Source: Nitrosarchaeum sp.
GTDB taxonomy: Archaea > Thermoproteota > Nitrososphaeria > Nitrososphaerales > Nitrosopumilaceae
DNA: 64,000 bases
Direction of reading: 5' to 3'
NCBI GenBank assembly: GCA_965223865.1
Contig: OZ245020.1
Coordinates: forward strand, 1,056,001 to 1,120,000
The notes under the pieces are model-generated. The model saw only the letters and a list, made by a program, of their open reading frames with translations. It was not told the origin of the DNA and ran no database searches. A program made the translations under genes and the position numbers. This document shows, piece after piece, positions 1-64,000 of this stretch (within the stretch, counting starts at the first letter, position 1; every line of letters begins with the position of its first letter).

Positions 1-159
1 GTCACTAAAGATGCCAGTAAGGAATTTTGGTTTACAAAAAATGGCAAAGACAGAATCATTACAATCGAGCTTGAAAACCACGAATATAACCGCATAGTAC
101 TAGAATCTCATAAAAGTAATGAATGGGCTGACAGTATGAATTTGCTCATATCAAAATAA
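1..159 (+). CDS. 3' end of a hypothetical protein (partial, runs off the left edge)
   Basis: Open frame from base 1 (VTKDASKEFWFTKNGKDRIITIEL...LLISK*) ending at TAA 157-159; not in the ORF track. Confidence 0.55.
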   Translation, partial: VTKDASKEFWFTKNGKDRIITIELENHEYNRIVLESHKSNEWADSMNLLISK

Positions 160-370
160 AGAAATTGTAAAAATTTGTTATCAGTGTTGATGTTTTGAGA
201 TTTGCCCTATGCTGATGGTAGAACTTTTGTGTTCTTTCCTGGCCATCAAATTGAATACAAAAGTGAACTACGTTATTCATGTTACAGGTGATTTGCGATA
301 TTGTTTTTAGATCTTCTTCTAAAATTATTAGTTTGCAGAATCTCGAAAAATCTAACAAAAAATTAAATAT

Positions 371-384
371 TTTCCACGTGGGAC
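371..384 (+). repeat. Remnant subterminal box TTTCCACGTGGGAC of the island end motif
   Basis: Exact TTTCCACGTGGG shared with 11002, 11088(rc), 12580(rc) and 24350; terminal box absent. Confidence 0.6.
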
Positions 385-452
385 TTAAAACTAATCCAAT
401 AAATGATTTTTAGTATAACAATCATAATTAATCATCACAGTTTCATCATTTT

Positions 453-662
453 GTGACTAGAAAAGCTCAATTCAATAAGAAAATCTTGATAATGATAATT
501 TTAGCAGGAATTGGACTTGTAATTCAAATGATTCTTTCTTCAATGTACCCTGCATCTGAGTATAGTTTTACGTTTGGTGTTGCACTTGCTATTTTTGGAG
601 TAATTATTGCAATAATGATTGCAATGTATAACAAAGTTAGAAAAGAAATTCCTAGAGAGTAA
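453..662 (+). CDS. Small two-TM membrane protein
   Basis: 69 aa with two hydrophobic helices and basic flanks. Confidence 0.6.
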   Translation: MTRKAQFNKKILIMIILAGIGLVIQMILSSMYPASEYSFTFGVALAIFGVIIAIMIAMYNKVRKEIPRE

Positions 663-826
663 AAATGCAATTAAAATTCATTCTGATGATATTGGGGGCT
701 ATTGGTGCAGCATTACTAGAATTTGTAATTTTACTTGGATTCATTCCTACTCCTAATTTCTAAAAATGGTTCAATCCTTTATGGATTCAAACATTTAGTA
801 GAACACTTTATCATATAGCCTACAAA

Positions 827-1492
827 ATGTTCGGTATGAGGTTAGGAGTCATCGTAATTCTGTCGTCTGCAATGATGTTGATTCCAGTAACTGTTTTTGA
901 CGCGTATGCAAAATGCTTGCATGATGAGGAGTGTTATGGTGCTCCAGCATTTTTCCCACTGAAATACCAACTTGAGTTTTACATCCTCCCAAACATCGTA
1001 TGTCCCAACCAAGATCATGTTTTGGCTGAAAGACCAAACGGAAAATTGGCATGTGTTACAAATAGTACTGCAGAAAAAACTGGATGGCTAATTCATTACA
1101 GGAACGTAGTTGATACCAAAGGTGTAGTTCCAATAAATTCTCCTGGAACAGTAAATCTAGTTCGTTTTGAAATTACAGGAGCCACACTTGATAAGATGAT
1201 ATATGAAAATCAGATGCTGATTACCTCAGTTACTCCTAATGAAGAATACGGAGTGTTGTCAGTTGAATTACCTACAGGTACATTTCCTGCAAACTTCAAG
1301 TATTGTGATCCTAGGATGGAAAACCCTCCAAACACACCATACATTATGATTGTTGATGGTACAGAACGCCCATTAGTTGAAGGTGTAAATTCCCGTTTTC
1401 AACCTGCTTTTAACATCCCACTTAATGAAAACTCTAGAACCATTGAAATTATTAGAACATGTATTGATCTTGAAGTAGAAAATAAAAACTAG
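827..1492 (+). CDS. Secreted protein with thaumarchaeal C-x(16)-CV...GW motif
   Basis: Signal peptide ending AYA; CPNQDHVLAERPNGKLACVTNSTAEKTGW. Confidence 0.7.
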   Translation: MFGMRLGVIVILSSAMMLIPVTVFDAYAKCLHDEECYGAPAFFPLKYQLEFYILPNIVCPNQDHVLAERPNGKLACVTNSTAEKTGWLIHYRNVVDTKGVVPINSPGTVNLVRFEITGATLDKMIYENQMLITSVTPNEEYGVLSVELPTGTFPANFKYCDPRMENPPNTPYIMIVDGTERPLVEGVNSRFQPAFNIPLNENSRTIEIIRTCIDLEVENKN

Positions 1493-1538
1493 AATTCAGA
1501 AAAAAATGATATTATTTTCTAAGATTATCTAACTATAT

Positions 1539-1904
1539 TCATTTGACCATGTTCAATATTATTGGTACAATTTTTAAATAATCTAGTGTTGATTGCATTA
1601 CAACATAAAGCACATCTTCGTTAATTGGTACGCTGATTTCAGTCATCTTTTGTCTTGTTGCCATTGCAAAATTGACTGGACCTAACTGTTTGTCAAACTC
1701 TTTTCTCATCCTCGCTCTCAACAAAAGTTCCATGTACAACCTTTCATCTTCTTGTGGAGTATCAAATGGTTCTGTGCCTTCTCTTAGTCCTCCTGCAGCA
1801 AGCCTTCCACGCTCATTAATGACGCCTGAAAACACTATTGCTTCATCAATTTTCTTGATTTTATCACATATTGCAAAATAATCATAGATTTTTCTTTGCA
1901 TCAA
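1539..1904 (-). CDS. Roadblock/profilin-like small protein (DUF6659-like)
   Basis: FSGVINERGRLAAGG...RKEFDKQLGPVNF pattern; paralog of 2445-2909. Confidence 0.75.
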   Translation of the reverse strand: MMQRKIYDYFAICDKIKKIDEAIVFSGVINERGRLAAGGLREGTEPFDTPQEDERLYMELLLRARMRKEFDKQLGPVNFAMATRQKMTEISVPINEDVLYVVMQSTLDYLKIVPIILNMVK

Positions 1905-1915
1905 ATTTCATCGTA

Positions 1916-2455
1916 TCATCTTACAGTAACCTGTCCTATTCTCCAGGGATGAAGTGAACAATAGTAGTGATATGTACCTTCTTCATCAAAATTATATGCA
2001 AATCTCTCACCTGTCTTGAGTGGAGCGCTATTGAACATGCCAATTATGTTTCCTTGCTCATCTATGCTTTGAACTGTGTGAAGCACCGCATCATCATTTA
2101 CCCAGACAACTGTAGTTCCTTTATCCACTTCCAGATTCAAAGGAATGTAGAATCCAGTGTGTTCAATGTTGGCATTTCCATTAGGGATTATGATATTGGA
2201 AGTAGTTGATTTTTTAGATGACTCTTGTTTTGCAGTATCTTTTGTTTCTATTACAATAACATTGTTTTCTATTAGAAACTTTATTGCATTAAGAAATTCT
2301 GTTTCTGAAATGTTTCCTTGTCCATACCATAATGCGGTATTCTTAATCCATTCGGGAATGCTTTGGGCTGAAACAGTTGGGATGATCACAGTTACAGCAA
2401 TTAGAATTGCACATAATCCAGTAACTACAAGTTTTAATTTTTTGTTAATCATGAT
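1916..2455 (-). CDS. Secreted blue-copper (plastocyanin/cupredoxin) protein with N-terminal IPxWIK domain; ORF extends to 2521 but real start probably ~2455
   Basis: Signal peptide; IPEWIKNTALWYGQGNISETEFLNAIKFL; WVNDDAVLHTV and YYCSLHPW copper ligands. Confidence 0.85.
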   Translation of the reverse strand: MMINKKLKLVVTGLCAILIAVTVIIPTVSAQSIPEWIKNTALWYGQGNISETEFLNAIKFLIENNVIVIETKDTAKQESSKKSTTSNIIIPNGNANIEHTGFYIPLNLEVDKGTTVVWVNDDAVLHTVQSIDEQGNIIGMFNSAPLKTGERFAYNFDEEGTYHYYCSLHPWRIGQVTVR

Positions 2456-2909
2456 TCCACTCATTTGAATCCGAGTTGTCATGTCTGATTTGTCTAATTG
2501 ATTCGTTTTGGGAATTCTCATATAGTTCTCCTAGCGTAATTGAAATCCTAAATGCCAGTCTGTCAATATTTACGTGTGGTTCGGCTACGATCATCAACAC
2601 GTTCTCAAAAATAGGAAAGCTCATAATAACAACATGCCTTCTTCTGGATGCGGAATATTTTACCTGTCCCAGCTCATCATCAAATTTTTTTCGCTTCTCA
2701 ACACGTGATGCTAATTCCTGGCATACTGATCTGTGCTGCTCCTCAGACAGTCTTGGAACCAAATCGTCCTTGTATCCACCTGCAAGAACCGCTCCAGAAG
2801 AATCAAGATAGCCTGCAAATCTAATTTCAACATCTTTTACTAGTTCAGAGCAAATCCTTTCAAACTCTTTTTCTGTTTGAATCATCTCGTCAAGAGATTT
2901 CACAAGCAT
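2445..2909 (-). CDS. Roadblock/profilin-like small protein (DUF6659-like)
   Basis: IRFAGYLDSSGAVLAGG...RKKFDDELGQVKY; paralog of 1539-1904. Confidence 0.75.
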   Translation of the reverse strand: MLVKSLDEMIQTEKEFERICSELVKDVEIRFAGYLDSSGAVLAGGYKDDLVPRLSEEQHRSVCQELASRVEKRKKFDDELGQVKYSASRRRHVVIMSFPIFENVLMIVAEPHVNIDRLAFRISITLGELYENSQNESIRQIRHDNSDSNEWNHD

Positions 2910-2948
2910 CTAAACTTTCTCAGAAATAAAGATAATAACTTTGTTGAT

Positions 2949-2963
2949 ATTAATAATGTTAAT
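2949..2963. promoter_or_regulatory. Putative operator ATTAATAATGTTAAT upstream of the CARF-wHTH gene
   Basis: Imperfect palindrome; exact reverse-complement copy at 3799-3813. Confidence 0.5.
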
Positions 2964-2987
2964 AATCTTAAGAAATAATACTGTATT

Positions 2988-3710
2988 ATGCAGTCAAAGC
3001 TTCGAGTCCACATAGCTGCAGTCGATCATCATATCGAAAGAATTGTAGAACCGATGATACGGCTCCGTGCAGACAAGGCATATCTGTTAGCATTTGGTGA
3101 AAATGATTCAGCAACAGAGTTTCTCAAAAAAACCAAAACCATACTAAAAAAGAACCACATAACCATCCAAGTTGAATATGTAGACCTTTGGGATCTGATG
3201 GCATGTGTTGGCAAGGCCCGAGACATAATTCACGATGAGAAAGAAAATCAGGTTTTCTTCAACGTTTCTGCAGGAACAAAGATCTGCGCAATATCATTTA
3301 TGCTTGCATGCATGCTTTGGGATTGCGAGCCCTATTATGCCAAGACAGAATACAATGAAATAAAAATTTCAAAAAAGATCATTCCAGAGAAAATCAACGA
3401 TGTCATTGCAATTCCCACCTACAAGATGATAACGCCAAAACCTGAATTTCTTCAGGTATTAAAAATTCTCAAAAACAATGATAATAAGATAAAGAAAAAA
3501 CATCTCATTGATCAACTAAAAAAACTAGAATTAATTTTCCCAATGGGTGGTGCATCTTTAAGTAAGCCTGCAGAGCACGGACAGCTAAGAACTATCTTAG
3601 AACCCATGATGAAGATGGGTTATGTGGATGTGGAAAACATTGGAAGAAACAGTTTTGTGTCTGTGACCAAACAAGGTGAGAACACCTTGGAAATATTTGG
3701 AGTGCCATAG
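2988..3710 (+). CDS. CARF-like + winged-HTH transcriptional regulator (HFX_2341/DUF6293-like)
   Basis: N-terminal Rossmann-like domain with FFNVSAGTKI motif; C-terminal wHTH (LEPMMKMGYV...VTKQGE). Confidence 0.8.
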   Translation: MQSKLRVHIAAVDHHIERIVEPMIRLRADKAYLLAFGENDSATEFLKKTKTILKKNHITIQVEYVDLWDLMACVGKARDIIHDEKENQVFFNVSAGTKICAISFMLACMLWDCEPYYAKTEYNEIKISKKIIPEKINDVIAIPTYKMITPKPEFLQVLKILKNNDNKIKKKHLIDQLKKLELIFPMGGASLSKPAEHGQLRTILEPMMKMGYVDVENIGRNSFVSVTKQGENTLEIFGVP

Positions 3711-3798
3711 ATGTTTTAGAAATTTCAAAAATTCTAGTTAAGGTAAAATGATCTGACTCTAATTTAATCTCGTCATTAGCTGTATTGACTTTAATTTA

Positions 3799-3813
3799 AT
3801 TAACATTATTAAT
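3799..3813. promoter_or_regulatory. Second copy (inverted) of the putative operator, upstream of the DUF1059-PII operon
   Basis: ATTAACATTATTAAT is the exact reverse complement of 2949-2963. Confidence 0.5.
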
Positions 3814-3860
3814 GCAATTATAGTTAATAATTTGATATTATATGTGAATCTAGGAACAGC

Positions 3861-4124
3861 ATGGCAAAATTGACTTGCAAGAATTTTGGATTTGAGTGTA
3901 ACTTTGAAATTGAAGAAAATGATGAATCAAAGTTGGTAGATACATTCTCAAACCATGTTTCACTTGAGCATAAGACATCATTGTCCAAAGAATCTCTCTT
4001 GAAGATGATTTCAGGCAACCAAGTACTCTGTCCATATTGCAATTCAGAATTTGCAAGCAAGGAACTTCTATCAAAGCACATTGACAAGATACATCACGGT
4101 TCAGGAATTCTGGAGGGATTATAG
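3861..4124 (+). CDS. DUF1059 small metal-binding protein with C-terminal C2H2 zinc finger
   Basis: LTCKNFGFECNF...H...EH; CPYC...HIDKIH. Confidence 0.8.
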   Translation: MAKLTCKNFGFECNFEIEENDESKLVDTFSNHVSLEHKTSLSKESLLKMISGNQVLCPYCNSEFASKELLSKHIDKIHHGSGILEGL

Positions 4125-4126
4125 CT

Positions 4127-4303
4127 ATGGCAAGGCTAGTTTGTAGTGACTATGGTTTTGAGTGTAATTTTGTTTCAGAGTCTGAAGAGATAGAAGATGT
4201 TCTAAAGGAATTTGCCAAGCATACGGAAAATGAACACGGGATAGACTATCCAAAGGAAGCTTTGATGCAATTTATTGTCAGACAAAATGGAGGATCAGTT
4301 TGA
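4127..4303 (+). CDS. DUF1059 small metal-binding protein (58 aa, below ORF-track cutoff)
   Basis: MARLVCSDYGFECNFVSESEEIEDVLKEFAKHTENEHG...; paralog of the upstream gene, tightly packed in the operon. Confidence 0.8.
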   Translation: MARLVCSDYGFECNFVSESEEIEDVLKEFAKHTENEHGIDYPKEALMQFIVRQNGGSV

Positions 4304-4306
4304 AGT

Positions 4307-4621
4307 ATGAAAAAACTCGAAGTTATAGTTAGACCTGAATTAAAAGACAAGACTGTTTCTGCAATCAAAAAAACGGGAGTTGGAGGAGTTACTGTTTATT
4401 CTGTGCAGGGTCTGGGTTCTGAAGACCCACCGTTAGTGGGCCAGTATTTCTCTAAAGACATGATCGTCTGCGTAGTTGATGATCGTAAGTTAGATGGTGT
4501 CCTTAATGCAATTGCAAACGTAGCGTGCACGGGTGAAAAAGGAGACGGCAAAGTCTTTGTAGTTCCTGTAGAGGATGCACTTGACATTTGTACAAAAAAA
4601 CGTGGGACAGACTCCATCTAA
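4307..4621 (+). CDS. P-II family nitrogen regulatory protein with short T-loop
   Basis: MKKLEVIVRP...GVGGVTV..VQGLG...TGEKGDGKVFVVPVE PII signature. Confidence 0.9.
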   Translation: MKKLEVIVRPELKDKTVSAIKKTGVGGVTVYSVQGLGSEDPPLVGQYFSKDMIVCVVDDRKLDGVLNAIANVACTGEKGDGKVFVVPVEDALDICTKKRGTDSI

Positions 4622-4712
4622 TCAACAATGCAGAAGAACCAAGTAGCATCACTTTGAAAAAATTATTCATACAATAATAATATAAATTCAAAAAAGACAA
4701 ACAACTATTACA

Positions 4713-5024
4713 TTGAAAAATATTCTAGTCCCCTTTGATGGTTCTGGATACTCTGAAAAGACATTTGAAAAAGCATTAGAGATAGCATCAAAATTTGATT
4801 CAAAACTGACAGCGTTAACTGTATTGCATGCAAAATTAGAAGAATCTTCTGGCGTTTCCATTGAACGACTCGGAGAAATACAGGATGAGCAGATTGATGA
4901 GGCTACTGCAATGCTAAAGAATCTTGAAGAAAAGGCAAAATCCAAAAATATACAGTTGTCAATAAAAGTAACTCACAACCCATGCAAAGTAAACTGGTCT
5001 AACCAAAATTGCAAAAAAATGTAG
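4713..5024 (+). pseudogene. Universal stress protein (UspA family), C-terminally truncated
   Basis: KNILVPFDGSGYSEKTFEKALEIA start; the DLIVMG..G...GS half is missing and the frame ends in unrelated sequence after KVTHNP. Confidence 0.7.
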
Positions 5025-5195
5025 CCAACATAATCCTGTGAATGTATTTGAGATTGCCTAGTATGGAATGCTACATTTTATTTAATGTGAGAATAAAATG
5101 ATGTTCAAATATGAGTAAAAAATTAGCTGGTTTCTTGGCAGGTGTTATAGTTTGTTATGCAGCAGCATTTGCAATTTTTTATCCAGGATGATAAA

Positions 5196-5359
5196 ATGAC
5201 AGAAAATAAAACATGTCCTCACTTTTACACTCTTCACACTATTCATGCAAGTTTTGTGGTAGACCTCAATGTGATCGTTGCAGAAAAAAACATGAAGAAC
5301 AACATATCAAAAACAACGATAAAGAATTATCATATTCTCCAGAGAAGGATATGTGGTAG
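5196..5359 (+). pseudogene. Frameshifted small Zn-finger gene remnant
   Basis: MTENKTCPH.. in one frame; SCKFCGRPQCDRCRKKHEEQH..* in another. Confidence 0.35.
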
Positions 5360-5440
5360 ATATGACAAGTGAATTAGAAAGTTTCTTTGATGTGTTATCT
5401 TGGTTTCACACACCAAGAATATCCTGAATTATAGGTAATT

Positions 5441-5722
5441 CTAATTTAATTTGGGAATGTCATCTATTGACATTCCAGACGTAGGTTTTGTCTTGATTTT
5501 AGAACCAAATTTTGAATTTCCCATCTTGATTGAATATCCTATCAGCAAAAATAGTGCAATTGCAGGAATTATGAACCCAACTGCAACGGCAATGTATAAC
5601 ACATCTTTTGTCAATACATTTACAAGAAAATTATGGATTGGAGGAAAAATCACTATGATTAAACTAGTTAAAAGAGAAGAGAACATAAAAAGTCCAAAAA
5701 ATTGCCACTTGTGATTTTGCAT
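5441..5722 (-). CDS. Hypothetical two-TM membrane protein
   Basis: 93 aa with two hydrophobic segments. Confidence 0.6.
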   Translation of the reverse strand: MQNHKWQFFGLFMFSSLLTSLIIVIFPPIHNFLVNVLTKDVLYIAVAVGFIIPAIALFLLIGYSIKMGNSKFGSKIKTKPTSGMSIDDIPKLN

Positions 5723-5812
5723 TTGTAATTGTTGGTTAGCGATAGAATTTATCTTTGATTAAAAATAGCGTAAACTGGGTTGGCAATTAAAGTAATTTAT
5801 TAATTGAACAAA

Positions 5813-6322
5813 TTACCTATGTGCATTCATCTGATCTCTTTTCTGTTTGAATGCCCAAAATATCGCTACAAAAACAGATACCATAACCGAGCTAAATACC
5901 ATGTTTGCTATACTAAACATTGCATAAAGCGAAGCTTCTGCAATGTTTTCACGAAGAATCAGTGAATTATTGCTGATTTCAACTAGTTTTACATGATATG
6001 AAGAACTATCTTGTTGAGTCCACGAAAGTGATTCTGCATTCAGAATCATTCTATCTAGATTCTCTTGCATACGGTTAAAATCAGCAGTCATTGTGGGATA
6101 GATAAAAACGGGGTTTCCCTTGTGCGGCAGATTTGTTTTTATCTCTTCAAGATTGGAATAGATCTCTTGAGGATCAGAGGAACTCATTACGATTCCTAAC
6201 TGTGTTCTACTTTTGTCAAGTGGGTAAATTGCACCAAAATAATAACCAGTAAACATATAGCCTGTAAAAGCAACAACTGCAAGCATTCCAACCATATATG
6301 GAACATATACCTTGTTTATCAT
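5813..6322 (-). CDS. Hypothetical membrane protein (N- and C-terminal TM, helical ectodomain)
   Basis: 169 aa; TM - LPHKGNPVFIYPT domain - TM. Confidence 0.7.
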   Translation of the reverse strand: MINKVYVPYMVGMLAVVAFTGYMFTGYYFGAIYPLDKSRTQLGIVMSSSDPQEIYSNLEEIKTNLPHKGNPVFIYPTMTADFNRMQENLDRMILNAESLSWTQQDSSSYHVKLVEISNNSLILRENIAEASLYAMFSIANMVFSSVMVSVFVAIFWAFKQKRDQMNAHR

Positions 6323-6379
6323 CTGTTTTCAATTTTGTTTTGTTTATGTGCTTTATTTCTTTTTTTGAAACTTGGGCGA

Positions 6380-6544
6380 TTACAATCCAAAAATCTCTTC
6401 CATCTCTATTCTTGGATTCTTTTTTGGAATTTTTCTAATAGAATTTCCAATATTCAAATTTCTGTATTTTATCATGCATGCAATTGTAAATCCGATGATT
6501 CCCAACATCATTAGATCAATAGGCGTAGGTACAGGAAGATTCAT
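6380..6544 (-). CDS. Small single-TM protein (54 aa)
   Basis: MNLPVPTPIDLMMLGIIGFTIACMIKYR...; co-oriented with the downstream gene. Confidence 0.4.
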   Translation of the reverse strand: MNLPVPTPIDLMMLGIIGFTIACMIKYRNLNIGNSIRKIPKKNPRIEMEEIFGL

Positions 6545-6606
6545 GATTAAGATATTACATTTGTGATTTTATAAAATATTGTTTTTTTCACGTGAGTGTT
6601 ATTTTT

Positions 6607-6894
6607 TTAGTTTTCCAAAAAAATTATTTGTACATAAAATACAAAGTATAAACCACAACCTTGACTGCTGTCAAAATCAAGGCTATTTTCAGAATCTTGT
6701 TTGTGTTTCTTGTAAAAAAACTGGTTATTTCCATGTCTAATCTCTTTTCTCTTTGATTTCACTGCAATTTTGATTGCAACAAAGATGCCTCCCAACATAA
6801 CAATTATCCCTCCAATCAAACTTGCTTGAGAATTTTGCTGGTTTATTGTAAGTGTTGTTTGAATAATTACACCTATTCCCACTAGAAAAAACAT
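6607..6894 (-). CDS. Hypothetical membrane protein
   Basis: Two TM segments and a basic tail; C-terminus looks degenerate. Confidence 0.45.
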   Translation of the reverse strand: MFFLVGIGVIIQTTLTINQQNSQASLIGGIIVMLGGIFVAIKIAVKSKRKEIRHGNNQFFYKKHKQDSENSLDFDSSQGCGLYFVFYVQIIFLEN

Positions 6895-6962
6895 AATGAA
6901 AAAACTTCTTCACAATGATTAAAAATTAAATACTTAAATAAATCTTTAATTATTTAATCACA

Positions 6963-7259
6963 TTGGAATCCCCTTGGAAGGCTTTGGCAGACGATAACAG
7001 AAGAAAGATCCTCTTGTTGTTAAAGAAAAAAAGCATGACACCTACTGAGATTTTGTCGCATTTTGACTTTACCTTGCCTGCATTATCCACACATCTGAGA
7101 ATTCTGAAGAGCTCGGATCTAGTAAATGAAAAAAAGATTGGAAAAAACAGAGTCTATTCGATAAATCATGACAAGACATTTGAGATGATGAAGTTCTTTA
7201 GCCAAATGCATGGTTATTCTCTTCATAGTCTCAAGGAATTTCTGGAGAATGAAAAGTAA
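6963..7259 (+). CDS. ArsR/SmtB family transcriptional regulator
   Basis: KALADDNRRKILLLL...PALSTHLRILKSSDLV..K.GK.RVYSI. Confidence 0.9.
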   Translation: MESPWKALADDNRRKILLLLKKKSMTPTEILSHFDFTLPALSTHLRILKSSDLVNEKKIGKNRVYSINHDKTFEMMKFFSQMHGYSLHSLKEFLENEK

Positions 7260-8116
7260 TGGAGATTAAAAAAGAGATAACAATCAATGCATCTGCTCCA
7301 AGGGTTTTCAAGGCAATAACTGACCCCAAACAACTCACAAAGTGGTTTCCAGATGTAGAGTCAATTGAGCCTAGAATTGGAGGGAAGATATCCTTCAAGT
7401 TTTTAGATGATACAGGCATACAAAATGACAAACAAACTCTTGAAGGAAAAATCGTAGAGTTGGAAGAAAACAAGAAATTGTCCTATATGTGGGGAGATTC
7501 TGAAACACCAGAGTCTCCATTAACAAGAATAACGTGGATTTTAGAAGAGATAGATGCAAAAAAGACAAGAGTCACAATAACTCACACAGGATTCCTAGAT
7601 GAGGTCTCAATGAAACCATACAATGAACAGTGGGACTGGCTTACAGAAAGTTTGAATGCATTTGCCGAATCAAAAAAACGAATTAATTGTAGCTGGAAGC
7701 AAATTTCTACTCTGTTTTCTAGTTTTTTTGCAAGTGTTTCACTAGACAAGATAAAACCCGCCAAAGGAGAGGTAGATGTGAGATGGCAAATTGTGTTTTC
7801 ATTTATTCCAGGGATTCTTATCTGGTCCTTTTACAGAGTAAAAAAACTAAGATTATTTTTGGCAACAATGGTGATTCCAATACTTGCTCTAATGTACATT
7901 ATACCATTGGCAGCAATAGGCCCCGAGTATTTTGAATACTGTGATCCTTATCTTTTACTAGTCTGGGATTTTGAAGGTTCTTGTATTAATGAAGATATTT
8001 TTCTACCCCTCTTAATTGCAGATGTGACATATAATGTGTTTAAAACGTATTTCATAATCAGATGGTCAAGACAGTGGAATGAAGGCGTCATACAGGGAGT
8101 CAAGAATTTAAAATGA
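7259..8116 (+). CDS. SRPBCC (AHSA1-like) domain fused to a C-terminal membrane domain
   Basis: EITINASAPRVFKAITDPKQLTKWF...TRVTITHTGF...W..L, then TM region ending IRWSRQWN. Confidence 0.85.
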   Translation: MEIKKEITINASAPRVFKAITDPKQLTKWFPDVESIEPRIGGKISFKFLDDTGIQNDKQTLEGKIVELEENKKLSYMWGDSETPESPLTRITWILEEIDAKKTRVTITHTGFLDEVSMKPYNEQWDWLTESLNAFAESKKRINCSWKQISTLFSSFFASVSLDKIKPAKGEVDVRWQIVFSFIPGILIWSFYRVKKLRLFLATMVIPILALMYIIPLAAIGPEYFEYCDPYLLLVWDFEGSCINEDIFLPLLIADVTYNVFKTYFIIRWSRQWNEGVIQGVKNLK

Positions 8117-8135
8117 TTTCACAGGAGGGTATGAC

Positions 8136-8519
8136 TTGAAAATGAAAGCTCTACTTCCTGCAGATGGTCCTGTAGATGTCAAAAAATATACCCTTTATGC
8201 AATGATTCCTGGTTTGGATACCTATGTGGCATCAAAACTTGACAAGAAAAAATTTGCTACAATATACACAGTAATCTTCATGGCAGCAATACTAGCGGCA
8301 ACTGCAGTCTTGATGTATCAATTGACAACTGATCCAATATTGAGTGGAAATGAACTTGAGCCACAACAAAGAGTGGAAATGGTAAATGAAAAGTTCATGC
8401 CAAGAATAATCTATGTAATTGTAATTTCACTTGGAATTCATCTTCCTATTTACACGTATCTTGTACGTAAGTGGGCCAAAGAATGGAATGAAAACGTATC
8501 AAAAGACTCAAAAAAATAA
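8136..8519 (+). CDS. Membrane protein paralogous to the C-terminal domain of the preceding gene
   Basis: VDVKKYTLYAMIPG...VRKWAKEWN versus VDVRWQIVFSFIPG...IRWSRQWN. Confidence 0.7.
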   Translation: MKMKALLPADGPVDVKKYTLYAMIPGLDTYVASKLDKKKFATIYTVIFMAAILAATAVLMYQLTTDPILSGNELEPQQRVEMVNEKFMPRIIYVIVISLGIHLPIYTYLVRKWAKEWNENVSKDSKK

Positions 8520-8532
8520 CACATGAGAGAAA

Positions 8533-8772
8533 ATGAATAGAAAATTTTGGATATATCTAACTCTCATTTGTATGGTATTTGTTATTGTGACTTTGATAGA
8601 ATTTTCATTTTGGAATGCAGAACGGTATTCTGTCTTAAAATCAATGTCTGACATTCAGGTAATATTGTTTACAACAATTGGTCTGATTCTGACATTCGTT
8701 GCATACTTGTATGTTAGAAGCAAAGGTTGGTGGAATGTCAATGCAAAACGACCAGAAGAAGACAAGATGTAG
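8533..8772 (+). CDS. Small two-TM membrane protein
   Basis: 79 aa, in operon. Confidence 0.6.
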   Translation: MNRKFWIYLTLICMVFVIVTLIEFSFWNAERYSVLKSMSDIQVILFTTIGLILTFVAYLYVRSKGWWNVNAKRPEEDKM

Positions 8773-8817
8773 AAAATAGTGATAATTCAGAACAAATGTC
8801 AAAAGAAAAAATAGAAA

Positions 8818-9909
8818 ATGAATCCCGAGATCCTAATAAAAAAACATATTGAAAAATCCAAAATTCCAGGAATTTCGGTTGGAATAGTAAATGAGAGGGG
8901 CATCGAGACATTCACTTACGGTGAAACCAGAAAAGACTCTGGAGTCTTACCAACATCAGACACAATTTATGAAATTGGTTCGATGACAAAGACATTCACT
9001 GCCATTCTAACAGTCAAATTACAAGAGGAGGGGCTGTTATCATTAGATGATCCGATAACCAAGTTTTTACCAGAATTTACAGGAACTGATTTTGACAAAA
9101 ACAGAATAACTCTTTTTCATTTGATTACTCATACTTCTGGCATAGTTGAGGTCCCATTCAAAGCATATTTCAAATATCTGATAAAATTCTTGTTTCGCGC
9201 TACTGGTGGGAAGATCTTCCCACAAAGATACAGTCTTGACACATCTTCATTTCTTCAAGAGATATCCCAGCTAAAATTAAAAGGCAATCCTGGAACAAAA
9301 TTCCGTTATTCGAATTCCGGAGTGGGCCTTGTTGGAAAAATTCTTGAGCGCGTAACTGGTTCCACATATGAGGAATTAATCAAAAGCAGAATTTTGAGTG
9401 CATTGAGCATGCATGACACCACAATTACCCTTTCAGATAACCACAAAGAAAGACTGGCAATAGGCTATATGCATACTGGAAAAGAAGCAGACCCCATCAA
9501 CATTCCTGCAGTTGAAAGTGCGGGTAGTATTTACTCTACCGTATCTGATCTACTGAAATTTCTTAAAGTCAATATGGGTCTTGAGCAATCCTCTTTGTCT
9601 CCTGTTTTGGAATATTGCAAGTCTACAAGAATTGATCCTTCGCTATCCTTCTTCCAAAAATTTACCGCTAAGTTGCTAATGGGGATTCAATCTATTGAAA
9701 TTGGATTGGGATGGGTTGCAGCAGATCTGAAAAATATCAATATACTTCAGCATTCAGGTGGAACTGAGGGATTTTCAACTACCATGATGATTAATCCAAA
9801 TAATAAAACTGGTGTTGTAGCATTATCCAATGCTGCATTCAAAGATAACTCAAAGTTATGTCTTGAGTTGTTAAAAAAATTAGATGGTAATGAAAATGAA
9901 AAGGGATAA
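8818..9909 (+). CDS. Serine hydrolase, beta-lactamase/AmpC-like (Pfam Beta-lactamase) family
   Basis: SxxK (SMTK), LITHTSG, YxN (YSN), HSG motifs. Confidence 0.9.
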   Translation: MNPEILIKKHIEKSKIPGISVGIVNERGIETFTYGETRKDSGVLPTSDTIYEIGSMTKTFTAILTVKLQEEGLLSLDDPITKFLPEFTGTDFDKNRITLFHLITHTSGIVEVPFKAYFKYLIKFLFRATGGKIFPQRYSLDTSSFLQEISQLKLKGNPGTKFRYSNSGVGLVGKILERVTGSTYEELIKSRILSALSMHDTTITLSDNHKERLAIGYMHTGKEADPINIPAVESAGSIYSTVSDLLKFLKVNMGLEQSSLSPVLEYCKSTRIDPSLSFFQKFTAKLLMGIQSIEIGLGWVAADLKNINILQHSGGTEGFSTTMMINPNNKTGVVALSNAAFKDNSKLCLELLKKLDGNENEKG

Positions 9910-9958
9910 CACATTCAAAGAAAAGTTTTATCATTAACCAATGGAGTAGGAACTTAAA

Positions 9959-10084
9959 ATGAGTAGAAAATCAGGATCCCCTAGACAGCAGTCAATATTC
10001 AAATGTACACATTGTGATTTTATGTCCAAAAAGAATTCAAATTTTATTTTACATGTTAAGGAAAAACACGGGATTGAACTGTAG
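9959..10084 (+). CDS. Micro-protein with a C2H2 zinc finger (41 aa)
   Basis: FKCTHCDFMSKKNSNFILHVKEKH. Confidence 0.6.
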   Translation: MSRKSGSPRQQSIFKCTHCDFMSKKNSNFILHVKEKHGIEL

Positions 10085-10155
10085 GGAGAAACAAGTCAAT
10101 ATGACTCTTCAAATCCGCCTCTTGAAATTTATACTGTAATTTTACGGATACTAGA

Positions 10156-10914
10156 GTGCTCAAAAGCAACAATGACAGTTTTTTGAAAAAAAATTATCCA
10201 CTGGTGTTAATTATAGTTGGATTTTTTCTTGTGTTTTTCCCTTTTGGCTTGGTAGGAGCAAGTGAGTTGGGAGATGGGGCAGTTTTCTTGCATGGTTTAG
10301 CTGCCGTATTGGTGGTAGGTTTTGTGTCATACTACAAAAAAAGAAAGGAATACTCGACTAAAACAAGAAAATATGTAAAAATAACGGCACTTGCAATTCC
10401 TCTATTCTTTGCTGCAGCAGTTTTTGTTGGAATTGCAATGGGTATCAGCAGCGTACTCTTCACGCTGTCACTTGAGCCAACCAAGCACATGGACACAGAT
10501 TTAGTTGAGAAAAGAGTCCTTGATTGGGTAAACATACACCGTGCCCAAAATAATGTGAGTGGAGTCAATATGGATACAACACTGAACCGTCTTGCAGAAA
10601 TCCGCAGTTTGGAAATATTCCATGCACCTCATGAAGACAGAGAGGATGTCTCCAATGTAGACATAAATGAGATTGCAAAAAGGGAAGGAATTGAGTGCAC
10701 AATCAACGGTGAATCTGTCAGCATCTATGATTATGTCTTACTCTTTCCGCCTAAATCCTATTCCGATATGGAAAAGGCAATAGACCATGCCATGAAGCAT
10801 ATGACTGTCGAGGACGATTACGGGGATATTGTTTTTTCACCAAATGCTACAAGAACCGGCATTAACTCGTTTGTGGATGGAAATTACCTGTTTGTGGTTC
10901 AAAATTTTTGTTAG
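10156..10914 (+). CDS. Membrane-anchored CAP (SCP-like) domain protein
   Basis: Three TM helices, then VNIHRAQNNV..V.MD..LN.LAE.RS ... YLFVVQNFC. Confidence 0.75.
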   Translation: MLKSNNDSFLKKNYPLVLIIVGFFLVFFPFGLVGASELGDGAVFLHGLAAVLVVGFVSYYKKRKEYSTKTRKYVKITALAIPLFFAAAVFVGIAMGISSVLFTLSLEPTKHMDTDLVEKRVLDWVNIHRAQNNVSGVNMDTTLNRLAEIRSLEIFHAPHEDREDVSNVDINEIAKREGIECTINGESVSIYDYVLLFPPKSYSDMEKAIDHAMKHMTVEDDYGDIVFSPNATRTGINSFVDGNYLFVVQNFC

Positions 10915-11000
10915 ATGACATCAAGTCATTTCTCAATCTTTTTGGTTGATGTTTTTTTCAAGATTATGAGTAATGTCGTTACTTCATCATGCACGTCATT

Positions 11001-11100
11001 ATTTCCACGTGGGTCCAGTAATTAACCATCTAACTATATCCTCAGCACAACATGCATGGGGATATAGTTAGCGGTGTTTTTGTTGTACCCACGTGGAAAT
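11001..11100. mobile_element. Back-to-back casposon-like terminal repeats around a 14-bp spacer (tandem element junction)
   Basis: ATTTCCACGTGG-17nt-CTAACTATATCCTC | AGCACAACATGCAT (11044-11057) | GGGGATATAGTTAG-17nt-CCACGTGGAAAT; both arms have exactly 31 nt between terminus and CCACGTGG. Confidence 0.7.
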
Positions 11101-11202
11101 GGTTTGTAAGTTCAGAAATCTAACAGATAAGAAAAATTAGAGACGTATAAAAAACAACCAACTTGTCATCTTAACCAGTTCTTCTTTTAGACAAGTTTGT
11201 GC

Positions 11203-12528
11203 TTATGGTTCAGTGAAAAATATTCCACTGCCGCATTCTCCCTTGTGCTTCATGACAATATGCTCTGCATCTAGCATGCACATGTTGCCATAAGTCTTGT
11301 TGTTGACTCCACATACAGGATCATACTCCAAAATGCATGCGACAATGCGGGGCATCATGCTCCATCCCCTGTTTTCCAACTTTGATGCAGATTCTTGTTT
11401 TACACATGCAGGAGAACCGGTATGTTTGAAGACCAACTGCAATGGCTCTGCACATATGACATCACTTGCTGCAATTCCCGCATTTCCTTGTTGTGATGGT
11501 TTAAGATATGGTTTTGTTTTGCCATCCATTGTGCAAACTTTTCCCGGATATGCCCCAGGACCACACCTGTCGTCTAGAACGCAGATCTCATCTAGTGGAA
11601 CAAAACCTGGTGCGCAAAGACCCCCATATGGAACATGTCTTGTTTTGTCATATGGCACAAATTCTGGTTTTGTATCTGAAGATGGATTCTTGTATGATGG
11701 TTGCGATGTTTTTTCCTGCTTTGTTGTAGCATTGATTTGTTTGTCTTGCTCAGTTGTTGCTTTCAGGTAAAACTGCCTATCATTTGTTGAACCTGCAAAC
11801 TCTGCAACAACATCATAAAATCCACGAGAAGTTCCAAATGGGGAAGGCACAGATTGTGTAGTGTAATCCCATTTTGTATCATCCGATGTGTCTAGATAAT
11901 ACGAAAATTCGCCATATTCATCTAAACTAACTTCAGCTTCATGAAGTAATATTTTGCTGTTTTTTCCGTAGATTTTGAGCGTAACTGGTTCATCAGTACT
12001 CACTTCACTGTCATCAACAGAATGTCCATATCCGTAAATCTTGAGCATGTCGCCCTGCACATAATTTGCCTTGTCTGCATTCACACCTACGTGATTACCA
12101 AGTGAATTTTTTGCATGTTTTATTATTGCCTTTTTTTCTTGGTCTTTTTGATAGTGTGTTATGTCACTTTCAGTTAGTACATAATTGACACCAAAAATCT
12201 CCACAAATTCTTTACCTGACCCGCTCACGATTATCTTGTAAATCCCATCTTCCCAAGATGATGGTATTATGCGAGTCTCCATTCCAATAGAATCATAGGG
12301 GCCATAACTGTGACTAGAACTCATAATTTCACCTGACGGATGCACAATGATAATTGTAAGAACATGACCACCCTTATCCTCAATAAAGCCAGACATTTTC
12401 ACTACATCTCCGTCTGAATAGTTTTGCCGGTCAAGTGTAATGTAGTCTTCTTGAGCAAAAGCGTTGGCAGTCACCACCACTGCAGTCAAGACAAGTATCG
12501 AGGATAACAGTAGTTTTATCATGATCAA
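11203..12528 (-). CDS. Secreted modular protein: Ig-like repeats, Cys-rich region, CV...RGW motif and C-terminal Kazal protease-inhibitor domain
   Basis: Signal peptide (ANAFA); ACILEYDPVCGVNNKTYGNMC...KGEC Kazal signature. Confidence 0.85.
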   Translation of the reverse strand: MIMIKLLLSSILVLTAVVVTANAFAQEDYITLDRQNYSDGDVVKMSGFIEDKGGHVLTIIIVHPSGEIMSSSHSYGPYDSIGMETRIIPSSWEDGIYKIIVSGSGKEFVEIFGVNYVLTESDITHYQKDQEKKAIIKHAKNSLGNHVGVNADKANYVQGDMLKIYGYGHSVDDSEVSTDEPVTLKIYGKNSKILLHEAEVSLDEYGEFSYYLDTSDDTKWDYTTQSVPSPFGTSRGFYDVVAEFAGSTNDRQFYLKATTEQDKQINATTKQEKTSQPSYKNPSSDTKPEFVPYDKTRHVPYGGLCAPGFVPLDEICVLDDRCGPGAYPGKVCTMDGKTKPYLKPSQQGNAGIAASDVICAEPLQLVFKHTGSPACVKQESASKLENRGWSMMPRIVACILEYDPVCGVNNKTYGNMCMLDAEHIVMKHKGECGSGIFFTEP

Positions 12529-12549
12529 CGTGTAAGATTCTGATACAAA

Positions 12550-12591
12550 AGTGATGTTATAGAAAGGTTTGAAATTAGACCCACGTGGAAA
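12550..12591 (+). repeat. Degenerate copy of the island end motif
   Basis: ...GGTTTGAAATTAGACCCACGTGGAAA; about half of the 31 preceding bases match the reverse complement of 11013-11043. Confidence 0.55.
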
Positions 12592-12679
12592 AAAATACTA
12601 TGCAAAAAATAGTATACATATTATGAAATTACAAGATTATAGGGATCCTCTTAAATTGAACAATTTCATAGGATACTAA

Positions 12680-14401
12680 TTGCTTGTTGAATATGACAAA
12701 CCCTCAAAAAAATTTACTGATAGTATAAGACAAGGAATTACTGAAGAGATTTCAAAAGCAACCAATAGTGTCCAGAAGGGGAGATTATTCTTGAAATGGG
12801 TACTTACAAAAGCATTTCAGGCTACAATCGATGATGCAGATAATGGAATTTTAGATGGGCCAAATGATCATGGGATTGATGCAATTCTAGAAGTACAAGG
12901 AAGTGAAATGAGTTTTTTTAGAATTTTTCAAGCGAAGTATGGCAAGTCTCATAGTTCCGATGCAATCCAAGCATTTAAAGCAAAAATGGATGAATTTGTT
13001 AGACAAAATCCTAATGATTTGCCAGAAGGAAGAATTCGTGATGCCTTAATCAACATCAAAAGAAAAGGATGGGATGTAGAAGCAATCTATATTACAAATG
13101 AAAAAACGGATTTTCAAAGTAAGGATAATTTTCAGGTTTATGGTTTTGATCGAATTGTTAAAAAAATGTGGGAAGATATATCAGAACCAGCAGAAGGAAA
13201 AACAGAAAAAATTACTTTAGAAGAATATATGAAATATGATCATACAATCATAGGAGTAATTTCACTTCGTGAGTTAGGTGAGCTTGTTCTAAGAAGTAAG
13301 AAATACATTTTTGAATCAAATATTAGAAAATTTCTGCCAGTAAAAACCAAAGTTAACAAACAATTAAGAGAATCATTGAAGACAGAACCTGAAGAGGTGT
13401 TTTATTACAATAATGGAATTACAATAGTTGTAAAAAAAGTAAACGAATTGGGTGATGCTAAACTTCAACTTATATCTCCTCAAATTGTTAATGGGGCACA
13501 GACATCAAGCACGATAGCAGACATTGTTAGAGGGGATAGAAACATTAAAGGAAATATTCAGATTACAATCATTACAGAAGATATCAGAACAACACGAAAT
13601 AATATCACAAAATACAGAAATTCACAGAACGCAGTTAAGGGAAGAGACTTAATATCATTAGAAAGATTCCATGATTCGATTTATGGTCAACTAAAAGCAA
13701 AATTAGGATATTACTATGAACTACAGGCGGGCTCGTGGGAAGCAATGACACGTCAAGAAAGAGAATCTTACAAAGGAGATACAATTCTCAATAATTACCT
13801 TCCTGAAAACCATGAAATGAAAATACCAGCAAATGATTCTATTCAGGCTATGGCAGCTGCAATAACCCAAGATCCCGCAAAACCCTATGGGAGTATAAGC
13901 AAATATTTACCTGGTGGAACAGAATATGAAAAAATCTTCAAAGAAGAGGGATTAGAAAAAGAAGATGATTATAGATTATTGTTGTATCCTTATTTAGTAA
14001 AATCATATTGTGAAAAGGCATTCAATTATGGCAGTAAAAAAGCCAATATGGATGAAAAAAAATATGCAAGACTTCTCTTTGTTACTGCATACTTTATGGC
14101 ATTACAAAATCATATTCTAGATAAGAAAAGGAACTATAAAGAAAACCCAAAGTTGTTAGATCTGTATTTTGAAAATTTTGAGACAAATAAAAAATTATTT
14201 GAATTGACAGATAGTGTATTAGACCAATTCTTTGATCAAACTGAATTCATTAGGCAGGATGAAGATGGAAAAGATAAAATGACGTTACACAACTTCTTTG
14301 CAAGACATGTTTGGTCATCTGAAGCAAAAACAATCCTTCGAAATATTATGAAACGAAAAAAAGAAAAATTCAAAGAGATTAGAGTTGAATTTGAAAAATA
14401 A
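12680..14401 (+). CDS. AIPR family (abortive infection phage resistance) protein
   Basis: N-terminal DHGIDA..FQAKY nuclease-like part; ESNIRKFL, FYYNNGITIV, QIVNGAQTS, NSQNAV motifs. Confidence 0.9.
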   Translation: MLVEYDKPSKKFTDSIRQGITEEISKATNSVQKGRLFLKWVLTKAFQATIDDADNGILDGPNDHGIDAILEVQGSEMSFFRIFQAKYGKSHSSDAIQAFKAKMDEFVRQNPNDLPEGRIRDALINIKRKGWDVEAIYITNEKTDFQSKDNFQVYGFDRIVKKMWEDISEPAEGKTEKITLEEYMKYDHTIIGVISLRELGELVLRSKKYIFESNIRKFLPVKTKVNKQLRESLKTEPEEVFYYNNGITIVVKKVNELGDAKLQLISPQIVNGAQTSSTIADIVRGDRNIKGNIQITIITEDIRTTRNNITKYRNSQNAVKGRDLISLERFHDSIYGQLKAKLGYYYELQAGSWEAMTRQERESYKGDTILNNYLPENHEMKIPANDSIQAMAAAITQDPAKPYGSISKYLPGGTEYEKIFKEEGLEKEDDYRLLLYPYLVKSYCEKAFNYGSKKANMDEKKYARLLFVTAYFMALQNHILDKKRNYKENPKLLDLYFENFETNKKLFELTDSVLDQFFDQTEFIRQDEDGKDKMTLHNFFARHVWSSEAKTILRNIMKRKKEKFKEIRVEFEK

Positions 14402-14723
14402 TCAGGGTTAAAATCTTGAGAATAATTTTACTGATTCAGTAAATATTCCTGAAGTGGTGAAAATTCAGAATTTCCTAATACTCGTTTCATATGTAATCCT
14501 ACATTTTTTGATTTGACAGAATCACATAATTCAGACGCAATTAAATCAAGATCATATAATCTGTGAATTCTACGTTTCTCGTTAATAATATAATCAAAAA
14601 AATCCTGTTGTTGTGATTGCAGATAACAAAAAAATGATTGAAAAATATTTCATGATTTGATAAACCTAGAATTTCAAGTTCATAAGTACTTCTGATGTTT
14701 TATGGCATCCATTGTAGTGTATT

Positions 14724-15932
14724 CTAATTTCTTCTCTCAACCATTGACATGTTAGAGCCATCAACATCGCAGGCCCCAATCTTAAATCCAATTTGCTTGT
14801 CTCTGTTGTCAAAGTCAAACCAGTACACTAGGTGGGGGTCATTTGCTGGATAATTAGGAGCATGCTCAATATGTGTAAAGGTCACACTGTACAAATCAAA
14901 GTATGGAATGCCCTCTCTCGTAAACCTGTGGCTGTTGTCATGAATTGCCTGCATTCGCATCTCATCGGTCACAGGAAATCCACACAGGCTTTCATAATCG
15001 TTGGATTCTGGTTGCAGGTAATCTGAAAGTGGAAATTCATCAGGATTGACAGTAAAGCCAAATGTTATCTTCTCAATGGTCTTGCCTCCATAGGAGATGT
15101 CTACTGTATACAGGCCATTTTTCTGCCACTGGGGTCCTGCTGCATCAATCGGATATGAGAATTCACCTTCTCTTATATTTGCAAGCTGATCCACCTCTAC
15201 TAGGTCTCCATTAGGATTGATTACCTGGATAACTAATGGCATTATCTCATCATTGATGATGTTGCCTTTATCATCTTTGTAGTCTGTGAACCAGAAAAAT
15301 CCTTGAATGAGGATTTGGTCTCCAATCTTGTAATGGTCGCTTAAGCGCCAAAGAGACATGCCAGCAAGAACAGGCATCTCATCATGAGATGCCGTTTTCA
15401 TTATGGAGTTTGGATCGTGTCCTACCCATCCTCTCTCCATCAACTTGCTTGATGTCGCTTCAGAGACACATACTGCACTGCTATAGTCGGGCCTTACGAT
15501 TATCTTGTGGGCTGTATTGCATCCGCTCAGGGCTTTTCCAGAAAGATCATCAACTATGACAAATTTCTTGATTTGCGTGTCTTTGTGTGGTTGTCCGTTT
15601 ATCTCATACTCTGTATGGATAAGGAACTGGCCCGGATTTCTCATAAAGTATGCTTGGTCTGCAATGAATTTCGAGTTGCCGTCTACAAGGCCCGTGTGTA
15701 CCTTGTCTGAAAATTCATTTCCACTATCAATGTCCTCAAAGACAAACTTTATTGTTGCAGATGCCATCTTTTGTGATGGATTTTGGATGTAATCGTGAAG
15801 CGAGACTGCGTCATCTACTTGGTTATACGCAATGGCATGGTAATTTCCAGACGATTCTGCAAATGCGAAATTGTCAAGTACAAAGAATAAACTCGCAAAT
15901 ACCGTTAATCCGAAGAAAAGTTCAGTTTTCAT
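14724..15932 (-). CDS. Secreted protein with CV...RGW motif and Ig-like domain; ORF extends to 16010 into the repeat array, real start probably MKTELFF
   Basis: Signal peptide ending AFA; CNTAHKIIVRPDYSSAVCVSEATSSKLMERGW; VINPNGDLVEVDQL..GPQWQKNGLYTV. Confidence 0.75.
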   Translation of the reverse strand: MKTELFFGLTVFASLFFVLDNFAFAESSGNYHAIAYNQVDDAVSLHDYIQNPSQKMASATIKFVFEDIDSGNEFSDKVHTGLVDGNSKFIADQAYFMRNPGQFLIHTEYEINGQPHKDTQIKKFVIVDDLSGKALSGCNTAHKIIVRPDYSSAVCVSEATSSKLMERGWVGHDPNSIMKTASHDEMPVLAGMSLWRLSDHYKIGDQILIQGFFWFTDYKDDKGNIINDEIMPLVIQVINPNGDLVEVDQLANIREGEFSYPIDAAGPQWQKNGLYTVDISYGGKTIEKITFGFTVNPDEFPLSDYLQPESNDYESLCGFPVTDEMRMQAIHDNSHRFTREGIPYFDLYSVTFTHIEHAPNYPANDPHLVYWFDFDNRDKQIGFKIGACDVDGSNMSMVERRN

Positions 15933-15990
15933 GAATATGACCAATTTTTGGTTATCGCTTTTAGCAATTACCATGAAATTACACACACAG

Positions 15991-16510
15991 TTTTGGACAA
16001 ATCTTGACATTTGTAGACATTTGTGGATATTTCTGGATAAAATTGGACAATTTTGGACTTTTTTGGATAATGTCCAGAAATGTCCACCGGTAGAGGCTTA
16101 CGATAAAGCCTAGAGGCTTTCGATAGAGGCTTGCAAAGGCTTGATTTTTCTGATATCTTTCCGGTACATTTGAATTCTATCTGAATATCAATCCGGTAGA
16201 ACACATTATCAATCCGGTAAAATCATTTTTGTTTACCGGAATGATAACTATCAATCCGAACTAATCAAAACATCCTGCCGGATTGATAGAAAAATACACT
16301 GGAATGATAGATGACAGCACCGGAAAAATAAACTCTGTTATCTGAAAGATTACCATTCCACCGAATTGATAGAATTTATCTCCGAATTGATAACTTGACT
16401 CTCCGAAAAAATACCGAAATGATAAATCTGTTTTACCGAAATGATAAACCCCACACCGAATTGTTAATTCGTTCCATCGAATTGATGCCGAAAAGATGCT
16501 GGAAAAGCCC
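15991..16510. repeat. Composite phased repeat array (8x 10-mer GGACA-type, AGAGGCTT cluster, ~21-bp-period CCGRAWTGATA units)
   Basis: Directly visible tandem and inverted units; see findings. Confidence 0.8.
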
Positions 16511-16653
16511 CATTTTATGAGCAAAATCATAGAACTACTTATGAATCTCCAGATAAAAAAGGAAAAACGTGTGGATGGGAATTGCTACGGTTTTGTTATT
16601 ACCCTAATCGTATATGATGCTCATTCCAGACAAATAATGTGTGAATAGTGAAT

Positions 16654-17283
16654 TTATTTTTTTGAACTGTAAATGACATAAATTGTTCTTACCCATGTCT
16701 TTTTGATTTCTTTAGGATCTTTTCCGGCAAGTTTCTCTAAAAATAGGCCCCTAAACACTGCAATCATTCCATTTGCAATCTCTAGTAACTCTGCATCATT
16801 ATATCCTTCCAGTATCCCAATTTGTGGTCTTATTTGTTTAATGGATCCAACTACTATCCGTGCAATTTCTTTATCTTGCATTGTCATCATTTCTCTTAAT
16901 TTTGGATTGTTCCCAGACTCAATTCTTCCTTCAAGCCATAATCTTTCAAACTCACTTGGTTCTGAAGAGGTCAAGTCATAATATTTTTTCAAATCTTCAA
17001 ACATGTTTTCTCTTTTTTTGAACAATTTACCTCCTTTTTTTTCAAAAATCTCAAATACTCTCTGAAATTCTTGTTTAACACCCAGTCTTAGAACCTGAAA
17101 AAATAATTCTTCCTTACTGTGAAAATGATAAAACAACGAACCCTTACTTACCCCTGCAGCAGATACAATTTCATTCATTGATGTTTTTTGATATCCGTTT
17201 TTTGCAAATTTTTTTGTGGCTACCTTGATAATCTTTTTTTGTACCTGTGTAAGGGGTTTTTCATTTATGTTTAATTTCTCCAT
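16654..17283 (-). CDS. TetR/AcrR family transcriptional regulator
   Basis: KKFAKNGYQKTSMNEIVSAAGVSKGSLFYHFHSKEELF HTH. Confidence 0.95.
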   Translation of the reverse strand: MEKLNINEKPLTQVQKKIIKVATKKFAKNGYQKTSMNEIVSAAGVSKGSLFYHFHSKEELFFQVLRLGVKQEFQRVFEIFEKKGGKLFKKRENMFEDLKKYYDLTSSEPSEFERLWLEGRIESGNNPKLREMMTMQDKEIARIVVGSIKQIRPQIGILEGYNDAELLEIANGMIAVFRGLFLEKLAGKDPKEIKKTWVRTIYVIYSSKK

Positions 17284-17359
17284 ACTCTAATTCTTATTGC
17301 TAGTGACTCTTAATGATTTAATGTTTGTGATATTTTTTCATACAATAATATTACTGACT

Positions 17360-17381
17360 GACCGGACGGTCGATTTATATA
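17360..17381 (+). promoter_or_regulatory. Palindrome GACCGGACGGTC (putative TetR operator) adjoining TATA box TTTATATA
   Basis: GC-rich palindrome in the AT-rich divergent intergenic region, 2 nt upstream of a TATA box ~25 nt before the ATG at 17403. Confidence 0.65.
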
Positions 17382-17402
17382 ATATTGTGCAGATTTAATA
17401 AC

Positions 17403-18599
17403 ATGTCAACATCAGATGATAAAAAAATTGCAATAATTGGATGTGGAATTGCAGGTGCTGTTCTTGCAATGGCTTTACAAAAATGTGGAATTTCTAGTAC
17501 TATTTACGAATCACAAAGTGCAGAGGATAGCAGTGGTGGATGGTTTTTGTACCTTGGTCCCAATGGAATGGACGTATTCAAAACATTAGGGATGCAGGAA
17601 ACTGTAAGAGAACACGGTTATGAATGCAAAAACCTAGCATTTGAAAACAAACTTGGCATTCCCATAGCTAAGGTGGATACAACCCATGATGAACAAAAAT
17701 ATGGCTCACATGGAGTAGTCATTAAACGTTCGTCATTACATAAACTCTTACGTGAGGAACTTGAATCGCGTGGAATTCAAATAGAATGGAATAAGAAAAT
17801 AACCGACATCAAAACTAATGATTCCACTACAGTACTTTTCAAAGATCAAAGTAGCATTGAATGTGATTACATCATAGGATGTGATGGTCTTTATTCTCAG
17901 ACTAGAAAAATCATAATGCCTGATGCTCCTGTCCCCCGATATTCAGGCAACGTCCTTGCAGGTGCAATAACTCAAAGACAAATTAATGCCCCTGTAAACA
18001 GGTTGTCATTTCATTATGGAAAAAAAGCATACATGGTTTATTTTGTAACTCCAGATCATGAGGCGTTATGGGGTGCAGTAATTCCCGTTCCCGAAGAATC
18101 CCTCTCAGAAATAAAGTCCCTTTCTTATCCAGAATGGAGGGAAAAAGTATTGGATGAATATGAAAAGGATGCAGACTATTTCTCAAAATTCATTCAGGAT
18201 AATGAAAATATTAACCGAATTCCATTATATGACTTGGAATCACTTCCATCGTGGCATAAAGGAAATGTGTGTCTTGTTGGAGATTCTGCACATGCGATGA
18301 CTCCTCATGCAGGGCAAGGTGCATCAATGGCACTAGAAAGTTCCATTATTTTGGCAAAATGTATACGTGACATACCTGATACTCAAAAAGCATTTGCAAA
18401 ATTCCAGGAATTGCGAAAACCAAGAGTAGAACACATGATATTACAAGCAAGGAAGCAGGGTAAATTCTCCACAATGACTAATCCCGTAATGAAATGGTTT
18501 AGGGCAAAACTTCTTCCGTTGATGATAAAACGTGGTTCTAGTCAGTTAGATGAAATCTACAACTACAAAACTGATTGGGATAAAAAAATAGAAACATGA
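17403..18599 (+). CDS. FAD-dependent monooxygenase (FAD_binding_3 / UbiH-like class A)
   Basis: IIGCGIAG, IGCDGLYSQTR, LVGDSAHAMTPHAGQGASMALE motifs; ORF track start 17385. Confidence 0.92.
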   Translation: MSTSDDKKIAIIGCGIAGAVLAMALQKCGISSTIYESQSAEDSSGGWFLYLGPNGMDVFKTLGMQETVREHGYECKNLAFENKLGIPIAKVDTTHDEQKYGSHGVVIKRSSLHKLLREELESRGIQIEWNKKITDIKTNDSTTVLFKDQSSIECDYIIGCDGLYSQTRKIIMPDAPVPRYSGNVLAGAITQRQINAPVNRLSFHYGKKAYMVYFVTPDHEALWGAVIPVPEESLSEIKSLSYPEWREKVLDEYEKDADYFSKFIQDNENINRIPLYDLESLPSWHKGNVCLVGDSAHAMTPHAGQGASMALESSIILAKCIRDIPDTQKAFAKFQELRKPRVEHMILQARKQGKFSTMTNPVMKWFRAKLLPLMIKRGSSQLDEIYNYKTDWDKKIET

Positions 18600-18634
18600 G
18601 TTCAACGTCTGGGGCTTAGATTTAGGTAAGTAAA

Positions 18635-19702
18635 ATGGGAATTGAAGAAAAAATCAAGAATCATGTTACATCTGGGAAAAGTCCCGGAATTTCTGTTGGG
18701 TTAATCAATGAAAGTGGCATTCAAACTTTCAATTACGGTGAAATTAAAAAAAAATCAAATACGGTACCCACTCCTGATACTACTTTTGAAATTGGTTCAA
18801 TGACAAAAACATTTACTGCAATACTTGCAGTTCGATTACAACAAGAAGGGATTTTATCTCTTGACGAACATATAACTGAATTTTTGCCAGAGTTAAAAGA
18901 TTCTATGTTTGACAAAAATAATGTCACTTTATATCATCTTCTAACTCATACCTCAGGAATTTCCGAATTTTCCTTGTCTGTCTTTGTTTCACAAATGTCT
19001 TCAATAATGTTTACAGGAAAATCACACATTACTGAATATGAATACGATACAGAAAAATTTCTAAATTATATTTCTACATTAAAATTAAAAAATTTACCTG
19101 GAAGTACATGGATGTATTCAAATCTGGGTTTTGGTTTGGTAGGAAAAATACTTGAAAGAATAACTGGAAAATCATATGAAGATCTTGTAAAAAATCATAT
19201 TTGTAATGTACTTGATATGAAGAATACTGGAATTGATGTTTTAGAACCCTCTAAAAATGGGTTAGCAACTGGTTATTCTTTTAGGAGCGAACAATCAGAT
19301 TACTGGAATGTGCCTGCAATACAGGCCGCAGCAAGTTTACGTTCAACTACATCGGATACGCTAAAATTCCTGAAAGCGAATCTAGGTTTGAGCAAAACAA
19401 AACTTTCACCCGTTTTTGAATACTGTCAAAATACCAAAACCACTACAAAAATCCCCACATCTATGAAATTATTTACAAAATCTGTTGGAATTTTCTTGTC
19501 TACTTTTCGTATAGGGTGGTTTGTGTTTCCACAAGAAAATGTCGATGTTCTTGGACATGATGGTGGCACACAAGGGTTTTCTAGTTTCATGTGCATGAAT
19601 CTGCAAAACCAATCAGCTGTTGTTATTCTAACAAACAGAGCAATGAAACCTGTCCACAGATTAGGACTATCATTAATTAAAGAAATGGAAAATGAGAGTT
19701 AA
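18635..19702 (+). CDS. Serine hydrolase, beta-lactamase/AmpC-like family (paralog of 8818-9909)
   Basis: SMTK, LLTHTSG, YSN, HDG motifs. Confidence 0.9.
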   Translation: MGIEEKIKNHVTSGKSPGISVGLINESGIQTFNYGEIKKKSNTVPTPDTTFEIGSMTKTFTAILAVRLQQEGILSLDEHITEFLPELKDSMFDKNNVTLYHLLTHTSGISEFSLSVFVSQMSSIMFTGKSHITEYEYDTEKFLNYISTLKLKNLPGSTWMYSNLGFGLVGKILERITGKSYEDLVKNHICNVLDMKNTGIDVLEPSKNGLATGYSFRSEQSDYWNVPAIQAAASLRSTTSDTLKFLKANLGLSKTKLSPVFEYCQNTKTTTKIPTSMKLFTKSVGIFLSTFRIGWFVFPQENVDVLGHDGGTQGFSSFMCMNLQNQSAVVILTNRAMKPVHRLGLSLIKEMENES

Positions 19703-20714
19703 AAGATTCTTCAAGTATTTGAGCATCAGTATTGCCATTTTGATTTTAGGTTTTCTTGCTGTAGCACAAATTGCATATCAAAGTGTACCTCAAATCGAAC
19801 CTCCAGGTAAAATGTACTCTGTTAATGGTGGAGAAGTTCACATGTATTGTACTGGGCCAGAAGATAACAACAAACCAACCATCATCATCATATCTGGCGG
19901 AGGCACTCCTAGTTTTCTGTATTTTGATCTTCAAGAAAAACTCTCTGAAAATATTCGCACTTGCACATATGATACTGCAGGAATTGGGTGGAGTAAAGCA
20001 AATGATATTCCATATACTACACAAAACATGTCTGATGAATTGTATCAACTACTTCAAACTGCACACATTGATGGCCCAATAATCTTGGCAGGACATTCTC
20101 TTGGAGGAATTGTAAGCTTGATTTACAGTGACGAGCATGAGGAACAAGTTGCAGGAATTGCTTTTATTGATTCAAGCCACTATAATCAATTCGATTATTT
20201 TGGAGAAGAATATCGAGATGCGACATTCAATCAAATTGATGAGCATCTGCCAAATTTCTGGCTAATAGATCTAGGAAATAATCTTGGAGTTTTTAGACTA
20301 ATGGCCATCTTTAACACATCCATGACAGAAGAACAGGCAGAAGAATTCAAGATAGTGGATTCTCTTAATAGGTGGAATCCGCCATATTCTACAATGAAAT
20401 CCATGGCCAGTAATCTCAAGTTGTCTTTTGAACAAGGAAAAGAAGTACATTATGACAGAGGGGATTTGCCAATAGTTGTTCTTTCAGCAGCAGATCCAAT
20501 TGCAGGTGCTTCTCAAGAAATAGGAGGCGTATCTACAGAGGAGTTTAGAGAAGGTTTTGATGTACTTCAGAAAGACTTGGCAGCATTGTCAAGTAATGGC
20601 AAACACATCTTTGTAAATGGAACAAATCATATCAGCATAGTGGACAGTGATGAAACTGCAGATCATATTCTAAGTTTAATCCCTCTGATTGGAGAAAAAA
20701 TAGAAAATGGATGA
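19692..20714 (+). CDS. Membrane-anchored alpha/beta hydrolase
   Basis: N-terminal TM; YDTAGIGWS; GHSLGG nucleophile elbow; C-terminal His. Confidence 0.9.
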   Translation: MRVKRFFKYLSISIAILILGFLAVAQIAYQSVPQIEPPGKMYSVNGGEVHMYCTGPEDNNKPTIIIISGGGTPSFLYFDLQEKLSENIRTCTYDTAGIGWSKANDIPYTTQNMSDELYQLLQTAHIDGPIILAGHSLGGIVSLIYSDEHEEQVAGIAFIDSSHYNQFDYFGEEYRDATFNQIDEHLPNFWLIDLGNNLGVFRLMAIFNTSMTEEQAEEFKIVDSLNRWNPPYSTMKSMASNLKLSFEQGKEVHYDRGDLPIVVLSAADPIAGASQEIGGVSTEEFREGFDVLQKDLAALSSNGKHIFVNGTNHISIVDSDETADHILSLIPLIGEKIENG

Positions 20715-20961
20715 AGAAAACAAATTCTATCTGTCAAATGCCCTAAAAGAAACAATACGGGAAAAAGCAGACACTGGAAAAAATCAATTTATCTTTGTTG
20801 GAATTGTCGATGAGAATGATACTGATTACTATTACTATAGAAATACTGCAAAAGACGGATTGCCCATGATTAAGTTCACCGTTTACGATCGTGTCTGCCA
20901 AAATAAGAGACAGGAAGACTTGCTTATCGAGTCAATCTCAAATATCGTGTTCTCATTATAG
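20707..20961 (+). CDS. Hypothetical protein
   Basis: 84 aa, start overlaps the previous stop. Confidence 0.55.
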   Translation: MDEENKFYLSNALKETIREKADTGKNQFIFVGIVDENDTDYYYYRNTAKDGLPMIKFTVYDRVCQNKRQEDLLIESISNIVFSL

Positions 20962-21056
20962 ATGATCCAGTCAAAAAGTTCTTGCCAGAAAATGTCAAGG
21001 TTCCATCAAAAAGGATGGAAAAAAGAATAGAACTTTGATTGAGTCATTCTAATTTC

Positions 21057-21468
21057 AATCATAACAAAGTTACTATATCCTTAAGTTCAAACTTTGACGT
21101 CTTCAACATTAGAAATGAATTCTGATACAGATAGGCATTTCGTTTAAAATACATGATAAAATTGGCCAAAGGACACAGAGATAGAATATACATCAGGAAG
21201 GACATCCTCTTAAAATTGTATGACTCAGGAGAGATGAATCAAAGTAGATTACTAAGCGAGTGTGGGTTAAACAATTCAAAACACAAAGAAATCTTGGAGG
21301 ATTTAGCTAAAAATGGGTTTATAGAACACAAAAACGAGCTAGAAGGAAAAAAATCTATCTCGAAATACAAGATCACTCAAAAAGGAATTGAAATTCTAAA
21401 TGAAATTTTTGAACGATATGAACTATTATTTCCAAGAGGAGATAATGTTGAATCATAACAAAGTTACT
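21057..21468 (+). repeat. 18-bp exact direct repeat AATCATAACAAAGTTACT (21057-21074 and 21451-21468) bracketing a wHTH gene
   Basis: Identical 18-mers containing the palindrome TAAC-AAA-GTTA. Confidence 0.75.
21153..21458 (+). CDS. Winged-HTH transcriptional regulator (archaeal HTH_45/ArnR1-like)
   Basis: RDRIYIRKDIL...SRLLSECGLN...L..L..NGFI...YKITQKG. Confidence 0.85.
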   Translation: MIKLAKGHRDRIYIRKDILLKLYDSGEMNQSRLLSECGLNNSKHKEILEDLAKNGFIEHKNELEGKKSISKYKITQKGIEILNEIFERYELLFPRGDNVES

Positions 21469-21502
21469 CAATCAATAAGTATCATACAGGAGATAAGCTG
21501 CC

Positions 21503-22393
21503 ATGTTTAATTCTGACAATCAGAATAGAGGGAGAAAACGACAAAGCATTTTTGAGACTATTGACAGTGTAACATACCACCTCCATCTTTCAAAAAAGAT
21601 GTTTCTGATTATGATCATCACAGCAATGATTATTCCTCCTGCAGTATTAACTGGTGTAGTTATTGGTGGGGAAATGACAGATGGTGGACCAAGAGTGATA
21701 AAACTTAACTCCCTTGTAGACCAATTAGAAAACCGGGAAATATCATCACAGGAATTCGTTGATGAAACTCGACATGTACAATCAGCTCCTTTGTATGGGG
21801 GACCAAAAATAGGGTACTATCTTAATTTTGTAATTTGGGCTACCATGTTGTTTTGGATAGGTTATGGAATAAGACAATGGCTAATTCATTCAAGACTTAA
21901 CAGCAAATACCAGTCACTGAAAACTGCACAAAATTTGGATTTACAAAATACAAAGAGTAAAAGAAAGAACTTTTTTGAGATTGCAGATTACGCAATACAA
22001 GAGCTAAATTCTACCAAGAAAATATTTTTTATAATGTTGGCCTTGGCAGTAGTCATACCTCCACTGTTAATGACTGGATTTGCATTACTAGTAGTGGAGC
22101 CAATACATGCACCTCTTATGATCAAAACAGATGAACTGCTATTGCAATTAGAGAATGAGGAAATTACAGTAGAATCTTTTGTTGAGCAATACCGAGATAT
22201 CAGATCTTTTTACCTTCTGGGAAATGGCAAGTTTACTCCATTGCTTTATGTGGTTGTGATAAAACTGTTAATTTCATTATTTTGGATTTGGTATGGTATT
22301 AAGCAATGGTTATCACACACAAAATGGAACAAAAAATATGCGGAATTTCAGATAAAAGATGATGAAATCAATCATAAATTAGGTAAAACATGA
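21503..22393 (+). CDS. Membrane protein made of two tandem homologous halves
   Basis: SKKMFLIMIITAMIIPP/TKKIFFIMLALAVVIPP; QLENREIS/QLENEEIT; YGIRQWL/YGIKQWL. Confidence 0.75.
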   Translation: MFNSDNQNRGRKRQSIFETIDSVTYHLHLSKKMFLIMIITAMIIPPAVLTGVVIGGEMTDGGPRVIKLNSLVDQLENREISSQEFVDETRHVQSAPLYGGPKIGYYLNFVIWATMLFWIGYGIRQWLIHSRLNSKYQSLKTAQNLDLQNTKSKRKNFFEIADYAIQELNSTKKIFFIMLALAVVIPPLLMTGFALLVVEPIHAPLMIKTDELLLQLENEEITVESFVEQYRDIRSFYLLGNGKFTPLLYVVVIKLLISLFWIWYGIKQWLSHTKWNKKYAEFQIKDDEINHKLGKT

Positions 22394-22466
22394 GCTAAAA
22401 ATATCTATATTAATTTAGATAAAAGTTCTTTCCTTGGAAACAAATCATAACCTAATACATAATACC

Positions 22467-23033
22467 TTATTTGGAATTCTCCTCTATCCATTCTATAATT
22501 TCAAAGACGTGTGTGTCAGGCGGAAAAACTGGATAAAATACTTTCACTATTTTTGCGTCTTTGACAATCAGTGTGAGTCTTTTGTACATTGTTTTATCTT
22601 CCATCTGAAAGGTTGGAATGTCCAGTTTATCTTTGAATTCCAAACAGGCATCAGATAACAGTATTTGAGACAACCCTCTCAATTTTGATAACTTTGATAG
22701 TTTTTCTTTTGGTTGAGCTGAAACTCCAATTGGAATTGTATCGTATTTTAGCAATTCATCCTGATTTTGACTAATTGTGACGTTTTGAGGGGTACATCCA
22801 CGTGCGCCTGGAATATCATTCCATCCTGATGGCAAATCTTCTTCATTGATTGCCATCATTGGAAAGAAGTACAAAATCACAAATTTGTAGTCAAGATCAC
22901 AAATATTCAATAAATTTCCATCTTTATCTGAGAGGGTCATGTCAGGAATTATCTTTCCTACAAGATAATCGCATGCACCGTCATCTTCGGGTTTTGGAAG
23001 ATTAGCAGGAAGCTTTGCAAAATCTTTATTCAT
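22467..23033 (-). CDS. Peroxiredoxin/redoxin (AhpC/TSA, BCP-like); ORF track start 23084
   Basis: LPKPEDDGAC; ILYFFP...IPGARGCTPQN; KRLTLIV..KIVKVFYPVFPPDTH. Confidence 0.85.
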   Translation of the reverse strand: MNKDFAKLPANLPKPEDDGACDYLVGKIIPDMTLSDKDGNLLNICDLDYKFVILYFFPMMAINEEDLPSGWNDIPGARGCTPQNVTISQNQDELLKYDTIPIGVSAQPKEKLSKLSKLRGLSQILLSDACLEFKDKLDIPTFQMEDKTMYKRLTLIVKDAKIVKVFYPVFPPDTHVFEIIEWIEENSK

Positions 23034-23464
23034 TTGACCTTTCAGGAATTTTCTCTCATCTATAAAATTGTGTTTAGAAAACAATAATGATGCTATTTCA
23101 AATCTTCCAATTGGCCTACTCTGCCACTTTGCTCTCAGAAACAGAGACCATACTCATCTTTAGTATGATTCAGTAGTTTTGTTATCAACACAATTTTAGG
23201 TTCTGCCAATTTTTTCCATAATATGCTTGTCCCAAAAATTGAGAACAAAATTTATGCATTGAATTATCTCATAGCATCAAAGCCACCTAATACAGGGGAG
23301 CCTATCACCACTGCAAAAGTAACTATTATCCCTAATGCAGCAATTACAATACCAAAACGTCTGTTCATACAAAACATGGGATTGTTTTAGTTAAAAAGTA
23401 TCTTGATTATTTTTTTGGAAATTATGTTACAATTGCTTTTATAATAAATTTGAATTGAGTTGCA

Positions 23465-23722
23465 ATGATGGAAGAATATGAAATTACTTGTGTTAAGCAA
23501 GATTTTTTTGGAAACATAACGGATGTAAAAGTCAACGGGAAACAGCTCCGTTCAGAGACGATCATACATTGGTTACGAACTGAAAGATACAAGTTCTATG
23601 TGTTTAAAGGAGAACACAAAGCTTACGTTTATCCAAAAAGAAATTGGTTTTCAGGATGGTTTTTAACAACGGATCCACACAGTGACCAAGCAAACAACTT
23701 AGAATTTTTGTGTGAATGTTAA
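23465..23722 (+). CDS. DUF3892-like small protein
   Basis: YEITCV...FYV......L.TDP....NNL..L.EC pattern. Confidence 0.65.
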   Translation: MMEEYEITCVKQDFFGNITDVKVNGKQLRSETIIHWLRTERYKFYVFKGEHKAYVYPKRNWFSGWFLTTDPHSDQANNLEFLCEC

Positions 23723-23900
23723 AGATTCCAACAAAATCGACAAAAAAACACGCCATAACCACTTGTTATTCAATTTGATTAATCCGTTAAGTGAGAGTTC
23801 TTAGTTCAAGTGACAATTCTGTTGAAAATAATTTTAAAAAAATATCAACATCTATCATTTTTTGGATTATTATTTCCATGCATGTCTTTTATTTTACAAT

Positions 23901-24344
23901 CTAACCTGTAGTCAAAAACAATATTGCTCTTGCTATGTCACCTTTTGCCTCAACTAGTGCATTTTTTGCCTTTTCTCTGTCCACTCCTGCTTGTTGGGCA
24001 ACAAGATTGACATCTTCCTCAGAAAAAACAGGAATCTCGTCTTCCAGTACGCCAAATTTCTTTACAAGTTCTTCACTGTCCTGACTCATTACTAGATCAC
24101 TCCACGCAACCCCATTGTGATCTGAGACGTGGTTTATGCAGTATACTCCCCTATGGATCAGACAAAAATGTGTGGCATGTTGCTTGCACACATCACATTT
24201 TGCAGGAAATTCCATTTGATTAACATCAAAGGCGATATGTTTTCTAAAATCAAAGATACTGCATTCTACAGCATGTTCATCCACAGGTTTTTTCACTAGT
24301 CTAGATATTATTAGAATTTCCGCCTTATGGATTTTTTTTACCAT
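23901..24344 (-). CDS. Zn-finger protein fused to an archaeal NAC-type C-terminal UBA domain
   Basis: CDVC..ATHFC..H..YC..H..DH; [41 protein letters not shown]. Confidence 0.75.
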
Positions 24345-24349
24345 TTATG

Positions 24350-24405
24350 TTTCCACGTGGGTACGAAAAATATCCGCCTAACTATATCCCCCATCATGTT
24401 GTGCT
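24350..24405 (-). mobile_element. Casposon-like terminal repeat (24350-24391) plus 14-bp target-like flank (24392-24405); right boundary of the island
   Basis: Minus strand: AGCACAACATGATG | GGGGATATAGTTAGGCGGATATTTTTCGTAC CCACGTGGAAA; same 31-nt spacing and first 11 nt identical to the 11044 spacer. Confidence 0.7.
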
Positions 24406-24625
24406 CCCAATCAAATTTGAATCCATCAAAAATATTCTCTTTTATTGATGATATTGTTCAGTCTTACTAATACCTAATTATGATTATTGATTCGATAAAG
24501 ATTTTAGAAAGATACCTCGTATAATTTTAGAAGAAAATGACAATCTTACTAGATCATTATCCTACATACACAAAAAATACCGTATTTGGAACCCAAAACT
24601 TAGGGGTTCCATACAGTGGAGTGTA

Positions 24626-24716
24626 TGGACCGGATGGGATTTGAACCCACGACCTTTGCGGGAAATTCCTTACGCAGTGTGAGTGCGTTATCCAAACCAA
24701 ACTAGACGACCGGTCC
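24626..24716 (-). tRNA. tRNA-Val(CAC) with a 16-nt non-canonical intron (24655-24670)
   Basis: Acceptor GGACCGG/CCGGTCC-A; anticodon arm ACGCA-CTCACAC-TGCGT; T-arm GTGGG-TTCAAAT-CCCAT; BHB motif (TGCG/CGCA helix, TAA and AAG bulges); splicing restores the AGGTC variable loop and 75 nt. Confidence 0.93.
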
Positions 24717-24811
24717 AACAAATAAACAAAACAAGAACCTTTTTTGTCTTTAGGTTAGGCTGTATATTGCGATAACCTTGACCTTTTCTACTTCTACTCA
24801 AAATAATTATT

Positions 24812-25060
24812 GTGTCTCTGCAAGAATTTGATGCAATTATAGATAAAATGCAATTAGCATTTGAATACTCTCTAAATCTAGGCCAACCTATTGAAGCGGT
24901 AAAGATTCTGTACCAAATGAATGAGCAATTACCTGATGACTTGCAATTATTATTTGAAGATCCCGAAAATGAAGATGCTGTAGACTCATTTATCTCCCAA
25001 TACAAAACTCAGATAAAATCTGCAATAGTCGAATATAGGCAAAGATTGATGAGTTATTAA
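24812..25060 (+). CDS. Conserved-looking hypothetical protein
   Basis: 82 aa acidic helical ORF between the tRNA and rpl40e. Confidence 0.65.
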   Translation: MSLQEFDAIIDKMQLAFEYSLNLGQPIEAVKILYQMNEQLPDDLQLLFEDPENEDAVDSFISQYKTQIKSAIVEYRQRLMSY

Positions 25061-25071
25061 AATTAAAAATT

Positions 25072-25239
25072 CTATTTTTTTACGCCAAGGTTTCTGTTCT
25101 TTAGTCTCAAGTATGGATTTCTACATTTTCTGCATCTTGTAGCTCCTATGTCATTTCTACAACCACAATTAAAACAGATTCTCATGACAAGACGGGAATT
25201 TTGAGCAATACGTTTCTTTTCTGGATCTGTGATTGGCAT
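25072..25239 (-). CDS. rpl40e: 50S ribosomal protein L40e (55 aa, below ORF-track cutoff)
   Basis: MPITDPEKKRIAQNSRLVMRICFNCGCRNDIGATRCRKCRNPYLRLK. Confidence 0.92.
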   Translation of the reverse strand: MPITDPEKKRIAQNSRLVMRICFNCGCRNDIGATRCRKCRNPYLRLKNRNLGVKK

Positions 25240-25271
25240 TGATTTACTCCTCTCTGTATCTCTCTTTTATT

Positions 25272-26189
25272 CTAATCGGATTTTTCCATTTTTCCTGCTA
25301 ATAAAACAGGTACTTCGGCAGGTCTTTTGGCTACTGGGATGTTTGCTTTGTTAAACATTGAAACTTTGGATTCAGCTGAACCATAAGTTCCCATTACGAT
25401 TGCTCCTGCATGTCCCATTCTCTTTTCTTTTGGAGCTGCTCTTCCTGCAATATAAGCTACAGTTGGTTTGTTAAATCCACTATCGATAATTCTTTGAGCC
25501 AAAATTTCTTCAGAGTCTCCGCCAATTTCTCCTACTACTACCATTCCTTCCAAATCCGGAATATCTTTTACCATATCAAATGCATCAATCATCCTTGTTC
25601 CATTAATTGGGTCTCCTCCAATTCCTATGGTAATCGATTGACCAAATCCTGCATTTGTTAATGCATCTGAAATCTCATAAAGTAATGTTCCACTTTTTGA
25701 CAATACTGCAATTTTCCCTGCTTTAAATGGGGTCGGAGGCATTATTCCAACTTTGATTACTTCTGGAATCATAATTCCTGGAGTATTTGGACCAATGATC
25801 ACTGCATCTTTTTCTTTTGCTAAATTCAAAACCTCCATAGTATCTCTGACTGGGACATGCTCAGGAATTGCAACAAGCAATTTAATTCCGGCCTCTAGTG
25901 CTTCTTTTGCAGCACCTAAGAAGAATTTTGCTGGAACATAAATAATCGAAATCTTTGCACCTGTGGCATCTACTGCCTCTTGCATTGTATTGTAAATTGG
26001 AACTTTGTCATCAAATTTCTGCCCTCCTTTTCCAGGGGTAACTCCTGCAACAACATTTGTTCCATAATTCATCATATTTCTTGCATGAAGTGAGCCATAT
26101 GCTCCTGTAATTCCTTGAATGATTACTCCTTTTTTCTTGTAATCTGAATCTTCTGGATTTCCTTGTAGTGTTCTAAAAATGTCTATCAA
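25272..26189 (-). CDS. sucD: Succinate-CoA ligase alpha subunit
   Basis: QGITG, GVTPGKGG, IIGPNTPG, KRMGHAGA phospho-His motif. Confidence 0.97.
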   Translation of the reverse strand: MIDIFRTLQGNPEDSDYKKKGVIIQGITGAYGSLHARNMMNYGTNVVAGVTPGKGGQKFDDKVPIYNTMQEAVDATGAKISIIYVPAKFFLGAAKEALEAGIKLLVAIPEHVPVRDTMEVLNLAKEKDAVIIGPNTPGIMIPEVIKVGIMPPTPFKAGKIAVLSKSGTLLYEISDALTNAGFGQSITIGIGGDPINGTRMIDAFDMVKDIPDLEGMVVVGEIGGDSEEILAQRIIDSGFNKPTVAYIAGRAAPKEKRMGHAGAIVMGTYGSAESKVSMFNKANIPVAKRPAEVPVLLAGKMEKSD

Positions 26190-27292
26190 TTCTTTACTCC
26201 CATCACTGCTGCATTGATTGCCTCTTCTACTGAGTCAAAAATCTTTGTTCTAGATCCTTGGAGCATTTCTTTTGCTTTGTCTGATTCTGTACCTTTTAGT
26301 CTTGAAAATACTGGAAGGTCAATTAAATTATTTTCATATGCCTTTAAGAATGCCTCTGCAACTACTGTTGTCTTTACAATTCCTCCATAGAGATTTACAA
26401 GAATTCCCTTTATTCTGTCCATTTTACTAATCAAGGTCAATGCTTCATAAACTGATTCAGTTGTAGCGCCGCCACCCACATCTAAAAAGCATGCTGGCTT
26501 TCCACCATTGTCTGATAGCATGTCAAGTGTTGACATTACTAATCCTGCACCATTTCCAACAACTGCAATGTCTCCATCTAACTCCACAAGTGAGAATCCA
26601 CTCTTTTCAGCTCGTTCTTCAATTTCTGTTTTTTCTTGATACTTTTGTAATTCTGGATGTCTAAAGTTACTATTATCATCTGTCACAAATTTTCCATCTA
26701 ATGCCATCAATGAGTTATCTTGCATTATTGCAAGTGGATTGATTTCAGCTAACTCTGCTTCTTTTTCTATGGTGAGTTTTGATAGCTTTTGTAATATTTC
26801 TACAAAGCCATCTGCAGATTTTCCTTCTAGGCCCATCTCATTTGCAACTTCTTTTGCAATTTCTTCAGAAACATCGCCTAAACCGACTTCTTTAATTATC
26901 TGGTTTTTTACTGATTCAATTTCCACTCCTCCTTCTGATGATGCAATAATTGTGTAACATCTCTTTGAGCGATTAAGAAATATTGAAAGATACAACTCTT
27001 TTTTGATATCTGCCATTTTTTCAAGAAGAATTGCCCTTGCTTTTTCTCCTTTTATTGTCAATCCCATGACCTGGGGGTATTTTAGCTCAAATTCATCATC
27101 ATTTTGACATTTCTGAATGCCTCCTGCTTTTCCTCTTCCTCCTACTGGAACCTGAATTTTAATTACAAATGGATATCCTAATTCTTTTGCATGATTTCTG
27201 CCCTCTTCAATTGTTGTTGATGATTTGCTTGGAAGCAGATTTATTCCATATTCTCTGAATAATTCTTTTGCTTGGAATTCTAATAATCGCAT
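26186..27292 (-). CDS. sucC: Succinate-CoA ligase beta subunit
   Basis: LLEFQAKELF, GGRGKAGG, EINPL, GNGAGLVMSTLD, FLDVGGGA. Confidence 0.97.
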   Translation of the reverse strand: MRLLEFQAKELFREYGINLLPSKSSTTIEEGRNHAKELGYPFVIKIQVPVGGRGKAGGIQKCQNDDEFELKYPQVMGLTIKGEKARAILLEKMADIKKELYLSIFLNRSKRCYTIIASSEGGVEIESVKNQIIKEVGLGDVSEEIAKEVANEMGLEGKSADGFVEILQKLSKLTIEKEAELAEINPLAIMQDNSLMALDGKFVTDDNSNFRHPELQKYQEKTEIEERAEKSGFSLVELDGDIAVVGNGAGLVMSTLDMLSDNGGKPACFLDVGGGATTESVYEALTLISKMDRIKGILVNLYGGIVKTTVVAEAFLKAYENNLIDLPVFSRLKGTESDKAKEMLQGSRTKIFDSVEEAINAAVMGVKN

Positions 27293-27331
27293 GTAAAAAT
27301 CATGAAAATTATGGTCTTTATTAACTATGAG

Positions 27332-27661
27332 TTATCTTAATTGCTCTTCTAGAAAATCAATAATTTGCAAAAAGCGATCTTTGCTTTTTCTCTGCAATTC
27401 TTGAGGAAATTCTTCAATTGTAAATACAAATTGTTGATGAAAGCTTGGAACCAATACTCCCCCTGATGTTACAAGCTGTTCAATGACATAATCTTTAGTT
27501 AAAGTGCATACTATTTCTTCATAAGAATCGTCTTCTTCTTCTAATGTTTGCCTGTAAAGAACAATAGGCTTGTTTGTCTTGGTGACAATCTCTGAGCCTT
27601 TCTTTAATAGTTCAATTAGATGTTGTATCTGCCACGAGTCTAGGCTGATCTGTTTTACCAT
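27332..27661 (-). CDS. Hypothetical protein
   Basis: 109-aa ORF co-oriented upstream of sucC. Confidence 0.7.
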   Translation of the reverse strand: MVKQISLDSWQIQHLIELLKKGSEIVTKTNKPIVLYRQTLEEEDDSYEEIVCTLTKDYVIEQLVTSGGVLVPSFHQQFVFTIEEFPQELQRKSKDRFLQIIDFLEEQLR

Positions 27662-27920
27662 ATTTTCAATATGTGTATTTTCTATTTATTATGCCAGTTT
27701 AGCTAAAAGCTAGCTAATTTGTTGATTTTAGATTAGAAAATTCAACTTAAAATAAAAAAGAATCATAGGTTTTCTAGGGATATAGAATACTTAATGATAT
27801 GCTTCGGGAAAATAGTATTTTTTTGGGGAGACTGGTATTTCTCCTCTGTAAATATGATTAAAAAATATCCTTAGAATAAATAAAAAATAAATCTACTTTG
27901 CACTAATTTCTGAATTATAA

Positions 27921-30900
27921 TCATTCCACTGAAATTCTAATCTTTTGTCCATCAATGTCGTCATCCTTGTATTCTTTGCATGTCTGCTCAAAATTTACCT
28001 GTTTTACTCTTACCAAAAATGACAATTCTTGAGCCTTTTCTTTTATCATCTCTAGCGACTCCTCATCCAAATCCAAAATTGACGCTACAGTGAGTACATC
28101 AGTTGGATTGTACCCTCTTTCTTTTCTTAATGTTTGAAGTCTTCTTGCAATATCTTTGATCAATCCTCTTGCCATCATCTCCTTATTTCTAGTAGTTGAG
28201 ATAAATACTACATAGTTGTCTCTTTTTGAAACTGCAAATCCATCTTTTGCATCAAAATCAATTACAAAGTCTTCACTTTCTAATGAAATTTCTGCTCCGT
28301 CAAACTCAAAGTTATATTTTGAATTTTTTTGAAGTGATGAAATTATGTTTTCAGGATCAGTTTCTGAAAAGACACTAACAAGCTTTCCCATGTGTTGTTT
28401 TGCTTTTGGTCCTATCTTCTTTCTCTCTAACTCTACCACAGCTTTAACCGGTAATTCTTTTGATTGTAGTTCTATTAGTTGCTCAAATCCAGATTCTTTT
28501 TCAATTTCATAAATTGAAAACTTTTCCACATTAAGCTGAGAAATTAATAATTCTGAAAGCAGTTCCAGTTTTTGCTTTTGTCCTTTTGATACACAAATTA
28601 GTGCCTCATTTAGCGGCCATCTTCTCTTTAGTTTACCTTTCATTCTTGCAGCAGCAGAGATAGAGACAACATCTTTCATAATGTCAAATGATTCTTCAAT
28701 TTCTTCATTGACTAGGGATTCTTGATATTGCGGCCACTTTTCAAGCAGGATGCTTTTTTCTCCTTTAAACACTGAATGGTAAAGACACTCACTGGTAAAT
28801 GGGCATAATGGATGAATCAAAATATCTAGAGATTTGAGCACATCATGTAACACTGCATAAATTGCCAGTCTCCTGTTTTTTTTCTCATCGTCTTCATCCC
28901 ACAACTCCCCTCTAGTAATGGGAATGTAGATCTGACTAAGATTATTTATTATAAAATCATCTATTGACTTTGCAGCTTCGTGGAATTTGCAAACTTGGTT
29001 TTTCTCTGTAATTTTTCTGATTAGTTTTTGCATCTTTGACAAGAGCCAAATATCTGGAGATGTTAAATGGGAATTTTCTTTTGCCCATGTGATTGTTTTT
29101 GATTCATCAAATTTATCATATTCGCTATTTTGCTTGAAATACAAATGCAAGTTAAACAATGTGTTTAGCACTTGATAGGGTCTTGACATTAACTCGTCTG
29201 TACTAAAGCTTAGAGGCTCTATCGGGCTTGCTTTCCAAATAAAATAAAACCTAACCAAATCAACTGGATATTTTTCTAATAGATCTTTTCCATCAATTAC
29301 ATTTCCCAGACTCTTACTCATCTTTCCTCCCTTTTCATCAAGAACATGTCCTTGGAACAAAAATGATTTGTATGGAGCAATAGGTCCATTGTTTAAGATT
29401 ACATTTTCAATCAATAGTGTATATGCCCATCCTCTTGTTTGATCAATCCCTTCAGTGAAAAACGGAGCTGGGATTTCTTTTGAATAATCTTCATCAGAAA
29501 GTGAGGAGTATGGTGCAGAACCACTATTATGCCAGGTATCTAGTACATATTCTTCTCTTTTTGTTTTATTGCTCCCACAATGTGTGCACTTTATTGTGAT
29601 CTTATCTATCCATGGACGATGCAATTCAAAATTAGGGCCATCAGGTAAATCTACTGCAGAATTTACTATCTCCTTTCTTGTGAAAAACCAGTTTTGTTTG
29701 TGACAATCATTGCAAATCCATACAGGTAGTGGACATCCCCAGAATCTCTCACGAGAAATACACCAAGGGTGTTTTTCTTTGATAATTCCCAAGAATCTAT
29801 TTTTTGGTTGATCAAAAAAATACTGCACATCTTCAGCTGCCTTGATTGCTTTATCTTCTAGCCTGTCAAGTTTGTAAAACCATCCTTTTCTTGCCAACCA
29901 TACTATGGGGTGGTGTGATCTCCAACATAATGGATACTTGTGTTTTATTCTTCCAATCTTTACTAAGGCATTGTGTTCTTTTAGGTCTTCAACAATTGCA
30001 CTGTCTGCATCTCTGACAAACATTCCTTCATATTTTCCTGCAAGACCAGTAAATTTGACCTCGTCATTGATTGGATTAAATATCTTGACTTTTCTTTTGT
30101 TTGCAATTCCGATATCCTCCTCACCATTTGCAGGAGACAGGTGCACCAAGCCACTTCCTGTTGTTGCATCTACAAATTCTTCAGATACTACAACATGAAA
30201 GTTGTCTTCTATTGAACATTCCTCTAGACCGGAAATTAAGTTCAAAAGTGGATGGATGTATTTTTTTCCTTCAAATTCTGAACCCTTGATGGTTTTTTCA
30301 ATTTTATAATCTTCAATTTTTATTTCATTCAAAAATTCTTCTAGTCTAGTTTTTCCAACTACCCAGGTTTCGTTTTCTACTTTGATATACACATAATCTT
30401 CTTCTGGTTTGACCCCTACCATTGCATCAGTTACCAAAGTAAATGGCATTGTAGTCCATACAATCAAAAAAACGTCTTCATCTTTTAGCTTGACTTTGTA
30501 GTACAATGATGGGTCTTTAACCTCTTCATAACCTTGGTTTACTTCTGCATGACTAAGTGATGTCTGACAGCTAGGACAATATGCTATTACGGTAAAGTCT
30601 TCTTCTAAAATTCCATTCTGACGCGCCTTTTTGAGAATTTGCCATTCTCTTTCTATGTACTCATCTCTGTATGTCCAGTATGCTCTTTCATGATTAAATG
30701 ACATTCCAAGTAATTCATCTACATTCACCCATTCTGAATTGAATTTTTTTACAAGACTTTTGCATTCTTCAACTAGTTTTTCTATTCCCACTTTTTCAAT
30801 AACTTCCGACTTTCCGCCAGTAACGCCTAGTTCTTTTTCTGCTTGTAATTCAACGGGGAGTCCCTGAGTGTCCCATCCTCCATTAAAGACAATTTTTTTT

Positions 30901-31118
30901 CCATTTAGGGTGTTGAATCTATACCACAAATCTTTGATGACTCTGCCTCTAAGGTGTCCTGCGTGTGGGATACCGTTCATCGTTGGTGGTCCTTCTATGA
31001 AAATGATCTTTTCAGGTTTGTCTGAGTCAAAGATCATTTTTTCCACATCTATTGATTTGGTATGCTCCTTTACCTGACTCTCAATTATTTTCGCATCAAA
31101 TTTTGATGATAATTCCAT
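27921..31118 (-). CDS. ileS: Isoleucine-tRNA ligase
   Basis: EGPP..NG.PHAGH (HIGH), GWDTQGLP, WTTMPFTL, WCISRERFWG, KMSKS. Confidence 0.98.
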   Translation of the reverse strand: MELSSKFDAKIIESQVKEHTKSIDVEKMIFDSDKPEKIIFIEGPPTMNGIPHAGHLRGRVIKDLWYRFNTLNGKKIVFNGGWDTQGLPVELQAEKELGVTGGKSEVIEKVGIEKLVEECKSLVKKFNSEWVNVDELLGMSFNHERAYWTYRDEYIEREWQILKKARQNGILEEDFTVIAYCPSCQTSLSHAEVNQGYEEVKDPSLYYKVKLKDEDVFLIVWTTMPFTLVTDAMVGVKPEEDYVYIKVENETWVVGKTRLEEFLNEIKIEDYKIEKTIKGSEFEGKKYIHPLLNLISGLEECSIEDNFHVVVSEEFVDATTGSGLVHLSPANGEEDIGIANKRKVKIFNPINDEVKFTGLAGKYEGMFVRDADSAIVEDLKEHNALVKIGRIKHKYPLCWRSHHPIVWLARKGWFYKLDRLEDKAIKAAEDVQYFFDQPKNRFLGIIKEKHPWCISRERFWGCPLPVWICNDCHKQNWFFTRKEIVNSAVDLPDGPNFELHRPWIDKITIKCTHCGSNKTKREEYVLDTWHNSGSAPYSSLSDEDYSKEIPAPFFTEGIDQTRGWAYTLLIENVILNNGPIAPYKSFLFQGHVLDEKGGKMSKSLGNVIDGKDLLEKYPVDLVRFYFIWKASPIEPLSFSTDELMSRPYQVLNTLFNLHLYFKQNSEYDKFDESKTITWAKENSHLTSPDIWLLSKMQKLIRKITEKNQVCKFHEAAKSIDDFIINNLSQIYIPITRGELWDEDDEKKNRRLAIYAVLHDVLKSLDILIHPLCPFTSECLYHSVFKGEKSILLEKWPQYQESLVNEEIEESFDIMKDVVSISAAARMKGKLKRRWPLNEALICVSKGQKQKLELLSELLISQLNVEKFSIYEIEKESGFEQLIELQSKELPVKAVVELERKKIGPKAKQHMGKLVSVFSETDPENIISSLQKNSKYNFEFDGAEISLESEDFVIDFDAKDGFAVSKRDNYVVFISTTRNKEMMARGLIKDIARRLQTLRKERGYNPTDVLTVASILDLDEESLEMIKEKAQELSFLVRVKQVNFEQTCKEYKDDDIDGQKIRISVE

Positions 31119-31381
31119 CTAAGTTTGGGTGTTGATGTGGCATTATAAAGTTAAATTGTATTTTGTAATATTGGAATTTTCATTGAATTGAACCGTTGCA
31201 TTATTCATGTCTTTATGATCCCACTCAAATCCTAGAATTGCATGCTTTAGATAAAAATTCTATGATCCCCGAAAATCACAAAGGAGACTGAAAGTATATC
31301 ATTTTTTCAAACAGATTTGAATAAACAAATTCTGTTTTGTCATTGATGCCTTGGATTATATATTTAAGAAAATGAGATTTT

Positions 31382-32647
31382 TTGTTGGTAAACATTCTCG
31401 TAGTTGGATCAGGTGGCAGAGAACATGCTTTGTCTTGGAAACTATCACAGAGCTCAAAAGTTGACAAGGTTTTTACAGCTCCTGGAAATGGTGGGACCAA
31501 AAATAATATCTCAATAGATATGGCCGACTTAGATTCTCTTGCAGAATTTGCAAAAAAAAATAATTGCTTTACTGTTGTAGGGCCTGAAGCTCCATTAGCA
31601 GCAGGAATTGTTGATAAATTCAATAAAATGAATCTTAAAATTTTTGGTCCTTCAAAAAGTGCAGCCCAATTAGAATCAAGTAAAATTTGGGCAAAAAAAT
31701 TCATGAAAAGAAATGACATTCCAACTGCTAGGTTTGAAATTTTTGATGATCCAAAAAAAGCTGAAGAGCATGTAAAATCCCTCGATTATAATGTGGTAGT
31801 AAAAGCTGATGGTCTTGCAGCAGGTAAGGGTGTTATTGTTTGTAACAGTACTGATGATGCAATATCTGCAATTAATACAATTTTGGTCAAAAAAACATTT
31901 GGTGAGGCTGGAAATCAAATAATTATAGAGGAAAGAATTGATGGAACAGAGGCCTCCTACATCGCATTGTCTGATGGTAACATTGCAATCCCTATGGCAA
32001 CTAGTCAAGATCATAAGAGAATTTTTGATGATGATAAAGGACCAAATACAGGTGGCATGGGGGCTTATTCTCCTACACCAATAGTAGATGAAGGACTAGG
32101 GAAAAAAATCCAAGAAAAAATCATAAACAAAACAATTGAATCTATGAAAAAAGAGGGTATTTCATTCAAGGGATTCCTGTATGCCGGAATTATGATTCGA
32201 GATAATCGCCCATATGTATTAGAGTATAATGTTAGAATGGGTGATCCTGAATGTCAACCAATTACAATGAGGATGAATTTTGATTTGTATGATTACTTTG
32301 CAGCTAGTGTAGATGGAACATTATCATCAATGCCTACCCCATTATGGAAAGACCAGTCTGCAGTTTGTATTGTTTTAGCTTCGGAAGGGTATCCTGAATC
32401 TTATCCTAAAAATGAAGAGATTTATGGTCTTGATAATGTTGCAGAAGATGCCTTTGTCTTTCATGCTGGAACAAAAATGGAACATGGGAAAATTTTTTCT
32501 AACGGCGGTAGGGTTTTGGGCGTAACTGCTTTAGGTAATTCTTTAGAATCTGCAATCTCAAATGCATATGTTTTTGCGGAAAAAATTTCTTGGCCCCATA
32601 AATATTGCAGAAAAGATATCGGTAAAAAAGGACTAGATTACCTTTGA
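31382..32647 (+). CDS. purD: Phosphoribosylamine-glycine ligase
   Basis: GSGGREHAL, VGPEAPL, KADGLAAGKGV, GPNTGGMG, GGRVL. Confidence 0.98.
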   Translation: MLVNILVVGSGGREHALSWKLSQSSKVDKVFTAPGNGGTKNNISIDMADLDSLAEFAKKNNCFTVVGPEAPLAAGIVDKFNKMNLKIFGPSKSAAQLESSKIWAKKFMKRNDIPTARFEIFDDPKKAEEHVKSLDYNVVVKADGLAAGKGVIVCNSTDDAISAINTILVKKTFGEAGNQIIIEERIDGTEASYIALSDGNIAIPMATSQDHKRIFDDDKGPNTGGMGAYSPTPIVDEGLGKKIQEKIINKTIESMKKEGISFKGFLYAGIMIRDNRPYVLEYNVRMGDPECQPITMRMNFDLYDYFAASVDGTLSSMPTPLWKDQSAVCIVLASEGYPESYPKNEEIYGLDNVAEDAFVFHAGTKMEHGKIFSNGGRVLGVTALGNSLESAISNAYVFAEKISWPHKYCRKDIGKKGLDYL

Positions 32648-33202
32648 AGTTTCTAAAATTCTGTCCTCAGTAACAATCCAATCTATTAGCACATCATGAT
32701 CATCTTTTGGTATGTTTTTTACAATTTGTTTTTCAAGTGTTAAAGAAATTGTTACTGTTTTATTTTTTGAAAGAAATCTGTCATAATACCCATAACCATA
32801 TCCCAATCTGACTCCTTTAGGTGAGATGCCAATGGTGGGAACTAGTATGACATCTAAGTTATTCTCGACAGAGCATCCTTGCCGTGGCTCCATAATGTCA
32901 AAACTTCCTACTTCTAGGCTTGAAAAATCAGTAATTTTTCTAAATTCCATTTCTTTTCCGATAACTTTGGGAAGGTAGACTTCCTTTCCATTGCTGAGTG
33001 CTTCTTGAATAATATTCTGTGTTAATGATTCACTTCCAATGGGATAATATGCTCCTATTTTTTGTGCCTTTCTAAAGGATTCAATTTTTTTTATTTTTTT
33101 TTGGATTTTATTACTTGCAATCTTCATTAAATCAAATGAAGTGTTGTCTCTTTTTTCTAAGAGCAGTTTTCGAAGTGATACTTTCTCAGAATTTTTTTCC
33201 AA
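32633..33202 (-). CDS. 5-formyltetrahydrofolate cyclo-ligase
   Basis: DVILVP...G.RLGYGYGYYDRFL; HDVLIDWIVTE. Confidence 0.93.
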   Translation of the reverse strand: MEKNSEKVSLRKLLLEKRDNTSFDLMKIASNKIQKKIKKIESFRKAQKIGAYYPIGSESLTQNIIQEALSNGKEVYLPKVIGKEMEFRKITDFSSLEVGSFDIMEPRQGCSVENNLDVILVPTIGISPKGVRLGYGYGYYDRFLSKNKTVTISLTLEKQIVKNIPKDDHDVLIDWIVTEDRILETSKVI

Positions 33203-34052
33203 TTTGACTCAGGGAAGCAGCAGTAATGGTATTTTTTAACAGCATTGCAACAGTCATTGGGCCCACTCCTCCCGGAACAGGAGTTGCAAAAGATGCTTTT
33301 TTAATAATCTTATCATAATCTGCATCACCTACAAGTTTTCCTTGAAACCTTGATATTGCAACATCAATTACTACTGCGCCTTCTTTAATCATTTCAGGTG
33401 TTAGAATGAATCTGTTTCTGTCACCTACAGCAGTTATTATGATATCTGCTGTCTGACACCATTCTTTAAGGTTTTTTGTTTTTGAATGGCATGTTGTGAC
33501 AGTTGCATCTCTTTCTAAAAGAAGATGATACAGTGGTTTTCCAACTAGGTTACTTCGATTAATCAAAACAACATTTTTCCCTTGTACATCTATTTTGTGA
33601 TAATCAAACATTTCCATAATTCCTGATGGTGTACATGCAACAAGTGCTGCTTTTTTCATTGCCAACAATCCCACATTATGTGGGGTGAGACCATCTACAT
33701 CTTTTAGAGGTGAAATTCTAGAAGTGATGATGAATTCATCTAGATGTTCAGGCAATGGAAGCTGAACTAAGATTCCATGAACTGCATTATCTTTATTCAA
33801 ATTCTCAATAATTTCATTTAGTTGCATCTGTGTGATCTCTGAATCAAGTTTATGATCTTTGGTGGCAATGCCTACTTCTTCACAGGCTTTGTGCTTATTT
33901 TTAACATAGGTCGCAGATGCTGGATTCTCTCCGACCAGAATTGTTGCAAGGCATGGATTAATTCCTTGAGACTTTAATTCATCGACTGCTCTTTTGACTC
34001 TATCTTTAACTGATTGGGCAATTTCTTTTCCATCAATTTTTATGCCTGTCAT
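33186..34052 (-). CDS. folD: Bifunctional methylene-THF dehydrogenase/cyclohydrolase (ORF track start 34103)
   Basis: YVKNK, GILVQLPLP, KDVDG, CTPSG, RSNLVGKP, TPVPGGVGPMT. Confidence 0.97.
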   Translation of the reverse strand: MTGIKIDGKEIAQSVKDRVKRAVDELKSQGINPCLATILVGENPASATYVKNKHKACEEVGIATKDHKLDSEITQMQLNEIIENLNKDNAVHGILVQLPLPEHLDEFIITSRISPLKDVDGLTPHNVGLLAMKKAALVACTPSGIMEMFDYHKIDVQGKNVVLINRSNLVGKPLYHLLLERDATVTTCHSKTKNLKEWCQTADIIITAVGDRNRFILTPEMIKEGAVVIDVAISRFQGKLVGDADYDKIIKKASFATPVPGGVGPMTVAMLLKNTITAASLSQIGKKF

Positions 34053-34142
34053 GAAGAATATTCTTGGTTTGTAGATATTTAATCCTTGGAATGCATATGA
34101 CAAAATTTGAGAATCGGGGAAAAGAAATTAAGTGGCAAATAA

Positions 34143-34439
34143 TTGATGGTTCTCATGTTCGTAGTTGTATCGGATATCAAAGTAAGACCAGAGTCTTTAG
34201 AAGACTTTAAAAAATGGTTTTCAGAGGCAAATCAAGTAGTTTCAAAGTTTGATGGCTTTGTATCAAGACGTCTTTTGGAGACAAAAGATGGCCAACACAG
34301 AGTTTTAGTTGAATTTGAGAGTCTTGAAAAGTTTGGAAAAATGCATCAAAGCCCAGAACATGAGCAACTTCATGCAAAAGCTTCATCGTTTATGGCAGAA
34401 CCTCCCTCTCCAAAATTCTACAATGTAATCGCACAATAA
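34143..34439 (+). CDS. Antibiotic biosynthesis monooxygenase (ABM) domain protein
   Basis: FDGFVSRRLL...VEFESLEKF....SPEH ferredoxin-like ABM pattern. Confidence 0.8.
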   Translation: MMVLMFVVVSDIKVRPESLEDFKKWFSEANQVVSKFDGFVSRRLLETKDGQHRVLVEFESLEKFGKMHQSPEHEQLHAKASSFMAEPPSPKFYNVIAQ

Positions 34440-34440
34440 A

Positions 34441-34761
34441 ATGAAAATTGATTATGATGTCGATAATTACATTGAAAAAATAAAAAACAAAAATACCTAT
34501 TTTCATACTTTTATTAACAGGGACACTCTTGCAGCAGGTGTCCTAATTTTACAACCCGGAGAGAAAGACACACAAGAACCTCATGAAAGTGACGAGGTTT
34601 ATTTTGTCATAAAAGGAGATGGATTTTTAAAAATCAAAGATAAGGAATATCCAGTATCAAAAAACAAAATGTATTTTGTTGCAAAAAATATTGAGCATTA
34701 CTTTCATGATAATTCGAAAGAACTTGTCATTCTATATTTTTTTGGTGGACCTAATACTTAG
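34441..34761 (+). CDS. Cupin domain protein
   Basis: DTQEPHESDEVYFVIKGDG...IEHYFH. Confidence 0.85.
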   Translation: MKIDYDVDNYIEKIKNKNTYFHTFINRDTLAAGVLILQPGEKDTQEPHESDEVYFVIKGDGFLKIKDKEYPVSKNKMYFVAKNIEHYFHDNSKELVILYFFGGPNT

Positions 34762-35372
34762 CTGATAATGGTTTTTCTACCCAAAATCTTTATCTTTTTT
34801 TCTGCAAATAGTTTTACCACTTTTGGATATACTTTATGCTCTTTCACTAAAATTCTTTTTGCAAGAGTTTCTTCGGTATCGTTATCTTTTACTTTGACTA
34901 TTTCTTGTAGGATGATTGGCCCCGTATCTACTCCTGAATCTACAAAATGAACCGTACACCCAGAGTATTTTACTCCATAATTGACTGCTTGTTTTTGTGC
35001 ATCTAGTCCTTGAAAAGATGGAAGTAATGCTGGATGTATATTGATAATTTTGTTTTTGTATTCTTTTACAAATTCTGGACTAATAATCCTCATAAATCCT
35101 GCAAGACAAACAAGTCCATTTTTTGGTGTTACTTTGTATTCTCTTAGGGATTCGATAATCTTTTTGTCATAATCCCATCTATTTTTGAATCCTTTGCTCT
35201 CAATTACCTCTGTTTTGATTCCCATTTTTTTAGCAATTTGTAGCCCCTTTGCATCTCCTTTATTTGAAATTACTATGGCTGGATTTATCGCAATTTTCTC
35301 TTTTTTTATTGACTTTAGAATAGCTTCCATGTTGCTTCCACGACCTGAAATTAAAATTCCTAGATTTAGCAA
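34758..35372 (-). CDS. purN: Phosphoribosylglycinamide formyltransferase
   Basis: LISGRGSNM, LAGFMRI, NIHPALLP, GCTVHFV..GVDTGPII. Confidence 0.97.
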   Translation of the reverse strand: MLNLGILISGRGSNMEAILKSIKKEKIAINPAIVISNKGDAKGLQIAKKMGIKTEVIESKGFKNRWDYDKKIIESLREYKVTPKNGLVCLAGFMRIISPEFVKEYKNKIINIHPALLPSFQGLDAQKQAVNYGVKYSGCTVHFVDSGVDTGPIILQEIVKVKDNDTEETLAKRILVKEHKVYPKVVKLFAEKKIKILGRKTIIS

Positions 35373-35505
35373 CTAATACTCAACAGAAAAACCTACAATT
35401 AATGTGTGTGGTTTAATTTATCTGAAAAACTGAAATTTTCAACCTCAATTTTTTGATTCATGTCTCAAATTGAAACCATAAAAACAAATCCATTGTACCT
35501 CTAAT

Positions 35506-35769
35506 ATGAAAATCAGCGAAATAGAAATTGATGACAGCCAAACAGGTTATTACTGGATTCAAATATACGCAAAAAACAAAAAACAGGCAATATCATTACG
35601 ACATCAAATATTAGATGATCAGGCAGTTAGAGAAAGACTAGAAAAACAGATCAAACAAAGTCAGAACATTATTGCGTATTCCTCAAACAAAATGGAAATG
35701 ACAGTTCAAAATTTCCTCATAGATAAACTTCAGATGATTCTTGAAGGAAATCTCGAATCCACTAGATAA
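35506..35769 (+). CDS. Hypothetical protein
   Basis: 87-aa ORF. Confidence 0.55.
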   Translation: MKISEIEIDDSQTGYYWIQIYAKNKKQAISLRHQILDDQAVRERLEKQIKQSQNIIAYSSNKMEMTVQNFLIDKLQMILEGNLESTR

Positions 35770-35863
35770 TGTATGTGATTTAGTGCCTGAACTGAAAACT
35801 ACCTACATAGTAATACTCTCTCTAATTATCATCAATGAATTCTAGAGTAAATTGAAGAAATGG

Positions 35864-35992
35864 TTACTCCGAAATTACTCTTATCTTCCTGATAGAATGC
35901 TTTGAAATGTCCTTATGGATATTTGAAATTGATTCATCCTTGAATGTCAGATCGCATACATAGCACTTGAAACCATCACACTGCATTACCAT
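35864..35992 (-). CDS. Micro-protein with a C2H2-like zinc finger (42 aa)
   Basis: FKCYVCDLTFKDESISNIHKDISKH. Confidence 0.55.
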   Translation of the reverse strand: MVMQCDGFKCYVCDLTFKDESISNIHKDISKHSIRKIRVISE

Positions 35993-36144
35993 CTGCCTGG
36001 TTATTTTGTATTAAAGAAACACGTAGAAATTATCAGTATGCAATTTTCAATATGTGATTTATTTTTTGTTGAAAAATAGTTTGATCTGTAGTTCACATAA
36101 ACTAAACTTGCAATTTATATCAAATCTCCCATCCTTGTCTCTTA

Positions 36145-37125
36145 TTGACTCGACCTGTTAAGATGACAAAAAATGGCATTCTGTGTCAAATCAATGGAAA
36201 GAGAGTTTATCTTGATCCGAAAAATACTGACGCAACAGGAATTAATTTTGTATCTCATGCTCATTCAGATCATCTTCCATCAAAGAATGGAGGAACAATT
36301 CTTACCTCTATTGAAACAAATGAAATTGCATCACTTAGAGGATTCAAAATGGAAAACCATGTCCAAAATATCGATAGCTTTTCACTAATTGATAGCGGTC
36401 ATATTCTAGGTGCAAAGGGATTGCTCTTTGATGATATTTTTTACACAGGTGATATTTGTACAAGAAATCGAGGGTTTCTCAAAGGGGCAAATATTCCAAA
36501 ATGTAAAACACTAATTACAGAATGCACATTTGGATTACCCGAATTTGTTTTTCCAAAGACCGAAGAAATCCAAAAACAAGTAAATGAGTTAATATCTGAC
36601 CTTTATGGAAAAGGAATTCCTGTTATTTTGTTGGGTTATCAATTAGGAAAGGCACAAACTATTACCCAGCTGTTTGGGCATTGGGCGCCTCTTTATTTTC
36701 ATGATTCTGTAAGAAAAATGAATTTACTTCATCAACAATTAGGAGTCTCGCTCAATGATGGAATCGGGCATTCGGAAGCAGAGAACCGTGGCTTACTTGA
36801 AAAGAAACCATGGGTAATGATAGCCCCAATGATGTCAACTAAAAGCAGCTTTTTGCAAGAGATGAAATCAAAGTATGGTGCAGTTACTATTGGATTTAGT
36901 GGATGGGCGCAATCTACAAAATTTTCATTTGGGAGAAGATCTGACTATTCTATTCCACTAAGTGACCACTGTGACTTTGATGAGTTAGTTGAGATGGTTG
37001 TAAAATCTGAAGCCGAACAAGTTTATACAATTCATGGATTTGTTGAAGAATTTGCAGAGCATCTAAGAAATTTAGGAATTAATGCACAACCATTACGAGA
37101 AGAATCATTGGATGATTTTACTTAA
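36145..37125 (+). CDS. MBL-fold / beta-CASP exonuclease (ligase-associated DNA damage response exonuclease-like)
   Basis: SHAHSDH, GHILG, YTGD, ITECTFGLP, GKAQ, SDHCD, TIHG. Confidence 0.9.
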   Translation: MTRPVKMTKNGILCQINGKRVYLDPKNTDATGINFVSHAHSDHLPSKNGGTILTSIETNEIASLRGFKMENHVQNIDSFSLIDSGHILGAKGLLFDDIFYTGDICTRNRGFLKGANIPKCKTLITECTFGLPEFVFPKTEEIQKQVNELISDLYGKGIPVILLGYQLGKAQTITQLFGHWAPLYFHDSVRKMNLLHQQLGVSLNDGIGHSEAENRGLLEKKPWVMIAPMMSTKSSFLQEMKSKYGAVTIGFSGWAQSTKFSFGRRSDYSIPLSDHCDFDELVEMVVKSEAEQVYTIHGFVEEFAEHLRNLGINAQPLREESLDDFT

Positions 37126-37357
37126 CTTGAAAACTCATACAATTACATTTTGATACTAGACATGTCTCAGAATTTCTTATGTGATCATGTGAAAAATGAC
37201 CGCAATTGTCATTTTTGCAAATTCTCCTCTGGGCTTCTCTTTTAACTACTGCTTGAGCAATTACATTTGCTTTTTCTTTAGAGTATCCTTTCTTATCAAT
37301 ATAATAGTGAACTACTTTGTTGTATAGTAAATCTGAATCAAACTGTTTTTCTAACAA
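37118..37357 (-). CDS. Hypothetical Cys/His-rich protein
   Basis: CKNDNCGH..HDH....C....CNC tail. Confidence 0.65.
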   Translation of the reverse strand: MLEKQFDSDLLYNKVVHYYIDKKGYSKEKANVIAQAVVKREAQRRICKNDNCGHFSHDHIRNSETCLVSKCNCMSFQVK

Positions 37358-37603
37358 CTATCTTCCACCCTGAGATGGGATGTAGTGCAGTGTAATGGTT
37401 GAACGAATTTTTGGAATTTTTCTAATTTTGTTTGTAATTGCCTCATCTAAAATTTCTTTAGAATCTGACTCGACTTTGCAAAAAACATCATATATTCCAT
37501 AAGTTCCTCTTACCTCTTTTGCTTCTGGGATTTTCATGATTTCATTTATGATGTTTTCTTCTGCTCCAAGATCACATTGAATTAGAATATATGCAATTTC
37601 CAT
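37358..37603 (-). CDS. Lrp/AsnC ligand-binding (stand-alone RAM) domain protein
   Basis: AYILIQC..G.E....GTYGIYD..KVE...IRKIPKIRSTITL. Confidence 0.88.
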   Translation of the reverse strand: MEIAYILIQCDLGAEENIINEIMKIPEAKEVRGTYGIYDVFCKVESDSKEILDEAITNKIRKIPKIRSTITLHYIPSQGGR

Positions 37604-37999
37604 GTTTATCCTCTGACACTTCCTCTTCTATATTTTGATCCCTGATGACAACCGCATCGGCAGAATTATCTTCACATTTGCTTTCTAATCTTCTAATCAT
37701 GAAAATAGTATATTATGATGATATTTCAAGCCCATCTGTTTTTTGGTTTGAATTTGTTTAATTTTGAGGCTAAATTTTAAATAATTTTCTGAAATTCTCC
37801 AATGACCTTTACATGATTTTGGCCATTACTTAAGTAATGGAAATTTTTAGGGATGCTATGTGCGAAACGCTAGATGAAATACATGAAGCACAACTGGCAG
37901 CAGTAATTGCAAGAATGCGAAAACAAAGGGCAAAAACTGAAAATCTGATTATAACAAAATAGTTTTTGAACAACTTTTTAGAAAACTTGAGAGCAAAAC

Positions 38000-38851
38000 T
38001 TGTGTATGTTACCTAATACTTCATATATGCAGTATTGCCAAGTCTATAAAGTGCTAAAAACTCCATTGTTTGTCTTACTTGCAATTTCTTTCGTGCCATT
38101 ATTTGCATTTGCCGAGTCTTCTATTGAATTAACATCCGATCAAAATGAGATTCATTCTTTAGATAGCATTTTAGTTTATGGTAAAGTTACAGGGGTTGTT
38201 CCATATTCAACAGTAAGCCTTAGTGTTACTGCACCTGATGGTGAAATCGTATATTCTCCAAATCTCTCATTTGATGATGATGGAAACTTTAAGCGGTTAA
38301 TTCATCCTACCCTTCCAAGCTTCAAACCTGGTACATACACTGTAACTGCAAGTCATGAAGATATTTCATATGTTGCACAAATTCAATTTACTGTTTCGGG
38401 TAAGGATTTGCCACAGCCAATAATCCCTGATACTCCTTCTGAAGCAATTGAAGACAAAACTGATTCAGACCTGTACATTGTTGCTGATGCAATGGTTGGT
38501 GATAGCTTCATCAATGTACGAGGTAAAACCGTCTGGATCGACAGAGATGTATTGTTGACAGTATCATCGCCAAATGGAAATTTAATTACAATAGCCCAAG
38601 TTACTCCTACAACAAACGGTGATTTTTCAGCTCAAATTAACATTGGGGGTTCAATGTGGAAAGAAGATGGACTTTACACTGTAACTGCTCATCAGGGAGA
38701 TGCCTCTGAACTTGAAGATTCAGTTATAGTTGACATAGCAGACGGTGTGGTGGTGCCTGAATTCGGAACAATTGCCATGATGGTTTTGGCAGTATCCATT
38801 GTTTCCATAATTGCATTTTCTGCAAAAACAAGACTAACTCCAAGATTCTAA
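38000..38851 (+). CDS. PEFG-CTERM sorting domain surface protein with two Ig-like repeats
   Basis: Signal peptide (AFA); C-terminal VVPEFG + TM + basic tail; real start may be ~38051. Confidence 0.9.
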   Translation: MCMLPNTSYMQYCQVYKVLKTPLFVLLAISFVPLFAFAESSIELTSDQNEIHSLDSILVYGKVTGVVPYSTVSLSVTAPDGEIVYSPNLSFDDDGNFKRLIHPTLPSFKPGTYTVTASHEDISYVAQIQFTVSGKDLPQPIIPDTPSEAIEDKTDSDLYIVADAMVGDSFINVRGKTVWIDRDVLLTVSSPNGNLITIAQVTPTTNGDFSAQINIGGSMWKEDGLYTVTAHQGDASELEDSVIVDIADGVVVPEFGTIAMMVLAVSIVSIIAFSAKTRLTPRF

Positions 38852-38854
38852 ACT

Positions 38855-40132
38855 TTATTTTAGAATCACGCCAATATCCATTAAATTTGAATGTGTGAAG
38901 TCTGTCTTGATGTTGCTTTTCTTTTTTTGAAAAAATCTACCTGAATCACTATTTTTTAAAAATTCTTTAATCATTGATGTATCAATTTTGAAGTTTTCTG
39001 TAATCGCTCCGGCAAAAAATGTGTTGCCGTCAATACCATCTGTTCCCATTGATGCAATGACTAGTTTTTTTTGGTTTTGAGTGTTTTTCAAAATTCTTAA
39101 AACCATTTCATGATTTCTTCCTCCAGAACCTTTTCCTAAAACCTCAACCGTTGTCTCACCACCAAAAATCAAACAGCTTTTTTGCTTATCTGGAATGTTT
39201 TGAATTACTTTTCTAACTGCATCTTTAATGTTTCCAAACACTTGAATTGTTTTTGATTCGTAACCCAACTCTTTTGCTTTTTTCTCCATTGATTTTAGAC
39301 AATTGTTATTGTTTGCAATTATGTAGTTTGAAATATTTGCTTTTTTTGGAGTCTCTGAAATTTCTCCTTTGACTCCGTGATCTATATGGGTTAAAACTTC
39401 CGGTGAGACTTTATTTTCTAGATTATATTTTTGAAAAATTTTTTCAGCATCTGCAAAAGTTGTATCATCCATGTAGGTAGTACCCGAAGCAATGGCAGAC
39501 AAGTCATCTCCTTCAACATCGGACATTATAAGCCCGATTCCATAGCATTTGAGGTTCTCTACTAATTTCCCTCCTTTTATTTTTGAGAGGTGTTTTCTGA
39601 TACAGTTGAATTCTTGTATGGTTGCCCCTGATTTTAAAAGTACATCTGTAACATGAATTTTATCATCAAGTGTGATGTTATCTGGAATTGCCAAAAGCGC
39701 AGACCCTCCTCCAGACACTAGGAAAATAACAAGCTCATCTGGTCTTCTATTTTGAATAAATTTCAAAACCTCTTTTGCAGCCTTTACGCTAGTTTGATTT
39801 GGTTTTGGGTGACCTGAATTGAAAATCTTGAATTTTTTACCTTTAATTTTTGACTTTGAGCCCTTAGGAATTACGATAATTCCAGATTTTATTGGAATGA
39901 TATTGTTGATTGCCCTAGTCATTGTGTCTCCGGCTTTGCCAAATGCTATCGTATAGATGTTTGAGAATTCATTTAATTTTATTTTTTTTTCATCAATTTT
40001 GATTTGTTTTGATGTGACAAACTTTGGAATAATATTTTCAGGATCTGCAGCTTTTAGCCCAGCTTCTAAAATTTTCAAACACTGTTCTTTCTTTTTTGTT
40101 GTTGCAAGTTCGTCATGGTTTTGAATTATCAT
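38855..40132 (-). CDS. Glycerate 2-kinase (DUF4147/MOFRL family); ORF track start 40231
   Basis: AFGKAG, GHPKP, VSGGGSAL, RKHLSKIKGG, SDVEGD, GGETTV, GGRN, TDGIDG, SNLMD. Confidence 0.92.
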   Translation of the reverse strand: MIIQNHDELATTKKKEQCLKILEAGLKAADPENIIPKFVTSKQIKIDEKKIKLNEFSNIYTIAFGKAGDTMTRAINNIIPIKSGIIVIPKGSKSKIKGKKFKIFNSGHPKPNQTSVKAAKEVLKFIQNRRPDELVIFLVSGGGSALLAIPDNITLDDKIHVTDVLLKSGATIQEFNCIRKHLSKIKGGKLVENLKCYGIGLIMSDVEGDDLSAIASGTTYMDDTTFADAEKIFQKYNLENKVSPEVLTHIDHGVKGEISETPKKANISNYIIANNNNCLKSMEKKAKELGYESKTIQVFGNIKDAVRKVIQNIPDKQKSCLIFGGETTVEVLGKGSGGRNHEMVLRILKNTQNQKKLVIASMGTDGIDGNTFFAGAITENFKIDTSMIKEFLKNSDSGRFFQKKKSNIKTDFTHSNLMDIGVILK

Positions 40133-40301
40133 ATGCAGACCTACTGATGCAAGATATAATAGTATTAGATAAGAAAATTTGTAGTTACATCTGATCAAAA
40201 ATGCCAGATTTAACTGTAATGACAATTGCATTACTTGCTGCCAAAAAAATACTAGAACAAGAAACTAGCATTTTTTGAGTTTTTTCTGCTTGTCTACAAT
40301 C

Positions 40302-42167
40302 CTAACCGTGTACATTTACTTTGGAACCAACATGCATTTGGATATCTTCTACTTGGGACATTGCATGCATTTCCGTACCAATAGAGATAGCTGCATTAAA
40401 TTGTCCACTTTCTGCTGGAATCCAAGACAAACCCACATTGACTGTTTGATCTGGATTTAATGTGCCCGTAATCCATTTTACTGGTTGAACTAGGGCATTC
40501 TTGTCATTTGTTATTTCTACCATGTATACAAAATCATTTTTGTAATCATTGTCATTTGTAATGTCTGCTACAACCTGTACAAGTTGACCATGCTGTATCT
40601 CATCTAATTCTTGACCCGAGGAGTTGGCCACACCAATATTGTCTAAATGTATTTAATTTGTATTTTGTTTATTTGTAATTGATACCTTACCTGATGTTTC
40701 ATTTAGATAATCCCAATCTACATTGATACTTGGATTGTTCTCGTAACCTTTCACTGCCTTTAATAACATCTCTTTTAGATTTAGATCAATCCTGCTTATT
40801 GCATTTAATTTTTCATTGAGTATTTTCTCTTTACTCTTTTCATTAGCAGTCTTTATGTCTAGAATATTCTTACTTGCATCTTCATCTGTGATACTCTCAT
40901 TATTTTTGTACTCTTTGATTATTTCTTGTATTTTTTGTTGTGCCAACCTGTCCTCATTTTCTAGAATTCTTTCATATTGCTTTTCTAATGCTTTCTTTTG
41001 AATATCATATTCTTCATTGATTCTCTGAATCTCTTGATTTATTGCGTGAATTTCATCTAATACTTTTTTTTGTTGGTCTTTTCCCAAGATGTATTGCAGG
41101 AGATCATGTACTTCACCTGTACCATCATTCATCCATTTTTCTGCAGTAGATTCAGAGACACACCTATACTCTGATGCTGGAATATTATACAACACGGTAT
41201 AGTCTTCCTTACATTGAGTGCCAGGATTAGTGACAACATTTTGCACCATTGAATTCTCATCTATCGATAATTCCTTTTTATCCACAATTTCTCCCATTCC
41301 ATGTCGTTCCCATATTTGTGCAGTTGACTCTTGGATACACACATAATCATCTTGACTTATTCTGTGAATTACCGTATATCCTTTTCTGCATTCTGTATCG
41401 GGATTTGTTTTGGAATCATATTTGGCTGAATACTCATCATCAGGATTTGCCAACAAATACGTTGGATCTAATCTGTAGTCTGTATAGTATTGCGCAATGC
41501 TTGTTTCAGATGCAGGTGATGGATGAAATTGTCCTGTAGAATTGAATAACTGTTGTTGATCATAATATGCAAGCTTGTGTTTAACATTAAATTGTGCATT
41601 CATCTCAATTAATTCTATTTTTTTAGTTTCAGCTGCTTTGTAGTATGCCTGCTTTGCTTCCTTTAAGCTTCCACCATCAAGTAAAACTTGTTTTAGTGCC
41701 TCTCTTCCAGCTTGAACTTTTTTTTCTTTAAATTCAAACTGATCCCAAAAAACCCCTTGTACGTATTCTGGTTTTTTACTTACAAAACTCTCAAATGCAT
41801 TTCTTGAGGAATGCTTTTCCCATAATCTTTTCCATTCTTCTAGGTCTTGGTTTAAACGTTCAACTGACATGTCACGCATTTTTTCCAAGTTTTCTTTTGC
41901 TTGATTTTTTTCAAATTCTTTTTTTTCCCATTCTTTTATTATCTTGCGTGTTTGCTCTATTTTTTTCAGTAGGTCTTGTGCAACTGGGTCATTTAACAAA
42001 TCATCTGAAAAGATAATCTGCTCATTTACATCAGGTTGAGTTTGAGCATAACTGACTTGGATAAGAGAAATTGAAATTGCACATGCAATTATAGAATAAA
42101 ATAACCTTGTATTGTTTTTTAATTTCTTTTCTTTATTTTTCCATAATTGAATAGAATTAATATTCAC
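40302..42167 (-). pseudogene. Large secreted coiled-coil/Cys-motif protein split by one in-frame TAA (40653-40655)
   Basis: ORFs 40653-42167 and 40302-40631 are in the same frame: ...KQNTN*IHLDNIGVANSSG... Confidence 0.7.
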
Positions 42168-42199
42168 TATTTTGACGATCTTGTTGTAAATAATAAAGG

Positions 42200-42211
42200 T
42201 TAGTATACTAA
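42200..42211. promoter_or_regulatory. Palindrome TTAGTATACTAA, putative MarR operator
   Basis: Perfect 12-bp palindrome in the divergent intergenic region, with related half-sites at 42229-42256. Confidence 0.45.
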
Positions 42212-42302
42212 TGATTAGTTTTAAATAAATAGTATCTTAATTAATATAAGACTAATTAAACTGGGGTGTAGCATTATAGGGCAATATACAAGATGATATG
42301 AA

Positions 42303-42821
42303 ATGAAAACGCTAGATCTTAAAGAAAGCATTGGATTAATGCTAAAAATGTCTGCTAAGGCTTGGGAAAAGGCAGCTGACATTGAGATGCGTGAGCATTT
42401 TGGTCTCAGTAGTGCAAAATGGAAGATAATCGTAGTGCTTTCAATAAAAGAAGGAATAACTCAGAAACAGATTGCAGACATGGCCTTTGTTGAAGCACCC
42501 ACCCTTGTTCCTATAATAGACAAGATGGAAAAAGAGGGATATCTTACAAGACAGTCAGATCCAAATGATAGACGAAATAACCTGATCTTTATGACCAAAA
42601 AATCCAAAGACATCGTGGATCCAATAATTGACTCCGTTTTGGAGGTAAGAAACATTGGATTGAACAAAATATCAAAAGGAGATATGGAGACTGCAAAAAA
42701 AGTACTTGAGCAAATCATAACTAATACTGAAGAATTTATCAGACATAAAGGAGAAAAAACTGATCCTGATCTTTGGACTGAACCTCAGAATAAATCCCAG
42801 AAAACACTAGTAAAATTATAG
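42303..42821 (+). CDS. MarR family transcriptional regulator
   Basis: ITQKQIA....EAPTLVPIIDKMEKEGYL.R..DPNDRR. Confidence 0.93.
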   Translation: MKTLDLKESIGLMLKMSAKAWEKAADIEMREHFGLSSAKWKIIVVLSIKEGITQKQIADMAFVEAPTLVPIIDKMEKEGYLTRQSDPNDRRNNLIFMTKKSKDIVDPIIDSVLEVRNIGLNKISKGDMETAKKVLEQIITNTEEFIRHKGEKTDPDLWTEPQNKSQKTLVKL

Positions 42822-43004
42822 TTATTGGTTGCAAATTAAAGTATTTTTATTTGAGTATAACTTAATGACTTGAAACTTTGACCTAATCCCGCCATTGACT
42901 TTTAATTTTATGATGAGTATTGAGACAAAATAATTCTAGCCGATTATACTAATTCAGTATTTTAATCCTTTTTCATTAGATTATTGTCAAAAATAAGAAA
43001 AGGG

Positions 43005-43413
43005 TTAGTGCCCTTCCTCACCTGGAAATAACAAGCACCAATACTTTGCATTGGTTCTTGTGGATATTTTCTGTCCTACTTTGCATGGTCCAAAGACCTT
43101 GCCAGATTTAAGTTCAGATTGGTAGTTTGGAACTCTGAATCTGTTTGACTATTGCAGGAGTTACAAAGAAAGAACTCACCTGTTGACCGTTTACATCAAA
43201 AGACTCTACAGTGTCAATGATGTTATAATTTGTCATTCCATCATCACCTATTGCTTCTTGCGGTGTATAGTGTGACGGCTTTCCCCTGTTTGTACGAAAG
43301 TCTTTGATGTTTATGATTCTACCTGAAATCTTTCCTATTCCAACAGCTTTGGTTTGTTCTTGTGGTTTGTTGTAATCACCCAAGTTGATTTGGGTTTGTG
43401 TCGTTTCATTCAA
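43005..43413 (-). pseudogene. Frameshifted hypothetical gene of the decayed element
   Basis: ORF 43114-43413 shifts near 43135 into RVPNYQSELKSGKVFGPCKVGQK...YWCLLFPGEEGH*. Confidence 0.6.
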
Positions 43414-43599
43414 TTGTGATTTTCACCTTTTATTGTTTAGAGTAATCCTAAATGAGTTGTTTCTTGCAAAAAGTAATGACTGATAGTCAAAACTGATTTT
43501 GAACTAATAATTGGATTTATCTTGATCTGGGTATTGTGAGATTACCTCACTATTAAGCTAAATTTACGCATAAAACTAGCCTGAGCCAGACAATATTAC

Positions 43600-45477
43600 G
43601 ATATTATTGTGGCAACTGCAATAATTCTCTAAAAGAAACAGCAACTAATCTTGTGATCTCCATTGAATCATGTCCTTTTTGTGGAACTTTACTGCAAACA
43701 TCATGCAAAAACACCTGATCAATCAAACACAATACAAACCTCTCTTTCAAAAAGCATCACAGATTCCAAAACTTACACTAGACATTCCAGAGCTTGATTC
43801 AATTTTACATTTTCTCACATTGGGACAAAATATGTGTTTCAGGAATACACACACAAAAAATTATAGAAAGAATATGTGTAAGGGCACAACTACCACATCG
43901 ATATGGTGGTCTTGACACCAATGTTTTATTAATTGATGGTGCAAACAGTTCTGATTTGTATCAATGTGTTGATTTTGCGCAACAGTATGGATTAGATGTA
44001 AACAAAATTCAAAACAAGCTTGTATTTGGAAGGGAGCCAAATTATCCTATTTTAAAGCCAAAACAAAAAGGAACATCCTATTTTTCGTATGGACAGATAC
44101 ATTTCAAGCCTACAACAGTCAAGCTTTTGGGAAGAATCCATATTGATCAGTCAAATTGCTTCATCTGGGAACATGAACATTCCATTCATGGTCTGTATGA
44201 GATTGCCAGAACTTGTAGATTGCCTTTACAGACTGCTGCCAGAGCATCCATTGGGAAATGTATGAGTTCTGTTCAATTCTATAATGCAACAAAACGAGAT
44301 TTGCTCATTCCATGGAAACCAGTAGTATCTGAGATTTTCAAATCAAGAAAAAAATTGTTCATTGGAGATAGAGGAGGCCTTATCTTGGAGTCAAGAGTTG
44401 GAGTTCATGAAAATGTTGGCGAGCTAGACTTTGCATCATTGTTTGGAAATATTATGCTACACAAGAACATTTCAGCTGAAACCATAAACTGCAAGTGTTG
44501 TCCTGATTCCAAATATTTTGTTCCAGAACTAGGCTATCATATTTGTAAAAGAAAAGGAATAGTTCCGCAATCCTTGGAGATACTATTGAATAAACGACAA
44601 AAATATTCTGATTTAATTGATATAACCAAAGATAGTGACAAATTGGAAATCTACAAGCAACGCAAAGCTGCTCTGAAATGGATTTTAGTTACTTCATTTG
44701 GATACTTGGGATTCAACAATACAAAGTTTGGAAAAATAGACGCACATATGGCAGTTTGTGCTTTTGCTAGAAAATTATTGTTAGATGCTATACATATGGC
44801 AGAAGATGATGGATTTAGAATTTTGCATGGAATAGTTGATTCTATATGGATTCACAAAAAGAATGTAACAAAAAATGACTATGATAATCTAAGAAAAAAA
44901 ATTACAATAAAGACAGGATTTGATCTATCTTTGGATTTTTACAACTGGATTGTTTTTTTACCATCAAAGAATAACAAGATTGTTCCAATTCCAAACAAAT
45001 ACTTTGGTGCAAAAAAAGACGGTACTCTAAAGATTAGAGGAATTGAAACAAGACGTCATGATACGCCAAAATTCTTCAAAGAATGTCAGATAGAGATTTT
45101 GAATCTATTTTCATCCTGCAAATCAATATCTGATGTAAAAGATGCCATATCTGAGGCTAGATTAATACAAAAAAATACAATCGGCGTCTATTCCAGCAAA
45201 ACATCCCTCTTGAGGATTTATCTTTTACAATAGGGTAACAAGAGGCACAAACCAACACAAAAGCAATACCATTCAAGCAGATGCACTAAATCAGCTAAAA
45301 TGGGAGGGAAAAGCAATCAAATCAGGACAGAAGATCAGATACATCATCAATGACTACTCACGAAAATCAAGACGAGTAATTCCAGTTGAAGTTGTAGAAT
45401 CTGACAAATATGATGTAAAAAGATATTCTAAATTACTAGATGAATGCTGCAAATCTGTTATAGAACTATTTGAATGA
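43600..45477 (+). pseudogene. Decayed RadA-like + PolB2 (inactivated-type family B polymerase) operon fused by deletion
   Basis: Zn ribbon CGNC..CPFC; LIDGANSSDLYQCVDFAQQYGLD (RadA-like) joined near 44005 to PolB: ELDFASLF, KWILVTSFGY, HGIVDS, KIRGIETRRHD; further frameshifts at ~45170 and ~45230. Confidence 0.85.
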
Positions 45478-45640
45478 CTTGTGAATAACGAAGACAGAAT
45501 AACTGGCTTAATTTTTGAGCTAGTTCAGACAGTGGCAATTAAATGTCAAATCATTTTCAATGAAGATCTTGGATTTTTAGAAAAGTTGGACTTTTGAACT
45601 AGTTATACAAAGCCCCCTTTGTCGGCACTAAAATCATCTC

Positions 45641-45669
45641 AACGGTTCAAATCCCCGTTGGGTCCACCA
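45641..45669 (+). mobile_element. tRNA 3'-end fragment (att-like remnant)
   Basis: AACGG-TTCAAAT-CCCCGT-TGGGTCC-ACCA: T-arm plus acceptor 3' strand plus CCA, with no matching 5' half upstream. Confidence 0.65.
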
Positions 45670-45829
45670 GAACTCCTTTTACTAACGGGTTCATATACAT
45701 ACGAACACTATTTGATATTTCCATACCTTGAGACCATCTTAAAATCTGACAAGGCTGGATATGAGGCAGTTCTAAGAGAATAGTTTTTGTGTTGTAAGAT
45801 ATAATAATAATCCCTACTTCTCTTGATTT

Positions 45830-46774
45830 ATGCACACAGTACGCATTCCAAAAGTTATCAACTTTGGAGAAGACGCACTTGGTCAAACAGAGTATCCAAA
45901 AAATGCCCTAATTGTTACAACTGTTCCTCCAGCTCTTTCAGACAAATGGATTGGCAAAATGGGAATTAAGGATTACATGCTGTATGATAAAGTAAAACCT
46001 GAACCATCAATTGATGATGTCAATGCTGTAATTTCAGAATTCAAAGACAAAGACCCTTCAGTTCTAATAGGACTTGGAGGTGGAAGTTCAATGGATGTAG
46101 TAAAATATGCTGCACCAGAAATGAAAAAAGAAAAGATCTTAATTCCTACCACCTTTGGAACTGGAGCTGAAATGACAACCTATTGTGTTTTAAAGTTTGA
46201 TGGAAAAAAGAAACTACTAAGAGAAGACAGATTCTTAGCTGACATGGCTGTTGTTGATTCCTATTTTATGGACGGAACCCCACAACAGGTCATCAATAAT
46301 TCTGTCTGTGATGCATGTGCTCAAGCTACTGAAGGCTATGATAGCAAATTAGGTAACGACTTGACACGAACGCTGTGTAAACAAGCATTTGAAATTCTAT
46401 ATGATGCAATTATGAATGACAAACCAGAAAACTATCCTTATGGTTCAATGTTGTCTGGTATGGGATTTGGAAACTGTTCAACTACGCTTGGACATGCATT
46501 GTCATATGTATTTTCAAATGAGGGAGTCCCCCATGGATATTCTCTATCTTCTTGTACTACAGTTGCACACAAGCACAACAAATCAATCTTCTATGATAGA
46601 TTCAAAGAATGCATGGAAAAATTAGGATTTGACAAGCTTGAACTCAAGGCAGATGTATCTGAAGCAGCAGACGTTGTAATGACTGACAAAGGACATTTGG
46701 ATCCAAATCCAATTCCAATCTCTAAAGAAGACGTCATTAAATGTCTTGAAGACATCAAAACAGGTAATTTGTAA
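45830..46774 (+). CDS. Iron-containing alcohol dehydrogenase family protein
   Basis: GLGGGSSMDVVK, IPTTFGTGAE, GHALSY, HG motifs. Confidence 0.9.
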   Translation: MHTVRIPKVINFGEDALGQTEYPKNALIVTTVPPALSDKWIGKMGIKDYMLYDKVKPEPSIDDVNAVISEFKDKDPSVLIGLGGGSSMDVVKYAAPEMKKEKILIPTTFGTGAEMTTYCVLKFDGKKKLLREDRFLADMAVVDSYFMDGTPQQVINNSVCDACAQATEGYDSKLGNDLTRTLCKQAFEILYDAIMNDKPENYPYGSMLSGMGFGNCSTTLGHALSYVFSNEGVPHGYSLSSCTTVAHKHNKSIFYDRFKECMEKLGFDKLELKADVSEAADVVMTDKGHLDPNPIPISKEDVIKCLEDIKTGNL

Positions 46775-46875
46775 AAAATCCAGATATTTTTTACATTTCT
46801 TCTATTTTCTTGAATATTTGCGAAATTGGCAGCTTGAACTAAACTTTTTATTCTAACAGGTTATCGGTAATGTAG

Positions 46876-47976
46876 ATGACTCAAAATAAAATAAAATATG
46901 GTATTCAAAATGGATTAAACGTAGCAAGAGCCGGTTATACTGAGGATCAAATTCTTACTGCATGCATGCTGGCCGATAAGACTGGTTATGATTCAATTTT
47001 TTACATGGATCACACAAACGTTCCTCAGTGGAAAAATGCTATTGTTTTGGATCCTTGGGTCATGTTATCTGCAATTGCAGCGGTAACAAACCATGTCGAA
47101 TTAGGTACATGTGTAACTGATGCCATTAGAAGACATCCATCAAATATTGCATTAGCTGCTATTACTCTTGATAGAGTTTCAAAGGGCAGAGCAATTTTGG
47201 GTATAGGTGCAGGTGAGGCACAAAACCTCAAAGAATTCTGTATTCCTTTTGACAAACCAGTTACAAAATGGGCTGAACAAATTCAATTAATCAAGACATT
47301 GTACGGTTCTACTCCAGATAATACAGTAGACTATGAAGGAAAATATTACAAACTAGAAGGTGCATGTCTGCAGGCACCCCCAGTAAGAAAACCTCATCCC
47401 CCAACATACATGGCAGCAGGGGGTAAGAAGACATTGGAACTTACAGGTAAACTGGGAGAAGGTTGGTTACCAATTGGTTATACTCCTGAATTATTTGAAG
47501 ATCATAGAAAACAAATTGAAGCATCAATGGACAAACACAACCGAACACAAGAGGAAAAAGATAATTTCCAGATGGCTTTAGATATTGATGTTTACTTTTC
47601 AGAAGATGCTGAAGAATCTTGGGCAAAGATGAAAGAAGCAGTTAAAGTCAGTTTGTTTAAACCAGAAGTTCTTAGAGTTCACAGTCTCAAAGAAATTGAA
47701 GGATTTGATTTTGTCAAATACTTTACAGAATATTCAATGTCCAACCAAGATTGGATTGTAAAGATGAGAGAAGCCGCAACAAAAATACCTGATGGAATAG
47801 CTCGCTCATCAACTGCAATTGGAACTCCTGATGACATGATTCCAACATTTGAAAGATTCGTAGAAGCCGGTGTGAATCACTTTGTAATTAGATTCTGGGG
47901 TAAGAACTACTTTGGCTCTATTGACAAGTTTGCAAGTCATGTAATGCCTTATCTTAGAGAAAAATACGACAAGTAA
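46876..47976 (+). CDS. LLM-class flavin (F420)-dependent oxidoreductase
   Basis: MDH, DPWVMLSAIA, LGTCVT, RHP, GRAILGIGAG motifs. Confidence 0.92.
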   Translation: MTQNKIKYGIQNGLNVARAGYTEDQILTACMLADKTGYDSIFYMDHTNVPQWKNAIVLDPWVMLSAIAAVTNHVELGTCVTDAIRRHPSNIALAAITLDRVSKGRAILGIGAGEAQNLKEFCIPFDKPVTKWAEQIQLIKTLYGSTPDNTVDYEGKYYKLEGACLQAPPVRKPHPPTYMAAGGKKTLELTGKLGEGWLPIGYTPELFEDHRKQIEASMDKHNRTQEEKDNFQMALDIDVYFSEDAEESWAKMKEAVKVSLFKPEVLRVHSLKEIEGFDFVKYFTEYSMSNQDWIVKMREAATKIPDGIARSSTAIGTPDDMIPTFERFVEAGVNHFVIRFWGKNYFGSIDKFASHVMPYLREKYDK

Positions 47977-48034
47977 ATCTAAATTTCTGAATCTTTACAG
48001 AAAATAATTTACAGTACTAATTGAATGTACTTGC

Positions 48035-48265
48035 ATGGATGATGATCTGATAAAAACTGTCAAAAAATGTATAAAAATTCTAGATGAGAATGTGGATTTT
48101 TTATCCAATCTTGAACAGGATTTAGAAGATGAAAAAGAAGATGAAATCACTACAGATATGAAACTTTATCAACTGTATGACATGACTGAAGATGTTGCAG
48201 AATCTGCCAAACTTAAAAGGGCAGAATCAAACTTGATGAGAAGAAAAGTAGAAGATTCATTATGA
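48035..48265 (+). CDS. Acidic hypothetical protein
   Basis: 76-aa ORF. Confidence 0.55.
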   Translation: MDDDLIKTVKKCIKILDENVDFLSNLEQDLEDEKEDEITTDMKLYQLYDMTEDVAESAKLKRAESNLMRRKVEDSL

Positions 48266-48676
48266 CTATGATTTATGCGGGCGCCGTTTGCTTTGCATCC
48301 TTGTAAATGCTTTAACTTGTCTTTTCTTTTTTTGTTTTTCTAATCTCTTTCTGGTTCTCTCTGAAGATTTTGTAGAGCCAGAAATTACTTTGACCTTACT
48401 TCCATCTTTTAACATGATTGATTTTCCTTTGAATCTGTATTCTAAATCTCGGCATTTAATATAGTATTTTTTTAGACAAAAGAAAATCCTCTTGCTATTC
48501 CCTTTCATTTCAGAGACTTCTTTTGATTTTTTTAATTCATTTAAGATATTTCTGAGCAGTCCTTTGTCAATATCTGTGATTCTATGTAGTTCTCTAAACC
48601 AGATGAATTTTGATTGGGAACCCCATTCTTCTAAAATCTGTAAAACTATTTGTGTTGCTTCCTCTCTTTCATCCAA
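48266..48676 (-). CDS. Basic wHTH-like protein
   Basis: WFRELHRITDIDKGLLRNILNELK HTH-like segment. Confidence 0.55.
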   Translation of the reverse strand: MDEREEATQIVLQILEEWGSQSKFIWFRELHRITDIDKGLLRNILNELKKSKEVSEMKGNSKRIFFCLKKYYIKCRDLEYRFKGKSIMLKDGSKVKVISGSTKSSERTRKRLEKQKKKRQVKAFTRMQSKRRPHKS

Positions 48677-49005
48677 GCTCCATAATTTCTCAAAAGTCTT
48701 CCCTTATTTTAGCAATAATCTCAATGGAAAATTCTAAAGAAAAAAGTCAAGTTTTTCTATGTTGTTATTTTTTCATTTATTTTGTAATTTTTTATTATGG
48801 ATTCTGATCAGAAAGCCGAATGCACTAAATTGGAATGTAGAATTTTAGAAATCAAGAAATTCGCAAAATCTCTTGAAGATGAAGAATAGTTAATTTCTTT
48901 GAATGTGAATTTGTAACCTATGATCATAAAGTGAATTCATCTAATAATTTCTTTTTTTGAAATTAAAGGATCTGGATTTATAATATTATTAGCTAGAATC
49001 AATTT

Positions 49006-49638
49006 GTGCAGCTAGTAGGAGTACTTCAAATTAGATCATATGAAAAAGTTAAAGAATTTCTAAATGAAGAACATGTTGGAAGAATAGCTAGCATTGATCA
49101 GAATGGATACCCTCAGATAATTCCAATGAATTTTGTATTTCTAAATGATGCAGTTTACATGCATTCTCATGTAAGAGGAGAAAAACTTGATAACATTATG
49201 CGAAATGACAAAGTCGGTTTTGAATCTGACAGAGAACTTGAATTTCTTCCATCTTACTTTGAGGATCCAAAAAATGCATCACTTGCAGATACCTTGTATG
49301 TTAGTATAGTTATCAAAGGTAGGGCCTCTCTTGTAACTGACAAAAACGAAAAGACTCTGGCTCTTAATGGGTTGATGGAAAAATATCAACCAGAAGGTGG
49401 ATATGACCCTATTCAGTCTAACATGAAAGTTTTAGACGGAGTTGCCATAATCAAAATTATTCCAGAAATTCTACATGGGAAATACAAAATTGGACAACAT
49501 ATGAATTCAATAGATAGAATGACTTTGGCACGCAAGATCCTGAAGAAAAATTCACAATCTGCAAAAGAAACTCTAAAAATTATGGGATTTGAAGTAACTG
49601 AAAACGGACTAAGGATGATTGATGAGCCTATATGGTAA
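49006..49638 (+). CDS. Pyridoxamine 5'-phosphate oxidase-like (NimA-type) FMN-binding protein
   Basis: VGRIASID..GYPQIIPMNFV...YMHS...GEKLDNI..N..VGFE. Confidence 0.88.
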   Translation: MQLVGVLQIRSYEKVKEFLNEEHVGRIASIDQNGYPQIIPMNFVFLNDAVYMHSHVRGEKLDNIMRNDKVGFESDRELEFLPSYFEDPKNASLADTLYVSIVIKGRASLVTDKNEKTLALNGLMEKYQPEGGYDPIQSNMKVLDGVAIIKIIPEILHGKYKIGQHMNSIDRMTLARKILKKNSQSAKETLKIMGFEVTENGLRMIDEPIW

Positions 49639-49856
49639 TCGATTATATGATCTCGGTTGCTTTAAATTCAGTTTTGTTAAAACATTTGTTTTCTTTAACT
49701 AGAAAAGCATTAGTTACAGAAAACATTTCATTTACGCTTTGAAATCTGAACATAATATTAATATATTAATAAAATATTTGATTACTTTTTCAATTTTCTC
49801 ATAGTTTTGTATACTCATAACTAGTTTTATAAACAAGCCATTCGATGTTTGTACCA

Positions 49857-52800
49857 ATGACTTTTGAAAAACGAACAAAAACAGTAATGATGACAATTTC
49901 AATTCTTTCTGTTGCACTTTTAGCAGTTTTCAGTATGATGGATCAGAAAAAATAACTACTCAATCACAAGAAATCCTTATTCCTTCATTTTCTGCTGCTG
50001 ATGCACAGGTAAGTGGCGTGCATCATGAGATAGAAATGGAGGCTGTGAAAATGCCTGATGGCATGTATGCATATCGTATGGTTTCTTATGATCGTGATGG
50101 TACTGATCTGGTAGATAATGGTACTTATGATACAGATCCATCGATTCCAGGTCCTACACTAATATTCAATGAAGGCGATTCAGTAGACCTTAACTTATAC
50201 AACAATGCATGTGAGTCTAACTTTGTTGATGGTTCGGCTCCTAGTATCTCTGGAATTGAAACATTTGCAGAAAACTTTCTAGTTGGTGTTCATGTACATG
50301 GTGTCCACTATGACATTAGTGATGATGCAACATACGGTAGAGTTAACATGGCAGAAAATTCTGCTGCTGAATGTGGAAACGATGTTGATTATCACTGGGA
50401 TGTTGGACTAGGAACTCAAGGTACATGACCATACCATGATCATACTTTTTCACAAAATGAAGTTGGTGCCGAAGATGTAGGATTGTTTGGTACTGTAATC
50501 GTCAATCCTGCAGACGGTCTGGTAACTGGTTTAGTTAATTCTGATACTGGGGAAATTGGTAATGCTACCACAGACCCAGAAAAGGAAACTTCAGAAACTC
50601 CTTTAATTAAAAAGGAATTTGTTTTATGGATGGTATCTTCTGAAGTATTATGTAGAAGCGTCTTTTATGGATGGTATCTTCTGAAGTATTAGGTAGAAGC
50701 GTCTTTTATGGAATGGAAATTGATAACGAAAATGGTGGAAAACAAACTCCTCTATGGATAAATCCAAACCTCTATGCTACTGATGGTGATGCTGTAAGAT
50801 ATCACGTACTTGGAATTGGTGATGAAACTCATGCTTTTCATCTTCATGGACATAGATGGGTTGAAGCACAAGGAGGAGCTGCTGACATCATTGATGTAAA
50901 AGAGATTACTCCACTTCAAAGACACACCTTTTTGATAACGGCAAGTGATAATGAGAATTCCATTAATGGTACTGAAGGATGGATGTATCACTGTCATTTC
51001 TTTAATCATATGCAAGAAGGTATGAGTGGCATGATGATGGTAGTAGATGGCGATGACACGTTACCTGATGTAGGTGCTGTCTTTACTCTCAGTGATGAAC
51101 CAGGACTCTGGATGAAAACTCTTAATGCAGGAATTGCCGATGATCTAGACGAAGCTCTAGAATCACTTGAAGTACTGCCTGCAGGAACAGCAAGAGCGGG
51201 AACTGGATTCCAATTGGATTATCTAGGAACTGCTCTCAGTGAGGGATTTGCTGATTCACTAGGAAGATCACTTGCAGTGATTAATCCCGGCGAAACAGTA
51301 CTATTTACCATGAAAGACTCTCAGACAAAACACACTATTACTTCATTGATTTGGCCAACGGATGCAGCTCCCTTGGGTGGAAATGGACTTCTCACCAATG
51401 AAGTACCTGTTGCATTCTTTGATACACAGCTATCCGTTAGAGGCTCTACATTCCTTACAGATTCAAATGGCTTTGTAGCCACACTTGATACTCCGGGATT
51501 GTACGTCTTTGTATGCCAAATACATCCATACATGCTAAGTGCTGTTATTGTTGATGATCCGACAACTAATGTAAAAGCCAATAACCTTCCTGGTGCCCTC
51601 TATTGCCACTGTTAGATTTAACAAGCAATCCTTCAAATGATCTGACAATTCTAACAAGACATATTGATCCAATTTCTGGTGATGTAGAATTTCCAGTAAC
51701 ACTTGGACCAGTTAATGACTTGCCTTTGGAATTGCTAAAAGACTTCTATGTGATTACAGATCCATCAAACTGGAAAGATTACAACCAAGATAATTGGAAG
51801 GTAAATCTAGTACCAGCACTAGTAACTACAAACACCGAAGATGTTGTAGCTGTATTGCATACAGATACTGATAGTCTTATTGCTCTTGCAGGTGCCTTGG
51901 GAGTAACTAAAAGTGATGGTACGCCATACAATTTAGATCCAGAAGATGAAATACCAGATGATACTATTCTAGGTGCTGATCTAGATGTAAATATGCCAAT
52001 TGATTCTGTAAGTCCTCCAAACAAAAAAGGTATTGGAGAAGTCTGGGTAAATACACAGTTTGAATTAACTGTAAACAAGAATCACCCCGGAACTGCAGCA
52101 GACAAACCTGGAACAATTACAGTAGTTGATGCAAATACATGGGTGTTGAAAGAAAGATTGCACTTCCTGAAATCAACATGAATCATCCACATAATATGTG
52201 GACTGATAGCAAAAACGAAGTAGTATATCAAACACAATGGTTTGATACCAGAATGGTTACAATTGACAGAGAATCAGGTGAGATGATCAAAGATGTCTTT
52301 GTTGGTCAATCACCATCACATGTGATGACATCTCCAGATACTGGCATGATCTACATCGCAATGAATGGTGAAGAGCAAGTAACAGAACTTGATCCAACTA
52401 CTTATGAGGTGACAAGACAAATCTCAACAGGCCAATTCTCTCATCCACATGGTCACTGGATTAGCAGTGATGGAAAGTACATGGTAACTCCAGACTTTCT
52501 CAGTTTGAGTTCCACAATAACGAACCTTCAAGATAACACATCTGTCAAGGCTCAACATCCAATACGTAATCCTGGAGATCCATTCAATACTGTTCTTCTT
52601 GCACCAATTGCAACAGGAATGCTGGGCAGTACTGAAAAGTACTATACGGCTGATTTCCTTGGAAATACCCTAAATGTGATTGATACAGATCAGGCAACAA
52701 TTATTCATCAGATTGATCTTCTTGAGGTAGGTGCAGCACTTCCAATTCAGAGTCCAGTTAGTCCGGACGACAAATGGATGGTTACAGCCAATTTGATTGG

Positions 52801-53221
52801 ACCTACAGGAGCGCCAGTCATCACTGTTGTTGATACTTCAGTTGATGAGGTTGTTGCAGTCCTTCCATGTGATCCAGGATGTCATGGCGTACAATGGGGA
52901 GCAAAGAATGATGGTGGATACTATGCTTATGTATCTAGCAAATTCTCAAATGCTCTAATTGTCGTTGATCCAAAAGATGGATTTGATGCAGAAATTGCAG
53001 GAAAAATAATTCTGACCAAAGAATTTGAGACAGAAATTGATGATCCTGTAATTGATTATGCTGGACAAGGCGGACAAGGTGTTTTGACAATACCTAACGT
53101 CTATGAAGGTTGGATTCAGAAAACTGTAGAAGAATGTGGAAACAAAGCAGATCCTTGTTCTAAAGAAATTGTTGACTTCTTAAAGAAGTTGAAAGACGAT
53201 CAGAAGGATCCACTAGGCTAA
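49857..53221 (+). pseudogene. Large secreted two-domain multicopper oxidase + cupredoxin + YVTN-like beta-propeller, disrupted at about five sites
   Basis: HVHG, GT*PYHDH, HAFHLHGH, WMYHCHFFNHM..GM, CQIHPYM, then propeller repeats (NHPHN, SPSHV, SHPHGH); lesions detailed in findings. Confidence 0.88.
50622..50712 (+). repeat. 41-bp tandem duplication bounded by TTTTATGGA microhomology
   Basis: Units start at 50622 and 50663, third TTTTATGGA at 50704; one mismatch between copies. Confidence 0.9.
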
Positions 53222-53391
53222 ACACTGACTAAATCAAAACTCTTTTTTCTTCCTAATCAAAAACAATTCTAAATAATTTATCTCTCGATTAATATTCAAA
53301 AACTAACAATTTTTTCTGAATATTACATCAATGTAATTTATTTAAAAGAAATAACCAGTGGTTTAAATTCAGTTTTAGGGGATTTTAGCTG

Positions 53392-55344
53392 TTGCAGCAA
53401 ATCCAAAATTTTGAACTTGTATCTGAATTTGAGCCTACAGGAGATCAACCTCAAGCAATTGAAAAACTTGTAGATGGTGTAAAAAATTCAAAAGTTCAGA
53501 CCCTACTTGGTGTAACTGGTAGTGGGAAGACATTTGCTGTTGCAAACGTTATTGCAAGAACTGGGAAAAACACTCTAGTAATTTCACACAACAAGACACT
53601 TGCAGCCCAGCTATACTCTGAATTAAAGCAGTTTTTCCCAAAAAACAATGTAGGGTATTTTGTCTCCTATTATGACTATTACCAACCTGAAAGCTATCTT
53701 CCTCAGACTGATACATACATAGAAAAGGATACTCAAATCAATGAAAAAATTGAAAAATTACGTTTAGAGGCAACTGCAATGTTGTTGTCTGGTGAACCTA
53801 CAATCATAGTTTCTACCGTATCTTGCATCTATTCTCTTGGTAATCCCCAGGATTGGGAAGATTTGGCAATTACGATCCATAATGGTGACCAAATTAAACG
53901 AAATGAAATAATCAGAAAACTTGTTGATGCAAGATATGAGAGAAACAATACAGAAGTTGCTCCCGGAAACTTTAGAGTTAAAGGTGATACTATAGATATT
54001 ATTCCAGCATATTCTGAAGACATTGTTCGAATCTCTATGTTTGGAGATGAAATAGAAAAAATTGCATTACTTGATCATGTTTCTCTAAAAGAAAAGCGCA
54101 AAATATCACAAATGAAAATTTTTCCTGCAAAACACTATCTAATTGCAAAAGATGTACGAGAACGAGCAATTCAATCAATTAAAGAAGAACTGCAATTGCG
54201 TTTGCCTGAACTAAAAGAACTGGAAAGACAAAGACTAGAGATGAGAACAAAATTTGATCTTGAAATGATTGAAGAGCTTGGTTACTGCTCAGGAATTGAA
54301 AACTATTCAAGGCATTTTGATGGGCGTAGTCCTGGCCAAAAAGCATTTTGTCTGATGGACTTTTTTGGGGATGATTATTTGTTAGTAATTGATGAATCTC
54401 ATGTTACCTTGCCACAACTACATGGAATGTACAAAGGTGATCATTCAAGAAAAAAGGAACTTGTAACTTATGGATTTAGACTTCCTAGTGCATATGATAA
54501 TAGACCATTAAAGTTCGAAGAATTTGAAGAATACCTCGAAAATACATTGTTTGTTTCAGCAACACCTGGAGAATATGAGAAAAAAATTTCATATCAGATT
54601 GCCGAGCAATTAGTACGTCCAACTGGTTTGCTTGATCCTAAAGTTGAGATAAGACAAACTAAAGACCAGATGGATAATCTTATCGAGGAAATAGCTAAAT
54701 GTGCACAAAAAAATGAGCGTGTCTTAGTCACTACCTTGACTAAACGTATGGCTGAAGATCTAGCCGAATATCTCTCAAAAAAACAAGTACGAGTCAGATA
54801 CATGCACTCAGAAATTGAAGGACTCCAACGAACCGAACTAATCAGGCAACTGCGTCTTGGGGAATTCGATGTTCTAGTTGGAATTAATCTTCTAAGGGAA
54901 GGATTGGATATTCCTGAAGTTTCTCTTGTTGCAATTTTGGATGCGGACAAGGAGGGATTTTTGAGAAACTTTACTAGTTTGATTCAAACTTTCGGTCGAG
55001 CTGCAAGAAATGCAAGCGGTTCTGTAATCATGTATGCTGATAATGTAACACAGTCAATGAAAAACGCAATGAATGAAACCAAGAGACGAAGAGAAAAACA
55101 ATTACAATACAACAAAGAACACAACATTATCCCACAAACAATCATAAAGTCAGTACCTGAACAGGTTGCAACCTTGGATGAATCAAAGCTAAAGTCTTCT
55201 CATGATCTTGCCACAGATATTATTGATTTGGAGGCACAAATGAAAAAATATTCTGAGGATTTAGATTTTGAGCGAGCAATTGAATGCAGAGATAGAATAA
55301 AAAGACTAGAAAAGGAGATTAAATTAAAAGATGACAGAAAGTAA
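53392..55344 (+). CDS. uvrB: Excinuclease ABC subunit B
   Basis: GVTGSGKT, SYYDYYQPE, DESH, LLREGLD, GRAARN, C-terminal UVR domain. Confidence 0.98.
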   Translation: MQQIQNFELVSEFEPTGDQPQAIEKLVDGVKNSKVQTLLGVTGSGKTFAVANVIARTGKNTLVISHNKTLAAQLYSELKQFFPKNNVGYFVSYYDYYQPESYLPQTDTYIEKDTQINEKIEKLRLEATAMLLSGEPTIIVSTVSCIYSLGNPQDWEDLAITIHNGDQIKRNEIIRKLVDARYERNNTEVAPGNFRVKGDTIDIIPAYSEDIVRISMFGDEIEKIALLDHVSLKEKRKISQMKIFPAKHYLIAKDVRERAIQSIKEELQLRLPELKELERQRLEMRTKFDLEMIEELGYCSGIENYSRHFDGRSPGQKAFCLMDFFGDDYLLVIDESHVTLPQLHGMYKGDHSRKKELVTYGFRLPSAYDNRPLKFEEFEEYLENTLFVSATPGEYEKKISYQIAEQLVRPTGLLDPKVEIRQTKDQMDNLIEEIAKCAQKNERVLVTTLTKRMAEDLAEYLSKKQVRVRYMHSEIEGLQRTELIRQLRLGEFDVLVGINLLREGLDIPEVSLVAILDADKEGFLRNFTSLIQTFGRAARNASGSVIMYADNVTQSMKNAMNETKRRREKQLQYNKEHNIIPQTIIKSVPEQVATLDESKLKSSHDLATDIIDLEAQMKKYSEDLDFERAIECRDRIKRLEKEIKLKDDRK

Positions 55345-58150
55345 ATTAAAGATTCGCGGGGCTAGACATCACAATTTAAAAAATCTTGACATTGATATTC
55401 CAAAAAATAATCTAGTTGTAATTAGTGGATTATCTGGTTCTGGAAAATCTACATTAGCTTTTGATACTATTTATGCTGAAGGACAAAGACGTTATGTAGA
55501 ATCACTTTCTGCATATGCAAGACAATTTCTTGAAATGATGGACAAACCAGATGTTGATTCAATTGAAGGCTTGTCGCCAGCTATTTCTATTCAGCAAAAA
55601 ACTACAAGTAAAAATCCACGTTCTACTGTTGGAACAACTACTGAAATTTATGATTACATGAGATTGCTATTTGCAAGAATTGGAATTCCATATTGTACAA
55701 ACTGTGGACGGAAAATCTCGAATCAGTCAATTGAGACAATTTGTGACTCTGTTCTCAAAGACTTTGATGGACAGAAAATTCTAATCTTGTCGCCTATTAT
55801 TCAAAGAAAAAAAGGAACTTACGAGAAATTATTTGAACAGATAAAAAAAGATGGATACTCTAGAATACGCCTAAATGGGGAAATTTTGAGCCTAGATGAT
55901 GAAATTCCGCCTCTTGATAGACAGAAATGGCACAATATTGAGATTGTTGTAGATAGGATTCAATCTGAAAAATCCGAACGCTCAAGACTTTTTGAGGCAA
56001 TACAAACTGCAATCAAAACGTCAAAAGGTGATGTAATGATTTCTTCAGAAAAATCTGAAAAAATATTTTCTCAAAACAATGCATGTCCATATTGCGGTTT
56101 GACAGTAGGTGAGCTTGAACCCAGAACATTTTCTTTCAATTCTCCTTTTGGAATGTGCAAAGCATGTAATGGTCTTGGAGTAAAGATGGAATTTGATGCT
56201 GATCTGGTAATTCCTGACAAAACAAAATCAATACTTGATGGGGCAATTGTTCCATGGAGTGGAAGATTCTCTTCATTTAGACGACAAGCATTAAGAGCAG
56301 TTGGCAAAAAATTTGGATTTGATTTAATGACTCCAATTGAGAAAATAAAACAAAAACATCTAAAGATTATTTTACATGGCACTGATGATTTAATTGATTT
56401 TAGATATCGATCAAAGTCTGGTGATTCTTCTTGGCAGTATACTGATGCCTTTGAGGGTGTACTTGAAAACCTTCAACGCGTCTTTATGGAAACTGACTCT
56501 GAATCAAAACGTGAATGGCTAAAACAATTCATGAGAGATACTCCATGTAATGTTTGTAATGGTAAAAAGCTAAAACCTGAATCTTTAGCAGTCAAAATCA
56601 ATGACAAAGGAATAATGGATGTATGTGATATGTCAATTGATCATTGCTATGATTTTTTCTCTACCCTAAAACTCACTGAAAATGAACAATACATTGCACG
56701 AGATGTTCTAAAAGAGATTAAGGAAAGACTAGAATTTTTGATGAATGTTGGATTAAATTATCTTACACTTAATCGACTAAGCTCTACTTTGTCTGGTGGT
56801 GAATCACAAAGAATTAGATTAGCAACTCAGATTGGTTCTAATTTGACAGGAGTTTTGTATGTTTTAGATGAGCCTACCATTGGATTGCATCAACGTGATA
56901 ATGAACGACTCATAAAAACGCTAACAAAGCTACGAAATCTGGGAAATACTGTCATTGTTGTAGAACATGACGAAGAAGTTATCCGAAATTCAGATTGGAT
57001 AGTAGACTTGGGTCCTGGTGCAGGAGTTCATGGTGGGAATGTAGTTTTTGAAGGAACAGTTGAAAAAATTCTCAACGGTCACAAATCTGTAACTGGTGCT
57101 TATCTAAAAAATAACTCGCTGATACAACTAGAAAATAAAATTCGAAACTCAATCGGCTCTTTAATTGTAAAGGGTGCATCAGAGAATAATCTTAAGAATA
57201 TTAATGTTGAAATTCCACTAGGTCTTTTTGTTTCTATTACTGGTGTGTCAGGTTCTGGTAAATCAACTCTGATAAATGATATATTATTGAAATCTTTGGA
57301 AAACCATTTTTACAAATCAAATATAAGGCCTGGAAAGCACAGAGAGATTATAGGTCTTGAAAATATTGACAAAGTAATTGCAATTGATCAATCTCCTATT
57401 GGTAGAACTCCTCGTTCTAATCCTGCAACATACATAGGTGCATTTACACCAATACGCGAGCTTTATGCAAATACAGAACTATCAAAAGAAAGAGGATATG
57501 CACCAGGACAATTTTCATTTAATGTTGCTGATGGAAGATGCTTTGCATGTGATGGAGATGGTGTAAAACAAATTGAAATGCAATTTTTATCTGATGTTTA
57601 TGTAAAGTGTGACGAGTGTAAAGGAAAAAGATACAATTCTGAAACTCTAAGTGTTTTGTACAAGGGAAAAAATATTGCAGATGTTTTAGATATGACAGTT
57701 TATGAGGCATTGCAATTTTTTGAAAACATTCCTGCAATAAAACGAAAGCTACAAACAATTTATGATGTTGGACTAGGATACATTAAGCTTGGTCAGTCTT
57801 CAACCACTTTGTCTGGTGGTGAGGCTCAAAGAGTAAAACTTGCATCAGAATTATCTAAAAGAGGAACGGGAAGAACCTTTTACATTTTAGATGAACCCAC
57901 AACAGGTCTTCATTTTGCTGACGTCCAAAAATTATTAGATGTTTTAAATCGGTTGGTAAATCTTGGAAATACTGTGGTAGTAATTGAACATAATATGGAT
58001 GTCATCAAAAACTCTGATTGGTTAGTTGATCTAGGTCCTGAGGGAGGTGATGAAGGAGGAAACATAGTGACGGCAGGTACTCCTGAACAAGTTGCAAAGG
58101 CTCCTGGAAGTTATACTGGAAAATATCTGAAAAAGTTGCTCAAAAAATGA
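55331..58150 (+). CDS. uvrA: Excinuclease ABC subunit A
   Basis: Two ABC modules (GLSGSGKS, GVSGSGKS, LSGGE, LDEP) and Zn fingers. Confidence 0.98.
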   Translation: MTESKLKIRGARHHNLKNLDIDIPKNNLVVISGLSGSGKSTLAFDTIYAEGQRRYVESLSAYARQFLEMMDKPDVDSIEGLSPAISIQQKTTSKNPRSTVGTTTEIYDYMRLLFARIGIPYCTNCGRKISNQSIETICDSVLKDFDGQKILILSPIIQRKKGTYEKLFEQIKKDGYSRIRLNGEILSLDDEIPPLDRQKWHNIEIVVDRIQSEKSERSRLFEAIQTAIKTSKGDVMISSEKSEKIFSQNNACPYCGLTVGELEPRTFSFNSPFGMCKACNGLGVKMEFDADLVIPDKTKSILDGAIVPWSGRFSSFRRQALRAVGKKFGFDLMTPIEKIKQKHLKIILHGTDDLIDFRYRSKSGDSSWQYTDAFEGVLENLQRVFMETDSESKREWLKQFMRDTPCNVCNGKKLKPESLAVKINDKGIMDVCDMSIDHCYDFFSTLKLTENEQYIARDVLKEIKERLEFLMNVGLNYLTLNRLSSTLSGGESQRIRLATQIGSNLTGVLYVLDEPTIGLHQRDNERLIKTLTKLRNLGNTVIVVEHDEEVIRNSDWIVDLGPGAGVHGGNVVFEGTVEKILNGHKSVTGAYLKNNSLIQLENKIRNSIGSLIVKGASENNLKNINVEIPLGLFVSITGVSGSGKSTLINDILLKSLENHFYKSNIRPGKHREIIGLENIDKVIAIDQSPIGRTPRSNPATYIGAFTPIRELYANTELSKERGYAPGQFSFNVADGRCFACDGDGVKQIEMQFLSDVYVKCDECKGKRYNSETLSVLYKGKNIADVLDMTVYEALQFFENIPAIKRKLQTIYDVGLGYIKLGQSSTTLSGGEAQRVKLASELSKRGTGRTFYILDEPTTGLHFADVQKLLDVLNRLVNLGNTVVVIEHNMDVIKNSDWLVDLGPEGGDEGGNIVTAGTPEQVAKAPGSYTGKYLKKLLKK

Positions 58151-59733
58151 CCTTTGATATATCTTCAATCAAAATCCCCTCAGATTCTGGAATTTATTTA
58201 ATGAAAAATTCTGAAAAAAAAATTATCTACATAGGAAAAGCAAAGAACCTAAAAAATCGTGTAAGATCATATTTTTTAAAAAATCAAAACTACAAAACAC
58301 AAAAACTTGTTGAAAATATTACAGACATTGAATTTGTTTTAACTGATAATGAAAGTGAGGCATTTCTTTTAGAGTCAAATATGATAAAAAAATATAGACC
58401 ACGTTTTAACATTGAATTAAAAGATCAACAGAGGTACACATATCTTAGAATTTCTGATGAAAAATATCCACGACTCCTTGTTGCACGAAGAACAAGAGAT
58501 GGAAAATTTCTAGGCAAGGGAAAAATTTATGGCCCTTTTACTCAGGGAAGCTCAAAACTTCTTACCATTGGAACGTTAAGAAAAGCCTTTCAAATTCGTA
58601 TATGTAAAACACTTCCAAAAAAAGTATGTTTAGAATATCATTTAGGAAATTGTGAAGGGCCTTGTGAATTCAAAGATGCACAAGAGAGATATCCAAAACA
58701 TGTTGAGGCCCTTGAAGAAGTACTAAAGGGTAAAAATCAAACAAAAATTTTTACCAAAAAATTGGAGCAAGAAATGAAGCAAGCAGCTGATTTGCAGCAA
58801 TTTGAGCGTGCAAAAGACATACGTGATACCTTGATTCGTTTAGGTAGTCTATCAACCAAACAAAAAATGGAATATATAGAAAATTCTGATGAAGAATATT
58901 TTGGAATTGGTGAGCAAGATCAAACAGCTACTGTGATGAACTTTAGAATGATTAATGGAGTTATTCGTGATAGTGATAAATTCTCTTTTGATATGGTTGG
59001 TGATAACTCGTTTTCTAATTTTATTTTCCAGTATTATTCTACCCATAAAATACCTAAATTTATTCTAGTAAACAGAATGCCAGAAAATAAAGATCTCTTA
59101 GAGTCATTACTTTCTGAGCAAGCAGGATTTAAAGTTGAGATTATCTCTCCTCAACGTGGCAAAAGAAAAGATATTATCAATTTGATTTTAAAAAACATAA
59201 AATTAATTCATTCAAAAGGTGGCGAGCCAGGCTTAATTGAATTAAAAGAAATTCTAAATCTACCTGAAATACCAAATGTCATTGAATGTTTTGATATTTC
59301 AAACCATGGTGAAGATTTTGCCGTTGGCTCAATGTCTAGATTCGTTAATGGAAAACCACAAAAATCTGGGTATAGAAAATTCAAAATCAAAACCGTTACT
59401 GGTAGAGACGACTTTGCTATGATTGGTGAGGTAATCAAGAGGAGATACTATAGGTTATTGGAAGAAAAATCTGAGTTGCCCTCTCTTATCTTAATTGATG
59501 GTGGCAAGGGTCAGCTAAACACTGCACTATCCTCATTGCAATCACTTGGTGTAAAGATTCCATGTGTTTCATTAGCCAAAGAAAATGAGGAGATTTATGT
59601 ATCAAACCAAAAAACTCCTATTGTTATATCCAAAGATCAAGCATCTTTGAAAATTTTACAGCATGCTAGAGATGAAACCCATAGATTTGGTGTTGCATAT
59701 AACAGAACAATTCGTAAAAATCAGATAAAATAA
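58147..59733 (+). CDS. uvrC: Excinuclease ABC subunit C
   Basis: GIY-YIG (GIY..IYIGKAKNL..RV.SYF), UVR, FDISN, LIDGGKGQ, RDETHRF. Confidence 0.97.
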   Translation: MTFDISSIKIPSDSGIYLMKNSEKKIIYIGKAKNLKNRVRSYFLKNQNYKTQKLVENITDIEFVLTDNESEAFLLESNMIKKYRPRFNIELKDQQRYTYLRISDEKYPRLLVARRTRDGKFLGKGKIYGPFTQGSSKLLTIGTLRKAFQIRICKTLPKKVCLEYHLGNCEGPCEFKDAQERYPKHVEALEEVLKGKNQTKIFTKKLEQEMKQAADLQQFERAKDIRDTLIRLGSLSTKQKMEYIENSDEEYFGIGEQDQTATVMNFRMINGVIRDSDKFSFDMVGDNSFSNFIFQYYSTHKIPKFILVNRMPENKDLLESLLSEQAGFKVEIISPQRGKRKDIINLILKNIKLIHSKGGEPGLIELKEILNLPEIPNVIECFDISNHGEDFAVGSMSRFVNGKPQKSGYRKFKIKTVTGRDDFAMIGEVIKRRYYRLLEEKSELPSLILIDGGKGQLNTALSSLQSLGVKIPCVSLAKENEEIYVSNQKTPIVISKDQASLKILQHARDETHRFGVAYNRTIRKNQIK

Positions 59734-59753
59734 GAAAAAAGAAGAAAATGTGG

Positions 59754-60365
59754 TTAGTTTACTTGAACGTCACCTATCATCCATGGGTGAACCATACAGA
59801 AGTAATCATAGCTTCCTGCCTCATCAAATGTGAATGCATATGTTGCACCACCTAAGACTAGACTGCTATCAAATACACCTGTTGGACCATCAGCTGGACT
59901 TCCACTTGTTACTGTATGTGCTGCAGTATCTGAGTTGATCCATTCAACAGTGTCACCTACATTAATTGTGACAGATGCTGGTATGTAACATTCATTGGTC
60001 TCTTCACAGCCTGGAACTGAGGTTCCTGCTGGCATGTCAACTGTTACTGTCTTTGGACCCATCTCTACTACCATTTCAGATTCTGGTTCCATTACTGGTT
60101 CAGGTTCTGGTTCCATTACCGGTTCTGTCTTTGGAGTTTCTTTGGCTTGTTCTTTTACTTCTTTAACAATATCTGCAAACGGATCAGTTCCTGCTTTTGG
60201 CTCTTCGGAACTTTGCATTTCAGTTGTACTTGGTTGCACTACTGCCTGTGGAACTTCAATATTTATTCCTAGATCTTGTCCTGATTGACCTGCCAAGGCA
60301 ATAGCTACGCCTGCAGCTACTATTGCAATAGACCATCCTATTGCTGCTTTGTCTATACCTGCCAT
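59754..60365 (-). CDS. Membrane-anchored plastocyanin-like blue copper protein
   Basis: N-terminal TM; PGCEETNECYIP; AAHTVTSG; YFCMVHPWM. Confidence 0.92.
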   Translation of the reverse strand: MAGIDKAAIGWSIAIVAAGVAIALAGQSGQDLGINIEVPQAVVQPSTTEMQSSEEPKAGTDPFADIVKEVKEQAKETPKTEPVMEPEPEPVMEPESEMVVEMGPKTVTVDMPAGTSVPGCEETNECYIPASVTINVGDTVEWINSDTAAHTVTSGSPADGPTGVFDSSLVLGGATYAFTFDEAGSYDYFCMVHPWMIGDVQVN

Positions 60366-60554
60366 TTGTTTTCAAACAATTTGATCAATAAATAAAGCTA
60401 ATCACTTTAGATCAAAAAATAGTTGAAATATTTACAAAATCTTTATTGATTTTTACTAAATTCACTATTATCGTATAAAATCAAATGTGAATTCTATCTT
60501 TGATAGCGTCTTTATTTTTTGGTAAATATCTGGTTTTATATGAACTGCTTTTAG

Positions 60555-60936
60555 TTAAATTATTTTTCCAGCCAAGTTTTCTTCTTTGGGAATTAATTCG
60601 TATTGAATTTTTAATTTTCTTTGTGAAATAAATTGTCTGATAAAATGAGTTCTTTTTTCAATAAATCCATCTGCATTTTTTTTATTTAATTTTAAATGTT
60701 CGTACATTGAATTATTGTCCAATTTTACAATTAGATTGTCTTCATTTTTTATGGTAAATGTACCAATTCCCCAAAATAATCCAACATGTAATGCAATGTA
60801 TTTTGATTGCAGGTTGCTAACTTTGTCTTTATAAATTTCAGTATGTTCTCTAGTTTGTTCAACTTTGGAATTATTTGTTTGAATAAGCCAGGAAATTTTT
60901 TTTTGTGTTTCCATCTAAATAAAAAACATGTTGCAA
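60555..60936 (-). pseudogene. RNase H-like fold small protein with a +1 frameshift in an A9 run near the start
   Basis: Upstream frame LQHVFYLDGNT joins KKISWLIQ if one A is removed at ~60896-60904; body KYIALHVGLFWG...ENLAG. Confidence 0.5.
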
Positions 60937-61284
60937 TTGTAAAACAAAAAATATTTTCTCACTATATAACTTCCTTGATTTGAAGGTAATTAGAATATAG
61001 ATTCACAAAAAATATATCGTAAATCTCAAAGATCCGGAAAAGAAAATAATTTTTCACAACTTTTTAATCTCTAGTAATGTTACAAGAATAATCGATAAAA
61101 AATGCTGTAAAAAATTAAACCCTCAAAAACAAGTTAGCAATTTTAAGTCTAATAGGAAATGTGGATTTGGTTATTACTGTCCTGATAATTGATTAGTCTT
61201 ATTCTGTTTATCTAATTTAGCATCGTAACTATTACATAAATTCTGATTAACATAAATCTGATCATGTATTTTATAAACTAGAAA

Positions 61285-62922
61285 TTGATTGGTATACTTC
61301 ACGGTTATTTATTAGAAGGTTCTGGAAGTAACATTTGGACTAGATCCATTCTAAAATCTTTATGTAAAAATGGAGAAACGGTTCATCTTGTTTGTCAAGA
61401 AAATCATCCAGAGAATTATGATTTCATAGCAGAATCTCATTACTATCATGATGACTCAGTTGAAACTAGGCTAAATCGAAAGGTACCATACAAAGGAAAA
61501 TGTATTATGCACAAACCAAAATTAGGTGATGTTTTACCCGTTTATGTTTGGGATAAATATGAGGAGTTTACAAATGTGGTTCCAATGGTTGAATTGTCAA
61601 ATTCTGCAATTGAGAATTATATTCAGCGAAATACAGAAGTTGTATTAAAAATAGTAAATGATTATGGACTAACAGCAATTCATGTAAATCATGCAGTGCT
61701 AATGTCTGTGGTTGCTCATAGAGTCAATAAAATTACTTCTATTCCTTTTGCAATTATGCCACATGGAAGTGCAATTGAATACGCTGTAAAAAAAGATAAG
61801 AGATTCTTAGATTTTGCAACAATGGCATTTGATTCAGCTCAAAAAATTTTTATAGTTTCTGAAGAAATGAGAAATCGAATATCTACTACTTTTCAATCTA
61901 TTCCTAGCATCAATCAGAAAATGACCCGATTGAATTTAGGCGTAGATACAAGTGTTTTTGAACCTATTTTATCTGAATTAAGAAGTCAAAATATTGAAAG
62001 ATTATGTCAAAAATTGGAAGGGGTCCCTCGAGGAAAAAATGAACCCCAATCAGATATTTTGAAAAGTAAACTCAATTCTGACTTACAATTAAAAGAATTA
62101 AACAAAATAATCTCTTCGACTACTGATTATCAAATAAAAAACCCTGATAATAATATTGAGACCAAACTAAGGAAGATCGACTGGACTCATGATAAAATAA
62201 TTTTATTTGTTGGACGACTAATAACAGGTAAAGGAATTCAATCCGTTATTGCAACTTTGCCATTGATCTTGGATCAACACAAAGATACAAGATTGATAAT
62301 TGTGGGTCATGGACCATTACGTGAAATAATGGAAATCTTGTTGTGGGCACTACAAAACAATGAAAGAAAATTAGTCATGAAAATTATTACATGGGGAAAA
62401 TCACTTGAAGGAACTTCAGATAAAGTTTCTTCTTTTCAAGAAATTTTATCCTTTTACAATCAATTAGAAAAAAATAATGAATTAAATTCTTATTTTGAAA
62501 AAGCTCAAAGAAATCTAAGCCAAAATAATGTAATCTTTACAGGTTATCTGGGACATGAAGAGCTACGTTATCTTTATCCTTGTTGTGATGTAGCCATTTT
62601 TCCTTCTTTGGTGAAGGAAGCAGGACCCCTTGTATTTTTTGAAGCATTGGCATCTGGTTGTTTTCCATTGGGAACTTATTTTGGAGGAATGGCAATAAAC
62701 ATTGATTCAATTTCAAATAGATTGCCAACAGAAGATGCAGATTTAATGAAAATAAGCATAAAAAATGATAAAATGCTATTTGATATTGTCCAAAAAATAA
62801 ATGGCGCTTTCTTACTTGATGGAAAGTATAGATCTACATTAAGTAAGGCTGCCCAAGAATTGTATGATTGGAGTAGTATTGGTGAAAAAATCTCCTTAGA
62901 ACTTAATTCCATGAATTCATAA
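61285..62922 (+). CDS. Glycosyltransferase family 4 (GT-B) protein
   Basis: LFVGRLITGKG, FTGY, FPSLVKEAGPLVFFEALASG. Confidence 0.9.
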   Translation: MIGILHGYLLEGSGSNIWTRSILKSLCKNGETVHLVCQENHPENYDFIAESHYYHDDSVETRLNRKVPYKGKCIMHKPKLGDVLPVYVWDKYEEFTNVVPMVELSNSAIENYIQRNTEVVLKIVNDYGLTAIHVNHAVLMSVVAHRVNKITSIPFAIMPHGSAIEYAVKKDKRFLDFATMAFDSAQKIFIVSEEMRNRISTTFQSIPSINQKMTRLNLGVDTSVFEPILSELRSQNIERLCQKLEGVPRGKNEPQSDILKSKLNSDLQLKELNKIISSTTDYQIKNPDNNIETKLRKIDWTHDKIILFVGRLITGKGIQSVIATLPLILDQHKDTRLIIVGHGPLREIMEILLWALQNNERKLVMKIITWGKSLEGTSDKVSSFQEILSFYNQLEKNNELNSYFEKAQRNLSQNNVIFTGYLGHEELRYLYPCCDVAIFPSLVKEAGPLVFFEALASGCFPLGTYFGGMAINIDSISNRLPTEDADLMKISIKNDKMLFDIVQKINGAFLLDGKYRSTLSKAAQELYDWSSIGEKISLELNSMNS

Positions 62923-63065
62923 TCATACTTTCAAATAGTCTAGTGAAGAATTTAAAAAAACTTTGACTGTTACAAATATCTACAAAAACATAATCTTGTA
63001 AAATAACAGCGAATAAGTTGGCTTTTTTGTCTATATAATTTGAATACTCTACTTATGATCAAAGA

Positions 63066-63287
63066 TTGAAAGGTCTACGTATGCTTGAATCTCACGCATT
63101 CTTTTCAAAAATGGTAGATGAGTTAGTTGAATTTTCTGAATATGACCCTGAATTAGCAGATGGAATCAAGTGGCTTGATGATCAGGCACAGAAAAAAGGC
63201 ATCACATTTTATGATATGGTCTTTGAAGTTTTGTACAAACATGATGTCAATTCCAAAGCAAAAGAATGGCTCAACACTAGAAACTAA
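63066..63287 (+). CDS. Conserved-looking hypothetical protein
   Basis: DPELADGIKWLD...GITFYDMVFEVL. Confidence 0.7.
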   Translation: MKGLRMLESHAFFSKMVDELVEFSEYDPELADGIKWLDDQAQKKGITFYDMVFEVLYKHDVNSKAKEWLNTRN

Positions 63288-63291
63288 GTTG

Positions 63292-64000
63292 CTATTTTCT
63301 CAAATCTAATTCCTTGTACTCGCATCCCTGAGGCCCACAATACTTTCCAACATAGAATGCTTTTGGCCTGTATAATGCTGGTTTTGGTGCAGCTTCGGCA
63401 AATTTTTCTTCAATAATATGTGCTGCCCATCCTGCAACTCTTGATATTGCAAAAATTGGTGTGTTAAGGTCCACTGGAATTTTTAGCATATAGTAAATTG
63501 ACGCACTGTACAAATCAACATTAGGATAAATATCTCGTTCTTTCTGTTTTTTCATTTCAGTAATTGTTGTAGTTTCTACTTTTTCTGTCATGTCAAACCA
63601 TGGCTCTTTTGTTTTTTCTGCAAGTTTTCTTGAAAGTTCTTTTAAAACTTGTGCTCGTGGATCATATGTTTTGTATACTGCATGACCCATTCCCATAATT
63701 CTTTCCCCTTTTGACATTTGCTCTTTAATCCATGGTTCTACTTTGTCTATAGTTCCAATTTCTAATAACATCTTCATTACTTCTGTATTTGCACCTCCAT
63801 GCAATTCACCACTTAGGGCGCCAATTGCCGCACTTGATGCTGAGTACATATGGGCTCGAGTTGATGCAACCTGTCTTGCTGTGAATGTAGATGCGTTAAA
63901 CGTATGATCTGCATGAAGAATCAAGCATACATCAAAAATCTTTTCAATTTCAGGGTCCGGTCTTTCTCCTGACATCATGTAAAGAAAATTGGCTGCATGA
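63292..64000 (-). CDS. gltA: Citrate synthase (partial, 5' end beyond the window)
   Basis: HADHTFNAST, GELHGGAN, MGMGHAVYK.YDPRA, YPNVD, FAISR. Confidence 0.95.
   Translation of the reverse strand, partial: HAANFLYMMSGERPDPEIEKIFDVCLILHADHTFNASTFTARQVASTRAHMYSASSAAIGALSGELHGGANTEVMKMLLEIGTIDKVEPWIKEQMSKGERIMGMGHAVYKTYDPRAQVLKELSRKLAEKTKEPWFDMTEKVETTTITEMKKQKERDIYPNVDLYSASIYYMLKIPVDLNTPIFAISRVAGWAAHIIEEKFAEAAPKPALYRPKAFYVGKYCGPQGCEYKELDLRK

Follow-up and report, generated by a model that had tools for sequence, protein, structure and literature searches.

Casposase-less casposon derivatives with two-box ends and a tRNA-Glu-like target in a Nitrosarchaeum genome

Three ends in a 64,000-nt stretch of the genome of Nitrosarchaeum sp. 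(contig OZ245020.1; hereafter the window, meaning the whole stretch of DNA that was analysed) are genuine TIRs of a casposon lineage that occurs in Nitrosopumilus and Nitrosarchaeum and is common among marine ammonia-oxidising archaea. In this genome (G000, completeness 99.98%), the DNA bounded by such ends is a patchwork of orphaned casposon derivatives with cargo genes only and no integrase. To judge from alignment, their target is a tRNA-Glu-like 3' end, and the interval 11058-24391 is pieced together from truncated elements rather than being a single transposon. Casposons are regarded as rare, for the most part single-copy, and as ancestors of the CRISPR adaptation module. Here, one casposon lineage abounds in marine ammonia oxidisers that are themselves abundant, with several intact copies per genome in some strains and only orphaned, cargo-full derivatives in others. 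As a whole, the explanation by casposon-lineage TIRs, a target pad (leader plus 14-mer), casposase-less cargo derivatives and a composite interval is probably the right one.

Sequence inspection of the window shows that each end combines a terminal box, G[G/A]GGATATAGTTAG (11030-11043 and 24378-24391 on the minus strand, 11058-11071 on the plus strand), with a subterminal CCACGTGG (11005-11012, 11089-11096 and 24353-24360) that starts 31 nt from the terminus in all three. This shared architecture, which a sequence-only reading of the window had claimed, exceeds chance: the terminal motif, allowing two mismatches, has four matches in the window against 0.39 expected, and CCACGTGGAAA, allowing one, has five against 0.61, and at least as many arose in none of 100 shuffles in either case. 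The coordinates likewise confirm its claim that two ends stand back-to-back around a 14-mer and that the third adjoins a 14-mer on the minus strand. Extra CCACGTGGAAA sites at 371-381 (minus strand) and 12581-12591 (plus strand) are relic ends of the same kind as the main three. The junction 11030-11071 is spanned without difference by contigs from three studies (X1 record 1, X5 record 10 and X6 record 18), X1 possibly being the source sample. The ends and target features of the window are:

371-412, minus strand: relic TIR (E 0.034), right end of a 2.6-kb casposase-less element starting at G000 C1:1053838, left of the window
6580-6600, plus strand: right-end relic with degenerate subterminal box
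11002-11043, minus strand: two-box TIR, right end of the left-lying element; CCCACGTGGAAA at 11002-11013; nhmmer E 9.3e-10 genome-wide
11044-11057, plus strand: 14-mer AGCACAACATGCAT, junction copy of the target duplication, separating the two back-to-back ends and common to both
11058-11099, plus strand: two-box TIR pointing right; CCCACGTGGAAA at 11088-11099; nhmmer E 8.4e-09
12550-12591, plus strand: relic TIR oriented as 11058; subterminal box (12580-12591) intact, terminal box degenerate; nhmmer E 0.0023 over model positions 17-43
24350-24391, minus strand: two-box TIR pointing left; CCACGTGGAAA at 24350-24360; nhmmer E 1.3e-10
24392-24405, minus strand: 14-mer AGCACAACATGATG, leader-proximal target copy adjoining the third end; aligns with other target copies
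24406-24424, minus strand: leader GGATTCAAATTTGATTGGG, degenerate tRNA-Glu 3' end; TCAAAT at -15 to -10
24625-24717, minus strand: tRNA-Val(CAC), where synteny with all five same-genus genomes resumes

The relic at 6580-6600 closes a 1.1-kb stretch with 88% identity to the leader-side end of another G000 element (C1:1337346-1349068), and a 125-bp inverted repeat joins window positions 216-340 to C1:1053905-1054025.

The ends had been proposed to be casposon TIRs, and relatives bear this out: the Cas1-encoding elements found there, complete casposons of 18-22 kb, share with the window the two-box ends, the 14-mer, here in 14-bp duplications, and the leader upstream of it. At one such locus (L076), positions 4165-5397 encode a 410-aa Cas1 (PF01867, 2.2e-58, model positions 1-282), whose element is closed by a two-box TIR within a TIR-14-mer-TIR junction, and full-length cas1 frames number three in genome G201 and four to five in G202. 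The ends flank both sides of all three autonomous casposons of G201 (A, B and C), with perfect duplications for B (14 bp, AGCACAATGGGTAT) and C (AGCACAACGTGCAT) and a 13/14 match for A. The G201 casposon core comprises Cas1, a 221-aa wHTH protein and proteins of 171, 164 and 927-944 aa; the 164-aa protein has a weak HNH PHROG match (1.6e-4) and the largest a weak DNA polymerase PHROG match (3.1e-9), and these two gave no Pfam or solved-structure match. The best solved-structure match of the L076 casposase is 6OPM (1.3e-70), the family 2 casposase of M. mazei according to the available part of PMC8464041; the alignment covers residues 2-398. A C-terminal HTH domain is a trait of family 2 casposases and is putative for this one. 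The autonomous relatives look, from these matches, like family 2, with a C-terminally extended casposase closest to 6OPM, and not like family 1 with its protein-primed PolB.

In G000 some 16-19 such ends are distributed over about 12 dispersed copies of the target. Counts of the two-box pattern were 10 in G000, 15 in its nearest complete relative (G030), 6 in G073 and 3 in G091, and the reversed control pattern gave 0. A sampled family search, which counts against the explanation, found the ends in only 4 of 201 genomes, although 82 stretches with them came from an exact scan that covered all species genomes. Outside G000 the TIR-14-mer-TIR layout, taken in the sequence-only reading as the mark of tandem insertion, is indeed the commonest context (60 of 106 classifiable ends, 80 loci), and it also adjoins autonomous casposons in G201.

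The repeated unit at the target, which the sequence-only reading had not noted, consists of the 14-mer and about 18 nt upstream (24406-24424, minus strand) and occurs in about 12 places in G000. Its leader aligns with the 3' end of the G000 tRNA-Glu(CTC), and at a locus outside G000 (L034) a real tRNA-Glu(CTC) at 6613-6690 is followed by a TIR that begins at 6698, 7 nt past the tRNA. The G000 pads themselves are pseudo-copies, because a tRNA covariance model finds no tRNA there. Within the leader 8 bp separate the position of the 7-nt motif from the 14-mer; the casposase of A. boonei requires TCAAATC 8 bp upstream of the duplication, and the TCAAAT of the pad has the matching position (PMC6614799, in its available part).

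The Cas1-family casposase present in the same-ended elements of L076, G201 and G202 is absent from both the window and the genome that holds it. Genome-wide, G000 has no cas1, the best match of the Cas1 search reaching 12.9 bits and containing two stops, and tblastn with six L076 casposon proteins (casposase, wHTH, two small proteins, the polymerase-like ORF and one SIR2-like cargo protein) gave no match in G000 at E <= 1e-3. There is no casposon polymerase genome-wide either: PF03175 gave nothing above cut-off in G000, and the sole family B polymerase is chromosomal, among housekeeping genes. The absence of cas1 and of a casposon polymerase, first remarked for the window, holds for the whole genome. 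Since G000 encodes no casposase, the elements cannot now move by its own means. The cargo of the window is:

11203-12528, minus strand: Kazal-domain secreted protein (Pfam)
12680-14401, plus strand: AIPR/AbiU-like abortive-infection protein (Pfam; PADLOC AbiU 1.3e-41)
14724-16010, minus strand: unknown 428-aa protein
16654-20961: cargo module of TetR regulator, FAD monooxygenase, beta-lactamase-fold hydrolase, alpha/beta hydrolase and small ORF (Pfam)
21153-24344: wHTH protein, unknown 296-aa protein, redoxin/AhpC-like protein and 147-aa UBA-domain protein

By Pfam and PADLOC these are, as anticipated, detoxification-like, defence and secreted proteins. The module at 16654-20961 is paralogous to the cargo of C1:1337346-1349068 and also lies just inside a TIR in L038, the UBA-domain protein starts 6 nt after the subterminal box and is a paralogue of a gene at C1:556 kb, and redoxin homologues adjoin TIRs in L037, L041 and casposon A of G201. 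Homologues in loci chosen only for a TIR were found for 17 of 23 ORFs from window positions 1-24400 against 8 of 31 from 25000-64000, a contrast (Fisher p 0.0008) that is overstated by the non-independence of related genomes. The cargo appears to travel with these ends, to a degree that the kinship of the genomes exaggerates. It is adaptive in kind, with regulator-oxygenase-hydrolase modules, an abortive-infection gene, redoxins and transporters, so that much of what is flexible in the genomes of these archaea is marked by casposon ends.

Outside the window, G000 has two casposase-less elements that bear on how such units arose. Both have a perfect 14-bp duplication; one is 11.7 kb long (C1:1337346-1349068), and the other, of 5,554 bp (C1:130825-136378), also has perfect 36-nt TIRs, which are of a second type. 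We put at about even the chance that a casposase acting in trans inserted some, at least, of the casposase-less elements; elements with intact ends and duplications exist, with no established case of the same element at two sites, and G000 is without an autonomous partner. Trans-mobilisation, deletion of core genes after insertion and arrival of whole islands by recombination all fit the data, which do not separate them. Its closest competitor, to which we give a little under an even chance, is that the casposase-less units are all decayed autonomous casposons that inserted themselves and later lost their core genes, with no cargo-only mobilisation ever. A 10.85-kb element of G030 (L014 8440-19293), with the same ends, a perfect 14-bp duplication and only the C-terminal part of cas1, reads as a decay intermediate caught in passing, many ends in the window are degenerate, and inactivated or remnant casposons beside intact ones are on record in the available parts of PMC4046053 and PMC4779613. 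Exclusive decay sits less easily with the two G000 elements, which keep their perfect duplications (and in one case perfect TIRs) with no core-gene trace genome-wide, or with a 5.35-kb casposase-less element, complete with both ends, that adjoins an autonomous copy in G201; a single clean deletion could, for its part, also yield casposase-less elements with such marks intact.

The interval 11058-24391 is composite, and most likely two or more arrays oriented towards one another lie in the window. The interval had been read as one element with a target duplication, and a single 13.3-kb non-autonomous element whose flank was rearranged later would still account for its two near-perfect two-box TIRs in inverted orientation. 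That reading is improbable, however, as the flanking 14-mers are mutually inverted, not direct, and differ at 3 of 14 positions, a further end of the same orientation lies at 12550, and the unit occurs in no relative, its parts being scattered over several separate loci in G030. The elements of the window itself yielded no insertion/empty-site pair, and the sequencing-run contigs compared showed no joint removing 11058-24391, contigs being apt to drop rare forms.

We lean towards a history in which two convergent arrays met. In the mechanism proposed, autonomous members of 18-22 kb would supply a Cas1 casposase resembling family 2, together with a polymerase and with wHTH and HNH-like proteins. 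This casposase would recognise the pad, in which the 14-mer AGCACAACrTGyAT comes after a degenerate tRNA-Glu 3' end with TCAAAT 8 bp upstream, and would join two ...CCCC-3' ends 14 bp apart, thereby duplicating the 14-mer; a new insertion at the leader-side copy would then produce a TIR-14-mer-TIR junction. The left array would run from a degenerate pad left of the window to the junction 11030-11071 and the element starting at 11058, and the right array would start at the pad 24406-24424 beside tRNA-Val. The proposed left-array pad (C1:1053805-1053838) is weak (nhmmer E 0.2), and the end there has decayed further than the one at 11058, although the latter is supposed to be older; this fits simple leader-side growth poorly.

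It is most improbable that the repeats are instead attachment sites of tyrosine-recombinase integrative elements targeting tRNA-Glu, with the tRNA-like leader as att core. The leader does derive from the 3' end of a tRNA-Glu, the real tRNA-Glu(CTC) of G000 has an integrase gene 556 bp away and the window pad is ~200 bp from tRNA-Val, but none of five G000 integrase matches lies within 180 kb of the window, and inverted-repeat ends with 14-bp direct duplications enclose cas1, not an integrase, in relatives. A promoter or transcription-factor site spread genome-wide, for which the palindromic CACGTG, the box 6 nt upstream of a start codon (24344) and the position of 12581 between divergent genes might speak, has next to no chance and is refuted as the primary nature of the boxes, leaving room for a secondary promoter role inside the TIR: all seven exact CCCACGTGGAAA 12-mers of G000 fall within ends or relic ends, the back-to-back pair sits between convergent genes, and the motif is missing from 197 of 201 sampled family genomes and from two same-genus genomes.

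The autonomous relatives of these casposon derivatives resemble family 2 casposons (AciBoo-C1 of A. boonei, the M. mazei casposons and NitNCS1-C1 of Nitrosotalea) in the extended, 6OPM-like casposase and, as far as the available parts of PMC4046053, PMC6614799 and PMC6563490 describe that family, in the core of Cas1, HTH, HNH-like protein and polymerase, the TIRs, the 14-bp duplication and a target that overlaps the last nucleotides of a tRNA 3' end with TCAAAT 8 bp upstream. Such a tRNA 3' end, with the leader motif in the T-loop region, was found in L034, and the pads align to tRNA-Glu. The present lineage differs in that the target is tRNA-Glu-like and mostly a pseudo-copy, in that a genome may have 3-5 intact copies and as many as 15 ends, located at dispersed pads rather than at one or two sites, in a polymerase that Pfam PolB models do not recognise, and in that every core gene is lacking from all G000 members. 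Family 1 thaumarchaeal casposons (NitAR1-C1 and NitNF5-C1/C2, at the 3' end of aEF-2) share the host group and, in the available part of PMC6563490, show tandem integration with a shared duplication, but casposase type, TIR, leader and duplication all differ; the N. koreensis casposon has a 13-bp duplication, an ATAA ruler and a TTT leader (PMC8464041, available part). Genome G003 has a 331-aa Cas1 about 550 bp past aEF-2. Family 1 membership (compact HTH-less casposase, protein-primed PolB, aEF-2 3' target) was rejected on the long-type casposase, the nil result for PF03175 and the aEF-2 fragment, which adjoins 0 of 35 pads in other genomes against 3 of 7 in G000, where one pad sits 64 nt beyond the stop of aEF-2 and a 3' fragment of that gene accompanies two pad copies.

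Tandem casposon arrays and Tn7-like islands likewise reuse one target and show end-duplication-end junctions and inactivated members (PMC4779613 and PMC4046053, available parts), but here the target exists in about 12 dispersed copies, only with the element family. As in MITE-like non-autonomous DNA transposons, ends of an autonomous family and a target duplication occur without a transposase, but the units are kilobase-sized, with varied cargo, and their transposition in trans is inferred. The literature searched gave no description of such non-autonomous, tRNA-Glu-targeted or Nitrosarchaeum casposon derivatives.

The target site behaves as a component of the mobile system. Pads may have been copied along with the elements, given that they occur solely together with the TIR family, that an 8.3-kb island starting with a pad occupies a site that is empty in two relatives, and that one pad sits 40 bp inside an older end. 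A role of the lineage's casposase beyond the movement of casposons, with pads copied to new sites to seed arrays and a 93-bp TIR-less fragment integrated at the pad C1:650167-650304 with duplication of the 14-mer, is a speculative and on balance unlikely proposal; if true, the insert would be a natural leader-repeat-spacer-repeat unit, as proposed for the casposon-to-CRISPR step. Casposase-less elements moved in trans and short foreign fragments inserted at pads would, if real, provide a natural test system for the passage from casposase to spacer integrase. CRISPR arrays share with these loci a Cas1-family integrase, a leader and leader-side growth by duplication of a short repeat, but the units here are kilobase elements with TIRs of their own, without regular spacing or sign of transcript processing, and the CRISPR-like or integron-like function suggested by the sequence-only reading is conjectural. 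Membership among CRISPR arrays was rejected, there being no regular short repeats or spacers and only the one 93-bp insert between duplicated 14-mers. The 3' end of a small gene is either the source of that insert or a relative of it, and in G000 and about 100 loci the 14-mers of the insert are the only identical pair within 3 kb in pad context.

Three ends with the two-box architecture of casposon terminal inverted repeats (TIRs), each comprising a terminal box and a subterminal box 31 nt inside it, stand in the window exactly as the sequence-only reading had described them, in coordinates, spacing and sequence and with the 14-mers that flank them. Their terminal boxes were read directly from the sequence, and additional relic ends emerged from profile search or repeat comparison:

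11030-11043, minus strand: terminal box of the first end
11058-11071, plus strand: terminal box of the second end
24378-24391, minus strand: terminal box of the third end
412, minus strand: relic end
about 6598: relic end
12550, plus strand: relic end

CCACGTGG starts 31 nt from the terminus at all three principal ends, the stretch between the boxes being variable; the two back-to-back ends are separated by AGCACAACATGCAT, and the third (24378-24391) is adjoined by AGCACAACATGATG on the minus strand. Both boxes are well over chance in the window, where none of 100 shuffles gave as many. Contigs from three studies, in which one run may represent the source sample, bridge the back-to-back junction without difference, and hence the junction is not a misassembly.

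The window corresponds to positions 1056001-1120000 of contig C1 in the source genome (2.01 Mb in 4 contigs, 99.98% complete). Searches with the terminal motif, with the 12-mer CCCACGTGGAAA and with a 46-nt end profile recovered approximately 16-19 ends in this genome; all seven exact copies of the 12-mer fall within ends or relic ends. Most ends have about 32 nt in common ahead of them, consisting of a leader, GTTCAAATTTGAtTGGG, followed by the 14-mer AGCACAACrTGyAT, a combination that we define as a 'pad' and that occurs at some 12 places scattered over the chromosome. Where the 14-mer is reversed, a second end, usually more decayed, always lies across it, and such ends are therefore junctions of the form TIR-14-mer-TIR. 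A further back-to-back pair of TIRs, at C1:777382/777397, has a divergent 14-mer, CACATATCCTGCAT, between them.

The leader aligns to the 3' end of the tRNA-Glu(CTC) of the source genome, and in one fetched locus (L034) the TIR begins 7 nt past a genuine tRNA-Glu(CTC) gene. The first nucleotides of the 14-mer are the last four of the tRNA, in agreement with the euryarchaeal casposons described in PMC4046053, where the duplication likewise overlaps the tRNA end. A TCAAAT within the leader starts at -15 and ends nine nucleotides ahead of the duplication; the A. boonei casposase is described as requiring a TCAAATC motif that precedes the duplication by 8 bp (PMC6614799). The Rfam tRNA model found nothing at the pads of the source genome and matched true tRNAs alone in loci L020, L022 and L023, so that the pad leaders are pseudo-copies of the tRNA. 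Among 106 classifiable ends, drawn from 80 loci of other genomes, 60 occur in junctions and 29 beside the leader by strict patterns, while most of the remaining 17 have a variant leader as judged by eye. ARAGORN gives a tRNA-Glu(CTC) and no tRNA-Glu(UUC) in the source genome, and the tRNA-Val(CAC) at window positions 24625-24717 is 93 nt long; this tRNA-Glu set and the long tRNA-Val(CAC) may reflect intron-bearing or atypical tRNA genes.

Related genomes, to which the sequence-only reading had pointed, do contain the two-box ends. Within the genus the pattern and the leader co-occur, with 15 and 15 matches in G030, 6 and 4 in G073, and 3 and 3 in G091; pattern scans of G003 and G054 returned neither, and a scan of G107 for the TIR pattern alone was negative. 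Ends were matched in 4 of 201 genomes of the family sample, all four of this genus, and an exact scan of all species genomes gave 82 stretches, nearly all from Nitrosopumilus and Nitrosarchaeum records. Cas1 was tallied in 63 of the 201 family genomes, with the unpublished G077 and G092 counted in; these two genomes enter into none of the other claims. G030 has a 10.85-kb element with the same ends and a perfect 14-bp duplication, in which cas1 is reduced to its C-terminal part.

The interpretation of these structures as casposon ends is upheld, since the same ends bound complete Cas1 casposons in a further genome, G201, and a full cas1 in locus L076 of genome G202. In L076 a 410-aa Cas1 (PF01867, 2.2e-58) is encoded within an element whose two-box TIR closes at a TIR-14-mer-TIR junction; G202 has four to five full cas1 frames and G201, also the genome of locus L029, has three. 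The closest structure to a casposase of this type is 6OPM (1.3e-70, residues 2-398), the family 2 casposase of M. mazei (PMC8464041). The core in these relatives comprises Cas1, a 221-aa wHTH protein, proteins of 171 aa and 164 aa, the latter matching HNH weakly, and a protein of 927-944 aa with a match to a DNA polymerase PHROG. Three casposons of G201 are complete, each with the leader on one side:

Casposon A, 18.4 kb: 14-mers match at 13 of 14 positions
Casposon B, 21.6 kb: perfect duplication, AGCACAATGGGTAT
Casposon C, about 21 kb: perfect duplication, AGCACAACGTGCAT

The array of casposon C runs on into a 5.35-kb casposase-less element and then another junction. A clustered CCGAAyTGATA-like motif lies right after the polymerase gene of autonomous casposons in G201 (L111, 18000-18600; L112, 18050-18700).

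The source genome itself lacks cas1, the best match across the whole genome being 12.9 bits with two stops, and its only family B polymerase is chromosomal; the absence of cas1 and protein-primed polB first reported for the window thus extends to the entire genome. Of the six casposon ORFs of L076, which encode the core proteins plus a single SIR2-like cargo protein, none gave a tblastn match in this genome at E <= 1e-3. The chromosomal PolB, not a casposon polymerase, accounts for a weak match to PF03175 at C1:1326481, and tyrosine integrases were discounted as movers, none of their 5 matches in the genome being near the window. Two elements of the source genome are casposase-less yet have intact marks:

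C1:1337346-1349068, 11.7 kb: perfect duplication; cargo paralogous to window 16654-20714
C1:130825-136378 (L128, L129), 5,554 bp: perfect 36-nt second-type TIRs and a perfect 14-bp duplication

The latter encodes a protein with a NERD domain and an HTH protein of the ArsR/TrmB type. A CARF-wHTH (Csa3-like) protein (PADLOC CARF3, 1.8e-56) is encoded at window positions 2988-3710 on the plus strand, in a genome without detected cas1. Earlier work covers casposons and their TIRs, 14-15 bp duplications, leader-dependent targeting, targets in tRNA genes and aEF-2, and copies that are decayed or arranged in tandem (PMC4046053, PMC4779613, PMC6563490, PMC6614799, PMC8464041). A search of the main text of openly accessible papers returned no casposase-less cargo-bearing casposon derivatives, no tRNA-Glu casposon target and no dispersed copies of a casposon target.

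The interval 11058-24391 is more than one element. Its reading as a single element gives way before the flanking 14-mers, which are mutually inverted with mismatches at 3 of 14 positions, the extra end at 12550, which lies within the interval in the same orientation as 11058, and the cargo of the interval, which in G030 is split among several separate places, often near ends. Synteny with all five same-genus genomes picks up only at the tRNA-Val (24625). No RNA run is listed among the sequencing runs that contain this stretch. Contigs aligned to the window gave no joint removing 11058-24391; joints such as 11071 to 12577 and 24353 to 10363 were rejected as excisions on account of short sides or repeat-box links, and the many contigs matching 24379-24421 alone come from the repeat's other copies. 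The direction in which the 14-mers point suggests that two arrays probably meet here, a rightward one including the junction at 11044 and a leftward one from the pad at 24406-24424. The left pad is weak, and an inversion is a tenable alternative to such a meeting of arrays.

Cargo genes of the composite interval include a TetR-FAD monooxygenase-beta-lactamase-fold-alpha/beta hydrolase module, together with genes for a secreted protein with a Kazal domain and an AbiU/AIPR protein; others encode a wHTH protein and a redoxin, and one is paralogous to a UBA-domain gene. Homologues occur in loci fetched solely for a TIR for 17 of the 23 ORFs in window 1-24400, compared with 8 of the 31 in the rest of the window. 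The TetR-FAD monooxygenase-hydrolase module is also found directly inside the TIR in L038, and redoxin homologues are the TIR-nearest genes in L037, L041 and casposon A of G201. The TIR-proximal 147-aa gene (23901-24344, minus strand) has a UBA domain, its first 136 bp being 81% identical to a gene at C1:556357-556492, and represents a host gene copied into the cargo.

An aEF-2 3'-end fragment accompanies three pads of the source genome. One is at the true locus, 64 nt past the aEF-2 stop; the other two, at 283100 and 1349068, have copies that share 83% identity with one another and 73-75% with the true locus. The fragment is found at 0 of 35 pads of other genomes. At 283100 the site is empty in G003 and G054 (64-72 bp), whereas the source genome has an 8.3-kb island that opens with the fragment and a pad; G030 and G073 have the fragment in common there and differ beyond it. 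The edges of this island (C1:282922-291205) display weak AT-rich similarity alone, with no convincing duplication. The 1349068 pad is missing from the orthologous flank in G030 and G073, a second pad at 136.4 kb, that of the element C1:130825-136378, sits 40 bp into an older end of the two-box kind, and no internal pad occurs in any of the three autonomous casposons of G201. From these comparisons of islands and flanks, pads appear to have been copied along with islands; we would guess that they spread by read-through or transduction of the flank. In G003 (L024, 4271-7680), a 331-aa Cas1 begins about 550 bp past the aEF-2 stop with a 147-aa ORF ahead of it, which was compared with the 147-aa gene at the 24391 TIR and is unrelated; two copies of a 22-nt direct repeat (82% identity) are separated by 3.5 kb, the vicinity has no large polymerase ORF, and a search for the ends gave no clear TIRs or target duplication. 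A small casposon of family-1 type that lacks PolB is a candidate reading of this locus.

The proposal of a CRISPR-like array found no support, a 14-mer-insert-14-mer pair being found only once in the source genome plus about 100 loci. That sole case, outside the window at C1:650167-650304 (L119), consists of leader, 14-mer, 93 bp without TIRs, an identical 14-mer and an old end. The G030 version of the leader/old-end unit has a single 14-mer and no insert, its upstream flank being different and the sites maybe not orthologous. The insert shares 69 of 80 positions with the 3'-terminal part of a small zinc-ribbon ORF, C1:1877806-1877886. The layout is the one that a casposase would leave after integrating a short fragment; a rearrangement could also account for it.

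Just left of the window (L017 1-16732; C1:1036001-1052732), a 16.7-kb block is 98% identical to G030 C1:115334-132068, above the approximately 93% identity of core genes between the two genomes, and its genomic context differs between them, which suggests that an island was exchanged recently.
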